From: an uncultured Pseudomonadota bacterium
Lineage (GTDB): Bacteria > Pseudomonadota > Gammaproteobacteria > Burkholderiales > SG8-39
Reading direction: 5' to 3'
DNA length: 64,000 nucleotides
NCBI GenBank assembly: GCA_903834835.1
Contig: CAILKO010000008.1
Location: 82,684 to 146,683 of the forward strand
Shown: positions 1 to 64,000 of the stretch, one piece after another
Layout of the letters: each line of letters opens with the position of its first letter
Position numbering within the stretch: the stretch's first letter is position 1
Program-made: the position numbers and the translations under genes
Notes under the pieces: model-generated
Databases searched by the model: none
What the model saw: the letters and a program-made list of their open reading frames with translations, nothing else
What the model was told of the DNA's origin: nothing

Positions 1-389
1 TATTCGTTGGTGAGGCCGTTGATCACCGGCACGCGCGAGGTGCGCGCGAAGCGCTCCACGATCGACTGCTCGAAGGTGCGGATCATCACCAGGTCGCACA
101 TGCGCGAGATCACCTGTCCTGCGTCCTCCACGGGCTCGCCGCGGCCGAGCTGGGAATCGCGCGTATTGAGATAGATCGCCGCCCCCCCGAGCTGGTGCAT
201 GCCGGCTTCGAACGAAAGCCGCGTGCGTGTCGAGGCCTTCTCGAAGATCATGACGAGCGTGCGGTCCGCGAGCGGCCAGTAGCGCTCGTAGCGCTTGAAT
301 CGCTCCTTGATCCAGCGGGTGCGCGCGAACAGATGCTCGTACTCCGCAAGGGTGAAATCCTTGAACTGCAGGTAATGCCGGGCTGCCAT
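1..389 (-). CDS. argF: Ornithine carbamoyltransferase, N-terminal part (3' end lies outside the window)
   Basis: Reverse translation from ATG at 389 gives MAARHYLQFKDFTLAEYEHLF...MIFEKASTRTRLSFEAGMHQLGG...VPVINGLTNE. It has the S-T-R-T-R carbamoyl-phosphate motif and OTCase-like flanks. It is truncated by the window edge, so it is absent from the ORF track. It lies directly downstream of argD. Confidence 0.85.
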   Translation of the reverse strand, partial: MAARHYLQFKDFTLAEYEHLFARTRWIKERFKRYERYWPLADRTLVMIFEKASTRTRLSFEAGMHQLGGAAIYLNTRDSQLGRGEPVEDAGQVISRMCDLVMIRTFEQSIVERFARTSRVPVINGLTNE

Positions 390-418
390 GACAGGTGCCG
401 CTCCGATAGGCGCCGCGC

Positions 419-1624
419 TCAGTGCGCGGCGGCCTTCGGCACGGGCTTCCCCTCCTGCAGGAAGCTGCGCACGAGCGGCGCGAGCCGGGCGACGACCTCG
501 CGGCCCTCGGCCTCGCTCATGATCAGGGCGGGCAGGAGGCGGATCACCGTATCGTGCGTGACGTTGAGCACCAGCCCCGCCGCCAGCGCGCGCGTGACGA
601 GCTCGCCACAGGGGCGATCGAGCTCGATGCCGAGCATGAGTCCCATCCCGCGGATCTCGCGCACCCCGGGCAGATCGCCGAGTTCGCGCACGAGCGCGTC
701 GCGGATCACCCGGCCGACGCGCTCCGCATTGCCGAGGAGATCGGTCTGCCGGATGGTTTCCAGCGTAGTGATCAGGGCAGCCATGGCGAGCGGGTTGCCG
801 CCGAAGGTGGAGCCATGGTTGCCCGGCTTGAATACGCCCGCGGCGCGGCCGCCCGCCACGCAGGCGCCGACCGGCACGCCACCGGCGAGACCCTTGGCAA
901 GGGGCACCACGTCGGGCTTGATGCCGGCGTGCTGATAGACGAACCATTTGCCGGTCCGGCCGAGGCCGCACTGCACCTCGTCGGCAATGAACAGCCATTC
1001 CTTGCGCTCGCAGATCTCCCGCAGCCCGCGCAGGTACTCCAGCCGCGCGATGTTGATCCCGCCTTCGCCCTGGATCGGCTCCATCATCACCGCAACGACA
1101 TTGGAATCGCGGTCGGCGATGCCGCGCACCGTGTCGAGATCGTTCATGCTGACGCGCACGAAGCCGGGCACCAGCGGCTCGAAGCCTGCCTGGACCTTGC
1201 GGCTGCCGGTCGCCGAGAGGGTCGCGATGGTGCGCCCGTGGAAGGCGTCTTCCAGCACGATGATATGCGGCTCGGTCACGCCGCGCTGATGGCCGTACAG
1301 GCGCGCGAGCTTGATCGCGGCCTCATTGGCCTCGCAGCCGGAATTGCAGAAAAAGACCTCGTCCAGGCCGGTGATCTCGGCGAGCAGGTCGGAGGCGCGC
1401 TCCTGCAGGGGAATGCGGAACAGGTTCGAGGTATGGATCAGGCGGGCGGCCTGCTCCGAGATGGTTTTCACCAGCGCAGGGTGGGCATGGCCGAGCGTAT
1501 TGACCGCGATGCCGGCCAGGGCGTCGAGGTACTTGTTGCCGGCCTCGTCCCACAGCCAGACCCCCTCGCCGCGCTCGAAGGCGACCGGCAGGCGGGCATA
1601 GGTATTCATCAGATGGCTCATCAT
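419..1624 (-). CDS. argD: Acetylornithine aminotransferase (class III PLP aminotransferase)
   Basis: Part of ORF 419..1762(-). The conserved sequence begins at MMSHLMNTYARLPVAFERGEGVWLWDEAGNKYLD. FFCNSGCEANEAAIKLAR and DEVQCGLGRTGKWF are typical ArgD/class III signatures. I trimmed the start to the ATG at 1624. Confidence 0.85.
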   Translation of the reverse strand: MMSHLMNTYARLPVAFERGEGVWLWDEAGNKYLDALAGIAVNTLGHAHPALVKTISEQAARLIHTSNLFRIPLQERASDLLAEITGLDEVFFCNSGCEANEAAIKLARLYGHQRGVTEPHIIVLEDAFHGRTIATLSATGSRKVQAGFEPLVPGFVRVSMNDLDTVRGIADRDSNVVAVMMEPIQGEGGINIARLEYLRGLREICERKEWLFIADEVQCGLGRTGKWFVYQHAGIKPDVVPLAKGLAGGVPVGACVAGGRAAGVFKPGNHGSTFGGNPLAMAALITTLETIRQTDLLGNAERVGRVIRDALVRELGDLPGVREIRGMGLMLGIELDRPCGELVTRALAAGLVLNVTHDTVIRLLPALIMSEAEGREVVARLAPLVRSFLQEGKPVPKAAAH

Positions 1625-1671
1625 GTCTCCCCGGGGACGGCGTCGCGGGCACATACCCGGGTCTGCCTGGG

Positions 1672-1716
1672 TCCCCAAAAGCAAAAACGGCGGGTCGACC
1701 CGCCGTTTGAAAAAAA
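1672..1716 (-). terminator. Intrinsic-terminator-like hairpin in the argD 5' leader
   Basis: Perfect 24-nt palindrome AAACGGCGGGTC/GACCCGCCGTTT at 1685-1708. On the minus strand it is followed by TTTTTGCTTTT. It sits about 60 nt upstream of the argD start, on the same strand. Confidence 0.5.
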
Positions 1717-1946
1717 TGGTACCACAGGCCCGGAAATGGGGCGCACAGCAGGAGGGCGGCATTCGTTGCAGTACCGCGCACAGCGCGAAAACGGCCTGTC
1801 GCTTTTACACAACAACGCGGGTAACTTGGACGACGGGAACGGGTCGTTTCAGCGATTCTGTATTTCAAAATCTGACGAATCGATTAAGCTCAGCCGGAAC
1901 CGCTTATTAAAACCAAGCAAAAACAAACAAAAACCAAAGGAAGTTC

Positions 1947-4016
1947 GTGACTCGGCTCAGGCACAGGATTGTTGCCCAGGGTGCGTTTTTTGCGTTTCTA
2001 GGACGCCAAAAGCACTGTCTGGCACTGTTAATTGCCCTCGTCAGCGGCTTCAGCGGGGCAGTCTTCTCACAGGGTGTCGCGCCTGACGCGGGTCGCCTGC
2101 TTGAAACGACGCGCACGCCCGCGGCGCAGGCACCGGTCGCATCGCCCGAATTGAGCATCGGCACGCCGCTCAGCGCCGAGCCGCGTCGCGCCATCCCGCG
2201 CAAGCCGGGGCGCGAAGCGCCGGCGGCCCAGCCCGCGGAAGTCGCAGGCGCCTCGGGGCCATTCACCGAAAAGGACCTGCTCGGTCTCGTGAGCGGCATC
2301 CTGGGCAAGCAGGTCACCACCGAGGAATTGCGCGAACTGCGCGGAATCGCGCTTGCGATCGTTGCCTGCTACCGCAGCCCTGCCTGCGCGACCTTCGCCA
2401 AACAGATGCAGGCCGCGAGCGGCATCGGCGAAGACCTGAAGGGTGGCATTGCCGAGGCGCCCAAAGCGCCGCCCGCGCCGCGCTTCAAGGTCGCCGGGTT
2501 CAAGATCACCGGCATTACCGCATTCGAGGAAGAAAAGGTCGCAGCCGTCGTCAAGGAGTACGCCGGCCAGGAGCTGACGCTCGAGGAAATGAAGGACGCC
2601 GCCGCGCTGGTGGAGGAGTTCTATCGCGGCGAGGGGTATTTCCTCGCGCGGGCCTTCCTGCCGCAGCAGACGAGCAAGGACGGCGTGGTCGAGATCGCGG
2701 TGCTGGAAGGCAAGGTCGGCGACGTCAAGATCCAGGCGAGCGCCGATTCGCGTCTCAATTCGAGCGTGGCGGAAGGTCTGCTCGCGAGCATCCAGAGCGG
2801 CGCCCTGGTCGACGAGAAGTCGCTGGAGCGCGCCCTGCTGCTCCTGAGCGACATCCCCGGAACCCGGGTGCGGTCCACGCTCTCTCCGGGCGCCCAGGTC
2901 GGCGCGGCCGATCTGAGGGTGGAACTCGAGGACACGGGCGAGCGCGTCACCGGGTCGGTCGAAGCGGACAACTACGGCAGCAAACATGCCGGTCGCGACC
3001 GCTATGCGGTGAGCGCGAACCTCATCAACCCGAGCGGTTACGGCGATATCCTCGGCGTGCGGGTGATGCGCACCAGCGGCGAGGAAACCACCGCGATGGG
3101 TCGTCTGTCCTATACGCTGCCGGTCGGTCCCTGGGGCACGCGCCTGGGTGTCAACTATTCCGAGCTGTCCTACGCGGTCGGGGGCATCTTCTCCAACCTC
3201 CAGTCGAACGGCGAGGCCAAGGTCACCTCGCTCTTCGCGCAGCATCCCTTCATCCGCACGCGCAACCGCAACCTGTACGGATTCTTCGGTTTCGACCACA
3301 AGGATCTTCAGGACCGGTTCGACTCGATCCTCGTAGAGAACCCGAGGAAGAGCAACGCGATCATCCTGGGTGTGTCGGGCGACATGCGCGACAACATGAG
3401 CCCCGGTCCGCAGTCGCTTGAGGGGGGCGTGACGTCCTTCTCGGCGACGGTGGCGCGCGGCGAAATCGGCTTCCACAATGCCAATCAGGATGCGGCGGAC
3501 AAGGCGCTCACCGGTCGGCAGATCGGCGGTACCGCCTACAGCAAGTACAACTTCAGCATCTCGCGACTGCAGGGTCTGGCACCGGACTGGACGGCGCTGT
3601 TCAGCCTGAGCGGTCAGATGGCGTCCAAGAACCTCGACTCCTCCGAAAAGATTTCGATCGGCGGTCCGACGGGCGTTCGTGCCTATCCGACGGGAGAACT
3701 GCCGGCTGACCAGGCCTGGATCGCGAATGCGGAACTGCGCTACGCCTGGCGCGTCGAGAACATCCCGGGTGAATTCGGCGTGTTCGGTTTCTATGACTAT
3801 GCGCGTGCCGAACTGAACAAGAACCGCAAGGTCACGGACACCAACAACGCTCGCGAGATCTCGGGCTGGGGTCTGGGCCTCAACTGGGGCAAGCCCAGCG
3901 ATTTCACGGTTCGCCTGATGGCGGCATTCCGGCCGAACTCGAGCGACCTCCCGACAGCGGATCCGACCGGCAACACGCAGCGGCGCGTCTGGTTCCAGGC
4001 CACGAAGTGGTGGTAA
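1947..4016 (+). CDS. TpsB outer-membrane transporter of a two-partner secretion system (ShlB/FhaC/HecB family)
   Basis: 689-aa ORF with a GTG start preceded by AAAGGAAG. It has an N-terminal signal-like hydrophobic segment and a POTRA-type segment (FKITGITAFEE...FYRGEGYFLARAFLPQQTSKDGVVEIAVLEGKVGDVKI). The C-terminal part is rich in beta-barrel-like alternating residues and ends in aromatic residues (..VWFQATKWW). It lies directly upstream of a TPS-domain exoprotein. Confidence 0.85.
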   Translation: MTRLRHRIVAQGAFFAFLGRQKHCLALLIALVSGFSGAVFSQGVAPDAGRLLETTRTPAAQAPVASPELSIGTPLSAEPRRAIPRKPGREAPAAQPAEVAGASGPFTEKDLLGLVSGILGKQVTTEELRELRGIALAIVACYRSPACATFAKQMQAASGIGEDLKGGIAEAPKAPPAPRFKVAGFKITGITAFEEEKVAAVVKEYAGQELTLEEMKDAAALVEEFYRGEGYFLARAFLPQQTSKDGVVEIAVLEGKVGDVKIQASADSRLNSSVAEGLLASIQSGALVDEKSLERALLLLSDIPGTRVRSTLSPGAQVGAADLRVELEDTGERVTGSVEADNYGSKHAGRDRYAVSANLINPSGYGDILGVRVMRTSGEETTAMGRLSYTLPVGPWGTRLGVNYSELSYAVGGIFSNLQSNGEAKVTSLFAQHPFIRTRNRNLYGFFGFDHKDLQDRFDSILVENPRKSNAIILGVSGDMRDNMSPGPQSLEGGVTSFSATVARGEIGFHNANQDAADKALTGRQIGGTAYSKYNFSISRLQGLAPDWTALFSLSGQMASKNLDSSEKISIGGPTGVRAYPTGELPADQAWIANAELRYAWRVENIPGEFGVFGFYDYARAELNKNRKVTDTNNAREISGWGLGLNWGKPSDFTVRLMAAFRPNSSDLPTADPTGNTQRRVWFQATKWW

Positions 4017-4190
4017 GCCGAGGCGGATGAATACCGGTGAATTTGTTCACGGTCCAAGACAGAAAGAACACATCCTGCGCCGCGTTCGGTGCAGGATGCT
4101 TAACTTGCAGATCGCGTGCCGACTTCGGCGCGCGATGCCCAATCGGGCGCAGTCGTAGCAGCTGTGTGTGCAGCGCGAGGCCATAAAAAC

Positions 4191-7100
4191 ATGACAACCA
4201 ACGACGCCGGACTCTTCGGAAAATCGACCCTCGGGACACGCACGGGAGGCACAGGCCGGACCGGCCTCGCCCGCCTGCGCACCCCTCTGTGCAGGGCGAT
4301 CGTCTTCGCTGCAGCCTTCTCCTCGATCGCGCAGCCCGTGCTCGCGCAGGTCGCCGCGGGCACGCTCCCGACCGGCGCCACGGTGAACGCCGGCCAGGCG
4401 ACGATTTCCACCTCCGGCAGCAACATGCTCGTCAACCAGGGCACCGCGCGCGCGAGCCTCGACTGGCAGAGCTTCAGCATCGGTTCCGGTGCCTCCGTCG
4501 TGTTCAACCAGCCTTCGGCCTCCGCGATCGCGTTGAACCGCGTGGTCGGCAATGACGTCTCCCAGATCTTCGGCAGCCTGAGCGCCAATGGCCAGGTGTT
4601 CCTGATCAACCCCTCGGGCGTCGTGTTCGCGCCGGGTGCGCAGGTCAACGTGGGCGGCATCGTTGCGTCCGCGCTCAATATTTCGGATGCGGATTTCCTC
4701 GCCGGCCGCTATGTATTCAATGGCAATGGCGCAGGCAGCGTCGTGAACCAGGGCAGCATCATCACTTCTCCCGGCGGCTATGCGGCGCTCTTCGCGCGCA
4801 CTGCCGCGAACGAAGGTCTCATCGTCGCGCGCGCCGGCTCGGTCGCGATCGCCTCGGGCGAGCGCGTCACGATGGACTTCGTCGGTGACGGACTCATGAA
4901 TGTTGTGGTCGATCGCGCGGCGCTTGGCGCGCTCGCTGCCAACCGCGGCCTCATCCAGGCCGATGGCGGCCGCGTCATCATGACCGCCCGCGCGGCGGGC
5001 GATCTCGTCGGCACCGTGCTGAACCAGACGGGCGTCATCGAGGCGAAATCCGTCTCCACGCGCAATGGCGAGATCGTGCTGGATGGCGGTTCGACGGGTG
5101 TTACGTCCGTGGCGGGCAAGCTGGATGCCTCCGGCGGCGCGGGCCAGACCGGCGGCAGCGTGAGCGTGACCGGTCATATGGTCGGCCTCTACGGCGCCGA
5201 TGTGAACGCATCCGGCGGCGCCGGTGGCGGCAGCATCCTGATCGGTGGCGGCGCGCACGGCGCAAACCCGAATGTGGCGAACGCCTTCCGCACCTATGTG
5301 GACGCGGGCACGACGCTGAATGCCGATGCGGTGACGAGCGGCAACGGCGGCACCGTGGTGGTCTGGGCGGATGATGTCACGCGCTATTACGGTTCCCTCA
5401 GCGCGCGCGGCGGTGCCGAGGCCGGCAACGGCGGTTTTGCGGAAGTGTCGGGCAAGGAATCCCTGGTGTTCCGGGGCACGGCGGACCTGCGCGCGCCCAA
5501 CGGCGCGGTCGGCACGCTGCTGCTTGACCCGCGGAACATCGAGATCAAGACCGGGGGCACCGATGGGGTCGCGGCGAACGACACGTTCGCCGAGAACTCA
5601 TCGACCGATGCCACGATTCTGCCTGCCGATCTCGTTACGGCGCTCAATACTGCAAATGTGAGGCTTCAGGCGAATAACGACATTACGGTCACCAATGACG
5701 TGGATGCAAGCGGGGGTGGGAATTACGGGCTGACCCTGGAAGCTGGCCGCAGCATTGCGATCAACGCTGACGTTATTCTGAACGGCTTTTTCACCGCGAT
5801 CGCTAACACCGACGACATATTGCTTTCAGTCGCCGATCGGACGGTAAGTACGCAGGCGACCTTTTCGATGACCAATGGAAAGTCGATCAACACGAGCACC
5901 GCAGGCGCCGACATTACTATCCAGATGCAGCGCGGGGGCGGAAATGCCGGCTTCGATTCCGGCAATATCGAAATTTCTGCACTCAATGCTGGATCGGGCA
6001 ACGTCCTTATCAAACAGGACGGTCAGAGCCCGGGCAGTTCCATCGTTCGCACGGCCGCTTCGCTGATCACGGCGGCATCGGTCGCCCTGGATATTTCGAA
6101 CGCTGCCAACACCTCCGGCACCATCGGCGCAACAGGCGCCGGAAACGCGATTCGAGTCAGCACCCCAAACCTTGAGGCGCGTACCCAGAACGGGTCCGTT
6201 TTCCTGGAGTCGGTGAGCACGGTGAATATCGGCGGCGCTACGCTGGGGGGACTGACCGGGATCAACGCGGGCACAGGCAATGTCACGCTGGCCTCCAATG
6301 ACGCGGTCGCCCAGACCGAGGCGATCACCGCGAATACGCTGACCGTCAAGACACTTAAGGACGGCGGCGCGGCCATTGCGCTCACCGCTACGGCGAACGA
6401 GGTTGCAACGATCGACCTGCGCGCGCGCAATACCGCCGACAACGCGAATGCGGCAGGCGCGATCAGCTACACGGATTCCAGTGGTTTTGACGTCGCCGCA
6501 GCCCATACGACGAGTACGGTCACACTCGTCGGCGGCGGCGCGATCACGGATTCCGGGTTCCTCACGGGAACCACGCTGACGGCCACGACACTGAATAACG
6601 GTGGTGCGGCGATCACGCTGGACAATGCGTCCAATGAATTCACCACGGTCAGCCTGAACGCGCGGGATGCAGGGAATGCGAACAACGCGGCGGGCGCGAT
6701 CACCTATGTGGATGCGACGGGTTTCACCGCCTCGGCACAGGGTGCGAGCACGGTCAACCTGACCGCCACGACTAGCGACCTCACCGTGGGGGCGGGCAAT
6801 ATCGTCACCAATAGTGGCACCGTCACGCTGACGGCGTCCGAGGCAGCGGCCAAGATCATCGGCACGGGCAGCATCAGTACGGTCGGCGGTGCTACGGCCG
6901 GCGCGGCGGTGACGCTGAAGTCTGACAAGATGGATGTCGGCGCGATCAATTCGGGGACGGGTCTGGTTAGCCTCACGCCGAATGCCGATGCGCGTGCGAT
7001 TGAAGTCGGCACGGGCGCATCGGATGCGAGCGCGCTGGGAATCACGCACACGGAACTCGCAGGCATTACCACAACGGGTGGCGTCACGATTGGATCGGCG

Positions 7101-10100
7101 ACCAACACCGGCGGAATCACGGTCGTCGGCGCAGCCGACCAATCGGCAGGCGCAATCACTGGCGGCACCTTCACGCTGCGCAGCAACAGCGGGAACATTG
7201 CGATCAATGACGTGCTGACCAATGCGGTCGACACGACGCTGCAGACAACAAGCGGCAACATCAGCTTTGGCGGCACGGCAGGGGCCGTCGTTGCAGCAGG
7301 CAAGACGGTCACCCTTACCGCCACGGGCGGCAACATCGAAGGCGCCGGTGGCGCGTCGTTCAACAACGTCACGGCGTCGACCCTGAATGCAACGGCTTCC
7401 AGCGGTATCGGGAACACGAACGCGCTCGAGACCATAGTCTCCACGCTGAGCTTCACGAACACCACCAACAAGGTTCAGGTTACGAACAGTCTCGGAGGTG
7501 GTGTCACGGTTTCGGGCACGAATGCCGGGACTGGTTCCGTGAACATCGCGGAGACTCTGGGCAGCCTGACCGTCGGCGCAGCCGATATCGTCACGAACAG
7601 CGGTGCAGTCACACTGACGGCGTCCGGCGTGGGCCAGGCCATCATCTCTGCGGCGGGATCCGATGTCTCGACCATCGGCGGCGCGAGCGCAGGCGCGGCG
7701 GTGACGCTGAAGTCCGATAACCTGACCCTGGGAGGTCTCGTAACGGCCGGAACGGGCCTCGTGACCCTTCGACCGAATCTCGATGCCGTGAACATACAGG
7801 TTGGCGCGACGGCAACGGACGCTGCGGGGACGCTCGGTGTGGATGACGCCGAACTCGACAAGATCACGACCACGGGTGGTCTGACCATCGGATCAAGCAG
7901 CAACACGGGCACCATTACCGTAGTCGGCGCCGCCGATCAGGCGACTGGCGCGACAATCACGGGCGGAACCTTCACGCTGCGCAGTAACAGCGGGAACATT
8001 GCGGTCAATGACGTGCTGACCAACGCGGTTAATACCACGCTGCAGACCACGAGCGGCAACATCAGCTTTGGTGGCACGGCGGGGGCGGTCGTCGCGACAG
8101 GTAACACAGTCACGCTCACCGCCACGGCCGGCAATATCGAAGGTGATGGCGCGGCGTTCAATAATGTCACGGCATCGACCCTGAACGCCACCGCTTCCAG
8201 CGGGATCGGCAACACGAACGCGCTCGAGACCGTGGTCTCCACGCTTAGCTTTACCAACAGCACCAACAAAGTTCAGGTCAGCAACGCACTCGCCGGAGGT
8301 CTGACGGCATCGGGAACCAACGGGGCGGGCGCCGTGAATATCACGGAAACTGCGGGCAGCCTCGCAGTCGGATCGGCCGACATCGTGACCACTGGCGGCG
8401 CTGTCACGCTCGTCGCGTCCGGCGCAAACAAGCTCATTTCGAGCGCCTCGGGCGCGAATATCCAGACTTCGGGCGGCGCGGTCACGCTCCAGTCCGACAA
8501 CATCGATCTCGCAGGAACCATTGCCTCAGGCGCAGGCTTGGTCACGCTGACACCGAACGCCAACGCAGTCGCCATCCAGGTGGGTACGGGCGCAGTCGAC
8601 GATGTCGGCATACTCGGCATCACGAACACCGAACTCGACCGCATCACGACGACGGGCGGCGTGACCATCGGTTCGGCCACGAACACGGGCGGCATCACGG
8701 TTGTCGGCGCGGCAGATCAGGCGACCGGCGCAACGATCACGGGCGCGGGCGTCTTCACGCTGCTGTCCGACACCGGCAATATCGTCGTCAACAACGCGCT
8801 CAGCAATGCCGTCGATACCACGCTCACGACGAACAGCGGCAATATCAGCTTCGGCACGGCTGGCGCAATTACCGCCGCTACCAAAACCGTGACCCTGACG
8901 GCCACGGCAGGCACCATCGAGGGCCATGCCACGGCGCTCACGAACGTGACCGCAGGCACGCTGAATGCAACGGCACGTGACGGCATCGGCACGAGCAACC
9001 GTCTCGAGACGGCCGTATCAACCCTGAGCTTTGCGAACACGAACAATGATGTGCAGGTCACGAATTCGCTCGCGGGCGGCGTGACGGTATCGGGCACGAA
9101 TGCGGGTGTCGGTGCTGTGAACCTTACTGAAACCCTGGGCAATCTGACCGTTGGCGGGGACATCGTCACGGATAGCGGTGCGGTCACCCTGACTGCGTCC
9201 GGGGCGAACAAGGCCATCATCACCACCGCGGCAACCGACGTAAAGACGGATAGCGTCGGCGCCGGCGCGGCAGTGACCTTCGTCGCGGACAATATGACGC
9301 TGAACACAACGGGGACGATCATCGCGGGCAGCGGGCTCGTGACACTGCGTCCCAACGCAAACAACGTCGCAATACAGGTCGGAGCCGGCGCAACCGATGC
9401 GGCCGGTGTTCTCGCAATAACCGATACCGAACTCGACCAGATCACGACCACCGGCGGTATCACCATCGGATCGTCGACCAATACCGGTGGAATCACGGTT
9501 GTGGGCGCCGCAGATCAAGCGACGGGGGCCACCATCGCTGGAGGCACCTTCACGCTCCTCAGCAATAGCGGAACGATCAATGTAAACGCAACGCTGACCA
9601 ACGCGATCGACACGACCCTGCAGACGACGAGTGGCAATATCGTGTTCGGCGCTGCGGGCAGCGTGGATGCTGGCACCAATGTCGTCAATCTCACGGCGAC
9701 AGGGGGCAGCATTTCGGGCAATGCGGCGACATTCAATAACGTTACGGCAGCGACGCTGAATGCCACCGCCTCAAGCGGCATTGGCAACACAAACGCGCTC
9801 GAGACTGCGGTGACCAACCTGAATTTCGCGAACACGACAAATGCGGTTCAGTTCACGAACAGCGTTGGAGGCGCTGTCACGGTCTCGGGTACGAACGCCG
9901 GCACGGGCGCGGTGAACATCACGGAAACGACGGGCGATCTCGTCGTCGGCGCAGCCGACATCGTCACCAACAGCGGTGCAGTGACGCTGACCAATACGGC
10001 AAATGCATCGTCCATCATCTCCGCCGCAGGCTCCGATATCAGCACCACGGGCGGGGCGACCGCCGGTGCAGCGGTTACGCTGGTCGCGGACAACATGGAC

Positions 10101-13100
10101 CTTGTCGGGGCGACCACCTCGGGTACCGCGACGACGACGCTTCGGCAATTTACAAACGGCACGCAGATTGATCTCGGTGGACCAGGCGCCAATGGCACTG
10201 TCCTCGGTATTTCGTCCCCTGAGCTGGACACGATTACCGCGGGCATGATCAAGATCGGCAACTCGAATACGGGCGACGTCACGGTCACCTCGGCGATCGC
10301 CCCCACGGGAACAGGCACGCTCTCCATCCAGAGCGGAACGACGATTTCGCAGAACAGCAACCTGGCCACGATCACCGAAACGAATCTCGCGCTCCGCGCG
10401 GTGACGGGGATCACGCTGACGGCTAACGGCAGCAGCACCGCTGGCGAAGGCAATACCGTAGATAACCTCGCGGCGATCACTTCGGGTGCCGCAGCGATCA
10501 ACTTCCGCAACAACGCAACCATGACTGTCGGCACGATCGACAGCGTCGATGGCGTAAGCACGGCGAACGGCGCGATCGGCATCACGGTCGCGGGCAATTC
10601 CGCCGGCGCAACCAATCTGCTCGTCGACCGCGTGCGCGCGGGTACGACAACTCCGGGCGGAACGATCACCCTGACCGCGTCGAACGCCGGTGCGGGCGCG
10701 GCGAATATCTTCGAAGCGCCGCTCGGCGGTGGTACGGGCGATGTCGCAATCGATATTCAGACCTCCGGTTCGATGGTGCTGGATGCCAAGACCGCGATCG
10801 GTCAGCCCGTGGGAACGGCAGCCGAGGCGATCGAAATCTCGGCCGGCACGCTCACGCCGAATAGCGGCGCAGGCGGCGTATACCTGACACAGACAGGCGA
10901 TGTCACGCTCGGCGCATTCACGACCAACGGCGATTTCGCCTTTACCGCGATCGGTACCGTGACGGTTGGCGGCGCGATGCGCGTGGACGGCAACACCACG
11001 CTGAAGGCGCAGGGTACGAGCGCCGACGTGATCATCTCGAATGCGATCACACGTGTGAATGACGCTGCGGGCAGCTTCACGATGCAGGCGGACCGCAATA
11101 TCGTGTTCAACACGGCCAGCACGAATCCCGGAACGACGGTAGGTTCCTTCACAGCCCAGAACGCTACGGGTAGCGGTGCGGGCGCAACGGCAGTCACCTT
11201 CAATGCGGACCGTGATGCGCTCGGCGGCGGTGCCATCTACGTGAATGCGGGCAGTACGATCGACAGCAACAATGGCGCAGTGATTCTGGGTGGCGGCCTC
11301 AGTCCGTCCACGGTGGCTGCAATCGGTAATGCCGCAACATCGGGTACCAATGCCATCCTCGGTACTTCAGGCAACTCGATGGTCAATGGCATCACGATCG
11401 AGGGCCAGATCCTCGCAGGCACCGGCAACGTAACGCTGACCGGGCAATCCAAGGTGACCAGCGCGAACGTCGCAGGCGTGGTGATCCGCGACGGCGGCAA
11501 TGCGGGTGTGCCGACTCAAATACTGACGACAACCGGCAACATCACGATCAACGGTGTGGGTGACCAGGGCGCGGGTAACACGCAAGGCGTGCTGATCGAC
11601 GGCGTGAGCGGCACGGCAACAACGACCGCTACGGTCCAGACGACCTCGGGCACCATTGCGATCACGGGGTCGCATAACAGCCCGGTGACGTTGGCTTCGA
11701 ACGCGGGCGTGCTGGTGACCGGGGGTGCGGTTATCAGCAGCACCTCGAATTCGAATACGGCAGGTGCTGTGACGCTGACAGGTACGGGCGGCGCAGGTTC
11801 CGGGAACTTCGACAATGGCGTCGTAATCACGGGCACCAGTACCGTAGTTTCCGTAGACGGCGCGGCGCTGAACCTGGTGGGCACGGGCGGCGGCGGCGGC
11901 GCCACGGGTGGCGCTTCGAATGTCGGCGTGCAGATCGCCGGCGCGGCAGATGTGAAGTCCATCGGTTCGGGCAAGGTCACGCTGACCGGCACGGGTGGCG
12001 CCACCAATGGCGGCGGCAACCTGGGTATCGAAGTCACCGGCACCAATACCCAGTTGCGCAGCACGTCCACGGGCGCCACGGCACTCCGTGTGGATCTCGT
12101 CGGTACGGGCGGTGCAGGCAGCGGCGCCGCAGACGGCGGTATCCTGATCGACAGCAGTGCGCAGGTTTCAACCGCAACCGGCAATATCGCCTTCACGGGT
12201 ACGGGCGGGGGCGGCGGCGGGGCCGATGCGAGCAACGTAGGTGTGACGGTTGCCAACAGCGCGAAGGTCACGACGACAAGCTCGGGCAGTGTCGCCATCA
12301 CGGGCACTGGCGGGGCGTCCAATGGCGGAACCAACTACGGTATCGCCGTGCTGAGCGCAGGGCAGGTCGAAAGCACGCAGACTGTGGCCGGAGCGGGAAC
12401 GATAACCTTCACGGGCACGGGCGGTTCGGGAACCGGCAACACGGACGCCGGTATCCTCGTGAACGGCTCGGGCACCAAGGTGACCACCACGGTCGGCAAC
12501 ATCACCTTTACCGGCACGGGCGGTGCGGACACCACGGGCACAACGAACCACGGCATCGTCGTCGCGAACAGCGCGATCGTCGAAACCAAGGGCGTCGCGC
12601 AGGTAACGCTCGATGGCACGGGTTCCGTTACCGCGAACGGCGGCACGAACTACGGCATCCTCGTGGACAGCAGCGGAACCGTGCGCAGCACCGGGTCCAC
12701 GCTTACCGGCACCTCGGGCAAGATCACGCTGATCGGCAGCGGTGGTCTGGGCACCGGCTCCGATGACGGCGGCATACGCATCGCGAACGCCGGTTCGGTA
12801 CGGACCAAGGACGCGGAAATCGAGTTCCAGGGTTTCGGTGGCACCGATACGACCGGAGGCGCGAGCTACGGCATCGTGCTCGATGGCGGCATCGTCTCAA
12901 CGACCGGCGACGGTTCGATCCTGCTGACCGGAGTGGGCGGCGCGGCGGCAGGCGGCGCCAATACGGGTATCAGCACACTTAACAGCGCACTGATCGAGAG
13001 TACCGCCGCGAACGGCGTCAACCCGGCAGGCACGATCACCCTTGCGGGTACGGGCGGCGCGGCGGATGCCGGACCGGGCGATCACGGTATAGCCATCACC

Positions 13101-16100
13101 GGAACGAGCACGGTCAGTTCCAAGGACGGCGCGATCGCCATCACCGGCATCGGCGGGCCGCTTGCGACCACCACCGGCGGATCGAACAACGTCGGGGTCA
13201 TCGTCTATACCGGGTCGGAAGTGAAGAGCACGGGGCTCGCCGTCATCGGTATCACCGGCACGGGCGGGGACGGCACGAACCAGAACCGCGGCGTGCAGAT
13301 CGACGTCGGCGGCAAGGTCACGGGCACCAGCACCAGCACCGGCAATATCACGATTACCGGTACGGGTACGGGCACGGGCACGGACAACTACGGCGTGCAC
13401 ATCACGTCGAACACCGCGGCCGCTTCGGTAATTTCCTCGGCGGGCACGGGTGCGATCAGCATCACCGGTACCGGTTCCTCGACCGGCACGAGCGACAACG
13501 TCGGCGTCGCGATCTCCAACACGACGGCGGGTGTCACCGGCTCGAACGCGGGTTCGCAGATCACGACGGCGCAGACCGGCGGCATCACCATCACCGGTAC
13601 GGGCCGCGGCACGACCAGCAACAACTACGGCGTGAGCATTGGCGGGGCGGCGCTCGTTTCGACCGCAGGCAACGGAACTGTCGCAATCACCGGTACGGGC
13701 AGCGCAACCGGCACCTCGGGCAACGCAGGCATCCTGCTCGCCAGCGACGCGGACATCACGTCGACCAAGTCCACGGCGGGCGCGGGCACGCTGACACTCA
13801 CCGGTACGGGCGGTGCGGGCAGCACGACGGACAATGCCGGTATCGTCATAACCGGCGCCGGTACGAGCATCGTTTCCTCAGTGGGCGCGATCGCCGCCAC
13901 CGGTACGGGCGCAGGCACGGGTGCCTCGGGCTACGGCGTGGCCCTTGCAAGCGGCGCGAAGATCCAGTCGACGAATACGGCGACGATCGGCGTAACCGGC
14001 ACGGGCGCTAACACCGCAGGCAACCTGCAGCAGGGCGTGCGCGTCGATGGCGCCACGATCACCACCGTCTCCGGCGACGTCACACTCGCGGGTGTGGCAA
14101 ACGGCTCGGGCACGGGCAGCGCTGGCGTGCTGATCGCGAATACAGGCAAGGTGGAATCGACAGGTTCCGCCGACCTCTTCATCACGGGCACGGGCGCCAA
14201 CGGCGCACCGGGCATCGCGAGCAATGACGGCACGACCACGGTCGGCACGAACACCATCGGCAGTGCGACGATGACCGGCGACGTGCTGCTGCGCAGCCTC
14301 GCCGGCACCGGCATCGCATTGACCAACGTGAACATCGTGACCCAGGCCGCAACCCCGGGTGCGGATGTGACGATCAATCTGGTCGGTGGGGGTAATGCCG
14401 TCCAGGTGACCAATTCGGGCAGCATCGTCGCCAGCGGCCTGCGCATCATCAACGACAGCACGACGAGCGCAGTCACGCTGGATTCGACCAGCAACAACGT
14501 CAACTTCCTCGCGGCCAACCTGACCGGGCTTGCCAGCACGCTCAGCTACACGGATTCGACGGGCTACGCGATCTCGACGCTCACCACGGACCATGACGCG
14601 AATTCGGGCAATGCGGACACAAGCACGAGCGGCCTGACCGTAGGTACGGTCGGGACCACGGCCAACACGATCCAGCTCACCGCAGGAGCCGCCGTCACGC
14701 AGAGCACCGCGTCGGACAACGTCACGACGGATGGGTTGAATCTGCTTGGCGCAGGCAACTACACGCTGACCAACATCGGCAACAACATCACGGTGCTGAA
14801 CGGCAACGTGACGACCTCGGGCACGAGCTTCATCAAGTTCACTGATACGAACAGCGTTGCAATCCAGCGTGTCGTCACGCCGCAGGCGGCGGGCAACAAC
14901 GTCACGATCACGGCGGGCGCGGGCGGCAGCGGCAGTATCACGGACTTCACGCCGGCCGGAACCGAAGGTTCCGGGAACGAGAACATCGTCACCCACACCG
15001 CCATCCTCAGCGCAGCGAGCGGCACGATCGGCGCCGCGACCGCCGATCCGGATCTCGACACGGATGCAGTGGTGCTGCGTGCGGCCACCACCGGCGCTGG
15101 CAATGGCATCTACATCACGGAAACCAACGACGTCCAGCTGGGCGACGCGACGAGCGGCATCAGTGCGGCCGGCGATCTTGTGATTTCGACCACGGCAGGT
15201 TCGATCACTACGACCACGACCGCCGCGAGCAGCATCGCCTTCGGCGGCAACGCGACGATCTCGGCCGGCGGCACAACCTCCGACCTGACGATCTCGACGA
15301 ACGTCGTCGGTACAGGCTCGGCGGGCAATACGCTGCGGCTGAACGCGGACAACAGTATCTTCGTCAATACCGGCGCGGATGTCAGCACCACCAACGCGAT
15401 GAACGTGGTGTTCAATTCCGACTTCGACGGCAGCGGTGCGGGCCGCATCAAGATCGGCAGCACGGCGGGCGGCGACGCAGGCAGCGTGATCACGAGCAAC
15501 GGCGGCAACATCACGCTCGGCGGTGGCAACGTCAACCCGGCGCTGAATGCTGCGCTCGGCACCTCGACGACCACCGCAGGCGTGGAACTCAGCAATGGCG
15601 CGCAACTGCAGGCCTCGACCGGGAATATCTCGATCCGCGGTCAGAGCGCGTCGGGCACCACGACTGTAGCCGGCGGCGGGGTCAACGTTCTGGGTGGCAG
15701 CATCGTCCAGACGACCACGGGCAGCATCACGATCGACGGCAAGGTCGATACCGCAGCCGGAACCTCGGCGGGCGTGCAGCTTGATGGCACGAACACCAAA
15801 GTGACCTCCGCGACCGGGAACATCGGGATCACGGGTTCGCACCTGGGTACGGCGACGGGTACGTTCAACCGCGGTATCGTCATGACGACCAACGCGGCGG
15901 TCGAGACCACCGGCTCGGGCACGGTGACGCTCACCGGCACGGGCGGCACGGGCGCGAGCGCGACCGACAACTACGGTATCCAGATCGCGAGCGGTGCGGA
16001 CGTCATCTCCTCGCAGGCAACGGCGGGCGCCGGCACGCTGACCCTCACGGGTACCGCGGCGGCCACGACGGGCGCGAGCAACGTGAACCTCGGCGTCTTC

Positions 16101-19100
16101 GTCACGGGCGCGGGCACGACGGTCACCTCGAAGGTGGGCGATGTCGCCATCACCGGTACCAGCAACGCGACCGGCACCGGCCAGTACAACATCGGCGTGC
16201 TTGTGGCGAACGATGCGATCGTCTCGACGACCGGCGTCGCAAACGTGACGGTCACCGGTACGGGCGCAGCAAGCACCGGCAAGAACGACTACGGCGTCGC
16301 GATTCTCGCTGACGGCAAGATCCGCAGCACGGTGGCGACCGGCAGCCTCGCACAGGGCACGATCACGATCAGCGGTACGGCGTCCGGTTCCGGCAATTCG
16401 GATGGCGGCGTCGCGCTTGGCAATGCGGACGGTCTTGTCACCGCCTCCGCTACAGGCGGCGACATCTCGTCCGTGGACGGCGCGATCAGCGTCACCGGTA
16501 TCAGCAACAGCACGGGTCTGAATGCCTACGGTATCGGCGCGAAGGAGAATTCCTCCATCACCTCGACCGGCATCGCGACCACCAGCCTGATCGGTACGGG
16601 CGGCACGGGCGCCTCCGGCACGAACTACGGCGTCTGGGTCCTCGATACTTCCGACGTCGTCAGTTCGGGTTCCGGCGCCACGACAATCACCGGCACGGGC
16701 CGCGGAACGGGCAACAGCAATACGGGTGTGGTGATCTCCGATGCGGGGACGACCGTCACGACGGTTTCCGGTCTGCTCACGATTGGCGGCACCAGCAACG
16801 CAACCGGTAGCGGCACAACCAACCGCGGCGTGTTGATCACCACGGCGGCCGATGTCATCAGCACCGGCTCGGGCAATATCGTCATCACGGGTACGGGCGC
16901 CACGACAGCCGGCAACAGCAACGAAGGTCTGACGATCGAATCCTCGGGCACCTCGGTGGACAGCCAGGGCACCGGCCTCATTACGCTGACCGGTACCGGC
17001 AACGGTACGGCCTCCGGCAACGTCGGCGTGGTCGTCAACACGACGGCACTCGTCACCTCTGTGACCGGCAACATCGGTATCACGGGCACCAGCGCGGCGA
17101 CGGGTACTGGATCGACCAACCACGGCGTGGATATCCTGGGCGGCGGCGATGTGACCAGCACCGGCGCGGCGAAGATCAACATCGTCGGCACGGGTGCGGC
17201 GACGAGCGGCTCGGGAAGCTACGGCGTGCTCGTGACCGGTACCGGATCCTCGGTGCAGAGCACTGCGAACAACGCGGCAGCGACCATCACGATCAGCGGT
17301 GACGGCTTCGGTACGGGTGGCTCGGCGAGTGGTGTCGTAGTCGAGAGCAGTGCGCTCGTGACGTCGCTTACCGGCAACATCGGCATTACCGGCGACAGCA
17401 AGGTCACGACGGGCTCCGGCAACAATAACTACGGCGTACATGTTGCAAGTGCAGCCGATGTCACGACAACCGGGGCGGCGACGATCACGCTGACGGGTTC
17501 TGGCGGCACGACTTCCGGCACGAACAACGAGGGTGTGTATATCCAGGGCACCGGCACGCCGGGACAGACGACCGTGACGAGCAGCGCAACGACCGGCGGT
17601 ACGATCACGATCGGCGGCACGGCGCGTGGCTCGGGCGGTACAGAGCGCGGCGTGGTGGTCGATGCGGGCGGTCTGGTTCAGTCGAAGGACGGCGCGATCG
17701 CGATCACCGGCACCAGCAGCGCATCGGCGGGTAACAACAACGTCGGTATCGTCGTTGCAAGCGGCGCGGACGTGATCAGCACGGGCATTGCGACGATCAA
17801 TCTGACGGGTACGGGTGCAGCAACGACCGGAACCGACAACTACGGTGTCTACCTGGCGGGTAATGCTTCTGCAGGCGGCACCTCGATCGACAGCCAGGCC
17901 AGTTCCTTGGGCGGCGCGATCACCATCGGCGGCACCGGGCAGGGTACGGGCGGCACCGAACGCGGCGTGTTCATGGACAGCTCCGCGCGCGTGACATCGG
18001 TGAGCGGCAACATCGGGATCACGGGCACCAGCTCCGCGACCGGCGGCAGCAACAACTCGGGTGTCGTCATGGCCACCAACGCCGATGTCATCACCACAGG
18101 TACGGCAAACGTCTCGATCACCGGCAACGGCGGGAACGTGGCCGCGGGCAGCAATCAGTACGGCATACAACTGCTCAGTGGCGCGGATGTGAAGTCGACC
18201 GGCAGTGCGGTCGGTTCGGGCACGATCCTGCTCGACGGCAACGCCGGCGCCGGCACCGACGACAACATTGGTGTGTACCTGACCGACATCGGTACGAGCG
18301 TCACCTCCGTACGCGGCAACATTACGCTTCTCGGTGATGCGGCCGTCGGCGGGACGCCGGGTACGGGCAACCGAGGGGTGGCGATCGAAAACACCGCTCT
18401 GGTTTCCTCGACCGCCCAGGCGAATATCGTTGTCACGGGAAATGGTGCGGCGGGTACGGCTGCCAACTACGGTATCCAGCTCGCGAACGGCGCGGACATC
18501 ACATCGTCCAGTACCGGGACCATCACGCTCACGGGTACCGGCGGCGCTGGCAGCGGAAATAACAACTTCGGTGTCGAAATCCAGAGCACGGGTACGACCC
18601 TCACCGCGGTGAACGGCAACGTGACGATCACGGGCACGGGTGGCGGAAGCGCGGCGACGACCAACAACTACGGCGTGAACGTGGAAGGCGCAGCCCTCAT
18701 CGAGACGAGCGGCACCGCGAGCATCGGGATTACCGGTACGGGCGGCACGACCACCGGCGGCAGCAACTACGGTGTCCGGGTTTCCGACGCAAGCACGACG
18801 ATCAGGAGCACGGCCACCGGCGGCAATATCACGATCACGGGCGATGGCAAGGGTTCGGGCGCATCCGAAACCGGCATCCGCGTCACGACCAGCGCGCTCG
18901 TCACGACAGTGGGCGCGGGCAACCTCGCCCTGGTCGGTACGGGTTCGACGACCGGCACGGGTACCAACTACGGTATCCAGGTTGACGGCGGGGCGGACAT
19001 CACGTCGACGAAGGCCACGGCGACGGCCGGGACGATTACGCTGACGGGGACGGGTGGCGGAACGACCGGCAGTAACAACTACGGTGTGTTCCTGACCGGA

Positions 19101-24529: not shown

Positions 24530-26068
24530 ATGAACCTGCTGCGCGCCTTGGCGACAGTGAGCAGCATGACGCTGCTCAGCCGTATCCTGGGTTTTGCGCG
24601 GGATTTCTTCATCGCCCGGGCGTTCGGGGCAGGCCTGGCGACGGACGCTTTCTTCGTCGCATTTCGCATCCCCAACCTCCTGCGGCGCCTGTTCGCCGAG
24701 GGCGCGTTTTCCCAGGCCTTCGTGCCGGTGCTCTCGGAATACCGCAACCGTAGCAGCCCCGAGGAGACCCGCGGGCTGGTGGATGCGGTCTCGAGTCTGC
24801 TGTTCCTTGCGCTGCTGGTCGCTACGGCGATTGGCGTGGCTGCGGCACCTCTCGTCATCTATGCCTCGGCGCCGGGCTTCGCCGCCTCGCCGGAGAAATT
24901 CGCGCTCACCGTCGAACTGTTGCGGATCACCTTTCCCTACATCCTGTTCATTTCGCTGGTGGCGCTCGCTGCGGGCGTGCTCAATACCTGGAACCGGTTT
25001 GCGGTGCCGGCGTTCACCCCGGTCCTGCTGAACCTCTCCTTCATCGTCGGCGCACTGTTTCTCGCGCCCTATTTCGATCCCCCCGTGAAGGTGCTTGCGT
25101 GGTCGGTATTCGCGGGTGGGGTCCTGCAGCTTGCGTTCCAGCTGCCGTTTCTGCGGCGGATCGACATGCTGCCGCGCTTTCGGCCGAGTTTCGCGCACCC
25201 GGGCGTCGGGCGGGTGCTCAAGCTCATGGCGCCGGCCGTGTTCGGCGTGTCGATCGCGCAGCTCTCGCTCGTGATCAACACGGTCTTCGCGTCCTTCCTG
25301 GTCTCGGGCAGCGTGTCCTGGCTCCATTACGCGGATCGCCTGATGGAGTTTCCGGCGGGCATGCTCGGGGTCGCGCTCGGCACGATTCTTCTGCCCAGTC
25401 TGTCGCGCTATCACGCCGACGCGAATGTCGGGGAGTACGCGAAGCTGCTCGACTGGGGGCTGCGGGTCACGCTGCTGCTGGCGGCGCCGGCCGCCCTCGC
25501 ATTGGCAGTGCTCGCCATCCCGCTGGTTGCCACGCTGTTCCACTACGGAAGTTTCTCGGCCGAGGATGCCCTGATGACGCGCGAAGCGCTCGTCGCCTAC
25601 AGCGTCGGACTGGTGGGGATGATCCTCGTGAAGATACTTGCCCCCGGGTTCTACGCGCGGCAGAACGTGGTCACACCGGTCAAGATCGGCATCGCGACCC
25701 TGGTCGCGACCCAGCTCATGAACCTCGCCTTCATCGGTCCCTTCCGGCATGCCGGTCTGGCGCTTTCCATCGGTCTGGGGGCCTGCCTGAATGCCGGACT
25801 GCTCTACTACCACCTGCGCCGTCACGCCATCTATACGCCGCAGCCCGGCTGGCGGGCTTTCCTCGCCAAGCTGGGCGTGGCGCTGCTCGTGATGGGTGGA
25901 GCGCTCCATCTGCTCATGGGCAGCAGGGCATGGTGGCTTGCGGCCGGCTGGGAGCAGCGGGCACCCGCGCTCGCCGCGCTGACCGTGGCCGGCATCCTGC
26001 TCTACGGCGCGACGCTGTTTGCGCTCGGCATGCGCTGGCGGGACTTCTCGCGGCGTGGCGCGGATTAG
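24530..26068 (+). CDS. murJ: Lipid II flippase MurJ (MviN)
   Basis: 512 aa and multi-TM. The N-terminus [66 protein letters not shown] is the conserved MurJ signature. It is divergent from rpsT, as in many proteobacteria. Confidence 0.9.
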
Positions 26069-26086
26069 CGGGAGGCGCCGAGAACG

Positions 26087-26935
26087 ATGACGCTTGCCGC
26101 CTTTGCAGCGCACATCGAGGGTGGGGAAGGGCGCATCGATCTCGCGCGCGCCTGCCTGATGATCGCCGAGGACGCTTACCCGGATCTCGACGTGGATGCC
26201 TACCTCGCGACCCTGGAGCGTCTGGCGGAGGTGCTGCGCGCGCGTCTTGGCGGAAGCGGGGCAGCGGAAGAAAAGCTGCTCGCGCTGAATGCCTATGTGT
26301 TCGAGGAGCTCGGCTTTACCGGCAATGCCGAGGACTACTACGACCCGCGCAACAGCTATCTGAACGAAGTCATCGACCGACGCACCGGCATACCGATCAC
26401 GCTCGCCGTGCTGTACATGGAACTCGGGCGGCGCGTCGGGCTGCCGCTCGAAGGCGTTTCCTTCCCGGGGCACTTTCTCGTCCGGCTCAGAATGCGCCAC
26501 GGCATGCTCGTGCTGGACCCCTTCTGCGGCGGCGCGCCGCTTGCCATGGACGATCTGCGCGAGCGCCTGAAGCGCGTGGTGCCCGAAGCGGCGGCTGCTC
26601 CCCTTGCAGTGGATGATCTGCCGCTCGACAGCTTTCTCGAGCCGGCGGACAAGCGTCAGATACTCGGCCGCGTGCTGCGCAATCTGAAGGGTGTCTATCT
26701 GGCGAGCGATCGCTATGAGCGCGCGCTCGAGGTGCTGAACCGCCTGTGCATCGTCGCGCCGGACTCGGGGACCGATCTGCGCGATCGGGGTCTCGTCTAC
26801 GAACGCCTTGAGTGCTGGCGCCCGGCGCTGGATGATCTGCGGGCTTACATCGCGCGCGAGCCCCAGGCGTCGGATGCGGAACAGGTGCGCGCGCGCATGC
26901 TCGTGCTCGCAGCGCGCTGCGCCAGCCTGAACTGA
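26087..26935 (+). CDS. SirB1/YchA-like protein (transglutaminase-like N-domain plus TPR-like C-domain)
   Basis: 282 aa. YYDPRNSYLNEVIDRRTGIPITLAVLYMELGRRVGLPLEGVSFPGHFLVR matches the UPF0162/SirB1 family core. The C-terminal part is helical-repeat-like. Confidence 0.6.
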   Translation: MTLAAFAAHIEGGEGRIDLARACLMIAEDAYPDLDVDAYLATLERLAEVLRARLGGSGAAEEKLLALNAYVFEELGFTGNAEDYYDPRNSYLNEVIDRRTGIPITLAVLYMELGRRVGLPLEGVSFPGHFLVRLRMRHGMLVLDPFCGGAPLAMDDLRERLKRVVPEAAAAPLAVDDLPLDSFLEPADKRQILGRVLRNLKGVYLASDRYERALEVLNRLCIVAPDSGTDLRDRGLVYERLECWRPALDDLRAYIAREPQASDAEQVRARMLVLAARCASLN

Positions 26936-27018
26936 CGCGGGTTGATCTCGACGGGACCTGATCGGCGCCGGGTTCAGGGCGGAAATTCACTATAATTCAT
27001 GCTTTTATCCGCTCTCTG

Positions 27019-27957
27019 ATGATCGTAACCCACGGCACCGTGGCGCCGCACGGGACGGGTTGCGTGCTCTCCATCGGCAACTTCGACGGCGCGCACCGCG
27101 GCCACCAGGCGATCTTCCAGCGTCTGGTCGCAAGCGCCCGTGCGCTCGGGGTGCCTGCGAGCATCCTGACCTTCGAGCCGCATCCGCGCGAATTTTTCTC
27201 CCCGGGCAGCGCGCCTGCGCGCATCGCGCGCCTGCGCGACAAGCTGGAGCGGATCGCCGCGGCGGGCATAGACCGTACCCATGTCGCGCGCTTCGATGCG
27301 CGCTTCGCGTCGCTCTCTGCCGAGCGCTTTGTGGAGGACATCCTGGTGCGCGGTTTTCGCGTGCGCAGTCTGCTGGTCGGCACGGATTTCCGTTTCGGCG
27401 CGCGTCGCGCGGGCGATATCGACATGCTGCGCAACGCGGCCTCGGCTCACGGTTTTGCGCTCGAGGCGCTGCCGGAAGTGAACGTCGACGGCGAGCGGGT
27501 GTCGAGCTCCGCGGTGCGATCCGCGCTGCAGGCCGGCGATTTTGCGCGCACGCAAGCCCTGCTCGGGCGGCCGTACACGATCAGCGGGCGCGTGGCGCAT
27601 GGCAAGAAGGTCGGTCGCACGCTCGGCTTTCCCACGGCGAACATCATGCTGCGGCGCGAGCCCGCGGTGTCGGGCATTTTCGTCGTGGAGGTCGAGGACA
27701 CGCAGGCGGGCTGGCGGGCGCAGGGCGCGGCGAACGTGGGCCGCAGGCCGACGGTGAACGAGGTTCCGGTGCCGCTGCTGGAAGTACACTTGCTCGCTCC
27801 GCAGCCCGGACAGCAGAACCTCTATGGCAGGCATCTGCGGGTGACGTTCCGAAAGCGGATCAGGGCAGAGGAAAAATACGACGGGCTCGAGGCGCTGCGC
27901 GCCGCGATCGCCTCGGATGTGGAACAGGCAAAGGACTATTTTCGCGATCATGGCTAG
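27019..27957 (+). CDS. ribF: Bifunctional riboflavin kinase / FMN adenylyltransferase
   Basis: 312 aa. Contains [14 protein letters not shown] (nucleotidyltransferase motif) and a C-terminal riboflavin kinase part ([11 protein letters not shown]...V.GRRPT). It overlaps the ileS start by 8 nt. Confidence 0.9.
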
Positions 27958-30826
27958 CACGACCGATTACAAGAAGACGCTCAACCTTCCCGACACGCCG
28001 TTTCCGATGCGCGGGGATCTCGCCAAACGCGAGCCGCAGTGGGTGCGGCAATGGCAGGAGCGCGGGGTATACCGGCGCCTGCGCCAGGTGGCTGCGGGCC
28101 GGCCGCGCTTCGTGCTGCACGACGGGCCGCCCTATGCGAACGGCGATATTCATATCGGCCATGCAGTGAACAAGATCCTGAAGGACATCATCGTCAAGTC
28201 GCGCACGCTGGCGGGCTTCGATGCGCCCTATGTGCCGGGATGGGACTGTCACGGCATGCCGATCGAGGTGCAGATCGAAAAGCTGCACGGCAAGAATCTT
28301 CCCCCGGCGGAAACGCTGCGTCTGTGCCGGGCCTATGCGACCGAGCAGATCGAGCGCCAGCGACAGGACTTCATCCGGCTGGGCGTGCTCGGCGACTGGG
28401 AAAATCCCTATCTCACGATGGCGTTCGGCAATGAGGCGGACGAGATTCGCACGCTCGGCGCGCTGCTGGAGAAGGGCTATGTCTACCGCGGCCTGAAGCC
28501 GGTGAACTGGTGCTTCGACTGCGGTTCGGCGCTCGCCGAGGCCGAGGTGGAGTACGAGGACCGCAAGGATCCGGCGGTCGATGTCGGCTTCGGTTTCGCG
28601 GAACCCGAAAAGCTCGCGCAGGCCTTCGGCCTGCCGGCGCTGCCTGCGAAGCCCGGCCAGATCGTGATCTGGACCACGACGCCCTGGACCATCCCCGCCA
28701 ACCAGGCACTGAACGTGCACCCGGAGATCCGCTACAACCTCGTCGATACCGGTGACAAGCTCCTCATCCTCGCGGCCGACCTGCAGGAAGCCTGCCTCGC
28801 GCGTTACAAGCTTGCGGGCACCACGCTCGCGAGTTGCACCGGCCAGGCGCTCGAACGCATCGAATTCTCGCATCCGCTCTATGAGCGCCGCTCGCCGGTG
28901 TTCATGGGCGAGTACGTGACGCTCGACACCGGCACCGGCGTCGTGCACTCGGCGCCCGCCTATGGCGTGGAGGATTTCGAATCCTGCCGGCGCTACGGCA
29001 TGAAGGATGCGGAAATCCTGACGCCGGTGATGGGCGACGGCCGCTATGTCTCGACGCTGCCGGAATTCGGCGGCCTGAACATCTGGAAGGCGAATCCGAA
29101 GATCGTGGAATCGCTCGGTGCTCACGGTGCCTTGCTTGCGCATCAGAGCTATCCGCACAGCTACATGCACTGCTGGCGCCACAAGAGCCCGGTCATCCTG
29201 CGCGCGACCACGCAGTGGTTCGCGGGCATGGACCAGGTCACCGGCTACGCGGGCGCGACGCCGGCGGAGCCGTTGCGCGCGACGGCGCTGCGCGGCATTG
29301 ATGCCACCCAGTTCTTTCCGGCCTGGGGCCAGGCCCGGCTGCACGGCATGATCGCGAACCGGCCGGACTGGACGCTCTCGCGCCAGCGCCAGTGGGGCGT
29401 GCCGATGCCCTTCTTTCTGCACAAGGAAACCGGTGCCCTGCATCCGCGCACGCCCGAGCTCGTCGAGGCGGTGGCGAAGCGCGTGGAGGCTGCGGGCATC
29501 GAGGCCTGGCACGGCATCGATCCCGCCGAGCTGCTGGGCGAGGATGCCGCGCTGTACGAGAAGAGCCGCGACACGCTCGACGTGTGGTTCGACTCGGGAT
29601 CGACGCACCAGACCGTCCTCGGTGGCCCGCAGGGACGGACGCGGCACACGGGCTCGCATGCGGCCGAAACCGGGTTCCCGGCCGATCTCTACCTCGAAGG
29701 CTCGGACCAGCATCGCGGCTGGTTCCACAGTTCGCTGCTCGTGTCCTCCATGCTGAACGGCACGCCCCCTTATCGACAGCTCCTGACGCATGGGTTCGTC
29801 GTGGATGGCGATGGCCGGAAGATGTCGAAATCAAAGGGCAACGTGGTGGCGCCGCAGCAGGTGTCCGACACGCTGGGTGCGGAGGTCCTGCGCCTGTGGG
29901 TGGCCAGCACCGATTACAGCGGCGAGCTGTCGATCTCGAACGAAATCCTCAAGCGCGTGGTCGAAAGCTATCGCCGGATCCGCAACACGCTGCGCTTCAT
30001 GCTCGCGAACACCGCCGACTTCGACTCGGCGGCGCACGCGGTACCGGTTGCGCAGATGGCCGAGATCGACCGCTATGCCCTCGCGCGCGCCGCCGAACTC
30101 CAGCGCGAGTGCGCGGCGGACTACGAGCGCTACCAGTTCCATCTCGTCGCGCAGAAGCTGCAGACCTACTGCTCGGAGGATCTCGGGGCCTTCTACCTGG
30201 ACATCCTGAAGGACCGTCTCTATACCTGCGCGCCAGGCTCCCAGGCGCGCCGCTCGGCGCAGACCGCGCTGTGGCATCTCACGCACAACCTCGTGCGCCT
30301 GATGGCGCCGGTGCTCTCCTTCACCGCCGAGGAGCTCTGGGAGGCGTTTACCGGCAACAAGGACGACAGCGTGTTCTTCCAGACCTGGCACCGCTTCCCG
30401 GAAGGAGTGGAAGGGGCGGATGCGGCGGATGCGGCGGGTCTCGTCGCGCGCTGGTCGCGTATCCGCGAGCTGCGCGCGCCGGTGCGCAAGCGCATCGAGG
30501 ATCTGCGCACCGAAGGCAAGGTCGGCTCCTCACTGCAGGCCGAGGTCGATCTGAAACTGAGCGGCGCCGACTACGATCTGCTGGCGGGTCTGGGAGATGA
30601 ACTGAAATTCGTTCTGCTGACCTCCGCCGTTCGACTCACGCGGGCAGCGGAGGGCAGCACCGGCGGCGCTGAAGACGGCATCGCGGTGCAGCCGAGCACG
30701 CATGCGAAGTGCGAGCGCTGCTGGCACTATCGTGACGACGTCGGCACCCATGCGGAACACCCGGGCATCTGCGGGCGCTGCGTCGGCAACCTCACCGGGC
30801 CGGGCGAATCGCGCCGGCACGCCTGA
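27950..30826 (+). CDS. ileS: Isoleucine--tRNA ligase
   Basis: Part of ORF 27917..30826. The start is at [24 protein letters not shown] (ATG 27950). The HIGH-type motif is [11 protein letters not shown], the KMSKS motif is present as KMSKSKGN, and the C-terminal zinc-finger cysteines are CERCWHY...CGRC. Confidence 0.95.
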
Positions 30827-30843
30827 GCGGAGGGGACGGCATC

Positions 30844-31338
30844 GTGAGGGCGGGACTCGCCGGCGCGACACCCTGGTTCGCCGGCGCGCTGCTGATCGTC
30901 GCCGTCGATCAGGCGGTGAAGCTGTGGGTGCTTGCGGTGATCCTCGAGGGCGAGCGTATCGTGGTCACCGGGTTTTTCAATCTCGTGCTGGCGTTCAATT
31001 CCGGCGCCGCGTTCAGCTTTCTGGCCGCTGCGCCCGGCTGGCAGCGCCCGCTCTTCACCGTGTTCGCGCTCGGCGCCTCGATCGTGATCGGCCTGCTGCT
31101 CCTGCGGCACAGCGCCGAGCGGCGTTTCTGCGCCGGCCTGTCGCTGATTCTGGGCGGCGCCGTGGGCAACTTGGTCGACCGCCTGCGCATCGGACATGTG
31201 GTGGATTTTCTGGATTTCCACCTCTGGGGCTGGCACTGGCCGGCGTTCAATGTCGCGGATTCCGCGATCACCCTCGGCGCGGCAGTCCTGATCCTCGACG
31301 GATTTCTGCAGCACAAAAATGAGAGGCGCATGGCATGA
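30844..31338 (+). CDS. lspA: Lipoprotein signal peptidase (signal peptidase II)
   Basis: 164 aa with a GTG start. FNLVLAFNSGAAFSFL and VVDFLDFHLWGWHWPAFNVADSAI are LspA signatures. Confidence 0.9.
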   Translation: MRAGLAGATPWFAGALLIVAVDQAVKLWVLAVILEGERIVVTGFFNLVLAFNSGAAFSFLAAAPGWQRPLFTVFALGASIVIGLLLLRHSAERRFCAGLSLILGGAVGNLVDRLRIGHVVDFLDFHLWGWHWPAFNVADSAITLGAAVLILDGFLQHKNERRMA

Positions 31339-31775
31339 CCGCACTCGCCGACGGCGCGCTCGTCACGCTGCACTACCGGATTACGCTGGATGACGGCACC
31401 GAGGTGATGTCGACCTTCGGCGGCAATCCGGCGACGCTTGCGATCGGCGGCGGCGATCTCGCGCCGGGCTTCGAGCGCTGCCTCGAGCGCGCCGAGGAGG
31501 GACGAACCGAGGTGTTCGAACTCGCGGCGCGCGAAGCCTTCGGCGAAGCACGCGAGGAACTGCTGCAGCGCGTCCGGCGCGCCGAACTGCCGTCCGGCGT
31601 CAAGCTGGAGCCGGGCGTGCTGCTCGAATTTCCGGACGGCACGGGCGGGCGCCATGGCGCGCTGGTGCGCGCGCTTAGCGGAACAGGCGCCGACGAAGAG
31701 GTGCTGCTCGATTTCAATCATCCGCTTGCCGGGCGCGCGCTACGATTCGAGGTCCAGGTGCTCGCGAAACTATGA
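31335..31775 (+). CDS. fkpB: FKBP-type peptidyl-prolyl cis-trans isomerase (SlpA/FkpB-like)
   Basis: 146 aa. [15 protein letters not shown]... and [18 protein letters not shown] match FkpB. There are ATGA overlaps with lspA upstream and ispH downstream, and the ileS-lspA-fkpB-ispH order is the same as in E. coli. Confidence 0.8.
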
Positions 31776-32731
31776 ACCCCATCCCCATCCAGCTGCTGCT
31801 CGCGAATCCGCGCGGCTTCTGCGCCGGCGTGGAGCGCGCGATCGACATCGTCGAGCGCGCGCTCCTGCTCTATGGCGCGCCGATCTACGTGCGCCACGAG
31901 ATCGTGCACAACACCTATGTCGTGTCCGGCCTGCGCGACAAGGGCGCGATCTTCGTCGAGGAACTGGACGAGGTACCCTCAGGCAGCACGGTGATCTTCA
32001 GCGCGCACGGCGTATCGAAGGACGTGCGGGCCGAAGCCGAGGCGCGCGGCCTGAAAGTCTTCGATGCCACCTGCCCGCTGGTCACCAAGGTGCATGTGGA
32101 AGTGGCGAAGCTGCTGCGAGACGGGTTCGAGATCGTCATGATCGGGCACCGCGGCCATCCGGAAGCGGAGGGCACCATGGGGCAGGCCGCGAGCGGCATG
32201 CATCTCGTGGAAACCGAACAGGATGTCGCGCGGCTCGCCGTTGCAGATCCGTCCAGGCTCGCCTACGTGACCCAGACCACGCTGTCAGTGGACGATGCCG
32301 CATCGATCATCGAGGCGCTCACCCGGCGCTTCCCGGCGATCAGGGGACCGAAGAAGGCCGACATCTGTTACGCGACCCAGAACCGGCAGGATGCGGTGAA
32401 GGCGCTCGCGCCGGTCTGCGATGTGGTGATCGTGGTCGGCTCGCCGAACAGTTCCAATTCCAATCGCCTGCGTGAAGTGGCGGAGAACATGGGCGTTCCC
32501 GCCTACATGGTGGACAGCGCTGCCGATCTCAGAGCGGAATGGCTCGCGGGACGTGTACGCGTCGGCATTACGGCCGGGGCTTCCGCGCCCGAAGTATTGG
32601 TGAACGAGCTCATCGCGCGGTTGCGTGCGCTCGGTGCGGGCGAAGTGCGCGCGCTGGAGGGCATCGAAGAGGCCGTGGTGTTCTCGTTGCCGCGCGAACT
32701 GGCGCGCGCGCAGCCGGACGGCACGCACTGA
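31772..32731 (+). CDS. ispH: 4-hydroxy-3-methylbut-2-enyl diphosphate reductase
   Basis: 319 aa. [35 protein letters not shown] and SSNSNRL are IspH/LytB motifs. Confidence 0.92.
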
Positions 32732-32752
32732 GCAGGACCGGGACATCCGCTG

Positions 32753-34171
32753 ATGCCCAAGGCCCTGCGCAATACGCTCGTCTCGATCCGCGAGCTCACG
32801 CTTACCGCGAGTCCGTTCCTGCTGCTGGCGGCGCTGCTGCTCGCCGCCGCCTACTATCTGCTCGATCCGAACCCGCCCAAGCGGGTGGTGCTCGCCACGG
32901 GGCCCGAACGCAGCGACTATGCCGAATTCGGCAAACGCTATGCGGCAGCGCTCAAGCGCTACGGCATCGAAGTGGTGCTGCAGCCCACCGCCGGCTCGGC
33001 CGACAACCTGCGCCGGCTGCAGGATCCGGCTGAGGACGTCGATTTCGGCTTCGTCCAGGGCGGCTCAGGCACGGTGGCGGGCGAAGACGATGACGACGGT
33101 GCCGCAGGCGCTGATGATGCGAGCGGCAATCCGGCCTTCGAGCTGCGCTCGGTAGGCAGCCTCTTCTACGAGCCGATCTGGATCTTCTATCGCGAGGAGG
33201 CGGCGCGGCGCCTGCCCGGACGGAGCCTCGCGCGTCTGGATCAGCTGAAGGGCTGGCGTGTTCACCTGGGCGAACGCGGCGATGGCGCGCCGCGCCTGAT
33301 GCGCAAGCTGCTTGCGGCCAACGGCTTCCCGGCAGGCGTGCCGCCGCTCGACGATCTGGACGAGACCGAGGCAGTGGTCGCCTTTCTCGCCGGGAAGCTT
33401 GATGCGATCGTGCTCGTGGCGGCTCCGGAATCGCCGATGGTCCAGATGCTGCTGCGCACGCCGAAGGTGAGGCTCTACGAATTTCTGCAGGCCGATGCCT
33501 ACGAACGGCGTTTTCCCTACCTGCATCCGGTGCTTCTGCCGCGCGGCGTGGTCGATCTCGCGCGCGACATTCCGGTGCGCGAGATGCGCCTCATCGCACC
33601 GACGGCGATGCTGGTTGCGCGCGAGGATACCCACCCGGCGCTCGTCCAGCTCTTCGTGCAGGCGGCAGCGCGCATCCACGCGGGCGCGGGATGGTTCGCG
33701 CGGCCCGGCCAGTTTCCCTCGGCCCAGGGCAGCGAGTTTCCGCTGGATGACGAAGCCGAGCGCTACTACACCAAGGGGCGTCCGTTCCTGCAGAGCTGGC
33801 TGCCGTTCTGGCTCGCCAACCTGATCGACCGCATGTGGGTCGTGCTGTTCTCCATCGTCGCGATGCTGATTCCGCTCTCGCGCGTGGTGCCGCCGCTCTA
33901 CCAGTTCCGCGTTCGGTCACGGATCTTCCGCTGGTACCGCAATCTGCGGCGCATCGAAGATCGCGTGTCCGACCCGGGCGCATCGCCCGCGGATCTTCTG
34001 GAGGAAATCGAGCAACTCGACGCGCGGGCGGGACGCATCCTCGTGCCGCTTTCCTATGCGGAGGAGCTGTACAACCTGCGCAACCATATCGACCGTGTGC
34101 GCGCGCACCTGAAGGCGCGCATGGAGCCGGCAGTATCGGAGGGCACTGCGGGCGCTGCCAAGAATAGATAG
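32753..34171 (+). CDS. Membrane-anchored TAXI-family (TRAP-type) solute-binding-like protein
   Basis: 472 aa. It has an N-terminal TM segment, and VVLATGPERSDYAEFGKRYAAALKRYGIEVVLQPTAGSADNLRRLQ...VDFGFVQGG resembles TAXI/NMT1-like binding proteins. A C-terminal TM segment and a charged helical tail follow. Confidence 0.5.
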   Translation: MPKALRNTLVSIRELTLTASPFLLLAALLLAAAYYLLDPNPPKRVVLATGPERSDYAEFGKRYAAALKRYGIEVVLQPTAGSADNLRRLQDPAEDVDFGFVQGGSGTVAGEDDDDGAAGADDASGNPAFELRSVGSLFYEPIWIFYREEAARRLPGRSLARLDQLKGWRVHLGERGDGAPRLMRKLLAANGFPAGVPPLDDLDETEAVVAFLAGKLDAIVLVAAPESPMVQMLLRTPKVRLYEFLQADAYERRFPYLHPVLLPRGVVDLARDIPVREMRLIAPTAMLVAREDTHPALVQLFVQAAARIHAGAGWFARPGQFPSAQGSEFPLDDEAERYYTKGRPFLQSWLPFWLANLIDRMWVVLFSIVAMLIPLSRVVPPLYQFRVRSRIFRWYRNLRRIEDRVSDPGASPADLLEEIEQLDARAGRILVPLSYAEELYNLRNHIDRVRAHLKARMEPAVSEGTAGAAKNR

Positions 34172-34191
34172 TAACGTAATTGTTACTATCT
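34164..34191. repeat. AT-rich palindrome AGATAGTAAC-GTAATT-GTTACTATCT (copy 1 of 2)
   Basis: 10-bp arms (34166-34175 and 34182-34191) flank a 6-nt spacer. The element overlaps the TAG stop of the 32753..34171 gene and lies between convergent genes. The 11-mer TAGATAGTAAC, an N6 spacer and GTTACTA recur at 58820-58843. Confidence 0.6.
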
Positions 34192-34232
34192 TTGGCGAGG
34201 TCGGTCCGTTTTCGCCCTGCCGCGCGCCGCGC

Positions 34233-34472
34233 TTACTTCGCGGGCGGCTTCGGCTTCACCATCAGCCGGCTGGAGCGCGGCTTCAGCACGGCCTTGGGAA
34301 AGACTTCGCTCGCGGGGCGCTCCACCCGCGCATTGCGCGGATTCGCGAAACAGTCGGTGCGCGCGGTGCCCTTCAGTTCGAGGCAGTTGATGGGCTCGCG
34401 GTTTGTCTGAGCGTAGGCGAACGCGCTCGCGCCGAGCGTGGCAACGAGGATGAACTGGATGAGGGCCTTCAT
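34233..34472 (-). CDS. Small secreted protein, unknown function (79 aa)
   Basis: MKALIQFILVATLGASAFAYA/QT is signal-peptide-like. The protein has two Cys and a Lys/Pro-rich tail. An AAAGGA ribosome-binding site lies 5 nt before the ATG. It sits 48 nt downstream of the TonB_C-like gene on the same strand. Confidence 0.5.
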   Translation of the reverse strand: MKALIQFILVATLGASAFAYAQTNREPINCLELKGTARTDCFANPRNARVERPASEVFPKAVLKPRSSRLMVKPKPPAK

Positions 34473-34520
34473 GGCAATCCTTTCATCGAAATGGTCGATT
34501 TCCGCCGGCGGGGCCGGCGA

Positions 34521-35417
34521 TCAGTAGCTTCTGCCCGACAGCACACGGGATTTTCCGAGCAGGCCCATGTCGTAGTCCACCTGGACGACGAACTGGCTTT
34601 TCACCGCCCGCCCTTCCAGCGATCCGGGGCTGAAGCGCGCCAGCCTGAAGGCTGCGACGGCGGACAGTTCGAACGCGCCCTGCGGCTTTGCGTCGATGAC
34701 ATTGACCGCATCGACCGTCCCGAACTCGTTGACGAGCACCTGCAGCTTTACGTAACCCATGATGCCCGGCGGCAATCCCGGATCGGGCGGCACGATATCC
34801 GAGAGCGGCAGGGCTCGCACGTCGAGTTCGGCCGGCAGGTAATAGCGCGGCGGCTGCAGCGCGTCGAGCGCCGCTAGGGCCACGCCATAGGCGGCGACAT
34901 TCTGGGTGCCAGCATCCCGGGTGATCGAACTCTGGCCGGCGAAGGCGCTGGTCGCTGTTGCTTCCGGTGCCGAGGGCTCGGTCGGGCCTGCTTTCAGAGC
35001 GGGGCGCACAGCGGCTTCGCTCTCGGGGAAGCGTTCCTTGGGCGTGTCGAGGTTTCTTGCACCCGGGGCCAGGCGTTCCATCGGCGCATCGGCGAGCCGC
35101 GTCACGAGCGGGCGCGCGAGGTCGATCTGCGGCGCTGCGCCGGGCATCGCCCTGAAACCGAAGACGAGCAGCGCGTGCACGAGCACGGAGAGGATCATGG
35201 CGCGGGCAAGCACCTGCTGCCCACGCGCTGCCGGGCGCTGTGCCGCAGGCGGCAGGAGGGTGCTGGACTCGGGTCCCGATGTGCCCCTCGCAGGCGCCTC
35301 GTCTGACTGCGCGCAGATGAGCGGCGCGTGCGAGGGCTCGGCGTACAGCGTGCGCCGCGCGAGGCCCCCGGGCAGGAAGCGATGCGCTGACATCCCGCCC
35401 AGTGCGAAATCGCTCAT
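34521..35417 (-). CDS. TonB C-terminal-domain-like membrane protein
   Basis: Part of ORF 34521..35648(-), trimmed to ATG 35417 so that it does not overlap pilY1. ATG 35393 is an alternative start. It has one TM segment (VLARAMILSVLVHALLVFGF), a Pro/Ala-rich linker and a C-terminal GYVKLQVLVNEFGTVDAVNVIDAKPQGAFELSAVAAFRLARFSPGSLEGRAVKSQFVVQVDY, which fits the TonB_C pattern. Confidence 0.6.
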   Translation of the reverse strand: MSDFALGGMSAHRFLPGGLARRTLYAEPSHAPLICAQSDEAPARGTSGPESSTLLPPAAQRPAARGQQVLARAMILSVLVHALLVFGFRAMPGAAPQIDLARPLVTRLADAPMERLAPGARNLDTPKERFPESEAAVRPALKAGPTEPSAPEATATSAFAGQSSITRDAGTQNVAAYGVALAALDALQPPRYYLPAELDVRALPLSDIVPPDPGLPPGIMGYVKLQVLVNEFGTVDAVNVIDAKPQGAFELSAVAAFRLARFSPGSLEGRAVKSQFVVQVDYDMGLLGKSRVLSGRSY

Positions 35418-35445
35418 GGTCTGAAAGGCCCGGTCGCGCGCACGC

Positions 35446-38400
35446 TTACTGCGTGATCTCGCGCCAGCTGATGCGCTTGCCGGAGGGCGGCGGAATGTCG
35501 AAGGGCGCGCCGATCGTGGTCTGTTTCGCGTCCGAGGTGGTAGTGATGACCACCGTCTTCCCGGAAGGCAGGCGCACGATGTTGAGACCCACCGCGAGCG
35601 AGTTCGAGAGGAACTGCGCAACCTTGCCGCCGGCGCTGTTCGCGACATGCTCGCCGGTGCCGTAGTTGAAGAAGTTCAGCCAGCTCGTGCCACCGATCGA
35701 ACAGGCATCGGTCGCGGGGATGTTGCTTGCCACGACGAGCGTACCGAGCTGCAGCTTCATATCCACGTTCACCCGCTCGCCGGTGAGCGGCAGATCGACA
35801 TACCAGCCCGCGGTGCTGTTGCACTGCGCGCTCGTGCCGGTGCAGCTGATGGTGCGCGTGGCCGAGCTGCCGGAGCCGACCTGGGCCATCGTCAGCGGCT
35901 TCAGCGAGGCGCGCAGATCCACGTACGGCGTGGTGCTGATCGGATCGACGATGCCGTAGATGCTCTGGGCAGTGTTGATGCTGAGGTCGGTCGAACCGAG
36001 CATCGACCCGGTGGCGACGAACACCATCGGGCTGCCGCCGGATTCTGCGAGTTCCGGCCGGGTCGTGATCGGCTGGTAGTTGAGACCGTTGCAGGTGCCG
36101 GTGCAGAGCTCCGCCACCTTGGTGGCCTCGCGGCCGCTCGGCGCAATCGTGTCGTTGATGTCGAAGCGCCACACATTGCCGAGCAGGTCGCCGCCATAGA
36201 CGCGGACGGTGCTGTTGTCGGCAAGCGTGTTCTCGACCCAGTTGTTGATGTGGTTCAGGCCGCTTGGCGTGGTTGCCGAGCCCGCCGTGGTGGCGATCTT
36301 GAAGTAGATCTTGCCGGTTGCGGCATCGAGCACGTAGAGATAGCCGAGTCCGTCGCCGGCCTTGGCGGGCGAATTCACGTTGTTGTAGCCCGAAGTGACG
36401 AGCACCACCCACTGCTCGGTGTCCAGCGCATCGATCACGCCATCCGAGTTGGTGTCCTTCACCCGCGCCTTGCTTAGTATCGGGTTGCTGAAGGTGTAGC
36501 CGATATGGCAGTCGGCGCCGCCCGTCGATGCGCGCGAAGCGGGGTTCGAGTCGTCATAGCAGGTGTCGCTCCACTTGAACTCCCACATCGCCTTGGGCGC
36601 TGCGGGCGTGGTGACATCGAGCGCGTAGTAGCCCTTGCCGCCGCCGTTCAGGCCGGCCACGAGCAGCGTTTTCCATTCACCGGCCGTGCTGTCGTAGAAA
36701 TCGCCCACCGACGGCGTGCCGTCGACCGAATACTGGTGGTTATTCGAGTAGTTCGTGTCGGCAAGCTTGTACAGGTTGGGCAATACCATGCTCGGGATGA
36801 AGGTCCAGGCTTCCTCGCCGCCCGTCGTATCGCTCGTGCTGGTGCCGGCGTAGAAGGCATGCAGCATGCCGTCGTTGGCTGCCACGAACACCATCGGCGT
36901 GCGCGTGGATTTCGCGGTCTTGTAGGCCGAGTAGCCCGAATCGGTGTAGCTCGCGAATGGCGCCTTCACGTACACCGGCTGCGCGTTCACGATGTCGCCG
37001 AGCACGTTCTCGCGCGTGCGGTAGAGCTTCGACTGGTCGTTCGCGACGAAGTTCTCGTAGCCGCGCTGGCCGCGCACATAGTTCACCATGTTCGCGCCGG
37101 CTGCAAGACCGCGCTGGTCCGCCGTCACGGGCGAGCCGGTGCCGTCGGTCATGCTGCCGTACTGGCTGAAGAGCGCCACCTTGCTGGAATTGAAATTTGC
37201 CTGCTCGGTCGCGTTCAGGTCGGTGACGGCCGTGCCCGTGGGGTTGCCCGAGACATCGCAGGTCTGCGTATTCCAGGTGAGGTTCGTGAGGTTATCCGTG
37301 GCGCCCGAGCGGAACAGGTAGATCGCCCGGTTGTCGCAGTAATTGCGCGTCCGCGCATCGAGCTTCGACTGGGCGGACCAGATGATCGCCGTCTTCACTT
37401 CGCCGGTCGAGAGGTCGATTTCATGCGCCTCGAGTTCGCCCGTCCACTTGGTGGTGACGTACTTCGCGGTATAGGCGAAGTTGTCCCCGGCCACCGGCTC
37501 CAGGTTCGACGTCGCCGCCGCTGCCGCCGAGGCGACCCGGGCGCTGATGCCGGCGAGCGCGTTCAGCAGGCCCGAGACCACCGAATCCGGATCCGCCGCG
37601 CTGAAGAACTGGCCGCGGCCGTTCACCGCGGCATGCCAGAGGTCGTCAAGCGCGGTGGGGTCGTCGTTCACAGGCACCGGCCAGAGCTTCGCGACCTCGC
37701 GCACATCCTGGAAGTCGCCCACGTTCGCGGTCTTGTAGTCCGAGCGATAGGTCAGCGTGCCGCTGAGGCCCAGACCCATCGTGAAGGTGGTCATGTGCTG
37801 CCAGTTGGCCGTGTCGGCCTCGGTGCCGGTGCCGCTCGTCGGCACGTTGTCAGTCATCGTGGGGCGCAGATCGGTGTTGTAGTAATAGGCCGCCACGTCG
37901 GCGAGCGAACCGCTGCTGCCGCCTGAGGGCGCGCTGGTGACGACCGTGCAGGGCCAGGCCGAGCACCCGGAGGGCGGGAAGGGCGGGGTCGAGGGGCCCG
38001 GCACGCCTGCTGCAGGCGGGGCCGGGATGCTGCGCGTCTGGTAGCAGATGCCGGTCACGTCCACCGGCGAACCCACCGTCGTGGTGGTGATCGGCGAGCC
38101 GACCGGCGCGCCGCCTGAGAGCAGCGTCGTGGCCACGGTGGTGGTGCTCGTATATTGGATTTTCCGTCCGGCGTTCGCGGTGCCGTTCTGGCATGTGACG
38201 GTGCGACCGCTGCCCGAGGACGCGGTGCAGGAATCGACTTCCACAAAGCCTGTGTCCGCCGTCTGGCAGGTGACCGTCGGCCCGCTGCCGGGGTTGGAGG
38301 CCGAGCAGGACGAGACGTCGACCCAGTTGGTATCCGATGCGACGGCGCAGGTGGTTGCGGTAAAGCTGTTGCCCGCGCCTGCCACGATGGGCGTACAGGT

Positions 38401-41400
38401 GCCGATGTTGGTCGGGCCGGTGGCGACCGTGTTGCAGGTGGTGGTGACCCAGGCATTGCCTGCGGCCGCTATCGCGGGCGAGCAGCTTGCGACCGGCACA
38501 TTGGTGGTCGTGGCGTTCGAACAGGTGGTGGCCGTCCAGGTGGGCGCAGTTGCGCTCACCGGCGAACAGGAGGAAACGCCGGTCGCGGCCTGGGTGTTCG
38601 GCCCGGCGGCGCAGCTTGTGGTGGTCCAGTTGGGCGCGGTTGCGGTCACCGGCGAGCAGGAGGACACCGCCGTGGCGGCCTGGGTGTTCGGCCCGGGCGC
38701 GCAGGTCGTGGTTGTCCAGGTGGGCGCAATCGCGGTCACCGGCGAGCAGGAGGACACCGCCGTGGCGGCCTGGGTGTTCGGCCCGGGCGTGCAGGTCGTG
38801 GTTGTCCAGGTGGGCGCAATCGCGGTCACCGGCGAGCAGGAGGACACCGCCGTGGCAGCGAGTGTGTTCGGGCCCGGCGTGCAGGTGACGGCGGTCCAGT
38901 TGGGCGCAGTCGCGGTCACCGGCGAGCAGGTCTGCACGGCCGTGGCGGCCTGGGTGTTCGGGCCGGGGGTGCAGGTAATCGTGGTCCAGTTGGGAGCAGT
39001 GCCTGTCTGGGCTGCGCAGGTGCCCGGTTGTACGGCCGCGGTGGCGAAGGTGTTCGGGCCGGGAGTGCAGGTAATCGTGGTCCAGTTGGGCGCGGTCTCC
39101 GTCTGGGCCGCGCAGGTACCGGCCTGCACCGCAGCCGAGGCGAAGGTGTTCGGCCCGGGCGCACAGGTGGTGGCCGTCCAGCTATTGCCTAGGCTCGCGG
39201 GCTGGCTCGATGGACAGGTGGTCGACTGTACAGCTGCCGTGGCAAAGGTATTCGGCCCGGCGGTGCAGGTTGTTACCGTTCGCGTGTTGCCGGAAATCAG
39301 CGTGCCGGCCGCACAGGTGGCAGGGTCCGCAGGGGCGGGCGTAACGGTGATGGTCCCCGCCACCACACCGGTATTGCTCGTCGTGATCGGCGCGGTGATC
39401 GAGGCGGTAGTTGTCGTGAGCGAGGCCGAGGTGATCGTCGTGCCGGATCCGAGCGGCGCCATGATCTTGATGTAGGTATCGGAGTTCGACAAACAGCTCG
39501 GGAAAGGCGTTGCAGCCGCGCTACAGGTGCCGCTGGCGGCGATTGTGTAGCTGTTCGTCAGTCCTGCAGCGACGATCGCGTTCTTCATGTTGAGTTTGCG
39601 CGAGACCCCGCCGCCGCCGCCGCTCGGCGTGGCGGTGATCGATGCGATGTTGAGACGGTCGACGCCGTTGATGAGAATGGCGGTCAGCACTGCGCCGCTC
39701 GAGACGTTGGTGAATACGATAGTGGCCGTGCCGTTGATCGTGGAGGTCGTGCCCTTGAGCGTCTGGGTCGCGGTCTTCATGGTCTGCGTCGCAGTCTTCA
39801 TGGTCTGCGTCGCGGTTTTCAGCGTCTGGGTACGCGTGTCCATGGTCTGCGTGTTGGTCTGCATGGTCTGCGTGCGGGTCTGCAGCGTCTGGACCTTGGT
39901 TTCCAAGGTCTGGGTGCGCGTCTCCAGCGTCTGCGCCGTGCTCTGGCGGATCTGGGCGGTGCTCTGCGTGTTCTGTATCGTGCGCCGCTGGACCTGCTGG
40001 GTGCGCTGCTGGCGCGCGGTGCAGGTGACGTTCGGGTTGTAGACGTTCGACTTGGTGGTGACGACCGAGGTGCCGTCGGAAGCGCCGTCCCACATCGGGG
40101 GCGGGGTCGCGGAATAACTGCCGTCCGCATTGCCGATCGCGCTCCCGGTGAGGTCGACCCCTGCATTGCCGTTCCAGTAGCCGTCGGTCGTCAGGATCAC
40201 GAAGTTCTGCTGGCAGGAGTACTGCATCGGGTCGTCCGCCATGCCGGAATTGATACCGTCCGTCTTGCCGGCGAAGTGACGACCGACGCGCGCGAGCGCC
40301 TCGCGGTTCGGCGTGCTGTTCGCGACCGTCTGGCTCGTGAGCTTGGAGAACCAGCTGGTCCTGTGCGCGGAATTGAAATCGTCGATCTTCAGGTACTTCG
40401 AAGAACTTACCGGGTTGCCCGGCGAGATCGTGACGAGGCCGACGCGGTAGCTGTCGGTGAGCTGGATGAAGGCGCGCGTGGCCGCGCTCTTCATCATCAT
40501 GATGCGCGTGCGGTAGTAGCTGTACCAGTTGGCGAAGTTCTGGCGCTCGTCGCTGCCGGCAATGCCCGACGTGGAATTCACGAGGACCTTGGTCCAGGTG
40601 CCCGGGTTGTTCAGGTCCACCATCGTCGTCGTAGCCTGCGGAACGCTGTTCACGAAGGCGCGTTCCACGGAGTAGATCGAGGTGGTGGTCGAGCCGCCGG
40701 CCGCTGTGCGGTAGATGCGGTAGCCGGTCGCCGGTACCGAACCGCCGTTGTCGGTGATGACGATCTGCACGCCCTCGCCGGCGGCAATCGCGACGGCGCT
40801 CGAGAGCGCGCTCGGCGCGGATTCGCCGATGTTGTTGAAGGCGGTGATCTGGTACTTGTAGTTGCCGGCGAGTCCCGCGGTATAGAGCGAGCCCGCGCTG
40901 GCGCCGACGTTGGTCAGCGTGAAGAACGGTGCGGGCGGTGCGAGCGTATCGGTGGCCGAACCGGGCGCGCTCTGCCCCGAGGCGGTGAACGGGCTTGCGC
41001 CGATGGTCTGGGTGCAGGGCGCGCCATGCCAGACGAGCTTCTGGCCGCCCGAGTAGGTGTAGTAGTAGGCGGCCTGCGCAGTGTCGTTGCTGCTGCCGGA
41101 GAGCGTGCTGGAATCGTAGGCGCGGAAACTTGCGGAAAGGTCTACCGTGGTGGCGGTGTTGACATAGCCGTCGTAGTAGGCGCCGGTAAAGCTCGGGGTC
41201 GGATAGTTCGTGCCGTCCGCCTTCTTCGGCAGCGTGTAGGTGCTGTTCGGGTTGTAGTACATCGAGTTGCAAATATTGTTCTTGTACCCGACCCTGGAGA
41301 TATGCCGCTCCTCGTCATCCGGCATGTGGCTCCAGGCCATCGAACCCGAGGTATCCATCAGATACATGATGTTCGGCTTCACCTGGGCCGAGGTCGAACT

Positions 41401-41544
41401 CGCGAGCGGGACGCTGGAAAGATCGGTCAGCGCGGCCTGGCTCAGCTGCGACCAGAGCAGCAGCCAGCAGAGCGCCACATGGGTGCTGGTCTTCCAGAAA
41501 CTGGCGGGCTTGCGTAATTCGGCGGTGTGCGTCGCGTTGTTCAT
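35446..41544 (-). CDS. pilY1: Type IV pilus tip-associated adhesin PilY1 family protein, unusually large (2,032 aa)
   Basis: It has a signal-like N-terminus and a vWA/MIDAS-like LMDTSGSMAW. The C-terminal PilY1-type region carries an EF-hand-like loop DTNSDGVID (36430-36456). It is positioned immediately after pilX in a minor-pilin operon. Confidence 0.85.
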   Translation of the reverse strand: MNNATHTAELRKPASFWKTSTHVALCWLLLWSQLSQAALTDLSSVPLASSTSAQVKPNIMYLMDTSGSMAWSHMPDDEERHISRVGYKNNICNSMYYNPNSTYTLPKKADGTNYPTPSFTGAYYDGYVNTATTVDLSASFRAYDSSTLSGSSNDTAQAAYYYTYSGGQKLVWHGAPCTQTIGASPFTASGQSAPGSATDTLAPPAPFFTLTNVGASAGSLYTAGLAGNYKYQITAFNNIGESAPSALSSAVAIAAGEGVQIVITDNGGSVPATGYRIYRTAAGGSTTTSIYSVERAFVNSVPQATTTMVDLNNPGTWTKVLVNSTSGIAGSDERQNFANWYSYYRTRIMMMKSAATRAFIQLTDSYRVGLVTISPGNPVSSSKYLKIDDFNSAHRTSWFSKLTSQTVANSTPNREALARVGRHFAGKTDGINSGMADDPMQYSCQQNFVILTTDGYWNGNAGVDLTGSAIGNADGSYSATPPPMWDGASDGTSVVTTKSNVYNPNVTCTARQQRTQQVQRRTIQNTQSTAQIRQSTAQTLETRTQTLETKVQTLQTRTQTMQTNTQTMDTRTQTLKTATQTMKTATQTMKTATQTLKGTTSTINGTATIVFTNVSSGAVLTAILINGVDRLNIASITATPSGGGGGVSRKLNMKNAIVAAGLTNSYTIAASGTCSAAATPFPSCLSNSDTYIKIMAPLGSGTTITSASLTTTTASITAPITTSNTGVVAGTITVTPAPADPATCAAGTLISGNTRTVTTCTAGPNTFATAAVQSTTCPSSQPASLGNSWTATTCAPGPNTFASAAVQAGTCAAQTETAPNWTTITCTPGPNTFATAAVQPGTCAAQTGTAPNWTTITCTPGPNTQAATAVQTCSPVTATAPNWTAVTCTPGPNTLAATAVSSCSPVTAIAPTWTTTTCTPGPNTQAATAVSSCSPVTAIAPTWTTTTCAPGPNTQAATAVSSCSPVTATAPNWTTTSCAAGPNTQAATGVSSCSPVSATAPTWTATTCSNATTTNVPVASCSPAIAAAGNAWVTTTCNTVATGPTNIGTCTPIVAGAGNSFTATTCAVASDTNWVDVSSCSASNPGSGPTVTCQTADTGFVEVDSCTASSGSGRTVTCQNGTANAGRKIQYTSTTTVATTLLSGGAPVGSPITTTTVGSPVDVTGICYQTRSIPAPPAAGVPGPSTPPFPPSGCSAWPCTVVTSAPSGGSSGSLADVAAYYYNTDLRPTMTDNVPTSGTGTEADTANWQHMTTFTMGLGLSGTLTYRSDYKTANVGDFQDVREVAKLWPVPVNDDPTALDDLWHAAVNGRGQFFSAADPDSVVSGLLNALAGISARVASAAAAATSNLEPVAGDNFAYTAKYVTTKWTGELEAHEIDLSTGEVKTAIIWSAQSKLDARTRNYCDNRAIYLFRSGATDNLTNLTWNTQTCDVSGNPTGTAVTDLNATEQANFNSSKVALFSQYGSMTDGTGSPVTADQRGLAAGANMVNYVRGQRGYENFVANDQSKLYRTRENVLGDIVNAQPVYVKAPFASYTDSGYSAYKTAKSTRTPMVFVAANDGMLHAFYAGTSTSDTTGGEEAWTFIPSMVLPNLYKLADTNYSNNHQYSVDGTPSVGDFYDSTAGEWKTLLVAGLNGGGKGYYALDVTTPAAPKAMWEFKWSDTCYDDSNPASRASTGGADCHIGYTFSNPILSKARVKDTNSDGVIDALDTEQWVVLVTSGYNNVNSPAKAGDGLGYLYVLDAATGKIYFKIATTAGSATTPSGLNHINNWVENTLADNSTVRVYGGDLLGNVWRFDINDTIAPSGREATKVAELCTGTCNGLNYQPITTRPELAESGGSPMVFVATGSMLGSTDLSINTAQSIYGIVDPISTTPYVDLRASLKPLTMAQVGSGSSATRTISCTGTSAQCNSTAGWYVDLPLTGERVNVDMKLQLGTLVVASNIPATDACSIGGTSWLNFFNYGTGEHVANSAGGKVAQFLSNSLAVGLNIVRLPSGKTVVITTTSDAKQTTIGAPFDIPPPSGKRISWREITQ
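38190..39290 (-). repeat. Cysteine-ladder tandem repeat (87-90-nt period) inside pilY1
   Basis: There are eight clear units of T-C-(T/A)-(P/A)-G-P-N-T-x-A-x-x-A-V-x(1-3)-C-x8-10-W-T-x-x-T, followed by degenerate Cys-spaced units. Copies 38651-38740 and 38741-38830 differ at 1 of 90 nt. Confidence 0.85.
39754..39984 (-). repeat. Eleven tandem 21-nt (heptad) repeats inside pilY1
   Basis: In protein order the units are RTIQNTQ, STAQIRQ, STAQTLE, TRTQTLE, TKVQTLQ, TRTQTMQ, TNTQTMD, TRTQTLK, TATQTMK, TATQTMK, TATQTLK. Gln at position 4 is invariant. Confidence 0.85.
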
Positions 41545-41601
41545 GGTCTTGCTCCCTGCATCGATTGCACTGCGCGGTTGGCGGGACTGCCCTGGCCGCG
41601 A

Positions 41602-42210
41602 TCAGTACATGATCGTCTGTACGTAGCTGATGGTATTTCGGGGGCCCACGATGCGGCTCGTGATGCGGAAATAGGGCTGTACGGTATTCGACAGCGGCAG
41701 CACGCCATAGGCGCCGCCGCCCTTGGAGCCGCCCGAGCCGGTGGAGCCGATGGTCACGCACTGCTGGTTCGGATCGTTGACCGCCAGCCCGGCCGTATTG
41801 CACAGGCGGTGGATCACGTACTGGACCTGGTTGCCGGTGCCGTCGTCGGAGGTGACCTGAAAGGAGTTGGAGGTCCCCCAGCTGTAGGTAGTGGGGTCGA
41901 AGCTCGTGTCCCAGCTCGAGTAGTAGCCGGAACCGCCGGCGTCGACCTGCAGCGTGGCGGAGCCCTGGCTCACCAGCCAGCCGCGCGCGGCCTCGATCCC
42001 CAGATCGCCCACCGAGGTGGCGTTCGACTTGAACGAAAGGTTGCCGGCGATGACGATGCCGGTGCTCACCTGCCGCATCATGGCGATGCCTGCGAGTGTC
42101 ATCACGACGAGCACGATGAGCGCGATGAACAGCACCACGCCGCGCTCGCGGCGCAGCGCCGGCCTGCGAGCCGGGACAGGAACCCGGACGGGAACAGGGT
42201 TGCGCGTCAC
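41602..42210 (-). CDS. pilX: Type IV pilus minor pilin / assembly protein PilX
   Basis: Part of ORF 41602..42471(-). I chose the GTG at 42210, which overlaps the pilW stop (GTGA). RERGVVLFIALIVLVVMTLAGIAMMR is a PilX_N-type segment, and the C-terminus ..YFRITSRIVGPRNTISYVQTIMY is typical of PilX. Confidence 0.75.
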   Translation of the reverse strand: MTRNPVPVRVPVPARRPALRRERGVVLFIALIVLVVMTLAGIAMMRQVSTGIVIAGNLSFKSNATSVGDLGIEAARGWLVSQGSATLQVDAGGSGYYSSWDTSFDPTTYSWGTSNSFQVTSDDGTGNQVQYVIHRLCNTAGLAVNDPNQQCVTIGSTGSGGSKGGGAYGVLPLSNTVQPYFRITSRIVGPRNTISYVQTIMY

Positions 42211-43304
42211 GGTGCGGTCCCCCAGATGATGTTGCGCAGCGGAATCACTTTTTCGTAGACGCGGTAGCGGTAATGCTGCCAGTCGAGCGTCGTATCCGCG
42301 GGGCGGGTGGTGCCGTCGCTGCCGTCGATGTTGGTCATCGTGAAGGCACCGCCCGACCAGCTCGGCGCGACGGTCGTGATCGCATCCTTTTCGTACTGCT
42401 GGCTGCGCGCGAGCAGCGCGACGCGGATCGCGCGCAGTTTCGACCAGTCCGCCGGGGGGGTATTGGTCCATTCTCCGGTCGCGATCGCGTTGTCGTTGTC
42501 GCCGTCGACACCGTATTCCGCCTGCAGATTGACGATGCCTTCGGCGACATCGTAGGCGGTCGTCGGCGTATTCAGGAAGTCGGACCAGGTCAGCACATTG
42601 GTGCGGACCTGCCAGATATTGAGCTTGGGCCCGGTGCCCAGGTTGTACAGGCTGCCGGAGGTGTAGACGCCGACTGTCCCCGCGACCTGGTTGTAGGTCG
42701 CGGTGGTGGCCTGATTCCTGTAGTTCACATAGGCGCCGGGCAGGTGACCGACTGAAAGACCATCCGTAAAGGGTGTCCCGTCCGTGTTGTCATTTGCCGT
42801 GATCTCGACCAGATCGCACGAAGTCGGTGTGCCGCCCGCCACGATGACGAGATCGCCCTTCTGGATGCCGGTGCGCCCGCTCTGGGTCCTTTTCGATGTC
42901 GTCGTGGCGGACGTGAAATTCTGCGTTGCGGTGAAGTAGGCGGAGTTGCCGTACAGGATGTTGATCTGGTCGGGCGTGCCGGATGCGCCGTCGATGATCT
43001 GGACCGGAAAGAATCCGAACGTGAACACGCCGCGGGTGGTCGCGTTGACGTTCACCGTGCAGCCCATGTGCGTGGCCAGGCCGAAGCCGTAGCCGGCAAG
43101 CTTGAGATCGCGCTCGAGGTTGAACATCGCGATGGTGCCGGCGATCTGCGCGTCGCTGCCCGAGGAGGTCGTGCGTTTGCGCGCTTCCCAGATCGACAGC
43201 GACTGGAACACCACGACGATGCCGATGAGGCCGATCACCACGCCGACCATGATTTCGATCAGCGAGAATCCGGACTGTTTGCGCAGGGAAAGGAGCGGTG
43301 TCAT
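42207..43304 (-). CDS. pilW: Type IV pilus minor pilin PilW
   Basis: 365 aa. The N-terminus MTPLLSLRKQSGFSLIEIMVGVVIGLIGIVVVFQ is a prepilin-type leader and methylation motif. Size and position (between pilV and pilX) fit PilW. Confidence 0.8.
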   Translation of the reverse strand: MTPLLSLRKQSGFSLIEIMVGVVIGLIGIVVVFQSLSIWEARKRTTSSGSDAQIAGTIAMFNLERDLKLAGYGFGLATHMGCTVNVNATTRGVFTFGFFPVQIIDGASGTPDQINILYGNSAYFTATQNFTSATTTSKRTQSGRTGIQKGDLVIVAGGTPTSCDLVEITANDNTDGTPFTDGLSVGHLPGAYVNYRNQATTATYNQVAGTVGVYTSGSLYNLGTGPKLNIWQVRTNVLTWSDFLNTPTTAYDVAEGIVNLQAEYGVDGDNDNAIATGEWTNTPPADWSKLRAIRVALLARSQQYEKDAITTVAPSWSGGAFTMTNIDGSDGTTRPADTTLDWQHYRYRVYEKVIPLRNIIWGTAP

Positions 43305-43310
43305 GGCCGA

Positions 43311-43823
43311 TCAGTTGATGAAGGTCACGACGGTATGGCGCCGGGCGACCAGATCGTTGGGCGCCTGCCAGCAGATCGTCACGCTGACCTTGTTGTAGGC
43401 CGCGGCGGTGGAGTCGATCGCCACCTGGAGCATGCTGGCGCTGGTGCCGGGCAGGCGGGTTCTGCCAGTGGTGACCGTTCCGACCCAGTCCGTCACCTGC
43501 TGGGCGGTGGAAGCGGCCCCGGTGAAGCGGCAGTTGGAGCCCGAGGCCTGATGCGCGAACGGCGCGAGCGAGGTCTGGATCGTGGTCGCGCTCGTGCGGT
43601 CCACGTTCAGGGCGATTTCGCTCGCGATCTGCTCGGCGCGGTTGGCCGCCTCGACGCGGTACTGGGCATCGGCCTGGGCGGTGATGGCCGTGGCCTGCAT
43701 CGCCACGAGGGCCAGGATGCCGATCGAAAAAATCAGGATGCCGACCAGCGCCTCGAGCAGGAACATGCCGCGCTGCCGGTGCTGCGGAGAACCGCGCAAG
43801 CTGCGCGAGCCGGGGCTCAGCAT
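43311..43823 (-). CDS. pilV: Type IV pilus minor pilin PilV
   Basis: Part of ORF 43311..43862(-). Start is at ATG 43823 (MLSPGSRSLRGSPQHRQRGMFLLEALVGILIFSIGILALVAMQ), about 170 aa. It overlaps the fimT stop. Confidence 0.75.
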   Translation of the reverse strand: MLSPGSRSLRGSPQHRQRGMFLLEALVGILIFSIGILALVAMQATAITAQADAQYRVEAANRAEQIASEIALNVDRTSATTIQTSLAPFAHQASGSNCRFTGAASTAQQVTDWVGTVTTGRTRLPGTSASMLQVAIDSTAAAYNKVSVTICWQAPNDLVARRHTVVTFIN

Positions 43824-44431
43824 CTGCGCGTGTCTCCGACGGTCGTGACTGCGGGATCGCACATCTTGACCTGGCCGCCGACGGATACCACGACGTTCAG
43901 GCAGCGCATCGGCCCCGTGGGGGCGCAGCTCCCGCCCGCCGGATCGGTGAACGCAAAGGTCGCTGCTGCGCCGAGCGTCGTCATGCCGAAGCCGTTGAAG
44001 GTCACCGTGGAAATGCCGCCCGTGTCGATCTGTACACCGGTCGTGGTGCTGCTGCCGGCCGCGCCTTCGGAGTGGGTCTTGCCTTCGACGAACTGAAAGG
44101 TGCCGCCGGTCAGTGGCTGGCGCACCATCCAGTTCTTCGCGCTCGCGGCGATATTGGTGGTGTTCTGGTTGAAGGAAATCGGCTCATCCGTGGTCAGGAC
44201 GAACTGCATCTGCGAATTTGCACGCACCGCTTCGGCGCGCGCGCGCTGCAGGCCGGCGTAGAACCCCTCCGCCGTCGCCCGCAGCTTGGCGTTGTGCAGG
44301 TAGCTCGACAGCGAAGGCATGCCGAGCATCATCAAGATGCCGATCAGCGCGATGCCGATCATCAGCTCGACGAGCGTGAAGCCGCGGGCCGCTCGCCCGC
44401 GGACAATCCTGTGGGAACTGCCGCTCAGCAC
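43817..44431 (-). CDS. fimT: FimT/FimU (GspH-domain) type IV minor pilin
   Basis: Part of ORF 43817..44653(-). The upstream part of that ORF overlaps pilE, so I chose the GTG at 44431. ARGFTLVELMIGIALIGILMMLGMPSLSSYLHNAKLRATAEGFYAGLQRARAEAV is a prepilin leader plus GspH/FimT-like helix. Confidence 0.7.
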   Translation of the reverse strand: MLSGSSHRIVRGRAARGFTLVELMIGIALIGILMMLGMPSLSSYLHNAKLRATAEGFYAGLQRARAEAVRANSQMQFVLTTDEPISFNQNTTNIAASAKNWMVRQPLTGGTFQFVEGKTHSEGAAGSSTTTGVQIDTGGISTVTFNGFGMTTLGAAATFAFTDPAGGSCAPTGPMRCLNVVVSVGGQVKMCDPAVTTVGDTRRC

Positions 44432-44871
44432 GAACCATCCTTCTTCAGCACCCAGCAGCTGTTGCCCTGGCCCGACCAGCCCGAGGGCAGGCCCAGCGTG
44501 CGGCGCGTGTTGAGTTCGTTGATCGTGTACTGGAAGTTCGCCATGCTGTTGATGCCCTGGGCGGTGACCGTGTAGGTCGTCGCCGCAATCGTGCAGGAGA
44601 AGGTGAAATTGCTGGTCGCCGTCGGCACCGGGGCAACGGTGGCCGGCTGGCACGCGCCTGTGTAGAAGCGGTTGTCCTGGAAGTACTGTTCGAGCTTGAC
44701 GCGCATGTCGAGCAGGTTCGAGGTGGCTTCGGTGATCTTGCCGCGCCGCACGTAGTCGGTATAGGCCGGCACCGCGATCACGGCCAGGATGGAGATGATG
44801 GCGACGACGATCATCAGTTCGATGAGCGTGAAGCCGCGAGACGGGAGCAGTCGCTGGAGTTGTGTTTTCAT
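44425..44871 (-). CDS. pilE: PilE-type type IV pilin (minor pilin)
   Basis: Start at ATG 44871: MKTQLQRLLPSRGFTLIELMIVVAIISILAVIAVPAYTDYVRRGKITEATSNL. There is a C-terminal Cys pair (..NSCWVLKKDGSC). 148 aa. Confidence 0.8.
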   Translation of the reverse strand: MKTQLQRLLPSRGFTLIELMIVVAIISILAVIAVPAYTDYVRRGKITEATSNLLDMRVKLEQYFQDNRFYTGACQPATVAPVPTATSNFTFSCTIAATTYTVTAQGINSMANFQYTINELNTRRTLGLPSGWSGQGNSCWVLKKDGSC

Positions 44872-44894
44872 TTTCCGGGCCCTTTGTGGATTGA

Positions 44895-44923
44895 ATGGTA
44901 TGCAGTGCGTAGGCGTTTGCGAA
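44895..44923 (-). promoter_or_regulatory. Candidate sigma70-type promoter of the minor-pilin operon
   Basis: On the minus strand: TTCGCA (44923-44918), a 17-nt spacer, then TACCAT (44900-44895), about 25-50 nt upstream of the pilE ATG. The -35 element lies inside the palindrome TGCGAA-G-TTCGCA (44918-44930). The match to consensus is weak. Confidence 0.3.
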
Positions 44924-44929
44924 CTTCGC

Positions 44930-44940
44930 ATGACGAACGG
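44930..44940 (-). promoter_or_regulatory. AlgR-type box CCGTTCGTC(AT), proximal copy
   Basis: The minus strand reads CCGTTCGTCAT, 59-69 nt upstream of the pilE ATG and just upstream of the candidate -35. It is an exact match to the 9-mer core I recall for P. aeruginosa AlgR sites. Confidence 0.35.
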
Positions 44941-45091
44941 CGCTGGCGCGGGCATGAGCGGCGTACCGGCAGGCCCGACGAGTGAACTATTGCACACTTC
45001 GGGGGGCAGGGCAGCGCTCAAGCAGTGCTGCGCAACGGTCCCGAAGGTTCCGCGCAGGTGCCGTCAGCACCTGCCTTGCGCCGAAGATACC

Positions 45092-45700
45092 TCAGCGCGG
45101 CGCGTACGGGCCCTTGGGTGCCGCCGGGCTCGCTTCAGGGGTCACTGGCCGCGCAACGGGCGCTTTCTCGGCGCGCTCGGCTTCGGTGGCATAGTCGTCC
45201 GGTATCGCCGGTGCCGGCTGGCTGCGTGCGGGGAGCAGTCCTTCGCGCGGGTAGCCGGCGCTGTCGAGCAGCGTGTCGTATTCGGACTGGGCAAAGCCCT
45301 TGTAGACCGTCTGCCCGACGGTGAGGACCGGAACTTCATTGCTGCCGGAGATCTGCTTCAGTTTCTCGTTCGACTCCTGATCCCAGACCTGGACCTCCTT
45401 GAACGGAATGCCGCGCCGATTCAACGCGTCGCGCGCGAGCTTGCAGGGTGCATCGCAGCCCGGCGAGCTGTAGAGCGTGACCGGGAAATTGCGCGTCACC
45501 TGCTCGATGACGAACGGGGTCGCCGGGGTCGCCGGGGCGGTCTGTGTGCCGAGGGCCTCGCGCTTCTGTATGTTGCGCGCGCCGGCGGGCGGGGGCGTAT
45601 CGGTGAGATGCACCCGCCCGCGTTCGTCGGTCCAGCGATAGAGCTGAGCACTTGCGGCGCAAGTCCATCCGAGTAAGACGATGATCAGGTAGCGGCGCAT
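45092..45700 (-). CDS. Secreted DUF4124 + glutaredoxin-like domain protein
   Basis: 202 aa. It has a signal peptide (MRRYLIIVLLGWTCAASA) and a DUF4124-like LYRWTDERGRVHLTDTPPP. The glutaredoxin-like part is VTLYSSPGCDAPCKLARDALNRRGIPFKEVQV...VPVLTVGQTVYKGF. The Cys pair spacing is C-x3-C rather than C-x2-C. Confidence 0.65.
   Translation of the reverse strand: MRRYLIIVLLGWTCAASAQLYRWTDERGRVHLTDTPPPAGARNIQKREALGTQTAPATPATPFVIEQVTRNFPVTLYSSPGCDAPCKLARDALNRRGIPFKEVQVWDQESNEKLKQISGSNEVPVLTVGQTVYKGFAQSEYDTLLDSAGYPREGLLPARSQPAPAIPDDYATEAERAEKAPVARPVTPEASPAAPKGPYAPR
45507..45517 (-). promoter_or_regulatory. AlgR-type box CCGTTCGTC(AT), distal copy
   Basis: The identical 11-mer CCGTTCGTCAT occurs on the minus strand about 640 nt upstream of the pilE ATG, inside the glutaredoxin-like coding region (codons ..PFVIE..). 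Confidence 0.3.
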
Positions 45701-45919
45701 CGCAGGTCCTGCATGATTGCTTCAGCATTTGATGATAGCACCTGCCTGCTTGCGGGAGCCTGCGGGCGAGGCGAGGCAGAACGAAGGCGGTGTGCGGTAT
45801 TTCTCCATCGGGCGCAATTCGGGGAATTGCGCCCGGCCCGTCTTGTAAACTCGCCGACTTCCGAGGCAGGTACATGTTTGTCGCAGCCGGTTTGCCGGCG
45901 CACCACTGCGGAGATCGCG

Positions 45920-46732
45920 ATGCACAGTCGTCTGACGTTCGTCCTGCTGGCCATGCTGTTCCATGCGCTCGTCCCTGCGGCCGCACACGCGCAGAGCGCG
46001 GCTCCTGCCGCGGGCATCGAGGCCCTGCGCATCGAGGTGCAGCGCCTGAGAGCCGATATCGAGGTGATGAAAAAGCACATCGGCACCATCGCGCAGTTCC
46101 TGCAGCAGCGCGAAGGCATCGCCCAGATTGCCTCGCCTGATCGCGCTGCGCCCGTTCCGGGCGGCGGGTCCGCGCCGCTGAATCTGGAGGGCGCGCCGGT
46201 GCTCGGCCGTGCCGACGCGCCGGTCACGATGATCGAATTCTCGGATTTCGAATGTCCCTTCTGTCAGCGCTATTCCGCGTCCGTGTTCCCGGAGATCAAG
46301 CGCGAATACATCGACACCGGCAAGCTGCGCTATGTGTTCATGGATTTTCCGCTGGAGCAGATTCATCCCAACTCGCGTCGGGCAGCCGAGGCGGCTTACT
46401 GCGCCGGCCAGCAGTCCGCGTTCTGGCCGATGCATGACCGGCTGTTCGCCAACCAGAACGAACTCGGTGCAGCGCAGCTCCTCGGGCATGCGCGGCAACT
46501 GGGATTGAATGCCGAGGCGTTCGAGCGCTGCATCGCCTCAGGCCAGCATGCGGCATGGATCAACCGCGGCCTGTCTGCTGGCGCGAGCGTGGGGGTCACC
46601 GCCACGCCGACATTTCTGCTGGCCCGTACGGGCTCGAAGGACGGCCTGAACGGGGCGACGCGCGTGATCGGCGCGCAGCCCGTGGAGAATTTCCGCAAGG
46701 CGATCGAGGAACTCCTCGCCGCCAGGCCCTGA
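45920..46732 (+). CDS. Periplasmic DsbA-family thiol:disulfide oxidoreductase (thioredoxin fold, CPFC)
   Basis: Part of ORF 45713..46732. Start is at ATG 45920 (MHSRLTFVLLAMLFHALVPAAAHA, a signal peptide). A coiled-coil-like linker is followed by APVTMIEFSDFECPFCQRY, the active-site motif. Confidence 0.8.
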   Translation: MHSRLTFVLLAMLFHALVPAAAHAQSAAPAAGIEALRIEVQRLRADIEVMKKHIGTIAQFLQQREGIAQIASPDRAAPVPGGGSAPLNLEGAPVLGRADAPVTMIEFSDFECPFCQRYSASVFPEIKREYIDTGKLRYVFMDFPLEQIHPNSRRAAEAAYCAGQQSAFWPMHDRLFANQNELGAAQLLGHARQLGLNAEAFERCIASGQHAAWINRGLSAGASVGVTATPTFLLARTGSKDGLNGATRVIGAQPVENFRKAIEELLAARP

Positions 46733-46742
46733 AAATGAAAAC

Positions 46743-46804
46743 GCCCCGGAGATACACCGCCGGGGCCTAAAACAAGACCGCCCCGGAGATATATCGCCGG
46801 GGCG
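46743..46804. terminator. Tandem duplicated GC hairpins (GCCCCGG-N10-CCGGGGC, two copies)
   Basis: The hairpins lie at 46743-46766 and 46779-46804, with a period of about 37 nt. On the minus strand each is followed by a T-rich run (GTTTTCATTTTC, GTCTTGTTTT). On the plus strand the trailing sequence is weaker (TTGTG). Confidence 0.55.
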
Positions 46805-46825
46805 TTGTGCTGCGCAGGCTGCCGG

Positions 46826-46921
46826 CTAGCGGCGGCAGGCTCCCCGCGATCCGCAGTCTAGAACTGATCCGCCGATCATGGACTTGCCGTGCGAGCCGGA
46901 CTTGCCTATGCGATGTTTCAC
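46826..46921 (-). CDS. Candidate unannotated small ORF (31 aa) with an extended Shine-Dalgarno sequence
   Basis: The minus strand reads AAGGAGGTGATCC followed by GTG. The sequence is 13 nt complementary to the 16S 3' tail, with 6 nt between GGAGG and the start codon. The ORF encodes MKHRIGKSGSHGKSMIGGSVLDCGSRGACRR and ends in TAG. An extended -10 motif lies upstream and the tandem terminator hairpins lie downstream. It is too short for the ORF track. Confidence 0.35.
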   Translation of the reverse strand: MKHRIGKSGSHGKSMIGGSVLDCGSRGACRR

Positions 46922-46952
46922 GGATCACCTCCTTTCAAAGTTGGGAGTGGCC

Positions 46953-46961
46953 AATATAGCA
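46953..46961 (-). promoter_or_regulatory. Candidate extended -10 element (TGCTATATT) for the small ORF
   Basis: The minus strand reads TGcTATATT about 32 nt upstream of the GTG at 46921. I see no convincing -35 element. Confidence 0.3.
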
Positions 46962-47026
46962 CGCGGTATTCGGGTGTTTGCGCAGGCTCGTCGGGGGCTG
47001 CATGGGCGCGAATGCGCCAGCCGGGT

Positions 47027-47035
47027 TGCTATAAT
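47027..47035 (+). promoter_or_regulatory. Candidate extended -10 element (TGCTATAAT) for tRNA-Thr
   Basis: The plus strand reads TGcTATAAT, 80 nt upstream of the mature tRNA 5' end. It is divergent from the 46953-46961 element. Confidence 0.3.
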
Positions 47036-47114
47036 TCCGCTCGTTGTATTTGCCGCCATCGGTCGTCAGCAGCAGGCCGGGCGGAGCGGCCGGGCGCAGC
47101 AGCCCGCGTCGAGG

Positions 47115-47190
47115 GCCGGAATAGCTCAGTTGGTAGAGCAGCGCATTCGTAATGCGAAGGTCGTAGGTTCGACTCCTATTTCCGGCACCA
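47115..47190 (+). tRNA. tRNA-Thr (anticodon CGU)
   Basis: 76 nt, folded by hand. Acceptor GCCGGAA/UUCCGGC; D arm GCUC-AGUUGGUA-GAGC; anticodon arm GCGCA-UUCGUAA-UGCGA (27-43 is a G-A mismatch; anticodon CGU); variable loop AGGUC; T arm GUAGG-UUCGACU-CCUAU; discriminator A and an encoded CCA. Confidence 0.92.
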
Positions 47191-47331
47191 TGCTCCGATG
47201 CTCAGTAGCCGTACGGGTTGCCAGGTTCCGCGCGATCGGTCCGGCAGCTTCCTCCGCCGGGGCCCTCGGTCTGCATTCCTGAATTTCCTGCCAGAATCTC
47301 CCTCTTGTATTCCCCCGATTGCGAGGTAACC

Positions 47332-48855
47332 ATGAGCGCCAGTGCAAACATCCCGGCAAACATCACCGATCCGATACGCGAGCACGCCCGCGCGACGCCG
47401 GAGGCACAGGCGGTGATCCTGCATTCGGGCGAGGCCGTTTCCTACGCGATGCTGGAACGCGCGATCGACGCGGTCGCGGCTGGCCTTAGGGGTGACGGCA
47501 TCCGTCCCGGTGACACGGTTTGCGTGCGGACGCCTAACGGATACCAGGATCTCGTCGCGCGGCTTGCGATCGCCCGTCTCGGAGCCGTGATCGCGCCGGC
47601 AACGATGCCGAATGGTGGGCCGGACACCGTAGTCGGAGTCGAGGGGCAAGGAACGGGCGCTGCGAGGTTCATCCCCCTAGCGATGCTTTGGACTGATCGC
47701 GTTGAAAGAGGCGGCAACGCCGCCGAAGTTCCGATGCATCAGGATCCCGATGCCGTCTGTGCGTACTTCCCAACATCCGGAACGACGGGTCAATCCAAGC
47801 TCGTGGCAGTATCCCACCGGCTCCTTGCTCGCCGGATATTGTCAGTAGGAGAAGCGTGGAAACTGACGGTTGCACCCCGGGAGATCTGTTCGATCGGTCC
47901 AGCGATATTTCCCGGATTCCGTTTTCGGATGCAGACGCTTTGGGAAGCGGGGACAATAGTCATGGTGGGTAGCGCTCAGCAGACGCTGAACGCGCTTGCG
48001 CGCGGCGCGGTGAACCGGATGGTCATGACGCCCAGTACACTTGAGAGTCTTCTTCGCCATGTGCCCGCGGACTTCACCAGGCCTGCCTCGCTGCTGGCGA
48101 TCGCTTCAACAGGGACGCTCTTGCCGGACGCGGTCTATGCGATGGCCCGTGAGCGTCTGTGTGCAAACGTAGTCTCGATGTATGGGTCGACCGAATCCTT
48201 CCTCGTTGCCTGGGGGAAGGCAGAGGCTTTGCAGGGGCACCCCGGCGCCGTTGGTTATCTCGCGCCAGGGATCGAGGTCCAAGTCGTGGGTGAGGATGAT
48301 CGGCCCGTTCCCGAGGGAACGCGGGGAAGGCTCCGCGTGCGTGGCGAAACCTGTGTAAATGGATACGCCTTTGACCCGGAGGCCACGGCAAAGGTGTTTC
48401 GCGATGGATGGTTTTACCCGGGTGATGAGGCCGTTGTCGCACGCGATGGCATGCTCACCGTAGTGGGAAGAACGACAGAAGTCATTAACAAGGGGGGCAA
48501 TAAGATAAGCCCCGATGTAGTCGAGAAAGTCCTTCGATCATTCTCCGGAATCAGCGACGCGGCCGCCTTCGCGATGCCATCGACATCTGGTGGCACACGC
48601 GTCTGGGCGGCCATTGTCTCGGCCACGCCGGGCGTGCGCCCGGACGTTGCCCGGCTGCGCGAGTTCTGCAAGGAGCGTCTCAAGCTCCACGCTCCCGATT
48701 TCTACCTGCTGGTGAAGGCGATCCCGCGCAACGACATGGGCAAGATCCAGCGCCAGCCGCTGCAGGCGATGGCAGCCAAGCAGATCGAGAACTGGAAGAG
48801 TCGCCAGACAGGGTCTGGCTCCGGGTCCGGAACCGGCCCGAAGGTCATTCACTAG
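47332..48855 (+). CDS. Adenylate-forming enzyme (ANL superfamily, acyl-CoA synthetase-like), paralog 1
   Basis: Part of ORF 47218..48855, with the ATG at 47332 preceded by GAGG. Motifs: YFPTSGTTGQSKLV (A3), MYGSTE (A5), GWFYPGDEA (A7), GRTTEVINKGGNKISP (A8), PRNDMGKIQR (A10). GC3 is visibly lower than in neighbouring genes. Confidence 0.85.
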   Translation: MSASANIPANITDPIREHARATPEAQAVILHSGEAVSYAMLERAIDAVAAGLRGDGIRPGDTVCVRTPNGYQDLVARLAIARLGAVIAPATMPNGGPDTVVGVEGQGTGAARFIPLAMLWTDRVERGGNAAEVPMHQDPDAVCAYFPTSGTTGQSKLVAVSHRLLARRILSVGEAWKLTVAPREICSIGPAIFPGFRFRMQTLWEAGTIVMVGSAQQTLNALARGAVNRMVMTPSTLESLLRHVPADFTRPASLLAIASTGTLLPDAVYAMARERLCANVVSMYGSTESFLVAWGKAEALQGHPGAVGYLAPGIEVQVVGEDDRPVPEGTRGRLRVRGETCVNGYAFDPEATAKVFRDGWFYPGDEAVVARDGMLTVVGRTTEVINKGGNKISPDVVEKVLRSFSGISDAAAFAMPSTSGGTRVWAAIVSATPGVRPDVARLREFCKERLKLHAPDFYLLVKAIPRNDMGKIQRQPLQAMAAKQIENWKSRQTGSGSGSGTGPKVIH

Positions 48856-48866
48856 GAACGCACCAC

Positions 48867-50381
48867 GTGGCTGCCGGCGCATTGCCCTTGAATATCACCG
48901 ACCCGATTCGCGACCATGCGGCGGCGACGCCGCTCGCCGACGCGATCGTGCGCGAGGACGGTGAGGTGATCTGCTATCGCGATCTGGATCGCGCGATCGA
49001 CGGCATCGCCGCGGGCCTGCGGGATTGCGGCATCCAGGCAGGCGCAATCGTGCGGGTCGAGACGCCGAATGCCTATCGCAATCTGGTCGCGCGGCTTGCG
49101 CTCGCGCGCATGGGGGCGGCCTTCGCGCCGGAGACCCTGCCGGAAGCAGAGTTCGACGCGGTACTGGGCCAGGTCGAGGGTGGCAGTACCACCCGGCCGC
49201 GGCAGCTATCGCTGAAGTCGCTCTGGGCGGACTGGGTGGATTCCGGACGCAGGCTGCCGGAATCGGTTTCGAACGAGGACGCCTCCGCGATTTGCGGTTT
49301 CTTTCCGACATCCGGAACCACAGGCACGTCGCGGCATGTCGCGGCCAGCCATGAATTGCTTGCACGCCGTCTTGCAGCCTGGGGTGATATGCCGCCTAGG
49401 GTTCGGCCTCCGCGTGAACTCTCCACGATAGGATCGGCGACCATTTACGGTTTCACGACGCGCCTGCGCACGCTCTGGCAGGGCGGCGCCATCATCGTGG
49501 CGCAAGCCGCTGCAACCGTGCCTGCTCTGAACAAGTTTCGCGTGAGCAGGCTCGTGATTGCGCCGAATGCCTTGCATCACCTGCTCGAGCAACTGCCCGC
49601 CGGCTCGCCGCGCCCGGCCAGTCTTGAAGAGATCGAGACGAGCGGCGCCTTGCTGCCCGATCCGGTGTATTTCGCGGCGCGGGACCGACTCTGCACGCAG
49701 ATCACGTCCGGATACGGCTCCACGGAGGCGGGATGGATAACGCTCACGCCTGCGGGGGAACTCAGCGCCCGGCCTGGGGCGGTGGGATTTGTGGTGCCGG
49801 GTATCGAGATCCAGGTTGTTGGCGCTGATGCCGCGCCGCTGCCCGCGGGGAGCGCGGGTGCGCTGCGCATCCGGGGCGCGAGCTGCGTGATGGAGTACTA
49901 CCGTGATCCGGAGGCGAGCGCACAGGTGTTCCGCGACGGCTGGTTCTATCCGGGCGACGAAGCGATGATAGGCGAGGACGGGATGCTGACGCTCGTCGGA
50001 CGCACGAGCGAAGTGATCAACAAGGGCGGGCAGAAGATCAGCCCTCGGGTCGTCGAGGAAGTGGTGTTGTCGGCGCCCGGTGTGCGGGATGCCGCGGCCT
50101 TCGGCGTGACCCTTCCTTCCGGCGTGACCCAGCTCTGGGCCGCCATCGTGCTCGATGACGATGCCCCGGCGAGTTCCGGTGCCGCTGCGATGCGTGAACT
50201 GTGCGCCGAGCGCCTGAAGGTGAGCGCGCCCGACGTATTTCTGCGCCTGAAGGAAATCCCGCGCAACGAAATGGGCAAGATCCGCAGACGTGAACTGGAA
50301 AAGATGGCGCTTGCGAGCCTGGCGCGCCGCAGGCGCGGTGCGCAGTCCGGCAAGCCGGTACGGTCAAGGACGGTGAACTAG
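48867..50381 (+). CDS. Adenylate-forming enzyme (ANL superfamily), paralog 2
   Basis: 504 aa with a GTG start, 11 nt after paralog 1. It is collinear with paralog 1 at roughly half identical residues by eye. Motifs: FFPTSGTTGTSRHV (Arg in place of the usual Lys), GYGSTE, GWFYPGDEA, GRTSEVINKGGQKISP, PRNEMGKIRR. The C-terminal tail is Arg-rich. Confidence 0.85.
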   Translation: MAAGALPLNITDPIRDHAAATPLADAIVREDGEVICYRDLDRAIDGIAAGLRDCGIQAGAIVRVETPNAYRNLVARLALARMGAAFAPETLPEAEFDAVLGQVEGGSTTRPRQLSLKSLWADWVDSGRRLPESVSNEDASAICGFFPTSGTTGTSRHVAASHELLARRLAAWGDMPPRVRPPRELSTIGSATIYGFTTRLRTLWQGGAIIVAQAAATVPALNKFRVSRLVIAPNALHHLLEQLPAGSPRPASLEEIETSGALLPDPVYFAARDRLCTQITSGYGSTEAGWITLTPAGELSARPGAVGFVVPGIEIQVVGADAAPLPAGSAGALRIRGASCVMEYYRDPEASAQVFRDGWFYPGDEAMIGEDGMLTLVGRTSEVINKGGQKISPRVVEEVVLSAPGVRDAAAFGVTLPSGVTQLWAAIVLDDDAPASSGAAAMRELCAERLKVSAPDVFLRLKEIPRNEMGKIRRRELEKMALASLARRRRGAQSGKPVRSRTVN

Positions 50382-50420
50382 CGCGCCCTCAAAGTACTTT
50401 CGGGGCGTCGACGGGACGAA

Positions 50421-50465
50421 ATAAAAAAGCCGGCGGAGGGAATTCCTCCAGCCGGCTTTTTCTTG
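50421..50465. terminator. Bidirectional intrinsic terminator
   Basis: AAAAAAGCCGGCGGAGG-GAATT-CCTCCAGCCGGCTTTTTC: a long GC stem flanked by an A-run and a T-run. It lies between the convergent ligase paralog 2 and tctA. Confidence 0.8.
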
Positions 50466-50477
50466 CGCGGAGCGGGT

Positions 50478-51992
50478 TCAGTCGTCTTCGACGAACACTT
50501 CCTGGCGCTTCTTGCGGATGAAGGGCAGCGCAAGAATGATCAGCAGCACGATGGAGGCGATCATGAAGCCCGAGGAGATCGGCCGCGTGAAGAACACCGT
50601 CGCATCGCCGCGCGAGAGCAGCATCGCGCGCCGCAGGTTCTCCTCCATGAGCGGTCCGAGCACCACACCGAGCGCGAGCGGCGCCATCTCCATCTCGAGC
50701 TTCACGCACAGGATGCCGAAGAATCCGAAGGCGGCGAGCACGATCATGTCGAAGGGATCGTTCGTGAGACTGAAGGTGCCGATCGCCATGAACACGATGA
50801 TCGCCGGCGCCATGTAGCGGTAGGGGATCTGCAGCAGCTTCACCCACATGCCCACGAGCGGCAGGTTCAGCACGACGAGCATCAGATTGCCGACCCACAT
50901 CGAGACGATGAGGCCCCAGAAGAGATCCGGTTTGGAGGTCATCACCTGCGGCCCCGGTGCGATGCCCTGGATCATCATCGCGCCGATCATCAGCGCCATC
51001 ACGATGTTGCTCGGGATGCCGAGCGTTAGCATCGGGATGAAGGAAGTCTGCGCAGCCGCGTTGTTCGCGGTTTCCGGACCCGCGACGCCCGCGATCGCAC
51101 CCTTGCCGAATTCCTCGGGGTGCTTCGACACCTTCTTCTCGATCATGTAGGAGGCGAAGGAGGCGATCAGTCCGCCGCCGCCCGGCAGCAGGCCCAGAGC
51201 CGAGCCGAGGCCGGTAGCGCGGATGATCGGCCAGAAGGATGCCTTCAGGTCGGGCAGGGTCGGCATCAGATTGAGCTTCTCCTTGGTGAAGACCTCGCGG
51301 CCCTCGTCCTTGTGCTCCATGTTCTTGATGATCTCGCCCATGCCGTACATGCCCATGAAAATGGGAACGAGGCCGATGCCGTCGGAAAGCTGGGGTACGC
51401 TGAAGGTGAAGCGCAGCACGCCCGAGTTCACATCGGTGCCGACGATGCCGAACAAGAGGCCGAGCAGCACCATCGCGATCGCCTTCACCACCGAGCCATG
51501 CGCAAGGATCGTCGCGGCGATCAGGCCGAAGGTCATCAGCGAGAAGTATTCCGCGGGACCGAACTTCAGCGCGACCTCGGCAAGCGGCGGGGCCGCCACG
51601 ACGACCAGCAGGGTCGCGAAGCAGCCGCCGACGAAGGAGCCGATGGCGGAGATGGCGAGCGCAGGTCCGGCACGTCCCCGCCGGGCCATCTGGTAGCCGT
51701 CCAGCGTGGTCACCACGGAGGAGATCTCCCCGGGAATATTGACCAGAATCGCGGTTGTCGAGCCGCCGTACTGGGCGCCGTAGTAGATGCCCGCCAGCAT
51801 GATGAGCGACGAGGTCGGATTCAGCGTGAAGGTGATCGGCAGCAGCATCGCGATCGTTGCCGTCGGCCCGATGCCGGGCAGCACGCCGATCAGGGTGCCG
51901 AGCAGCACGCCGATCAGGCAGTACATCAGGTTGATCGGCGATACCGCGACCTGAAATCCGAGCCAGAGGTTGCTGAGCAGTGACATGTCCAT
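50478..51992 (-). CDS. tctA: Tripartite tricarboxylate transporter, large permease TctA
   Basis: 504 aa and polytopic. MDMSLLSNLWLGFQVAVSPINLMYCLIGVLLGTLIGVLPGIGP and the overall pattern are typical of TctA. Confidence 0.88.
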   Translation of the reverse strand: MDMSLLSNLWLGFQVAVSPINLMYCLIGVLLGTLIGVLPGIGPTATIAMLLPITFTLNPTSSLIMLAGIYYGAQYGGSTTAILVNIPGEISSVVTTLDGYQMARRGRAGPALAISAIGSFVGGCFATLLVVVAAPPLAEVALKFGPAEYFSLMTFGLIAATILAHGSVVKAIAMVLLGLLFGIVGTDVNSGVLRFTFSVPQLSDGIGLVPIFMGMYGMGEIIKNMEHKDEGREVFTKEKLNLMPTLPDLKASFWPIIRATGLGSALGLLPGGGGLIASFASYMIEKKVSKHPEEFGKGAIAGVAGPETANNAAAQTSFIPMLTLGIPSNIVMALMIGAMMIQGIAPGPQVMTSKPDLFWGLIVSMWVGNLMLVVLNLPLVGMWVKLLQIPYRYMAPAIIVFMAIGTFSLTNDPFDMIVLAAFGFFGILCVKLEMEMAPLALGVVLGPLMEENLRRAMLLSRGDATVFFTRPISSGFMIASIVLLIILALPFIRKKRQEVFVEDD

Positions 51993-52015
51993 GTTCGTGT
52001 CTCCTCTGTTCTTCT

Positions 52016-52471
52016 TTATTGAAACGCTTCAGGCCACAGCGGGAACGGAAGCTTGAGTCCCCACACGAATACCGTGACCGAGAAGAACACCATCGCGAGC
52101 GACACGTAGACCGCGTCCTTGTGACGGTAGTCCGGGCCGCCCAGCGCGCTCAGGAATGTAAGGATGATGGTCGCGATGATGAGGCCCGCGGGTTTCATGA
52201 TGAAACCGTAGACCACGCAGGCGCCGAGCGTCAGGCTGATCGGGCGCCAGTGGAATTTCGAGATGCCCTCGCCCTTCAGGACAAAGCTGCGCGAGAACAC
52301 GATCAGTCCGAGCACGAGCTGCAGCGCGCCCAGCCAGACCGGAAAGTAGCCGGGCCCCATGCGCAGCGCGCTGCCCATCTGGTAGTGAGTGGCCGCGTAC
52401 CCGCTGATGAAGCCCCCCGCTACGATGAAAATCAATCCGGACCAGAAGTCTTTTGGACTCTTGATGCGCAT
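52016..52471 (-). CDS. tctB: Tripartite tricarboxylate transporter, small subunit TctB
   Basis: 151 aa with four predicted TM segments, immediately upstream of tctA. DFWSGLIFIVAGGF... is TctB-like. Confidence 0.7.
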   Translation of the reverse strand: MRIKSPKDFWSGLIFIVAGGFISGYAATHYQMGSALRMGPGYFPVWLGALQLVLGLIVFSRSFVLKGEGISKFHWRPISLTLGACVVYGFIMKPAGLIIATIILTFLSALGGPDYRHKDAVYVSLAMVFFSVTVFVWGLKLPFPLWPEAFQ

Positions 52472-52756
52472 CTGCTCTCCCCCTCGCTTGAATATGGTTT
52501 ATTACGCACACGGCAATTCACGCCGGCGGCGCAGTCTAAGTCTGGTTGCGCGGCAATTTGCCGGCAAGCTTGCGTGGCTGTCAGTTTCGGAAGAAATTCT
52601 TTTCCGCGCCAGGCGGCGTGAGCGGCGTGCCGTAACGCTCCGGTGTGATAATGAAGCGGCGAAGACCGCAGTCCGCACACGCGGCGCGATCGCGAATGCG
52701 GACACGCTGCGGATGGCAGTCGGCATCTCGCACATTCACACGCTTAGGAGACTTTC

Positions 52757-53449
52757 ATGCGCGTGCTCATCGTTGAAGACGATCCCTCCCTCGCGGCAGG
52801 TCAGCGGCGAGCGCTTCAGCTCGAAGGCTTCGCAGTGGACGTGGTGCCGCGTGGCGAGGCGGCGATACAGTGCACCGAGGGCGAACGCTTCGACATCGTC
52901 ATTCTCGACATCGGACTGCCGGGCATCGACGGATTCGAGGTGATCAAGCGGCTGCGCCGCGGCCGTCATGAAATGCCGATACTCGTGGTGACTGCGCGCG
53001 ACTCCGTGGGTGATCGCGTGCGCGGTCTGGATCTCGGCGCGGACGACTATCTCGTCAAGCCCTTCGCAAATCCGGAACTCGTGGCGCGCGTGCGCGCGCT
53101 GGTGCGGCGCTCCCAGGCGCGCACCGGTCCGAAGATCGTGCATGGACCGCTCATCATGGACACGGTCGCGCGGCGCTGTTTTCTGAACGGACAGCCGCTC
53201 GAGCTGGCCGCGCGCGAGTGGGCGGTGCTGGAGGTGCTGCTCGCGCGTGTGGAGAAGATCGTCTCCAAGGACACGATCATCCAGGCGGTCACGGGCTGGG
53301 TGGAAGATATCTCGCCGAATGCGATCGAGGTCTATATCTCGCGGCTGCGCGCGAAGCTCGAGCCTGCGGGCATCTCGATCCGCACGGTACGCGGCTTCGG
53401 TTATCTGCTCGTGGACTACCCGGAGAACGCCCCCGCGGTGGCGGGCTAG
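52757..53449 (+). CDS. OmpR-family response regulator (TctD-like by position)
   Basis: 230 aa. Receiver domain: MRVLIVEDDP...DIVILDIGLPGIDGFEV...LVVTARD. Winged-helix output domain: ..EVYISRLRAKLEP..IRTVRGFGYLL. It is divergent from tctBA. Confidence 0.88.
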   Translation: MRVLIVEDDPSLAAGQRRALQLEGFAVDVVPRGEAAIQCTEGERFDIVILDIGLPGIDGFEVIKRLRRGRHEMPILVVTARDSVGDRVRGLDLGADDYLVKPFANPELVARVRALVRRSQARTGPKIVHGPLIMDTVARRCFLNGQPLELAAREWAVLEVLLARVEKIVSKDTIIQAVTGWVEDISPNAIEVYISRLRAKLEPAGISIRTVRGFGYLLVDYPENAPAVAG

Positions 53450-53453
53450 GGGG

Positions 53454-54932
53454 ATGAAGGACGCGCTCGCGCCGGATCCGGCGAATCCTGCAGATTCTGC
53501 GCGCAAGCGCGAGACCGTTGGCAGCACCCCGCCCGCACGGCGCAGGCCGCGCAGCCTGCGCGGGCACCTCGCGCGCCTGCTGCTGCCGCCGCTGGCGGCC
53601 ATGCTGCTGGTCGGAGCGACGGGCGCCTATTTCTTCGCGATCGCGCCCGCGACCGAAGCCTACGACTACGGATTGGTCGACGCTGCCCACGCGATCGCGA
53701 CCCGCGTGCACATGGACCAGGGACGCGCCCAGATCGATCTGCCTGCGGTCGCCGAGCAGGTGGTGCGCGCGGACAAGTACGACATGGTGTATTTCGCCGT
53801 GCGCGATCCTGCCGGGCAGCTGCTTGCGGGCGATGGCGGCATTCCGCCGCCTCCGCCGGACGCGATGCAGCGCGACGATGTGATGCTCTACGACTCGGTC
53901 TACTGGGGCGATGCGGTCCGTGTCGCGCTGTTCTTCCTGCCCTGCGGCGAGCAGCGCTGTGCGATCACAGTGGCCGAGACGACGGTCAAGCGCGCCACAC
54001 TCAAGCGCGACATCCTGTTCGGCAGCGTGCTGCCGCAGGGGTTGCTCGCATTCCTGACCGTCGCGCTGCTCGTCTGGGGTCTGACCCGGGGCCTGGAGCC
54101 GCTGGAGGTGCTGTCGGAGGAGATCCGCGCGCGCTCGCCGAACGACCTGCGGCCGATCGACCTCTCGATCGAGCCCGAAGAAGTGCGCCCGCTGCTCGTT
54201 GCGCTGAACCAGTTGTTCGAAGAAGTGGCGGAATCGACCCGCAGCCAGCAGCGCTTTCTCGCGAACGCCGCGCACCAGCTGCGCACGCCGCTCGCCGGCC
54301 TGCAGGCGCATACCGAGATTGCGCTCTCGCTGCCGGTGACGCAGGCCTGCCGCGCGGAGCTGGAGCAGATTCACCAGGGAACGGTACGCACGGCGCGTCT
54401 CGCAAACCAGCTGCTCGCGCTCGCGCGCGCGGAAGGCGGCGCGCATCGGAGCGCGGTGTTCGACACCGTCGAGCTGCGGCGCATGGCGGAGGACGGGGCA
54501 AACGAGTGGGTGCACGAAGCGCTGCGTCGCGGGATCGACCTCGGATTTGAACTCGAACCGGCGAGCGTGCGCGGCGACGCCCTGCTGCTGCGCGAGGCGC
54601 TCGCCAATCTTGTGCACAACGCGCTCGAATACACCCCGTCCGGCGGCCATGTGACCGTGCGCTGCGCGAAAGGGGCGCGCGGCGAGGGCGCGCTGATCGA
54701 GGTGGAGGATAACGGACCGGGGATCCCGTCTGACGAGCGCTCGCGCGTGCTGGAGCGGTTCTACCGCATGCCGGGCACGACGGGCATCGGCAGCGGACTT
54801 GGACTGGCGATCGTGCGCGAGATCATGCAGATGCACGGCGGTTCGATCGAGATTCGCGATGCGATCGACGCACCGAAGCCGGCGGGCTGCCTGATCAGAC
54901 TGCGCTTTCCCGCGGAAAGCGGGAAGGGTTAA
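53454..54932 (+). CDS. Sensor histidine kinase (TctE-like by position)
   Basis: Part of ORF 53247..54932. Start is at ATG 53454, 5 nt after the response-regulator stop. It has two TM segments, an H-box FLANAAHQLRTPLAGL, an N-box LVHNALEYT and a G-box VEDNGPGIP...GSGLGLAIV. Confidence 0.85.
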   Translation: MKDALAPDPANPADSARKRETVGSTPPARRRPRSLRGHLARLLLPPLAAMLLVGATGAYFFAIAPATEAYDYGLVDAAHAIATRVHMDQGRAQIDLPAVAEQVVRADKYDMVYFAVRDPAGQLLAGDGGIPPPPPDAMQRDDVMLYDSVYWGDAVRVALFFLPCGEQRCAITVAETTVKRATLKRDILFGSVLPQGLLAFLTVALLVWGLTRGLEPLEVLSEEIRARSPNDLRPIDLSIEPEEVRPLLVALNQLFEEVAESTRSQQRFLANAAHQLRTPLAGLQAHTEIALSLPVTQACRAELEQIHQGTVRTARLANQLLALARAEGGAHRSAVFDTVELRRMAEDGANEWVHEALRRGIDLGFELEPASVRGDALLLREALANLVHNALEYTPSGGHVTVRCAKGARGEGALIEVEDNGPGIPSDERSRVLERFYRMPGTTGIGSGLGLAIVREIMQMHGGSIEIRDAIDAPKPAGCLIRLRFPAESGKG

Positions 54933-54996
54933 CTCCGGAGGGTTAACCCGGGACGGTTAACCCAGGACGGTTAACCCAGGACGGTCAACTGCAGGG
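54927..54996. repeat. Five tandem 14-nt repeats GGTTAACCC(A/G)GGAC
   Basis: GGTTAAC starts at 54927, 54941, 54955 and 54969, with a degenerate GGTCAAC at 54983. The first copy provides the TAA stop of the kinase (54930-54932). The last provides the TGA stop of the convergent SPOR gene (54985-54987, complement). Confidence 0.85.
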
Positions 54997-55608
54997 ACGG
55001 ACTTCGCTGCCCTCGAACTGGCGCGCGAGCGCGGACAGTCCTTCCATCTGCGGGGCTGTGAGGCCTCGGGCCTGCAGCCAGGCACGCGAGAAGTGCGCCT
55101 CGCGCGTGCCGAGCTGGGCGGTGCGCACCCGCTTGCCGCGCAGCGCCTCGAGGCGCGCCCGCGCGAGTTCTTCGCTGCGGAAGATGCCCAGTGATACCGC
55201 CCAGCGGCTCGGGCCCTCTTCCTGGACGACGAAGAAATCCGTGATGCCGAGCGCCTTCAGATCCGCGGCGCGCTTGAGCGCTGCCTCTCGACCGCCGCCA
55301 GGCGGTATGTAGACCCACCAGCTCTGCGTCTCGGTGATGTCGCGCACGGACGGCGCGGCGGCGAGCCCGAGCGCCGCGATCGCCTGCTGCGCGCGCGCGA
55401 GATCGGGCGCGGCGAAGCCGCCCCATTCGCGGCAGCTGGCCTGGGCGGCCGTTGCCTGCGAGACCGGGGCCGCGAGCCGTAGCGTGTCCGGCGCGATCTG
55501 CTGCGCCACACGGGTGGGTTCGGTTCCTTCGTCTTCGGGCGCGAGGTAGCGCCACCAGGCAAAGAAGGCGAGGTTGGCAAGGATCAGGACGAGGGCGATC
55601 AGGCGCAT
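54985..55608 (-). CDS. SPOR-domain membrane protein
   Basis: 207 aa. It has an N-terminal TM segment (MRLIALVLILANLAFFAWW). The C-terminal WWVYIPPGGGREAALKRAADLKALGITDFFVV...WAVSLGIFRSEELARARLEAL is a SPOR-like peptidoglycan-binding repeat. Confidence 0.65.
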   Translation of the reverse strand: MRLIALVLILANLAFFAWWRYLAPEDEGTEPTRVAQQIAPDTLRLAAPVSQATAAQASCREWGGFAAPDLARAQQAIAALGLAAAPSVRDITETQSWWVYIPPGGGREAALKRAADLKALGITDFFVVQEEGPSRWAVSLGIFRSEELARARLEALRGKRVRTAQLGTREAHFSRAWLQARGLTAPQMEGLSALARQFEGSEVRPCS

Positions 55609-55641
55609 GGCGAGTGGGTGGGCGGAAGCAGGCTGAAGGTT

Positions 55642-56367
55642 TCAGGCAGGCAGTGCCGCGGTGATGCGCAGCAGTCCCTCGAGGACGAGATTCTCCACGT
55701 AGCGGGCCGGGAAGGGCAATGCCGGAATGATTTCGCGTCCCGCGCCGCCGCTCACGAGGCAGGCCGCATCGGGCGGCAGGCGGCGGCGCATGCGCTCGAT
55801 CGCACCGGCCTGGGCATCGAGGCATCCAGTGTGGATCGCATCCAGCGTGTTGCGCGGGTGCTCGCGCGCATGGCCTTCGCCGAGCGGCAGGCCGCCGGTA
55901 TTCCGGTGCAGGGACGCTTTCATCAGTGCGATCCCCGGCAGGATCGCGCCGCCGAGGAAATTTCCGCCGGCGCCGAGCAGGTCCACCGTGGTCGCCGTGC
56001 CCGCGCCGATCACGAGGCAATCGCCCGCGTGCAAGGCCCGTGCCGCGATGAGCGCGGCCCAGCGATCGGCGCCGAGCTGTTCGGGCCGGTCGTAGAGGTT
56101 GGTGACCCCGCAGCGCTGGCGCTCCGCGCGCAGCCAGAGGGTCTCGACCGCCCAGGCCGACGTCCACTCGAGCAGTCGCTCGCCCGCCTCGGGGCCCGCG
56201 ACGTTCGACACCACGATGCGCGCGGGACGACGCGGACCATCGGCAATCGGATTGTCCGTGCGCGCGGCGAGCGTTGCGAGCGGGGTGTCATAGAGCGCGC
56301 ACCAGCGCGTGCCGTCGTGCCAGCCCCATTTGACGCGCGTATTGCCGGCATCGATCGCGAGGATCAT
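55642..56367 (-). CDS. coaX: Type III pantothenate kinase
   Basis: Part of ORF 55642..56964(-). Start is at MILAIDAGNTRVKWG (ATG 56367). GADRWAALIAA and VIGAGTATTVD are CoaX motifs. There is a 4-nt overlap with the birA stop. Confidence 0.85.
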   Translation of the reverse strand: MILAIDAGNTRVKWGWHDGTRWCALYDTPLATLAARTDNPIADGPRRPARIVVSNVAGPEAGERLLEWTSAWAVETLWLRAERQRCGVTNLYDRPEQLGADRWAALIAARALHAGDCLVIGAGTATTVDLLGAGGNFLGGAILPGIALMKASLHRNTGGLPLGEGHAREHPRNTLDAIHTGCLDAQAGAIERMRRRLPPDAACLVSGGAGREIIPALPFPARYVENLVLEGLLRITAALPA

Positions 56368-57350
56368 GCCGGCCTCGCCGAGAGCACTTCGCCGCTCGAA
56401 ACGGGTATCAGACCGGAGGCGGTCGCGAGCAGCAATGCGCCATCGGTGTCGATGCCGGAGGCGGTGCCGGAGAGCGCGCGCCCGTCGGAGAGTTTCACGC
56501 GCATGCGGTGCCCGGCATGCGCGTGCAGCGCTTCCCATTCGGCGCGCACGGCATCCAGGCCGCGCGCCGCGAAGGCGTCGATCACGGCGAGCAGCTCGCG
56601 AAGCAGCGTGCCGGCCACGAGGTTGCGCGAGGGCAGCGGGTCGAGCGCGTCTGAAACGGAGGTGATGGTGCGTCGCAGTTTCTCGCCAAGACCGGGCTGT
56701 GCGGCATGGTTGATGCCGATGCCGACGACCACGCGGATCGCGCCGCGCGTTGCGCGCGTCTCGACGAGGATGCCGCCGAGCTTGGCCTCGCCGATCATCA
56801 GATCGTTGGGCCACTTGAGCCGCACGTCGCGCGCGCCGAGGCTGGCAAGGGCGCGGGCTGCGGCGACGCCGACCGCAAGCGACAGCCCCGAAAGATGTCG
56901 CAGCGGCAGCGCGAACTCGAACGCGGTCGAGCAGGTGATCGCCTGTCCCGCGCCGGAGAGCCATTTGCGGCCGCGCCGCCCGCGACCGGCGGTCTGTGCT
57001 TCGGTGATGAGGAAGCGTGCCGGCGTGCTCATCTCCTCCGGGGGCTGATCGAGCAGGGCAGTGTTGGTCGACGGGCAGGCATCGACCACGCGGATGGACA
57101 CTCCGGCACCGGCCGGGCCAAGCACCGCGCGCAGCGCCGGCTCCGCAAGAAAATCGAATTTCCCGGCCGCGACATAGCTGTTTTCTTCGGCATGCCGGAT
57201 CGCGCCCTGCGCGACGAGGTCAGACAACGCGCGCCGCGTGCGCGCGGGCGTCGCGCAGCATCGCCGCGCAAGCGTCGCAAGCCCGTGCGGGCCGGGTGCC
57301 TGGACGGCACGCAGCAGGTCGATCGAAAGAGAACGTGCCGGGTCTTGCAT
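56364..57350 (-). CDS. birA: Biotin--[acetyl-CoA-carboxylase] ligase with N-terminal HTH (BirA)
   Basis: 328 aa. ITEAQTAGRGRRGRKW is the GRGRxGRxW biotin-ligase motif. KWPNDL is present, and the N-terminus is winged-helix-like. Confidence 0.85.
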   Translation of the reverse strand: MQDPARSLSIDLLRAVQAPGPHGLATLARRCCATPARTRRALSDLVAQGAIRHAEENSYVAAGKFDFLAEPALRAVLGPAGAGVSIRVVDACPSTNTALLDQPPEEMSTPARFLITEAQTAGRGRRGRKWLSGAGQAITCSTAFEFALPLRHLSGLSLAVGVAAARALASLGARDVRLKWPNDLMIGEAKLGGILVETRATRGAIRVVVGIGINHAAQPGLGEKLRRTITSVSDALDPLPSRNLVAGTLLRELLAVIDAFAARGLDAVRAEWEALHAHAGHRMRVKLSDGRALSGTASGIDTDGALLLATASGLIPVSSGEVLSARPA

Positions 57351-57456
57351 GGGGAGGCTATGCTAGCGGAATCGCGGGCTTGCGCGCAGCGCGGGGCGGC
57401 CTCATCATCGTGCCGCCTGCATGGGCCCGCATGGGCCCGATTGCAAAGGAATTCGC

Positions 57457-58764
57457 ATGCTTCGTATGCCCGCTCTGCTCCTTTTCGTGTTGCTGCTCAT
57501 TGCGCTGCCGGCGCGCGCTGTGCCGCACGAGCTCGCGCTGTGGCACGCTTCCGGCGGCCCGGCAGGCGGCGCGCTTGAAAAGCTGGTTGCCCGTTTCAAC
57601 GGCGCGCAGACGGCCTATGCAGTGAGCCTGGTGCGCAAGAACGATGCCGAGCTCGCACCGGATGCAAAGGGTGCAGGCAGCCTGCAGACCGAGCGGCCCG
57701 CGCTCGTGCTGCTCGATGAAGCACGCGCGGGCGCGGCGGTGGAGTCCCCCTTGCTGATCCGGCCGCTGTGGCAGGTGCTTGGTTCTGCCGGTGTTGCCTT
57801 CGATCGCGCGCGCGCGCTGCCGGCGATGGCCGGCCGTTATCTGGATGCCGGCGGGCATCTGCTCGCCTGGCCGCTCGGCGTGGCAACGCCGGTGCTCTAC
57901 GCCAACAAGGCGCTGCTGCGTCGCGCCGGCCTCGACCCCGAGGTTCTGCCCCGCACCTGGTACGAGATGCCGAAATTTCTCGGCGCGCTGTACGAACAGG
58001 GCGTGGCCTGCCCCTACACCACGGCCTTTCCGGCCTGGGTGCAGATGGAGAACCTGAGCGCCTGGCATAACCAGGCTTTCGCCACGCGCGCCAATGGTCA
58101 GGCGGCGGGCGAATCGAAGCTCAGCTTCAACAGCATGCTGATGATTCGCCACGTCGCAATGCTCGCTTCCTGGGCCAAGGCGCGTTATTTCGTCTATGCC
58201 GGCCGGCACGACGAGGCCGAGCGGCGTTTCGCGCGCGGCGAGTGCGCGCTGCTGACGAGCGCATCCTCGTCGAGCGGTCCGCTGCGCGAAGCGCTGGGCG
58301 CTGATCTCGCCGTCGCCGGGCTGCCTTACTACGACGATTTTCCGGAGGCGCCGCAGAACACGCTCTCCGGGGGCAGCGCGCTGTGGGCGGTGGCCGGCAA
58401 GAGTCAGAACGACTATCGCGGTGTGGCGATGTTCGTGAATTTCCTGTCGAGCGCGCCGGTACAGGCCGAGTGGCAGCAGCTCACCGGGTTCCTGCCGCTC
58501 AGCCGCGAAGCCCACGAGATCAACCGGAAGTCCGGCTGGTATCAGGAGCACGCGGGCCAGGAGACGGCCTTCAGTCAGCTGGTCGCAAAACCCGCGCGCG
58601 AGCATTCGCGCGGCATCCGCATCGCCCAGCTGCTGCAGATCCGCGACATCATCGACGATGAGCTCGAGGCCGCGTGGTCCTTCGCCAAGATGCCGAAAGA
58701 GGCGCTGGACGCCGCGGTCGAACGCGGCAACCGCTTGCTGAAAGGCGTCGCCCGGCCGCGCTGA
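57457..58764 (+). CDS. ugpB: sn-glycerol-3-phosphate ABC transporter substrate-binding protein (UgpB-like), no adjacent permease genes
   Basis: Part of ORF 57421..58764. Start is at MLRMPALLLFVLLLIALPARA, a signal peptide. There are long collinear matches to E. coli UgpB as I remember it (TPVLYANK...AGLDPE, ENLSAW, GECALLTSASSS, APQNTLSGGSALW, IDDELEAAW...ALDAAVERGNRLL). Confidence 0.8.
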   Translation: MLRMPALLLFVLLLIALPARAVPHELALWHASGGPAGGALEKLVARFNGAQTAYAVSLVRKNDAELAPDAKGAGSLQTERPALVLLDEARAGAAVESPLLIRPLWQVLGSAGVAFDRARALPAMAGRYLDAGGHLLAWPLGVATPVLYANKALLRRAGLDPEVLPRTWYEMPKFLGALYEQGVACPYTTAFPAWVQMENLSAWHNQAFATRANGQAAGESKLSFNSMLMIRHVAMLASWAKARYFVYAGRHDEAERRFARGECALLTSASSSSGPLREALGADLAVAGLPYYDDFPEAPQNTLSGGSALWAVAGKSQNDYRGVAMFVNFLSSAPVQAEWQQLTGFLPLSREAHEINRKSGWYQEHAGQETAFSQLVAKPAREHSRGIRIAQLLQIRDIIDDELEAAWSFAKMPKEALDAAVERGNRLLKGVARPR

Positions 58765-58818
58765 CAGCGCCCGGCGCAAGAGGGCAGCCGGAGGGTCGTG
58801 TTTCCGACGTATCGCGGT

Positions 58819-58845
58819 CTAGATAGTAACATAACTGTTACTAAC
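58819..58845. repeat. AT-rich palindrome TAGATAGTAAC-ATAACT-GTTACTA (copy 2 of 2)
   Basis: It shares the same 11-mer left arm and 7-mer right arm as 34164-34191, with a 6-nt spacer that matches in 4 of 6 positions in the same orientation. It again lies between convergent genes (ugpB and fbiC). Confidence 0.6.
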
Positions 58846-58882
58846 AAAACATTGCAGCCGGATTTTCTTCCTGCCTGAAGTC

Positions 58883-61282
58883 TCAGGCGGCTGCGCTGCG
58901 CGCCTTGCGCCGCAGCGGCGTATTCACGATCGTGGTGAGCGGCCGCGCGGCGTAGGCTGCCGCGACGCGCTCGGCTGCGGGTGTGCCGTAGAGCGTGGTG
59001 CGCTGCACCGGCTCCCGGCCCAGACTGCGGATCAGCGCGTCCATCTCGGCGGGCGGCAGTTCCTGGCCGAACTGGGCCCCCGCGGCGCGCGTGATCGATT
59101 CGTTCATCAGGGTTCCACCGAGGTCGTTCACGCCGGCCTGCAGACAGGCCGCGACACCGCCCGGCCCCATCTTCACCCACGAGGCCTGGATGTTCGGGAT
59201 CAGCCCGTGGAACACGAGTCGCGCGACTGCGTGCATCAACAGCGCTTCGCGAAAGGTCGGCCCCTTGCGCGCGCGGCCGGCGAGGTACATCGGCGCCTCC
59301 GAGGCCACGAAGGGCAGCGGCACGAATTCCGTGAAGCCGCCGGTGCGCGCCTGCAGGTCGCGGATGCGCAGCAGATGCCTTGCCCAGTGCACCGGCCGCT
59401 CGATGTGGCCGAACATGATGGTTGCGGTGTTGCGAAAACCGGCGCGGTGCGAGGCCTCCGCCACCTGCAGCCATTCGGCGGTGCGGATCTTGTCCGGGCA
59501 GAGCACCTCGCGCACTTCGTCGTCGAGAATTTCCGCCGCGGTGCCGGGCAGCGTGCCGAGGCCGGCTTCCTTCAGGCGCAGCAGATAGGGCTCGAGTTCG
59601 AGACCGAGCGTCGCCGCGCCCTGCCAGACTTCGAGCGGCGAGAAGGCATGCACGTGGATGCCCGGCGCCGCCTCTTTCGTAAGACGCAGGATCTCAACAT
59701 AGGTGTTGCCGTCGTAGTCCGGATGAATGCCGCCCTGCATGCAGACTTCGGTCGCACCGCGCGCCCAGGCCTCCTGCACGCGGCGCTGCAACTCCTCCGG
59801 CGCGAGGTCGTAGGGCCGACCGCGCAGATCCTCGCTCGTCTTGCCCTTGGAGAACGCGCAGAAGCGGCACTTGTAGGTGCACACATTGGTGTAGTTGATG
59901 TTGCGGTTCACGACGTAGCTGACGCGATCGCCGTTCGTTTCGCGTCGCAGGCGGTCGGCGGCCTCGCAGACTTCGCTCACTTCGGATCCGCGCGCGGCGA
60001 ACAGCCGCACGATCTCGGATTCGTCCAGCCGCTCGCCCGCGGCGGCACGCGCGAGGATGGGCGCGAGCGCGGAAGGCGCAGCGCTGCCCGCGGCCGGCGG
60101 CACGCGCAGCTCGGGCGGCGCGACCGGCGTGCCGGTCAGCCAGGGGTCGGTGCGCGGATAGCCCTCGGCATCGGTCAGGCGCAGCACGGTCCTGTGCAGT
60201 CCCTCGTCCAGCCAGGTGTCGGGCGCGCAGGCGTAGCGCGGATAGATCGTGAGCCGCTCATGCAGGAATTTGCCGGCCGCGGCGGTCTCGCGCGCAAGAC
60301 GCTCGATCTCCGGCCAGGGTGCTTCGGGGTTCACGTAGTCCGGGGTTACCGGGCTGACGCCGCCCCAGTCGTTGATGCCGGCCGCGATCAGCTGCGGCAG
60401 CATGCCGGGGCTCAGGTTGGGCGGCGCCTGGATGCTCATCTGCGGGCCGAACAGGAGTCGCGCGAGCGCAATCGTCCACAGCAGTTCCTCGAGCGGCGGC
60501 TCGGGCGCGAGCGCCATTTTCGTGGCGGGCTTGGCGCGAAAGTTCTGGACGATGATTTCCTGCAGGTGGCCGTGTTCGCGATGCAGCGCTCGGAGCGCGA
60601 GCAGGCTCTCGATGCGCTCGCGCCGTGTTTCGCCGATGCCGATCAGGATGCCGCTCGTGAAGGGCACGCGCGCTTCACCCGCGAGCCGCAGGGTCTCGAT
60701 GCGCGCCGCGGGCAGCTTGTCGGGCGAGCCATGATGGGGCATGCCCTTCGCGCACAGCCGCTCGGAAGCCGACTCGAGCATGATGCCCATCGAGGCCGAC
60801 ACCTGGCGCAGCATGGCGATCTCGCCCGCATTCATGCAGCCCGCGTTGATGTGCGGCAGGAGGCCTGTTTCCTTCAGTACCCGTCCCGCGACATGGGCGA
60901 CATAGTCGAGCGTGGTGGCATGACCCATCTGATCGAGCGCCGCGCGTGCCGCGCTGTAACGCAGCTCGGGCTTGTCGCCGAGCGTGAAGAGCGCCTCCTT
61001 GCAGCCTGCGCGCGCCGCGCGTTCCGCCTGTGCGACGACTTCATCCGCACCGAGGTAAGGCTGGTCGATGCGGCTCGGGGGCTGGGCGAAGGTGCAGTAG
61101 TGGCAGACGTCACGGCACAGATGGGTAAGCGGGATGAAGAACTTGCGCGAATAGGTGACGAGATTGCCGTGACCGGCATCGCGCAAGGCCGCAGCACGCT
61201 GCATGAGGCCGGGGAGCGTTTGCGCGATGGGCGCCTCGGCGAGCGCAAGCGCCTCGGCTACGGAGAGCGATTCAGGCTGCAT
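58883..61282 (-). CDS. fbiC: FO synthase (7,8-didemethyl-8-hydroxy-5-deazariboflavin synthase), fused CofG/CofH
   Basis: Part of ORF 58883..61324(-). It has two radical-SAM cysteine motifs, CRDVCHYCTF in the N-half and CTYKCRFCAF in the C-half, and the size fits bifunctional FbiC. The start is either ATG 61282 or ATG 61324. Confidence 0.9.
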   Translation of the reverse strand: MQPESLSVAEALALAEAPIAQTLPGLMQRAAALRDAGHGNLVTYSRKFFIPLTHLCRDVCHYCTFAQPPSRIDQPYLGADEVVAQAERAARAGCKEALFTLGDKPELRYSAARAALDQMGHATTLDYVAHVAGRVLKETGLLPHINAGCMNAGEIAMLRQVSASMGIMLESASERLCAKGMPHHGSPDKLPAARIETLRLAGEARVPFTSGILIGIGETRRERIESLLALRALHREHGHLQEIIVQNFRAKPATKMALAPEPPLEELLWTIALARLLFGPQMSIQAPPNLSPGMLPQLIAAGINDWGGVSPVTPDYVNPEAPWPEIERLARETAAAGKFLHERLTIYPRYACAPDTWLDEGLHRTVLRLTDAEGYPRTDPWLTGTPVAPPELRVPPAAGSAAPSALAPILARAAAGERLDESEIVRLFAARGSEVSEVCEAADRLRRETNGDRVSYVVNRNINYTNVCTYKCRFCAFSKGKTSEDLRGRPYDLAPEELQRRVQEAWARGATEVCMQGGIHPDYDGNTYVEILRLTKEAAPGIHVHAFSPLEVWQGAATLGLELEPYLLRLKEAGLGTLPGTAAEILDDEVREVLCPDKIRTAEWLQVAEASHRAGFRNTATIMFGHIERPVHWARHLLRIRDLQARTGGFTEFVPLPFVASEAPMYLAGRARKGPTFREALLMHAVARLVFHGLIPNIQASWVKMGPGGVAACLQAGVNDLGGTLMNESITRAAGAQFGQELPPAEMDALIRSLGREPVQRTTLYGTPAAERVAAAYAARPLTTIVNTPLRRKARSAAA

Positions 61283-64000: not shown

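Follow-up and report, generated by a model that had tools for sequence, protein, structure and literature searches.

At its tip the type IVa pilus bears PilY1, an adhesin that has been proposed to sense force, and published work on this protein covers, to our knowledge, lengths of about 1,000-1,500 aa. A minor-pilin operon in the window (the whole 64,000-nucleotide stretch of DNA analysed) ends in a reverse-strand open reading frame of 2,032 codons plus stop, which raises the questions of whether its product is a PilY1, what its additional sequence consists of and how the additional parts are arranged. A preliminary description of the sequence had proposed a PilY1 with two canonical ends and about 900 extra residues, forming a stalk between propeller and head.

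A PilY1 gene closes a minor-pilin operon

The genes at this locus are listed below, all on the reverse strand (-).

35446-41544 (-): pilY1 coding sequence, 2,032 aa (open reading frame; identical protein P0001 in the public collection)
41602-45021 (-): upstream minor-pilin genes (Pfam matches, N-terminal motifs, synteny), comprising the following five
41602-42471 (-): pilX, maximal open reading frame (PilX-type N-terminus)
42207-43304 (-): pilW, maximal open reading frame (Pfam/N-terminal motifs)
43311-43862 (-): pilV, maximal open reading frame (Pfam/N-terminal motifs)
43817-44653 (-): fimT/U-type gene, maximal open reading frame (Pfam/N-terminal motifs)
44425-45021 (-): pilE-like (ComP_DUS) gene, maximal open reading frame (Pfam/N-terminal motifs)

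N_methyl and GspH, PilW and ComP_DUS domains were matched in Pfam directly upstream of pilY1 on the same strand, and pilY1 is the last gene of this pilE-like/fimT-U/pilV/pilW/pilX operon, as had been proposed; the minor-pilin/pilY1 gene order is the same in at least 18 related loci (L001-L018 and L022-L025). The reading frame is open throughout the 6.1 kb of pilY1. Residues 1-37 appeared Sec-like by inspection, with a charged n-region, a hydrophobic core and an SQA/A boundary, and the motif A.AALTD.S..PLASS near the N-terminus is kept among relatives. The C-terminal region matched PDB 3hx6 (E 7e-37; profile search E 4e-73), and its GKRISWREI is kept among relatives. By its propeller domain, its match to 3hx6 and its operon the product is identified as a genuine PilY1, and membership of that family would place it at the pilus tip.

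The additional sequence lies in two inserts

The protein was compared with its 120 best relatives, P0001 and P0002 among them. Short relatives (1,238-1,280 aa, 66% identical) revealed two inserts: against P0010 (1,280 aa, 66% identical), residues 15-190, 315-529 and 1120-2032 align and the remainder is extra. The protein exceeds its nearest short relatives by about 720 aa (125 + about 598), less than the 900 or so first estimated. The resulting layout of the protein is as follows.

41434-41544 (-): probable Sec signal peptide, residues 1-37 (...LSQA/ALTD; predicted, by inspection)
40975-41433 (-): N-terminal head part 1, residues 38-190, with MIDAS-type DxSxS (D63, S65, S67 at 41344-41358; conservation, AF2)
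40600-40974 (-): FN3-like domain inserted in the head, residues 191-315 (PHROG 752, HMMER, Foldseek)
40030-40599 (-): N-terminal head part 2, residues 316-505, with conserved STPxREAL and ILTTDGYWN (conservation among relatives, AF2)
39748-40029 (-): neck strand (residues 506-524) and Gln/Thr heptad array (residues ~525-599; 21-nt array, AF2)
39370-39747 (-): predicted compact alpha/beta domain, residues ~600-725, with conserved Cys 674 and 684 (AF2; conserved in 12 relatives)
38191-39315 (-): cysteine ladder, residues 744-1118, 26 Cys in about 13 two-Cys units of 26-34 aa (Cys spacing, Tandem Repeats Finder)
37858-38190 (-): neck beta region and Pro-rich linker with CxAWPC motif, residues 1119-1229 (AF2, conservation, alignment to short relatives)
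35446-37857 (-): conserved PilY1 C-terminal region, residues 1230-2032 (PF05567, 3hx6)
35944-37002 (-): Pfam propeller PF05567, residues 1515-1867 (E 1.7e-37)
36430-36456 (-): EF-hand-like loop DTNSDGVID, residues 1697-1705, inside a 14-aa propeller insertion

The frame, the repeats and the motifs LMDTSGSM, AGNYKYQITAFNNIGESAPS and DTNSDGVID were found where the preliminary description had put them, by coordinates and by Tandem Repeats Finder arrays, and the extra modules stand between N-terminal head and C-terminal propeller region in the order it gave.

Two canonical ends, as first described, are not supported

P. aeruginosa PilY1 (PA4554; PDB 3hx6 for its C-terminal domain) and, with it, the PilC/PilY1 family share with the 2,032-aa protein the C-terminal propeller, the place as last gene of a fimU-pilVWX-type operon, the N-terminal head with its DxSxS motif and the conserved extreme C-terminus, which has been proposed to pair with PilX by strand complementation (PMC13190605). 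The protein studied here is about 870 aa longer, with helix, tip-domain, Cys-ladder and FN3-like inserts, and its EF-hand-like loop sits elsewhere in the propeller, in a lineage-specific insertion. An EF-hand-like Ca site is common in the PilY1 family, neither universal nor defining (PMC13190605). The 14-aa insertion carrying DTNSDGVID occurred in P0001 and P0002 only among the 120 relatives and lies opposite a gap in the aligned P. aeruginosa PilY1, whose Ca site DNNSDGVAD (D851-D859) aligns with ENTLADNSTVRV, which does not follow the EF-hand pattern; the clade consensus at this position is DNTxVNNTTLRVYG. An EF-hand-like Ca site is thus not present in the 2,032-aa protein at the P. aeruginosa position (D851-D859), and the loop does not bear out the canonical C-terminus first described.

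At the other end, LMDTSGSM (residues 61-68; 41341-41364) contains a DxSxS whose D, S and S are invariant or nearly so in 52 relatives. The MIDAS residues DxSxS...T...D are present, with D63-x-S65-x-S67, STPxREAL and ILTTDGYWN all invariant or nearly so among relatives, and the head was modelled by AF2 as a confident alternating beta/alpha fold (pLDDT >90 in part 1). Pfam VWA_2 gave a weak match (E 0.031 over 24 residues), vWA was absent from PDB profile searches and from the Foldseek top 50 with head queries, and hhalign against an approximate integrin I-domain sequence aligned the beta1 strand alone, at a probability of 0.3%. The canonical vWA head of the preliminary description therefore lacks HMM, profile or Foldseek support; its motifs are what make it a putative vWA domain.

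The first insert is of phage type. Residues 191-315, which include AGNYKYQITAFNNIGESAPS (residues 226-245; 40810-40869), matched positions 295-413 of PHROG 752 (E 1e-15), in keeping with the FN3-like stretch first noted. An exhaustive HMMER search with the domain gave 227 matches at E<=1e-3 and 23 at E<=1e-10, mostly to major head proteins of 450-510 aa, and the four matches of 453-512 aa that were scanned were full-length PHROG 752 proteins. Foldseek placed the SPO1 capsid first (9vel, E 2.6e-4), followed by an FN3 domain (1va9, E 0.016), and major capsid proteins were retrieved from BFVD (E 4e-5 to 7e-5), with this part of the model at a pLDDT of only 60-73. By these matches the insert is assigned as homologous to the surface domain found in the major head proteins of phages, with a predicted beta-sandwich similar to the solved 9vel and 1va9. 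PHROG 752 proteins thus resemble it in sequence, and SPO1 Gp6.1 (PDB 9vel) and the BFVD capsid proteins in fold; phage virions carry the FN3/Ig-like surface domain in the capsid protein, whereas here it stands in the head of a bacterial pilus adhesin. The insert is rare, being present in 3 and absent in 116 of the 120 best relatives.

Insert 2 combines heptads, a predicted compact domain and a cysteine ladder

Residues 506-1229 hold the heptads, the compact predicted alpha/beta domain, the 26-Cys ladder and the Pro-rich neck. The heptads are encoded by a 21-nt array at 39758-39944 (Tandem Repeats Finder) and are free of Pro, Gly and Cys, the run without these residues extending over residues 509-597. 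They were predicted as a single long helix (530-599, pLDDT 43-68) preceded by a strand (506-524, pLDDT ~80); because there is one hydrophobic position per heptad, this would not be a classical coiled coil. What had been read as a Thr/Ala/Ser-rich stretch (~606-724) was instead predicted as a compact alpha/beta domain (residues 606-724, pLDDT ~90), for which no Pfam, PHROG or PDB match was found. The ladder extends over more than 350 aa as claimed, with a median Cys spacing of 15 residues, and is encoded by a 90-nt array at 38522-39092 (5.3 copies, 86% matches, score 634). Its Cys and aromatic (W/F/Y) positions are strictly periodic, it had no PDB sequence match, and AF2 gave it one strand per 30 aa (pLDDT 50-65; ~30 over residues 726-819). 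In the neck, long strands were predicted at ~1090-1157 (pLDDT ~77-80), and C, W, P and C of CxAWPC are invariant or nearly so among relatives. The pTM of the model covering insert 2 was 0.41.

Insert 2 is 55% Thr, Ser, Ala and Gly, AF2 confidence is low across much of it and the insert had no Pfam or PDB matches, all of which would suit a largely unstructured, possibly glycosylated, mucin-like tether whose repeats have no defined fold. We consider such a flexible linker improbable: the Cys and aromatic periodicity is strict, most relatives have an even number of Cys, AF2 gives confident predictions for residues 606-724 and 1061-1159, Pro and Gly are excluded over 89 heptad residues, and the stoichiometry of helix and ladder is conserved (below).

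The long form is a widespread subfamily

Lengths above 2,000 aa were found in 48 of the 120 best relatives, and Gln heptads ahead of a ladder with 8 or more Cys in 68 of them, with up to 84 ladder Cys and 2,994 aa. Across relatives, insert 2 measures between 94 and 1,680 aa and contains 2 to 88 Cys, a number that rises with its length and is usually even. Several relatives keep the module order; in P0004 and P0006 the heptads, domain, ladder and CxAWPC neck follow one another as they do here. P0002 (84% identical) has 22 units and 18.4 heptads, compared with 13 and 12.7 in the 2,032-aa protein.

Candidatus Accumulibacter (a wastewater phosphate-removing organism) and other Rhodocyclales/Burkholderiales metagenome-assembled genomes encode PilC/PilY proteins of the same family (P0016, 2,533 aa; P0041, 2,994 aa), as does Denitratisoma oestradiolicum (P0064, 1,617 aa), at 45-62% identity over the aligned parts. 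They share the insert site and the succession of heptads and Cys ladder (spacing 13-16 aa); unlike the protein studied here, most are without the tip domain, the helix turning directly into a ladder that starts 5-18 aa later via a short CTPGGNIxC turn in Accumulibacter-type relatives, and they are without FN3-like insert and EF-hand insertion. These proteins are annotated as PilC/PilY family only, and no functional study of them was found in the literature.

A published parallel is in Myxococcota PilY1 clades 1.5-1.7, which have a vWFA-type N-terminus (putative in the 2,032-aa protein) and share the propeller, greater length and more Cys, read by the authors as disulfide stabilisation of extended extracellular domains (PMC13190605, 2026). 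The median number of Cys in these clades is 30-41; the protein studied here has 45 and its longest relatives have more than 90 (88 in insert 2 alone), the inserts being compared by description. According to that survey no conserved domains besides vWFA and DUF4114 are known in PilY1 N-terminal parts, and the words repeat, helix and stalk are absent from its text (PMC13190605).

The preliminary description had regarded the combination of modules as undescribed, and had named as evidence to the contrary long homologues that were both common and already characterised. Long relatives proved common and, as far as we found, uncharacterised: rarity fell away, and no published description of the heptad/ladder architecture was found. 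The long PilY1 subfamily is, to judge from its sequences, widespread in uncultured Betaproteobacteria and uncharacterised. As most of the extra length is a module common to many of these bacteria, the 2,032-aa protein is a member of a subfamily and not a one-off.

This recurrence also bears on whether tandem repeats that were mis-assembled or expanded in a metagenome-assembled contig could account for the length. Two neighbouring 90-nt units share 99% identity, so that the repeat count could be off by one, and the ladders of P0062 and P0039 look collapsed in assembly. An artefact as the source of the length is nevertheless very improbable, given that the remaining units are just 71-86% identical in DNA, that the frame is open over its whole length, that the architecture is found again in dozens of independent assemblies, some of them with contigs of 0.2-1.7 Mb, and that the heptad-to-unit ratio of the protein is 0.98.

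Heptad number tracks ladder-unit number

Among the 68 proteins, which are not phylogenetically independent, the number of heptads correlated with that of two-Cys units (Pearson r 0.92, slope 0.91), as it did among 30 clusters at 70% C-terminal identity (r 0.95, slope 0.95). In close pairs differing by at least 2 units, the helix changed in the same direction in 43, in the opposite direction in 3 and was unchanged in 12. The ratio is 0.84 in P0002. Helix length was taken heuristically from runs free of Pro, Gly and Cys, and since in relatives of the query type such a run also covers the neck strand, their ratios are inflated to 1.2-1.9. P0062, P0039 and P0036 have helices as long as those of their relatives and much shorter ladders. 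Heptad number thus tracks ladder-unit number at about 1:1 across 30 lineages, a relationship newly seen here.

The serial stalk first envisaged would join the heptads, the middle domain and the ladder in series into a rigid spacer that lifts the vWA-like head far above the pilus-anchored propeller. In the primary sequence the modules do stand between the head and the propeller, the regular Cys spacing suggests a stapled, stiff element, and the insert is highly variable in length, like the stalks of fibrillar adhesins. A serial stalk gives no reason for the 1:1 tracking over 30 lineages, however, and the flanks of the insert are contiguous in short relatives and predicted as long beta strands, which suggests that it enters and leaves at one place; we therefore regard it as unlikely. 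The co-variation favours an out-and-back arm with a tip domain.

As a whole, the explanation that we hold to be on balance probable is that of a genuine type IVa PilY1, from an uncultured, Burkholderiales-like betaproteobacterium, of a widespread long subfamily, in which a two-part repeat module inserted at the neck, between head and propeller region, forms this arm. The heptad helix would run outward from the neck; the alpha/beta domain (~120 aa), which stands between the two arrays in the 2,032-aa protein and its nearest relatives, would lie at the far end; and a disulfide-stapled ladder would return alongside the helix, one two-Cys unit per heptad, the rise of one heptad (~10 A) matching that of two beta rungs (~9.6 A). 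The beta-sheet neck would anchor the arm at both ends. This helix-ladder packing and neck-strand pairing are inferred from secondary structure and repeat counts only. The arm would be stiff, with a length of about 10-13 nm in the 2,032-aa protein and, among relatives, of roughly 6 to over 40 nm; this length would change through repeat gain or loss, and the arm would place a second putative binding domain at a distance from the pilus tip.

Two repeat arrays of matched count flanking a compact domain (here 12.7 heptads and 13 units) recall the streptococcal antigen I/II proteins (SpaP, SspB, AspA), in which N-terminal alpha-helical repeats and C-terminal repeats associate as a stalk projecting the V head domain (PMC3178794). 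Antigen I/II pairs an Ala-rich helix with a Pro-rich polyproline helix as return strand and has its anchor in the cell wall, whereas here the return unit is Cys/Thr-rich, probably beta, and the anchor would be the propeller at the pilus tip. No sequence similarity to antigen I/II and no Pfam match to its families were found. Having a Cys/Thr-rich return array without repeats of the antigen I/II Pro type, and no such Pfam match, the protein is not classed as a member, and the resemblance is best described as one of architecture, not homology. More tentatively, and with somewhat less than an even expectation of being right, we propose that helix and ladder make an undescribed disulfide-stapled composite rod, one unit per heptad, which would project a new small putative binding domain from the pilus tip, would evolve in length (~6 to >40 nm) by coordinated repeat gain and loss in the two arrays, and would be a convergent Gram-negative counterpart of the streptococcal stalk.

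In a large group of environmental Betaproteobacteria, Accumulibacter included, PilY1 thus reaches up to about 3,000 aa and is built on a repeat module that follows an internal length rule. Should this module prove to be an arm with a domain at its tip, the pili of these bacteria would have two binding sites set apart in space and a reach of adjustable length, which could affect floc and biofilm formation; a composite rod, if true, would bear on the reach of the retracting pilus and on the passage of force to a mechanosensing head. The 2,032-aa gene itself adds only modest news: within the subfamily it is typical, with two lineage-specific additions, the phage-type FN3 domain and the EF-hand loop.

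Identity of the gene and its operon

The minus-strand ORF under study encodes 2,032 aa and its product is PilY1, the type IV pilus tip protein: residues 1515-1867 match the PilY1 propeller (PF05567) in Pfam (E 1.7e-37), and P. aeruginosa PilY1 (PDB 3hx6, E 7e-37) is its only relative with a solved structure. The public collection contains an identical protein, P0001, on a 154-kb contig, and the nearest named relatives originate from Burkholderiales and Rhodocyclales MAGs. The gene order of the minor pilins and pilY1 is repeated in at least 18 related betaproteobacterial loci.

35446-41544, minus strand: pilY1
Directly upstream of pilY1, same strand: ComP_DUS-type pilin, GspH/FimT-U-type pilin, pilV, pilW and a pilX-like gene
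34521-35648, minus strand, immediately 3' of pilY1: gene with a TonB C-terminal domain
45092-45700, minus strand, directly upstream of the minor-pilin operon: protein with DUF4124 and glutaredoxin domains

The maximal ORF of the TonB-domain gene overlaps the 3' end of pilY1, so its true start is probably later; a TonB-domain-like gene also follows pilY1 in the related loci L004, L005 and L007. PilY1, the product of the last gene of the operon, has 45 Cys, and the glutaredoxin-DUF4124 gene was considered as a dedicated redox partner. By tblastn this gene was absent beside the operon in 28 related loci, and a dedicated link with the PilY1 operon is therefore unlikely.

Two inserts in PilY1, one of a phage-virion type

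Every motif listed in a preliminary description of the gene was recovered where it had been placed, with LMDTSGSM at residues 61-68, AGNYKYQITAFNNIGESAPS at residues 226-245 and DTNSDGVID at residues 1697-1705. P0010, among the closest short relatives (1,280 aa, 66% identical), aligns to residues 15-190, 315-529 and 1120-2032, and the gaps in alignments with such short relatives reveal two insertions in the protein.

Insert 1: residues 191-315
Insert 2: residues 506-1229 approximately, including about 126 aa (the neck) shared with short relatives

The profile match of insert 1 is to PHROG 752 (major head protein), positions 295-413 of 475 (E 1e-15). Searched exhaustively with HMMER, 1.84 billion representatives yielded 227 matches, most of them proteins of 450-510 aa carrying the domain at about residues 280-420. 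Four of these 450-510-aa proteins were scanned and all four were full-length PHROG 752 proteins, with multi-FN3 phage tail or virion proteins among the remaining matches. In the AF2 model of the head the insert has a pLDDT of 60-73, and Foldseek returned the SPO1 capsid protein 9vel as best match in the PDB, followed by an FN3 domain, and phage major capsid proteins as best matches in BFVD. From these profile, sequence and structure matches, the earlier naming of this stretch as FN3-like was right, and insert 1 belongs to a type of domain known as decoration on phage virions. Of the 120 best-scoring PilY1 relatives, only P0001, P0002 and P0003 carry it, with a partial version in P0104. P0003 (1,870 aa) also has, in its C-terminal half, a small region matching Pfam E1_FCCH (residues 1177-1238, E 1.5e-7), a domain that the protein studied here does not have and a further sign of modular insertion in the PilY1 family.

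Arrays and predicted structure of insert 2

Tandem Repeats Finder reported a 21-nt array at 39758-39944, encoding the Gln heptads, and a 90-nt array at 38522-39092 (score 634), encoding a Cys ladder in which 26 Cys are spread over residues 744-1118 at a median spacing of 15 residues. The AF2 model of insert 2 (mean pLDDT 61) predicts the following elements.

Predicted elements of insert 2 and their AF2 pLDDT
Residues 506-524: long strand, about 80
Residues 530-599: single long helix, 43-68
Residues 606-724: compact alpha/beta domain, about 90
Residues 726-819: unstructured, about 30
Residues 822-1064: one short strand per 30 residues, 50-65
Residues 1061-1159: long strands, about 77
After residue 1159: Pro-rich linker with a conserved CxAWPC

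No match was found in the PDB for the insert-2 model by Foldseek (E below 2), for the ladder sequence by phmmer or for the compact domain as a profile (E below 0.4), and searches of insert 2 against Pfam, NCBIfam and PHROGs gave no real match; coiled-coil matches in Pfam and NCBIfam at residues 510-600 (E 0.03-1) were rejected as compositional. On these searches the compact domain has no known relatives, and it is worth keeping.

The long architecture is typical of a subfamily

The architecture, which had been thought to be without described parallel, is not rare. Homologues number at least 2,608. Among the 120 best-scoring relatives, a ranking that favours long proteins, 48 exceed 2,000 aa (the longest has 2,994 aa), and insert 2 spans 94 to 1,680 aa. 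Longer versions of insert 2 contain more Cys, from 2 up to 88, and most relatives have an even number of them. In 68 of the 120, Gln-periodic heptads are followed by a ladder of 8 or more Cys at 13-16-residue spacing. The order of heptads, 'INGVxRL...YxxIMxP' domain, ladder and Pro-rich CxAWPC is the same in P0004 and P0006, and in P0002-P0013 and P0028 the compact domain again aligns between the two arrays. Accumulibacter-type proteins do without this middle domain and pass from the helix through a short 'CTPGGNIxC' turn to the ladder. A cultured carrier, Denitratisoma oestradiolicum (P0064), has 7 ladder units. The gene itself is not exceptional, since in length and in its module of heptads and ladder it is a typical member of a large betaproteobacterial subfamily, as yet uncharacterised.

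Matches of 8.4 kb in Iodobacter were considered as 2,800-aa giant PilY1 genes in cultured strains and were rejected, as the locus L012 (Iodobacter violaceini) contains a tandem pair of pilY1 paralogues, each about 1,100 aa long (9926-13369 and 17188-20427) and apparently accompanied by a minor-pilin set of its own; the locus search returned the pair as a single match. L012 is the one locus read; match spans in L010, L014 and L025 are as long.

Helix and ladder lengths are matched about one to one

Helix length was measured on the longest stretch without Pro, Gly or Cys, and the number of ladder units (repeats of about 30 aa with two Cys) was taken as half the Cys count; this measure of the helix replaced an earlier one, identity at positions i and i+7, which fragmented the arrays (rho 0.50). 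The protein has 12.7 heptads against 13 units. Across 68 proteins, heptads and units correlated with a Pearson r of 0.92 (slope 0.91, median ratio 1.08), and across 30 clusters formed at 70% C-terminal identity with an r of 0.95 (slope 0.95). Where close pairs differed by 2 units or more, the helix changed in the direction of the ladder in 43 cases, the opposite way in 3 and not at all in 12. Because the arrays occupy different parts of the gene, their matched counts imply selection for matched lengths.

By textbook values, an alpha-helix rises about 10 A per heptad and a pair of beta rungs about 9.6 A. The preliminary description had set the modules in series as a stalk; the simplest reading of the matched counts would instead be a side-by-side packing of helix and ladder. 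On leaving the neck the chain would form the helix, then turn (here by means of the compact domain) and come back as the ladder, an inferred arrangement of two arrays that both have low AF2 confidence. The main exceptions to the 1:1 rule are P0062, P0039 and P0036. P0022, P0039 and P0062 have in common a helix region of 188 aa (residues 400-587 in all three), but their ladders have 52, 36 and 24 Cys, and in P0036 the helix matches the length of its cluster relatives while the ladder is shorter; these three exceptions may be metagenome assemblies with collapsed repeats. This subfamily-wide rule, with the side-by-side arm that it suggests, is worth keeping.

That the architecture arose by misassembly of repeats is unlikely, as the ladder units are mostly 71-86% identical in DNA. 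One adjacent pair of 90-nt units (38659-38838, minus strand, residues 903-962) is 99% identical, which points to either a very recent duplication or a short-read assembly miscount by one unit, so the ladder count could be off by one. Repeat number does vary between near relatives: where the protein studied here has 13 units, P0002 (2,380 aa, 84% identical) and a second protein of its cluster, of 2,401 aa, both have 22, with 18.4 heptads.

The suggested arm would resemble in design the stalk of streptococcal antigen I/II, with which it shares no sequence and whose V domain is projected jointly by alpha-helical and polyproline repeat regions (PMC3178794). For PilY1 proteins of myxobacteria, a 2026 survey described 'extended and cysteine-rich' clades with a median Cys count of up to 41, and reported no conserved domains in published PilY1 proteins beyond vWFA and DUF4114; the words repeat, helix and stalk are all absent from its text (PMC13190605). 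We found no description of the helix/ladder module of PilY1 in literature whose coverage excluded most subscription journals, and an earlier description is possible.

The calcium loop and the vWA head

Both ends of the protein had been described as canonical. At the C-terminal end this did not hold for the Ca loop, since DTNSDGVID sits in a 14-aa insertion that is present, among the 120 relatives, only in P0001 and P0002 and that faces a gap in P. aeruginosa PilY1. Opposite the Ca site of P. aeruginosa, DNNSDGVAD, the protein studied here has ENTLADNSTVRV, and the clade consensus at that position is not EF-hand-like. The EF-hand loop and the phage-type FN3 domain are two lineage-specific additions worth keeping. 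For the N-terminal head, a vWA/MIDAS-like assignment is suggested by the conserved motifs DxSxS, STPxREAL and ILTTDGYWN and by an AF2 model of confident alternating beta and alpha elements; searches with Pfam, NCBIfam, PDB profiles, Foldseek and hhalign gave no significant vWA match.

Other features of the window

1947-4016, plus strand: 689-aa ORF
4116-21398, plus strand: 5,760-aa ORF
47115-47190, plus strand: tRNA-Thr (CGT)

The 5,760-aa ORF is a giant filamentous-haemagglutinin-type exoprotein with a two-partner-secretion (TPS) domain at residues 82-328 (E 1.3e-37), and the 689-aa ORF just upstream may encode its TpsB partner. The tRNA-Thr gene is the only tRNA within the window.

What the first reader, a model, noticed from the sequence alone, without database searches (positions are those of the whole stretch)
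38190..39290. Cysteine-ladder tandem repeat (two Cys per ~30 aa) inside PilY1, with one nearly identical adjacent copy pair
From ..TCTAGPNTFATAAVQSTTC.. to ..GRTVTCQNG.. cysteines recur about every 14-16 residues. Eight clear units of T-C-(T/A)-(P/A)-G-P-N-T-x-A-x-x-A-V-x-C-x(8-10)-W-T-x-x-T are followed by degenerate Cys-spaced units. The DNA period is 87-90 nt. Units 38651-38740 and 38741-38830 differ at 1 of 90 nt while other units have diverged. That pattern points to recent unit duplication or gene conversion, and so to likely copy-number variation. I do not recognise this repeat family. The regular Cys spacing suggests a chain of small disulfide-closed modules.
Basis: seen in the sequence. 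Interest (0 to 1): 0.6.

Follow-up and report, generated by a model that had tools for sequence, protein, structure and literature searches.

The report
Disulfide-ladder stalk inserted in PilY1
The cysteine repeat is real and belongs to an undescribed module found only in the pilus-tip protein PilY1 of some Betaproteobacteria: a cysteine-stapled beta ladder whose unit number matches, one to one, a helical seven-residue repeat just upstream, which suggests the two fold back on each other into a rigid stalk of adjustable length.

Summary
The minus-strand gene 35446-41544 encodes a 2032-aa PilY1. Residues 744-1118 hold 26 cysteines spaced 12-17 residues apart. The adjacent-copy tract with one mismatch exists.

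The repeat matches no Pfam, NCBIfam or PDB sequence family. Foldseek finds no significant structural neighbour. In 1.84 billion representative proteins it occurs in 58 clusters. The full-length ones I scanned are PilY1 and the rest look like PilY1 fragments. It is found in about 2% of genomes of the order.

The eight "clear" units are a lineage-specific variant.

New findings:
- Heptad array, a ~140-aa domain and the ladder together form one ~628-aa insertion at a single site in the vWA head, so its two ends must meet.
- The number of heptads tracks the number of two-Cys units about 1:1, from about 13 to 50.
- Cysteine totals are even in 108 of 111 proteins and cluster in steps of 16.
- Both arrays share a period-4 super-repeat.
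- The closest orthologue has 17 units instead of 8 and 16 heptads instead of 10.

Best reading is a helix-up, disulfide-stapled-ladder-down stalk. Physical pairing and the disulfides are inferred, not shown.

The parts
35446..41544 (-). pilY1 gene, 2032 aa. Last pilus gene of a pilE-fimT-pilV-pilW-pilX-pilY1 minor-pilin operon.
   Evidence: ORF. PF05567 at E=1.7e-37. PDB 3HX6 at E=7e-37. Neighbouring genes carry PilW, GspH, ComP_DUS and N_methyl domains. The same gene order recurs in related loci.
38191..39315 (-). Cys ladder, aa 744-1118. It has 26 Cys: 13 'B' segments (C..G/P-N/T-x-W/F-T-x-T-T-C) alternating with 12 'A' segments (C-T-P-G-P-N-T...C). It begins and ends with B.
   Evidence: All Cys columns are invariant in alignments A1 and A2.
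38524..39267 (-). The eight 'clear' GPNT units, aa 760-1007. Three are F-type units of 32-34 aa and five are Q-type units of 30 aa. This is a lineage-specific variant of the family unit.
38191..38523 (-). Four terminal units, aa 1008-1118. Two are of the family's canonical 13/16-spaced form. Two are of a CQTADTG..C type also seen in short versions of the module in another family of the order.
38642..38856 (-). Near-identical direct repeat: 125 nt at an offset of 90 nt, with one mismatch. A recent duplication or gene-conversion tract.
39733..40014 (-). Gln-centred heptad array, aa 511-604, about 10 clean to 13 counted heptads of T-x-T-Q-T-L/M-x. Proposed outgoing arm of the stalk.
   Evidence: There are weak coiled-coil family matches.
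39316..39732 (-). Domain of about 140 aa between the two arrays, aa 605-743. It would sit at the distal tip of the proposed stalk. It matches no family and is seen here and in the closest orthologue P0002.
38119..40002 (-). The whole insertion, aa ~515-1142. It corresponds to about 15 residues in the PilY1 of a same-family relative.
   Evidence: BLASTP of the window protein against L040 aligns q296-514 with s372-590 and q1143-2032 with s606-1494. One search shows the flanking motifs.
40660..40992 (-). Second insertion of about 110 aa, aa 185-295. It looks FN3-like by eye and is absent from the relative's PilY1.
   Evidence: Gap in the BLASTP alignment. Sequence.
35944..37002 (-). PilY1 C-terminal beta-propeller domain, aa 1515-1867.
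34521..35648 (-). TonB_C-domain protein gene directly downstream. It is conserved after the ladder-type pilY1 in 12 related loci.

Best explanation
The Cys ladder (aa 744-1118) is the returning arm of a ~628-aa hairpin-shaped insertion in the vWA head of the type IV pilus tip protein PilY1.

Proposed path of the chain:
- It leaves the head as a polar alpha-helix of Gln-centred heptads (aa ~511-604).
- It forms a ~140-aa domain at the far end (aa 605-743).
- It comes back as a narrow stacked beta ladder. Each ~15-residue half-unit contributes one rung and ends in a cysteine.
- Consecutive cysteines, the two ends of each 'B' loop, form disulfides that staple neighbouring rungs.

One heptad of helix is about 1.0 nm. 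One two-Cys unit would be two rungs, about 0.96 nm. The arms therefore stay level only if repeat numbers match, which would explain why the two arrays expand and contract together. On these assumed rises the stalk would be roughly 12-13 nm here and up to about 50 nm in relatives. It would be thin, nearly uncharged, Thr/Ala-rich and oxidation-hardened, and it would hold a tip domain away from the pilus tip.

Shown: the insertion site, the 1:1 counts, the even Cys totals, the size steps, the shared period-4 super-repeat, and the copy-number difference between orthologues.

Inferred: the helical state of the heptads, the rung geometry, the disulfide pairing, side-by-side packing of the arms, and the function of the stalk.
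For: 1. Single-site insertion. Against a same-family PilY1 of 1494 aa, the alignment stops at aa 514 and resumes at aa 1143, across about 15 subject residues. In other ordinary PilY1 proteins of relatives, the flanking TDGYW and LADVA motifs lie about 45-140 aa apart. Here they are 762 aa apart. The two ends of the insert must therefore meet.

2. Heptads against two-Cys units:
- window: 13 against 12-13
- P0002: 19 against 21-22
- other family members: 25 against 25-27, 31-33 against 33-35, 38-41 against 41-42, and 49 against 50
- regression slope 0.97, r=0.76, n=116
- in 20 phylogenetically independent pairs, 17 change in the same direction, 2 show no spacer change and 1 is opposite; p=7e-5

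3. Cys totals are even in 108 of 111 proteins and cluster at 52/54, 68/70, 84 and 100. The window array starts and ends with a B loop.

4. Both arrays show identity peaks at lags 4 and 8 in the same proteins. In an Accumulibacter protein, the irregular pattern of Leu-type heptads coincides with the reversed pattern of Ser-type units at 8 of 9 positions with no shift. In P0002, the self-similarity matrices of the two arrays correlate at r=0.85 when one is reversed and -0.04 when not.

5. Between the window and P0002, growth is confined to the last heptads (3 to 9) and the first ladder units (3 to 13). Those are the two ends that would meet at the tip.

6. AlphaFold2 on seven units with 97 aligned slices gives pLDDT 73.9 and pTM 0.66. 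It shows one 6-residue strand per half-unit, each ending at a Cys. The weak top Foldseek matches are nearly all beta-helices.

7. All Cys columns are invariant at 48-51% mean column identity. In 2081 canonical units Asn23 is 98% and the aromatic at position 25 is 96% conserved.

8. The N-terminus looks like a signal peptide by eye. PilY1 is an exported pilus-tip protein (own knowledge).
Against: - No structure of the two arms together was computed. Rung geometry and Cys-Cys distances are therefore not verified.
- Confidence in the ladder model is only moderate, and no Foldseek match is significant.
- Thr-rich heptads have low intrinsic helix propensity. Their helical state rests only on weak coiled-coil family matches.
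- The general mirror test across 88 proteins favours the reversed orientation only modestly: mean r 0.306 against 0.271, p=0.02, not corrected for relatedness.
- A standard independent-contrasts test gave r of about 0. I attribute this to near-zero branch lengths dominating the contrasts, which I did not verify.
- The ratio is not exact in P0002 (about 19 against 21-22).
- Short versions in another family gave 4-9 heptads for 8-13.5 units with my crude heptad counter.
- Two pairs of proteins with identical C-termini differ in ladder length but not in heptads. These are either assembly collapses or tolerated mismatches.
- The window is a short-read metagenome-assembled genome. Its unit count could be collapsed.
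Confidence: 0.55

Rival explanations
1. Beads on a string. Each ~30-aa unit is an independent small disulfide-closed module. The array is a flexible spacer whose copy number drifts freely, with no physical relation to the heptad array.
For: Even Cys totals and B-loop termini fit closed loops. A near-identical adjacent pair and the 8-against-17 unit difference from the orthologue show turnover. No known solenoid matches the model significantly.
Against: Free drift does not explain three observations: the 1:1 tracking with heptads over a roughly four-fold range, the clustering in steps of 16 Cys, and the shared period-4 super-repeat. The insertion's ends must meet, which a one-way flexible spacer does not provide. 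The model shows a regular strand in every half-unit.
Confidence: 0.2
2. Surface-variation cassette. The repeat is kept mainly as a recombination-prone tract that changes the length or antigenic face of the exposed pilus tip, to escape phages or grazers that recognise PilY1.
For: There is a 125-nt near-identical tract, block duplications in the orthologue, a copy-number difference between orthologues with 91-93% identical flanks, and a patchy distribution.
Against: Unit number is highly conserved in deep clades, with 53 proteins at 52/54 Cys and 33 at 68/70. Cys, Asn and the aromatic residue are near-invariant. No variation within a population could be shown. This reading is compatible with a structural stalk rather than an alternative to it.
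Confidence: 0.1
3. Functional surface rather than a spacer. The regularly spaced thiols or the flat Thr-rich faces bind something, such as a metal, a mineral, ice or a polysaccharide, as in Thr-ladder beta-helical antifreeze proteins.
For: The ladder is 24% Thr with T-x-T-like strands next to each Cys and only 8 charged residues in 375. The source is a lake-water metagenome. The resemblance to insect antifreeze beta-helices with Cys ladders rests on my own knowledge and was not tested.
Against: The same module occurs in Accumulibacter, a wastewater organism by my own knowledge, and in a Variovorax isolate. No structural match to antifreeze or any other binding fold was found. Even Cys totals point to disulfides rather than free thiols.
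Confidence: 0.07
4. The array is real, but its length in this window is an assembly artefact. Near-identical units were collapsed by a short-read assembler, and the true gene has more units.
For: The genome is a 74-contig, 88.9%-complete metagenome-assembled genome. Public short-read contigs at depth of about 6 break inside the repeat. Its 26 Cys are among the lowest counts in the family. Two other pairs with identical C-termini differ in ladder length only.
Against: The unit count (12-13) matches the heptad count (about 13) of the same gene. The near-identical tract is only 125 nt, short enough for typical 150-nt reads to bridge; the read length of these runs is not known to me. The frame is intact and the flanking unit types are ordered as in the orthologue.
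Confidence: 0.12

Closest known systems
PilY1/PilC type IV pilus tip adhesins (P. aeruginosa PilY1, PDB 3HX6; Neisseria PilC; Myxococcus PilY1.1-1.3)
   Same: It has the C-terminal beta-propeller (PF05567, 3HX6 match). It has an N-terminal vWA-like head with a DxSxS motif (DTSGS, aa 64-68). It holds the last pilus-gene position in a minor-pilin operon. Cysteine-rich, elongated PilY1 variants with many predicted disulfides are described for myxobacteria (PMC13190605).
   Different: That paper does not use the words 'repeat' or 'tandem'. It reports 7-30 Cys in the well-studied PilY1 proteins and clade medians of up to 41. This family carries 26-100 ladder Cys in a strictly periodic array, paired with a heptad array, as one insertion inside the head.
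Mechanosensitive vWA domain of P. aeruginosa PilY1, where a cysteine is needed for surface sensing (Webster et al. 2022, as cited in PMC13190605)
   Same: In both cases cysteines in the PilY1 head are thought to form disulfides that matter under the pulling force of a retracting pilus.
   Different: In P. aeruginosa it is a few cysteines inside the vWA fold. Here it is a separate repetitive stalk of 13 to 50 two-Cys units. No force or signalling data exist for it.
Disulfide-braced beta-helical antifreeze proteins of insects (Tenebrio 12-residue coils, spruce budworm 15-residue coils); from my own knowledge
   Same: Both have short coils of about 12-15 residues, one Cys per coil region, Thr-rich flat strands next to the Cys, and very few charges.
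   Different: No sequence or significant structural match was found. Here two coil types alternate (13/16 spacing) with a conserved Asn and aromatic residue. The array is up to 1400 aa long and coupled to a helix. An ice-binding role is unlikely given the hosts.
Left-handed and right-handed parallel beta-helices (LpxD, GlmU, gamma-carbonic anhydrase, pectate lyase)
   Same: These are most of the weak top structural neighbours of the seven-unit model. That fits stacked parallel rungs.
   Different: E-values are 2.9-9.8 and TM-scores 0.1-0.25, which is not significant. There is no hexapeptide motif, and those folds have no cysteine ladder.
   Same: Same host protein, same insertion region, and the same idea of two arrays whose copy numbers change together.
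   Different: The repeat is different, with about 7 residues per Cys there against about 15 here. A sequence look-up with this family's canonical unit found no look-alike among earlier windows. It is an unchecked AI note, not independent evidence.

Membership tests
PilY1/PilC (Pfam PF05567, T4P_PilY1) | C-terminal PilY1 beta-propeller domain above the curated cut-off | tested here: met
   129.8 bits against a cut-off of 28.1, aa 1515-1867. 3HX6 matches at E=7.3e-37.
PilY1/PilC (Pfam PF05567, T4P_PilY1) | Encoded with the minor pilins FimU/T, PilV, PilW, PilX and PilE | tested here: met
   PilW, GspH, ComP_DUS and N_methyl domains are found in the upstream genes. The order is conserved in more than 12 related loci.
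PilY1/PilC (Pfam PF05567, T4P_PilY1) | N-terminal vWA-like head with a MIDAS DxSxS motif | tested here: inconclusive
   DTSGS at aa 64-68, TTDGYW at 452-457 and LADVAAYYY at 1214 are seen in the sequence and shared with relatives. No Pfam VWA model reaches E<=1.
Any curated repeat or domain family (Pfam-A, NCBIfam) | Profile match of the ladder region | tested here: not met
   There is no family at E<=1 over aa 744-1118. Nothing meaningful appears at E<=10 for three ladder segments.
Any solved structure (PDB) | Sequence-profile or fold match of the ladder | tested here: not met
   The profile of 97 seven-unit slices gives 0 hits at E<=10. The best Foldseek E-values are 2.3 and 2.9.
Parallel beta-helix / beta-solenoid | Stacked coils with in-register parallel strands | tested here: inconclusive
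   The model has one 6-residue strand plus a bridge per 15-residue half-unit. The weak top matches are mostly beta-helices but are not significant. I could not inspect coordinates.
Alpha-helical coiled coil (for the partner heptad array) | Heptad periodicity with hydrophobic a/d positions | tested here: inconclusive
   A period of 7 is clear, with Gln invariant by my anchoring and only one hydrophobic position per heptad. Only weak coiled-coil family matches exist. No structure was computed.
Disulfide-closed mini-modules (cystine loops) | Cysteines oxidised in defined pairs | not testable with these tools
   Indirect support only: even totals in 108 of 111 proteins, arrays that begin and end with a B loop, and an exported protein.

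The most novel reading that the evidence does not exclude
This would be a previously undescribed protein architecture: a two-arm molecular ruler. A polar heptad helix and a cystine-stapled two-rung beta unit would pair one to one in antiparallel. The two separate DNA repeat arrays would then have to expand together, here seemingly in quanta tied to a shared period-4 super-repeat. The pilus would gain a tip stalk of about 12-50 nm with tunable length.
Probability: 0.4. Interest if true: 0.8.

Novelty: new variant of a known kind. Interest (0 to 1): 0.66.

Why it matters
PilY1 is the part of the type IV pilus that touches the world. It mediates adhesion and, in Pseudomonas, surface sensing under force.

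A rigid, disulfide-hardened stalk of set length on that protein would change how far the adhesive head reaches and how it bears load. It would also pose a problem of assembly and export, because the longest versions may exceed the width of the periplasm.

For protein science, two separate repeat arrays kept in 1:1 register would be a natural case of coupled repeat evolution. It would give a simple, testable rule linking sequence counts to rod length.

The module has no Pfam model, so these genes are currently annotated only as 'PilC/PilY family'. A cultured carrier exists (Variovorax sp. VNK109, locus L006), which makes experiments possible.

Tried and rejected
- **Pfam, NCBIfam and PDB searches of the ladder** found nothing.
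- **Foldseek** against PDB (two models) and against viral predicted structures found nothing significant.
- **First AlphaFold2 run** (aa 740-1200, 21 sequences) was of low confidence (pLDDT 60.5). A second run with 97 in-register slices improved it to 73.9.
- **Within-population copy-number test** with public runs failed. Only short-read contigs at depth of about 6 exist, they break in the repeat, and they show no joints.
- **Redox neighbours.** I considered that the neighbouring DsbA-like and glutaredoxin-like genes are dedicated partners. They are absent from the 10-kb flanks of 21 related loci, so I rejected them as a conserved part of the system.
- **Repeat outside PilY1.** The Pfam-negative hits I inspected are fragments or frameshifted contigs of the same kind of gene.
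- **Standard independent contrasts** gave r of about 0. I replaced them with independent pairs.
- **232-aa periodicity.** A plain sequence autocorrelation did not show one that would explain the 8-unit steps. The unit-level lag analysis found period 4 instead.
- **Close relatives.** None of 60 related genomes carries the repeat.
- **Literature searches** for PilY1 with cysteine-rich repeats, Accumulibacter, or solenoid/stalk terms found no description of the module.

Full report
**What is there**

The finding lies on the minus strand inside one long ORF, 35446-41544, which encodes 2032 aa.
- Its C-terminus matches the PilY1 beta-propeller family PF05567 at aa 1515-1867, with E=1.7e-37 and 129.8 bits against a cut-off of 28.1.
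- It also matches the solved P. aeruginosa PilY1 domain 3HX6 at E=7e-37.
- Upstream on the same strand lie genes with PilW, GspH/FimT, ComP-like pilin and N-methylation motifs. A TonB_C protein gene follows downstream.

**Check of the observation**

- 26 cysteines lie between aa 744 and 1118 (nt 38191-39315) at spacings of 12-17 residues. The other 1657 residues hold 19.
- Eight units with C-[TA]-[PA]-G-P-N-T, 30-34 aa long, are followed by four shorter units.
- Tandem Repeats Finder reports period 90, 5.3 copies and score 634.
The tract is 125 nt with one mismatch. Other 30-aa unit pairs differ at 8-21 of 90 nt.

**Is it a known family?**

No.
- Pfam and NCBIfam give nothing over the ladder.
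- A profile of 97 seven-unit slices finds no PDB sequence at E<=10.
- Foldseek with two models finds nothing significant in the PDB or in viral predicted structures.
- Literature searches found cysteine-rich long PilY1 variants in myxobacteria, but that paper does not use the words 'repeat' or 'tandem'. Nothing describes this module.

**Where else does it occur?**

- A word-indexed search found 158 proteins. All 120 listed carry PF05567 and are 1166-3005 aa long. Named sources include Accumulibacter and Caldimonas.
- An exhaustive HMMER pass over 1.84 billion representatives found only 58 clusters. The Pfam-negative hits I inspected are fragments or frameshifted contigs of the same gene.
- Named genomes include Rhizobacter, Caldimonas, Rhodocyclaceae, Ca. 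Accumulibacter aalborgensis, many lake Burkholderiales genomes and one isolate, Variovorax sp. VNK109.
- None of 60 close relatives has it.
- In an even sample of the order, 9 of 401 genomes and 6 of 168 genera have it.

The module is rare, patchy and, as far as sampled, exclusive to PilY1.

**The canonical unit**

Across 2081 units the consensus is C-x-T-x-T-T-G-P-T-P-V-A-S-C-T-P-x-x-A-x-A-G-N-x-[YWF]-T-x-T-T. It is 29 aa long with Cys spacing 13/16. Asn is 98% and the aromatic residue 96% conserved.

The window's units at aa 1008 and 1037 have exactly this form. The eight 'clear' units have shifted spacing (15/15 or 17/15-17) and occur only here and in the closest relative.

The window array is 13 'B' segments alternating with 12 'A' segments, and it begins and ends with B.

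**Copy number**

The nearest relative is P0002, from another metagenome, with flanks 91-93% identical. It has 17 GPNT units against 8 here, and 16 clean heptads against 10. Its array also contains a three-unit block duplication. Turnover between orthologues is therefore real.

Within-population variation could not be tested. The public runs are short-read contigs at depth of about 6 that break in the repeat.

**The array is one part of a larger insertion**

Against the 1494-aa PilY1 of a same-family relative, the window protein aligns over aa 296-514 and again over 1143-2032. About 15 residues in the relative stand in for 628 here. In the relative, the sequence around the site runs straight from '...TTVSRQYSFGGFFC' to 'KKRIYYTDTTT...'.

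The insertion holds, in order:
- a Gln-centred heptad array (aa ~511-604)
- a ~140-aa segment with no family match
- the ladder

Because it enters and leaves the head at one point, its two ends must lie together.

**The two arrays are coupled**

Counting heptads by Gln periodicity and units by Cys pairs gives:

| Protein or class | Heptads | Two-Cys units |
|---|---|---|
| Window | 13 | 12-13 |
| P0002 | 19 | 21-22 |
| Main class 1 | 25 | 25-27 |
| Main class 2 | 31-33 | 33-35 |
| Larger class | 38-41 | 41-42 |
| Largest (L018) | 49 | 50 |

- The regression slope is 0.97 heptads per unit (r=0.76, n=116).
- Among 20 phylogenetically independent pairs that differ by at least 4 units, the spacer changes in the same direction in 17, not at all in 2 and oppositely in 1 (p=7e-5). 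The 2 unchanged pairs have identical C-termini.
- Ladder Cys totals are even in 108 of 111 proteins and cluster at 52/54, 68/70, 84 and 100. These are steps of 8 units.
- In several proteins both arrays show identity peaks at lags 4 and 8.
- In an Accumulibacter protein, the irregular positions of Leu-type heptads coincide with the reversed positions of Ser-type units at 8 of 9 sites.
- In P0002, the self-similarity matrices of the two arrays correlate at 0.85 when one is reversed and -0.04 when not.
- Between the window and P0002, growth is confined to the last heptads and the first ladder units. These are the two ends next to the middle domain.

**Structure**

AlphaFold2 on seven units with 97 in-register slices gave pLDDT 73.9 and pTM 0.66. 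Each ~15-residue half-unit has one 6-residue strand that ends at a Cys, plus an isolated bridge. The weak top Foldseek matches are mostly beta-helices but are not significant. I could not inspect coordinates.

**Interpretation**

The simplest model that fits all this is a hairpin stalk:
- The helix goes up, a small domain sits at the top, and a stacked beta ladder comes down.
- Each half-unit is one rung of about 0.48 nm.
- The two cysteines of each B loop staple adjacent rungs.
- One unit of about 0.96 nm faces one heptad of about 1.0 nm.

This explains the single insertion site, the 1:1 rule, the even Cys counts, the arrays ending in B loops and the shared super-repeat. The stalk would be about 12-13 nm here and up to about 50 nm in the largest relatives. 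These lengths rest on the assumed rises.

The reason for steps of 8 units is not explained. It may reflect a twist period that must be completed for the ends to meet.

**What is inferred and what weakens it**

Inferred, not shown:
- the helical state of the Thr-rich heptads
- the rung geometry
- the disulfide pairing
- the packing of the two arms
- any function of the stalk

Weaknesses:
- Model confidence is moderate.
- There is no joint model of both arms.
- The family-wide mirror signal is modest.
- The contrasts test failed.
- Ratios are inexact in P0002 and in the short versions.
- Repeats may be collapsed in short-read assemblies, including this window.

**Context checks**

- The TonB_C gene after pilY1 recurs in 12 related loci and may belong to the system.
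- The DsbA-like and glutaredoxin-like genes next to the operon do not recur, so I do not count them as part of it.
- An earlier AI note of this scan describes a different two-array, Cys-dense insert in the vWA head of another PilY1 and reached a similar fold-back idea. I saw it after forming mine, and it is not independent evidence.

**Verdict**

The repeat is real. It is a lineage-specific variant of an undescribed PilY1 insertion module. It is most likely the disulfide-stapled arm of a length-matched stalk. It is best filed as a new variant of a known kind of protein, with a structural principle that is worth testing.

Noticed in passing
window 39733-40014 (-), aa 511-604: A Gln-centred heptad array (T-x-T-Q-T-L/M-x) lies upstream of the ladder. 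Its copy number tracks the ladder's about 1:1 across the family. It differs from the orthologue P0002 (10 against 16 clean heptads).
   Followed up: yes
family-wide (proteins P0003-P0120, loci L002-L022): Ladder cysteine totals cluster at 52/54, 68/70, 84 and 100, which are steps of 8 units. Both arrays show a period-4 super-repeat. Why the step is 8 is unexplained.
   Followed up: partly
window 39316-39732 (-), aa 605-743: A beta-rich segment of about 140 aa lies between the heptads and the ladder and matches no family. It is seen here and in the closest orthologue. Accumulibacter-type proteins join the arrays with about 15 residues.
   Followed up: partly
window 40660-40992 (-), aa 185-295: A second insertion of about 110 aa in the vWA head looks FN3-like by eye (YKYQITAFNNIGES...GYRIYRT). 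It is absent from the same-family relative's PilY1.
   Followed up: partly
window 34521-35648 (-): A TonB_C-domain protein gene lies directly after pilY1. A homologue follows the ladder-type pilY1 in 12 related loci, so it may be a conserved extra member of this operon type.
   Followed up: partly
window 45092-46732: Glutaredoxin/DUF4124 and DsbA-like genes lie next to the operon. They would suit a Cys-rich exported protein but are not found within 10 kb of the gene in 21 related loci.
   Followed up: yes
loci L013 and L015: Two full minor-pilin gene sets (pilE-fimT-pilV-pilW-pilX) lie about 11-12 kb apart on the same contig, one of them upstream of the ladder-type pilY1.
   Followed up: no
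proteins P0018/P0062 and P0110/P0093 (also P0018/P0005): These proteins have identical C-terminal domains and identical heptad spacers but different ladder lengths (36/24 and 28/54 Cys; P0018 against P0005 is 36/52). They are either short-read collapse of the repeat or real mismatched variants that would argue against strict coupling.
   Followed up: no
loci L045-L049 (another family of the order): Short versions of the module have 8-13.5 units and a different unit type (W-x-x-x-S-S-C-T...C-Q). Here the ladder runs almost directly into the LADVA motif. These would be good minimal systems for structure work.
   Followed up: partly
window aa 903-1008: The Asn that is 98% conserved in canonical units is replaced by Thr in three of the window's B loops (APTW instead of APNW).
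   Followed up: no
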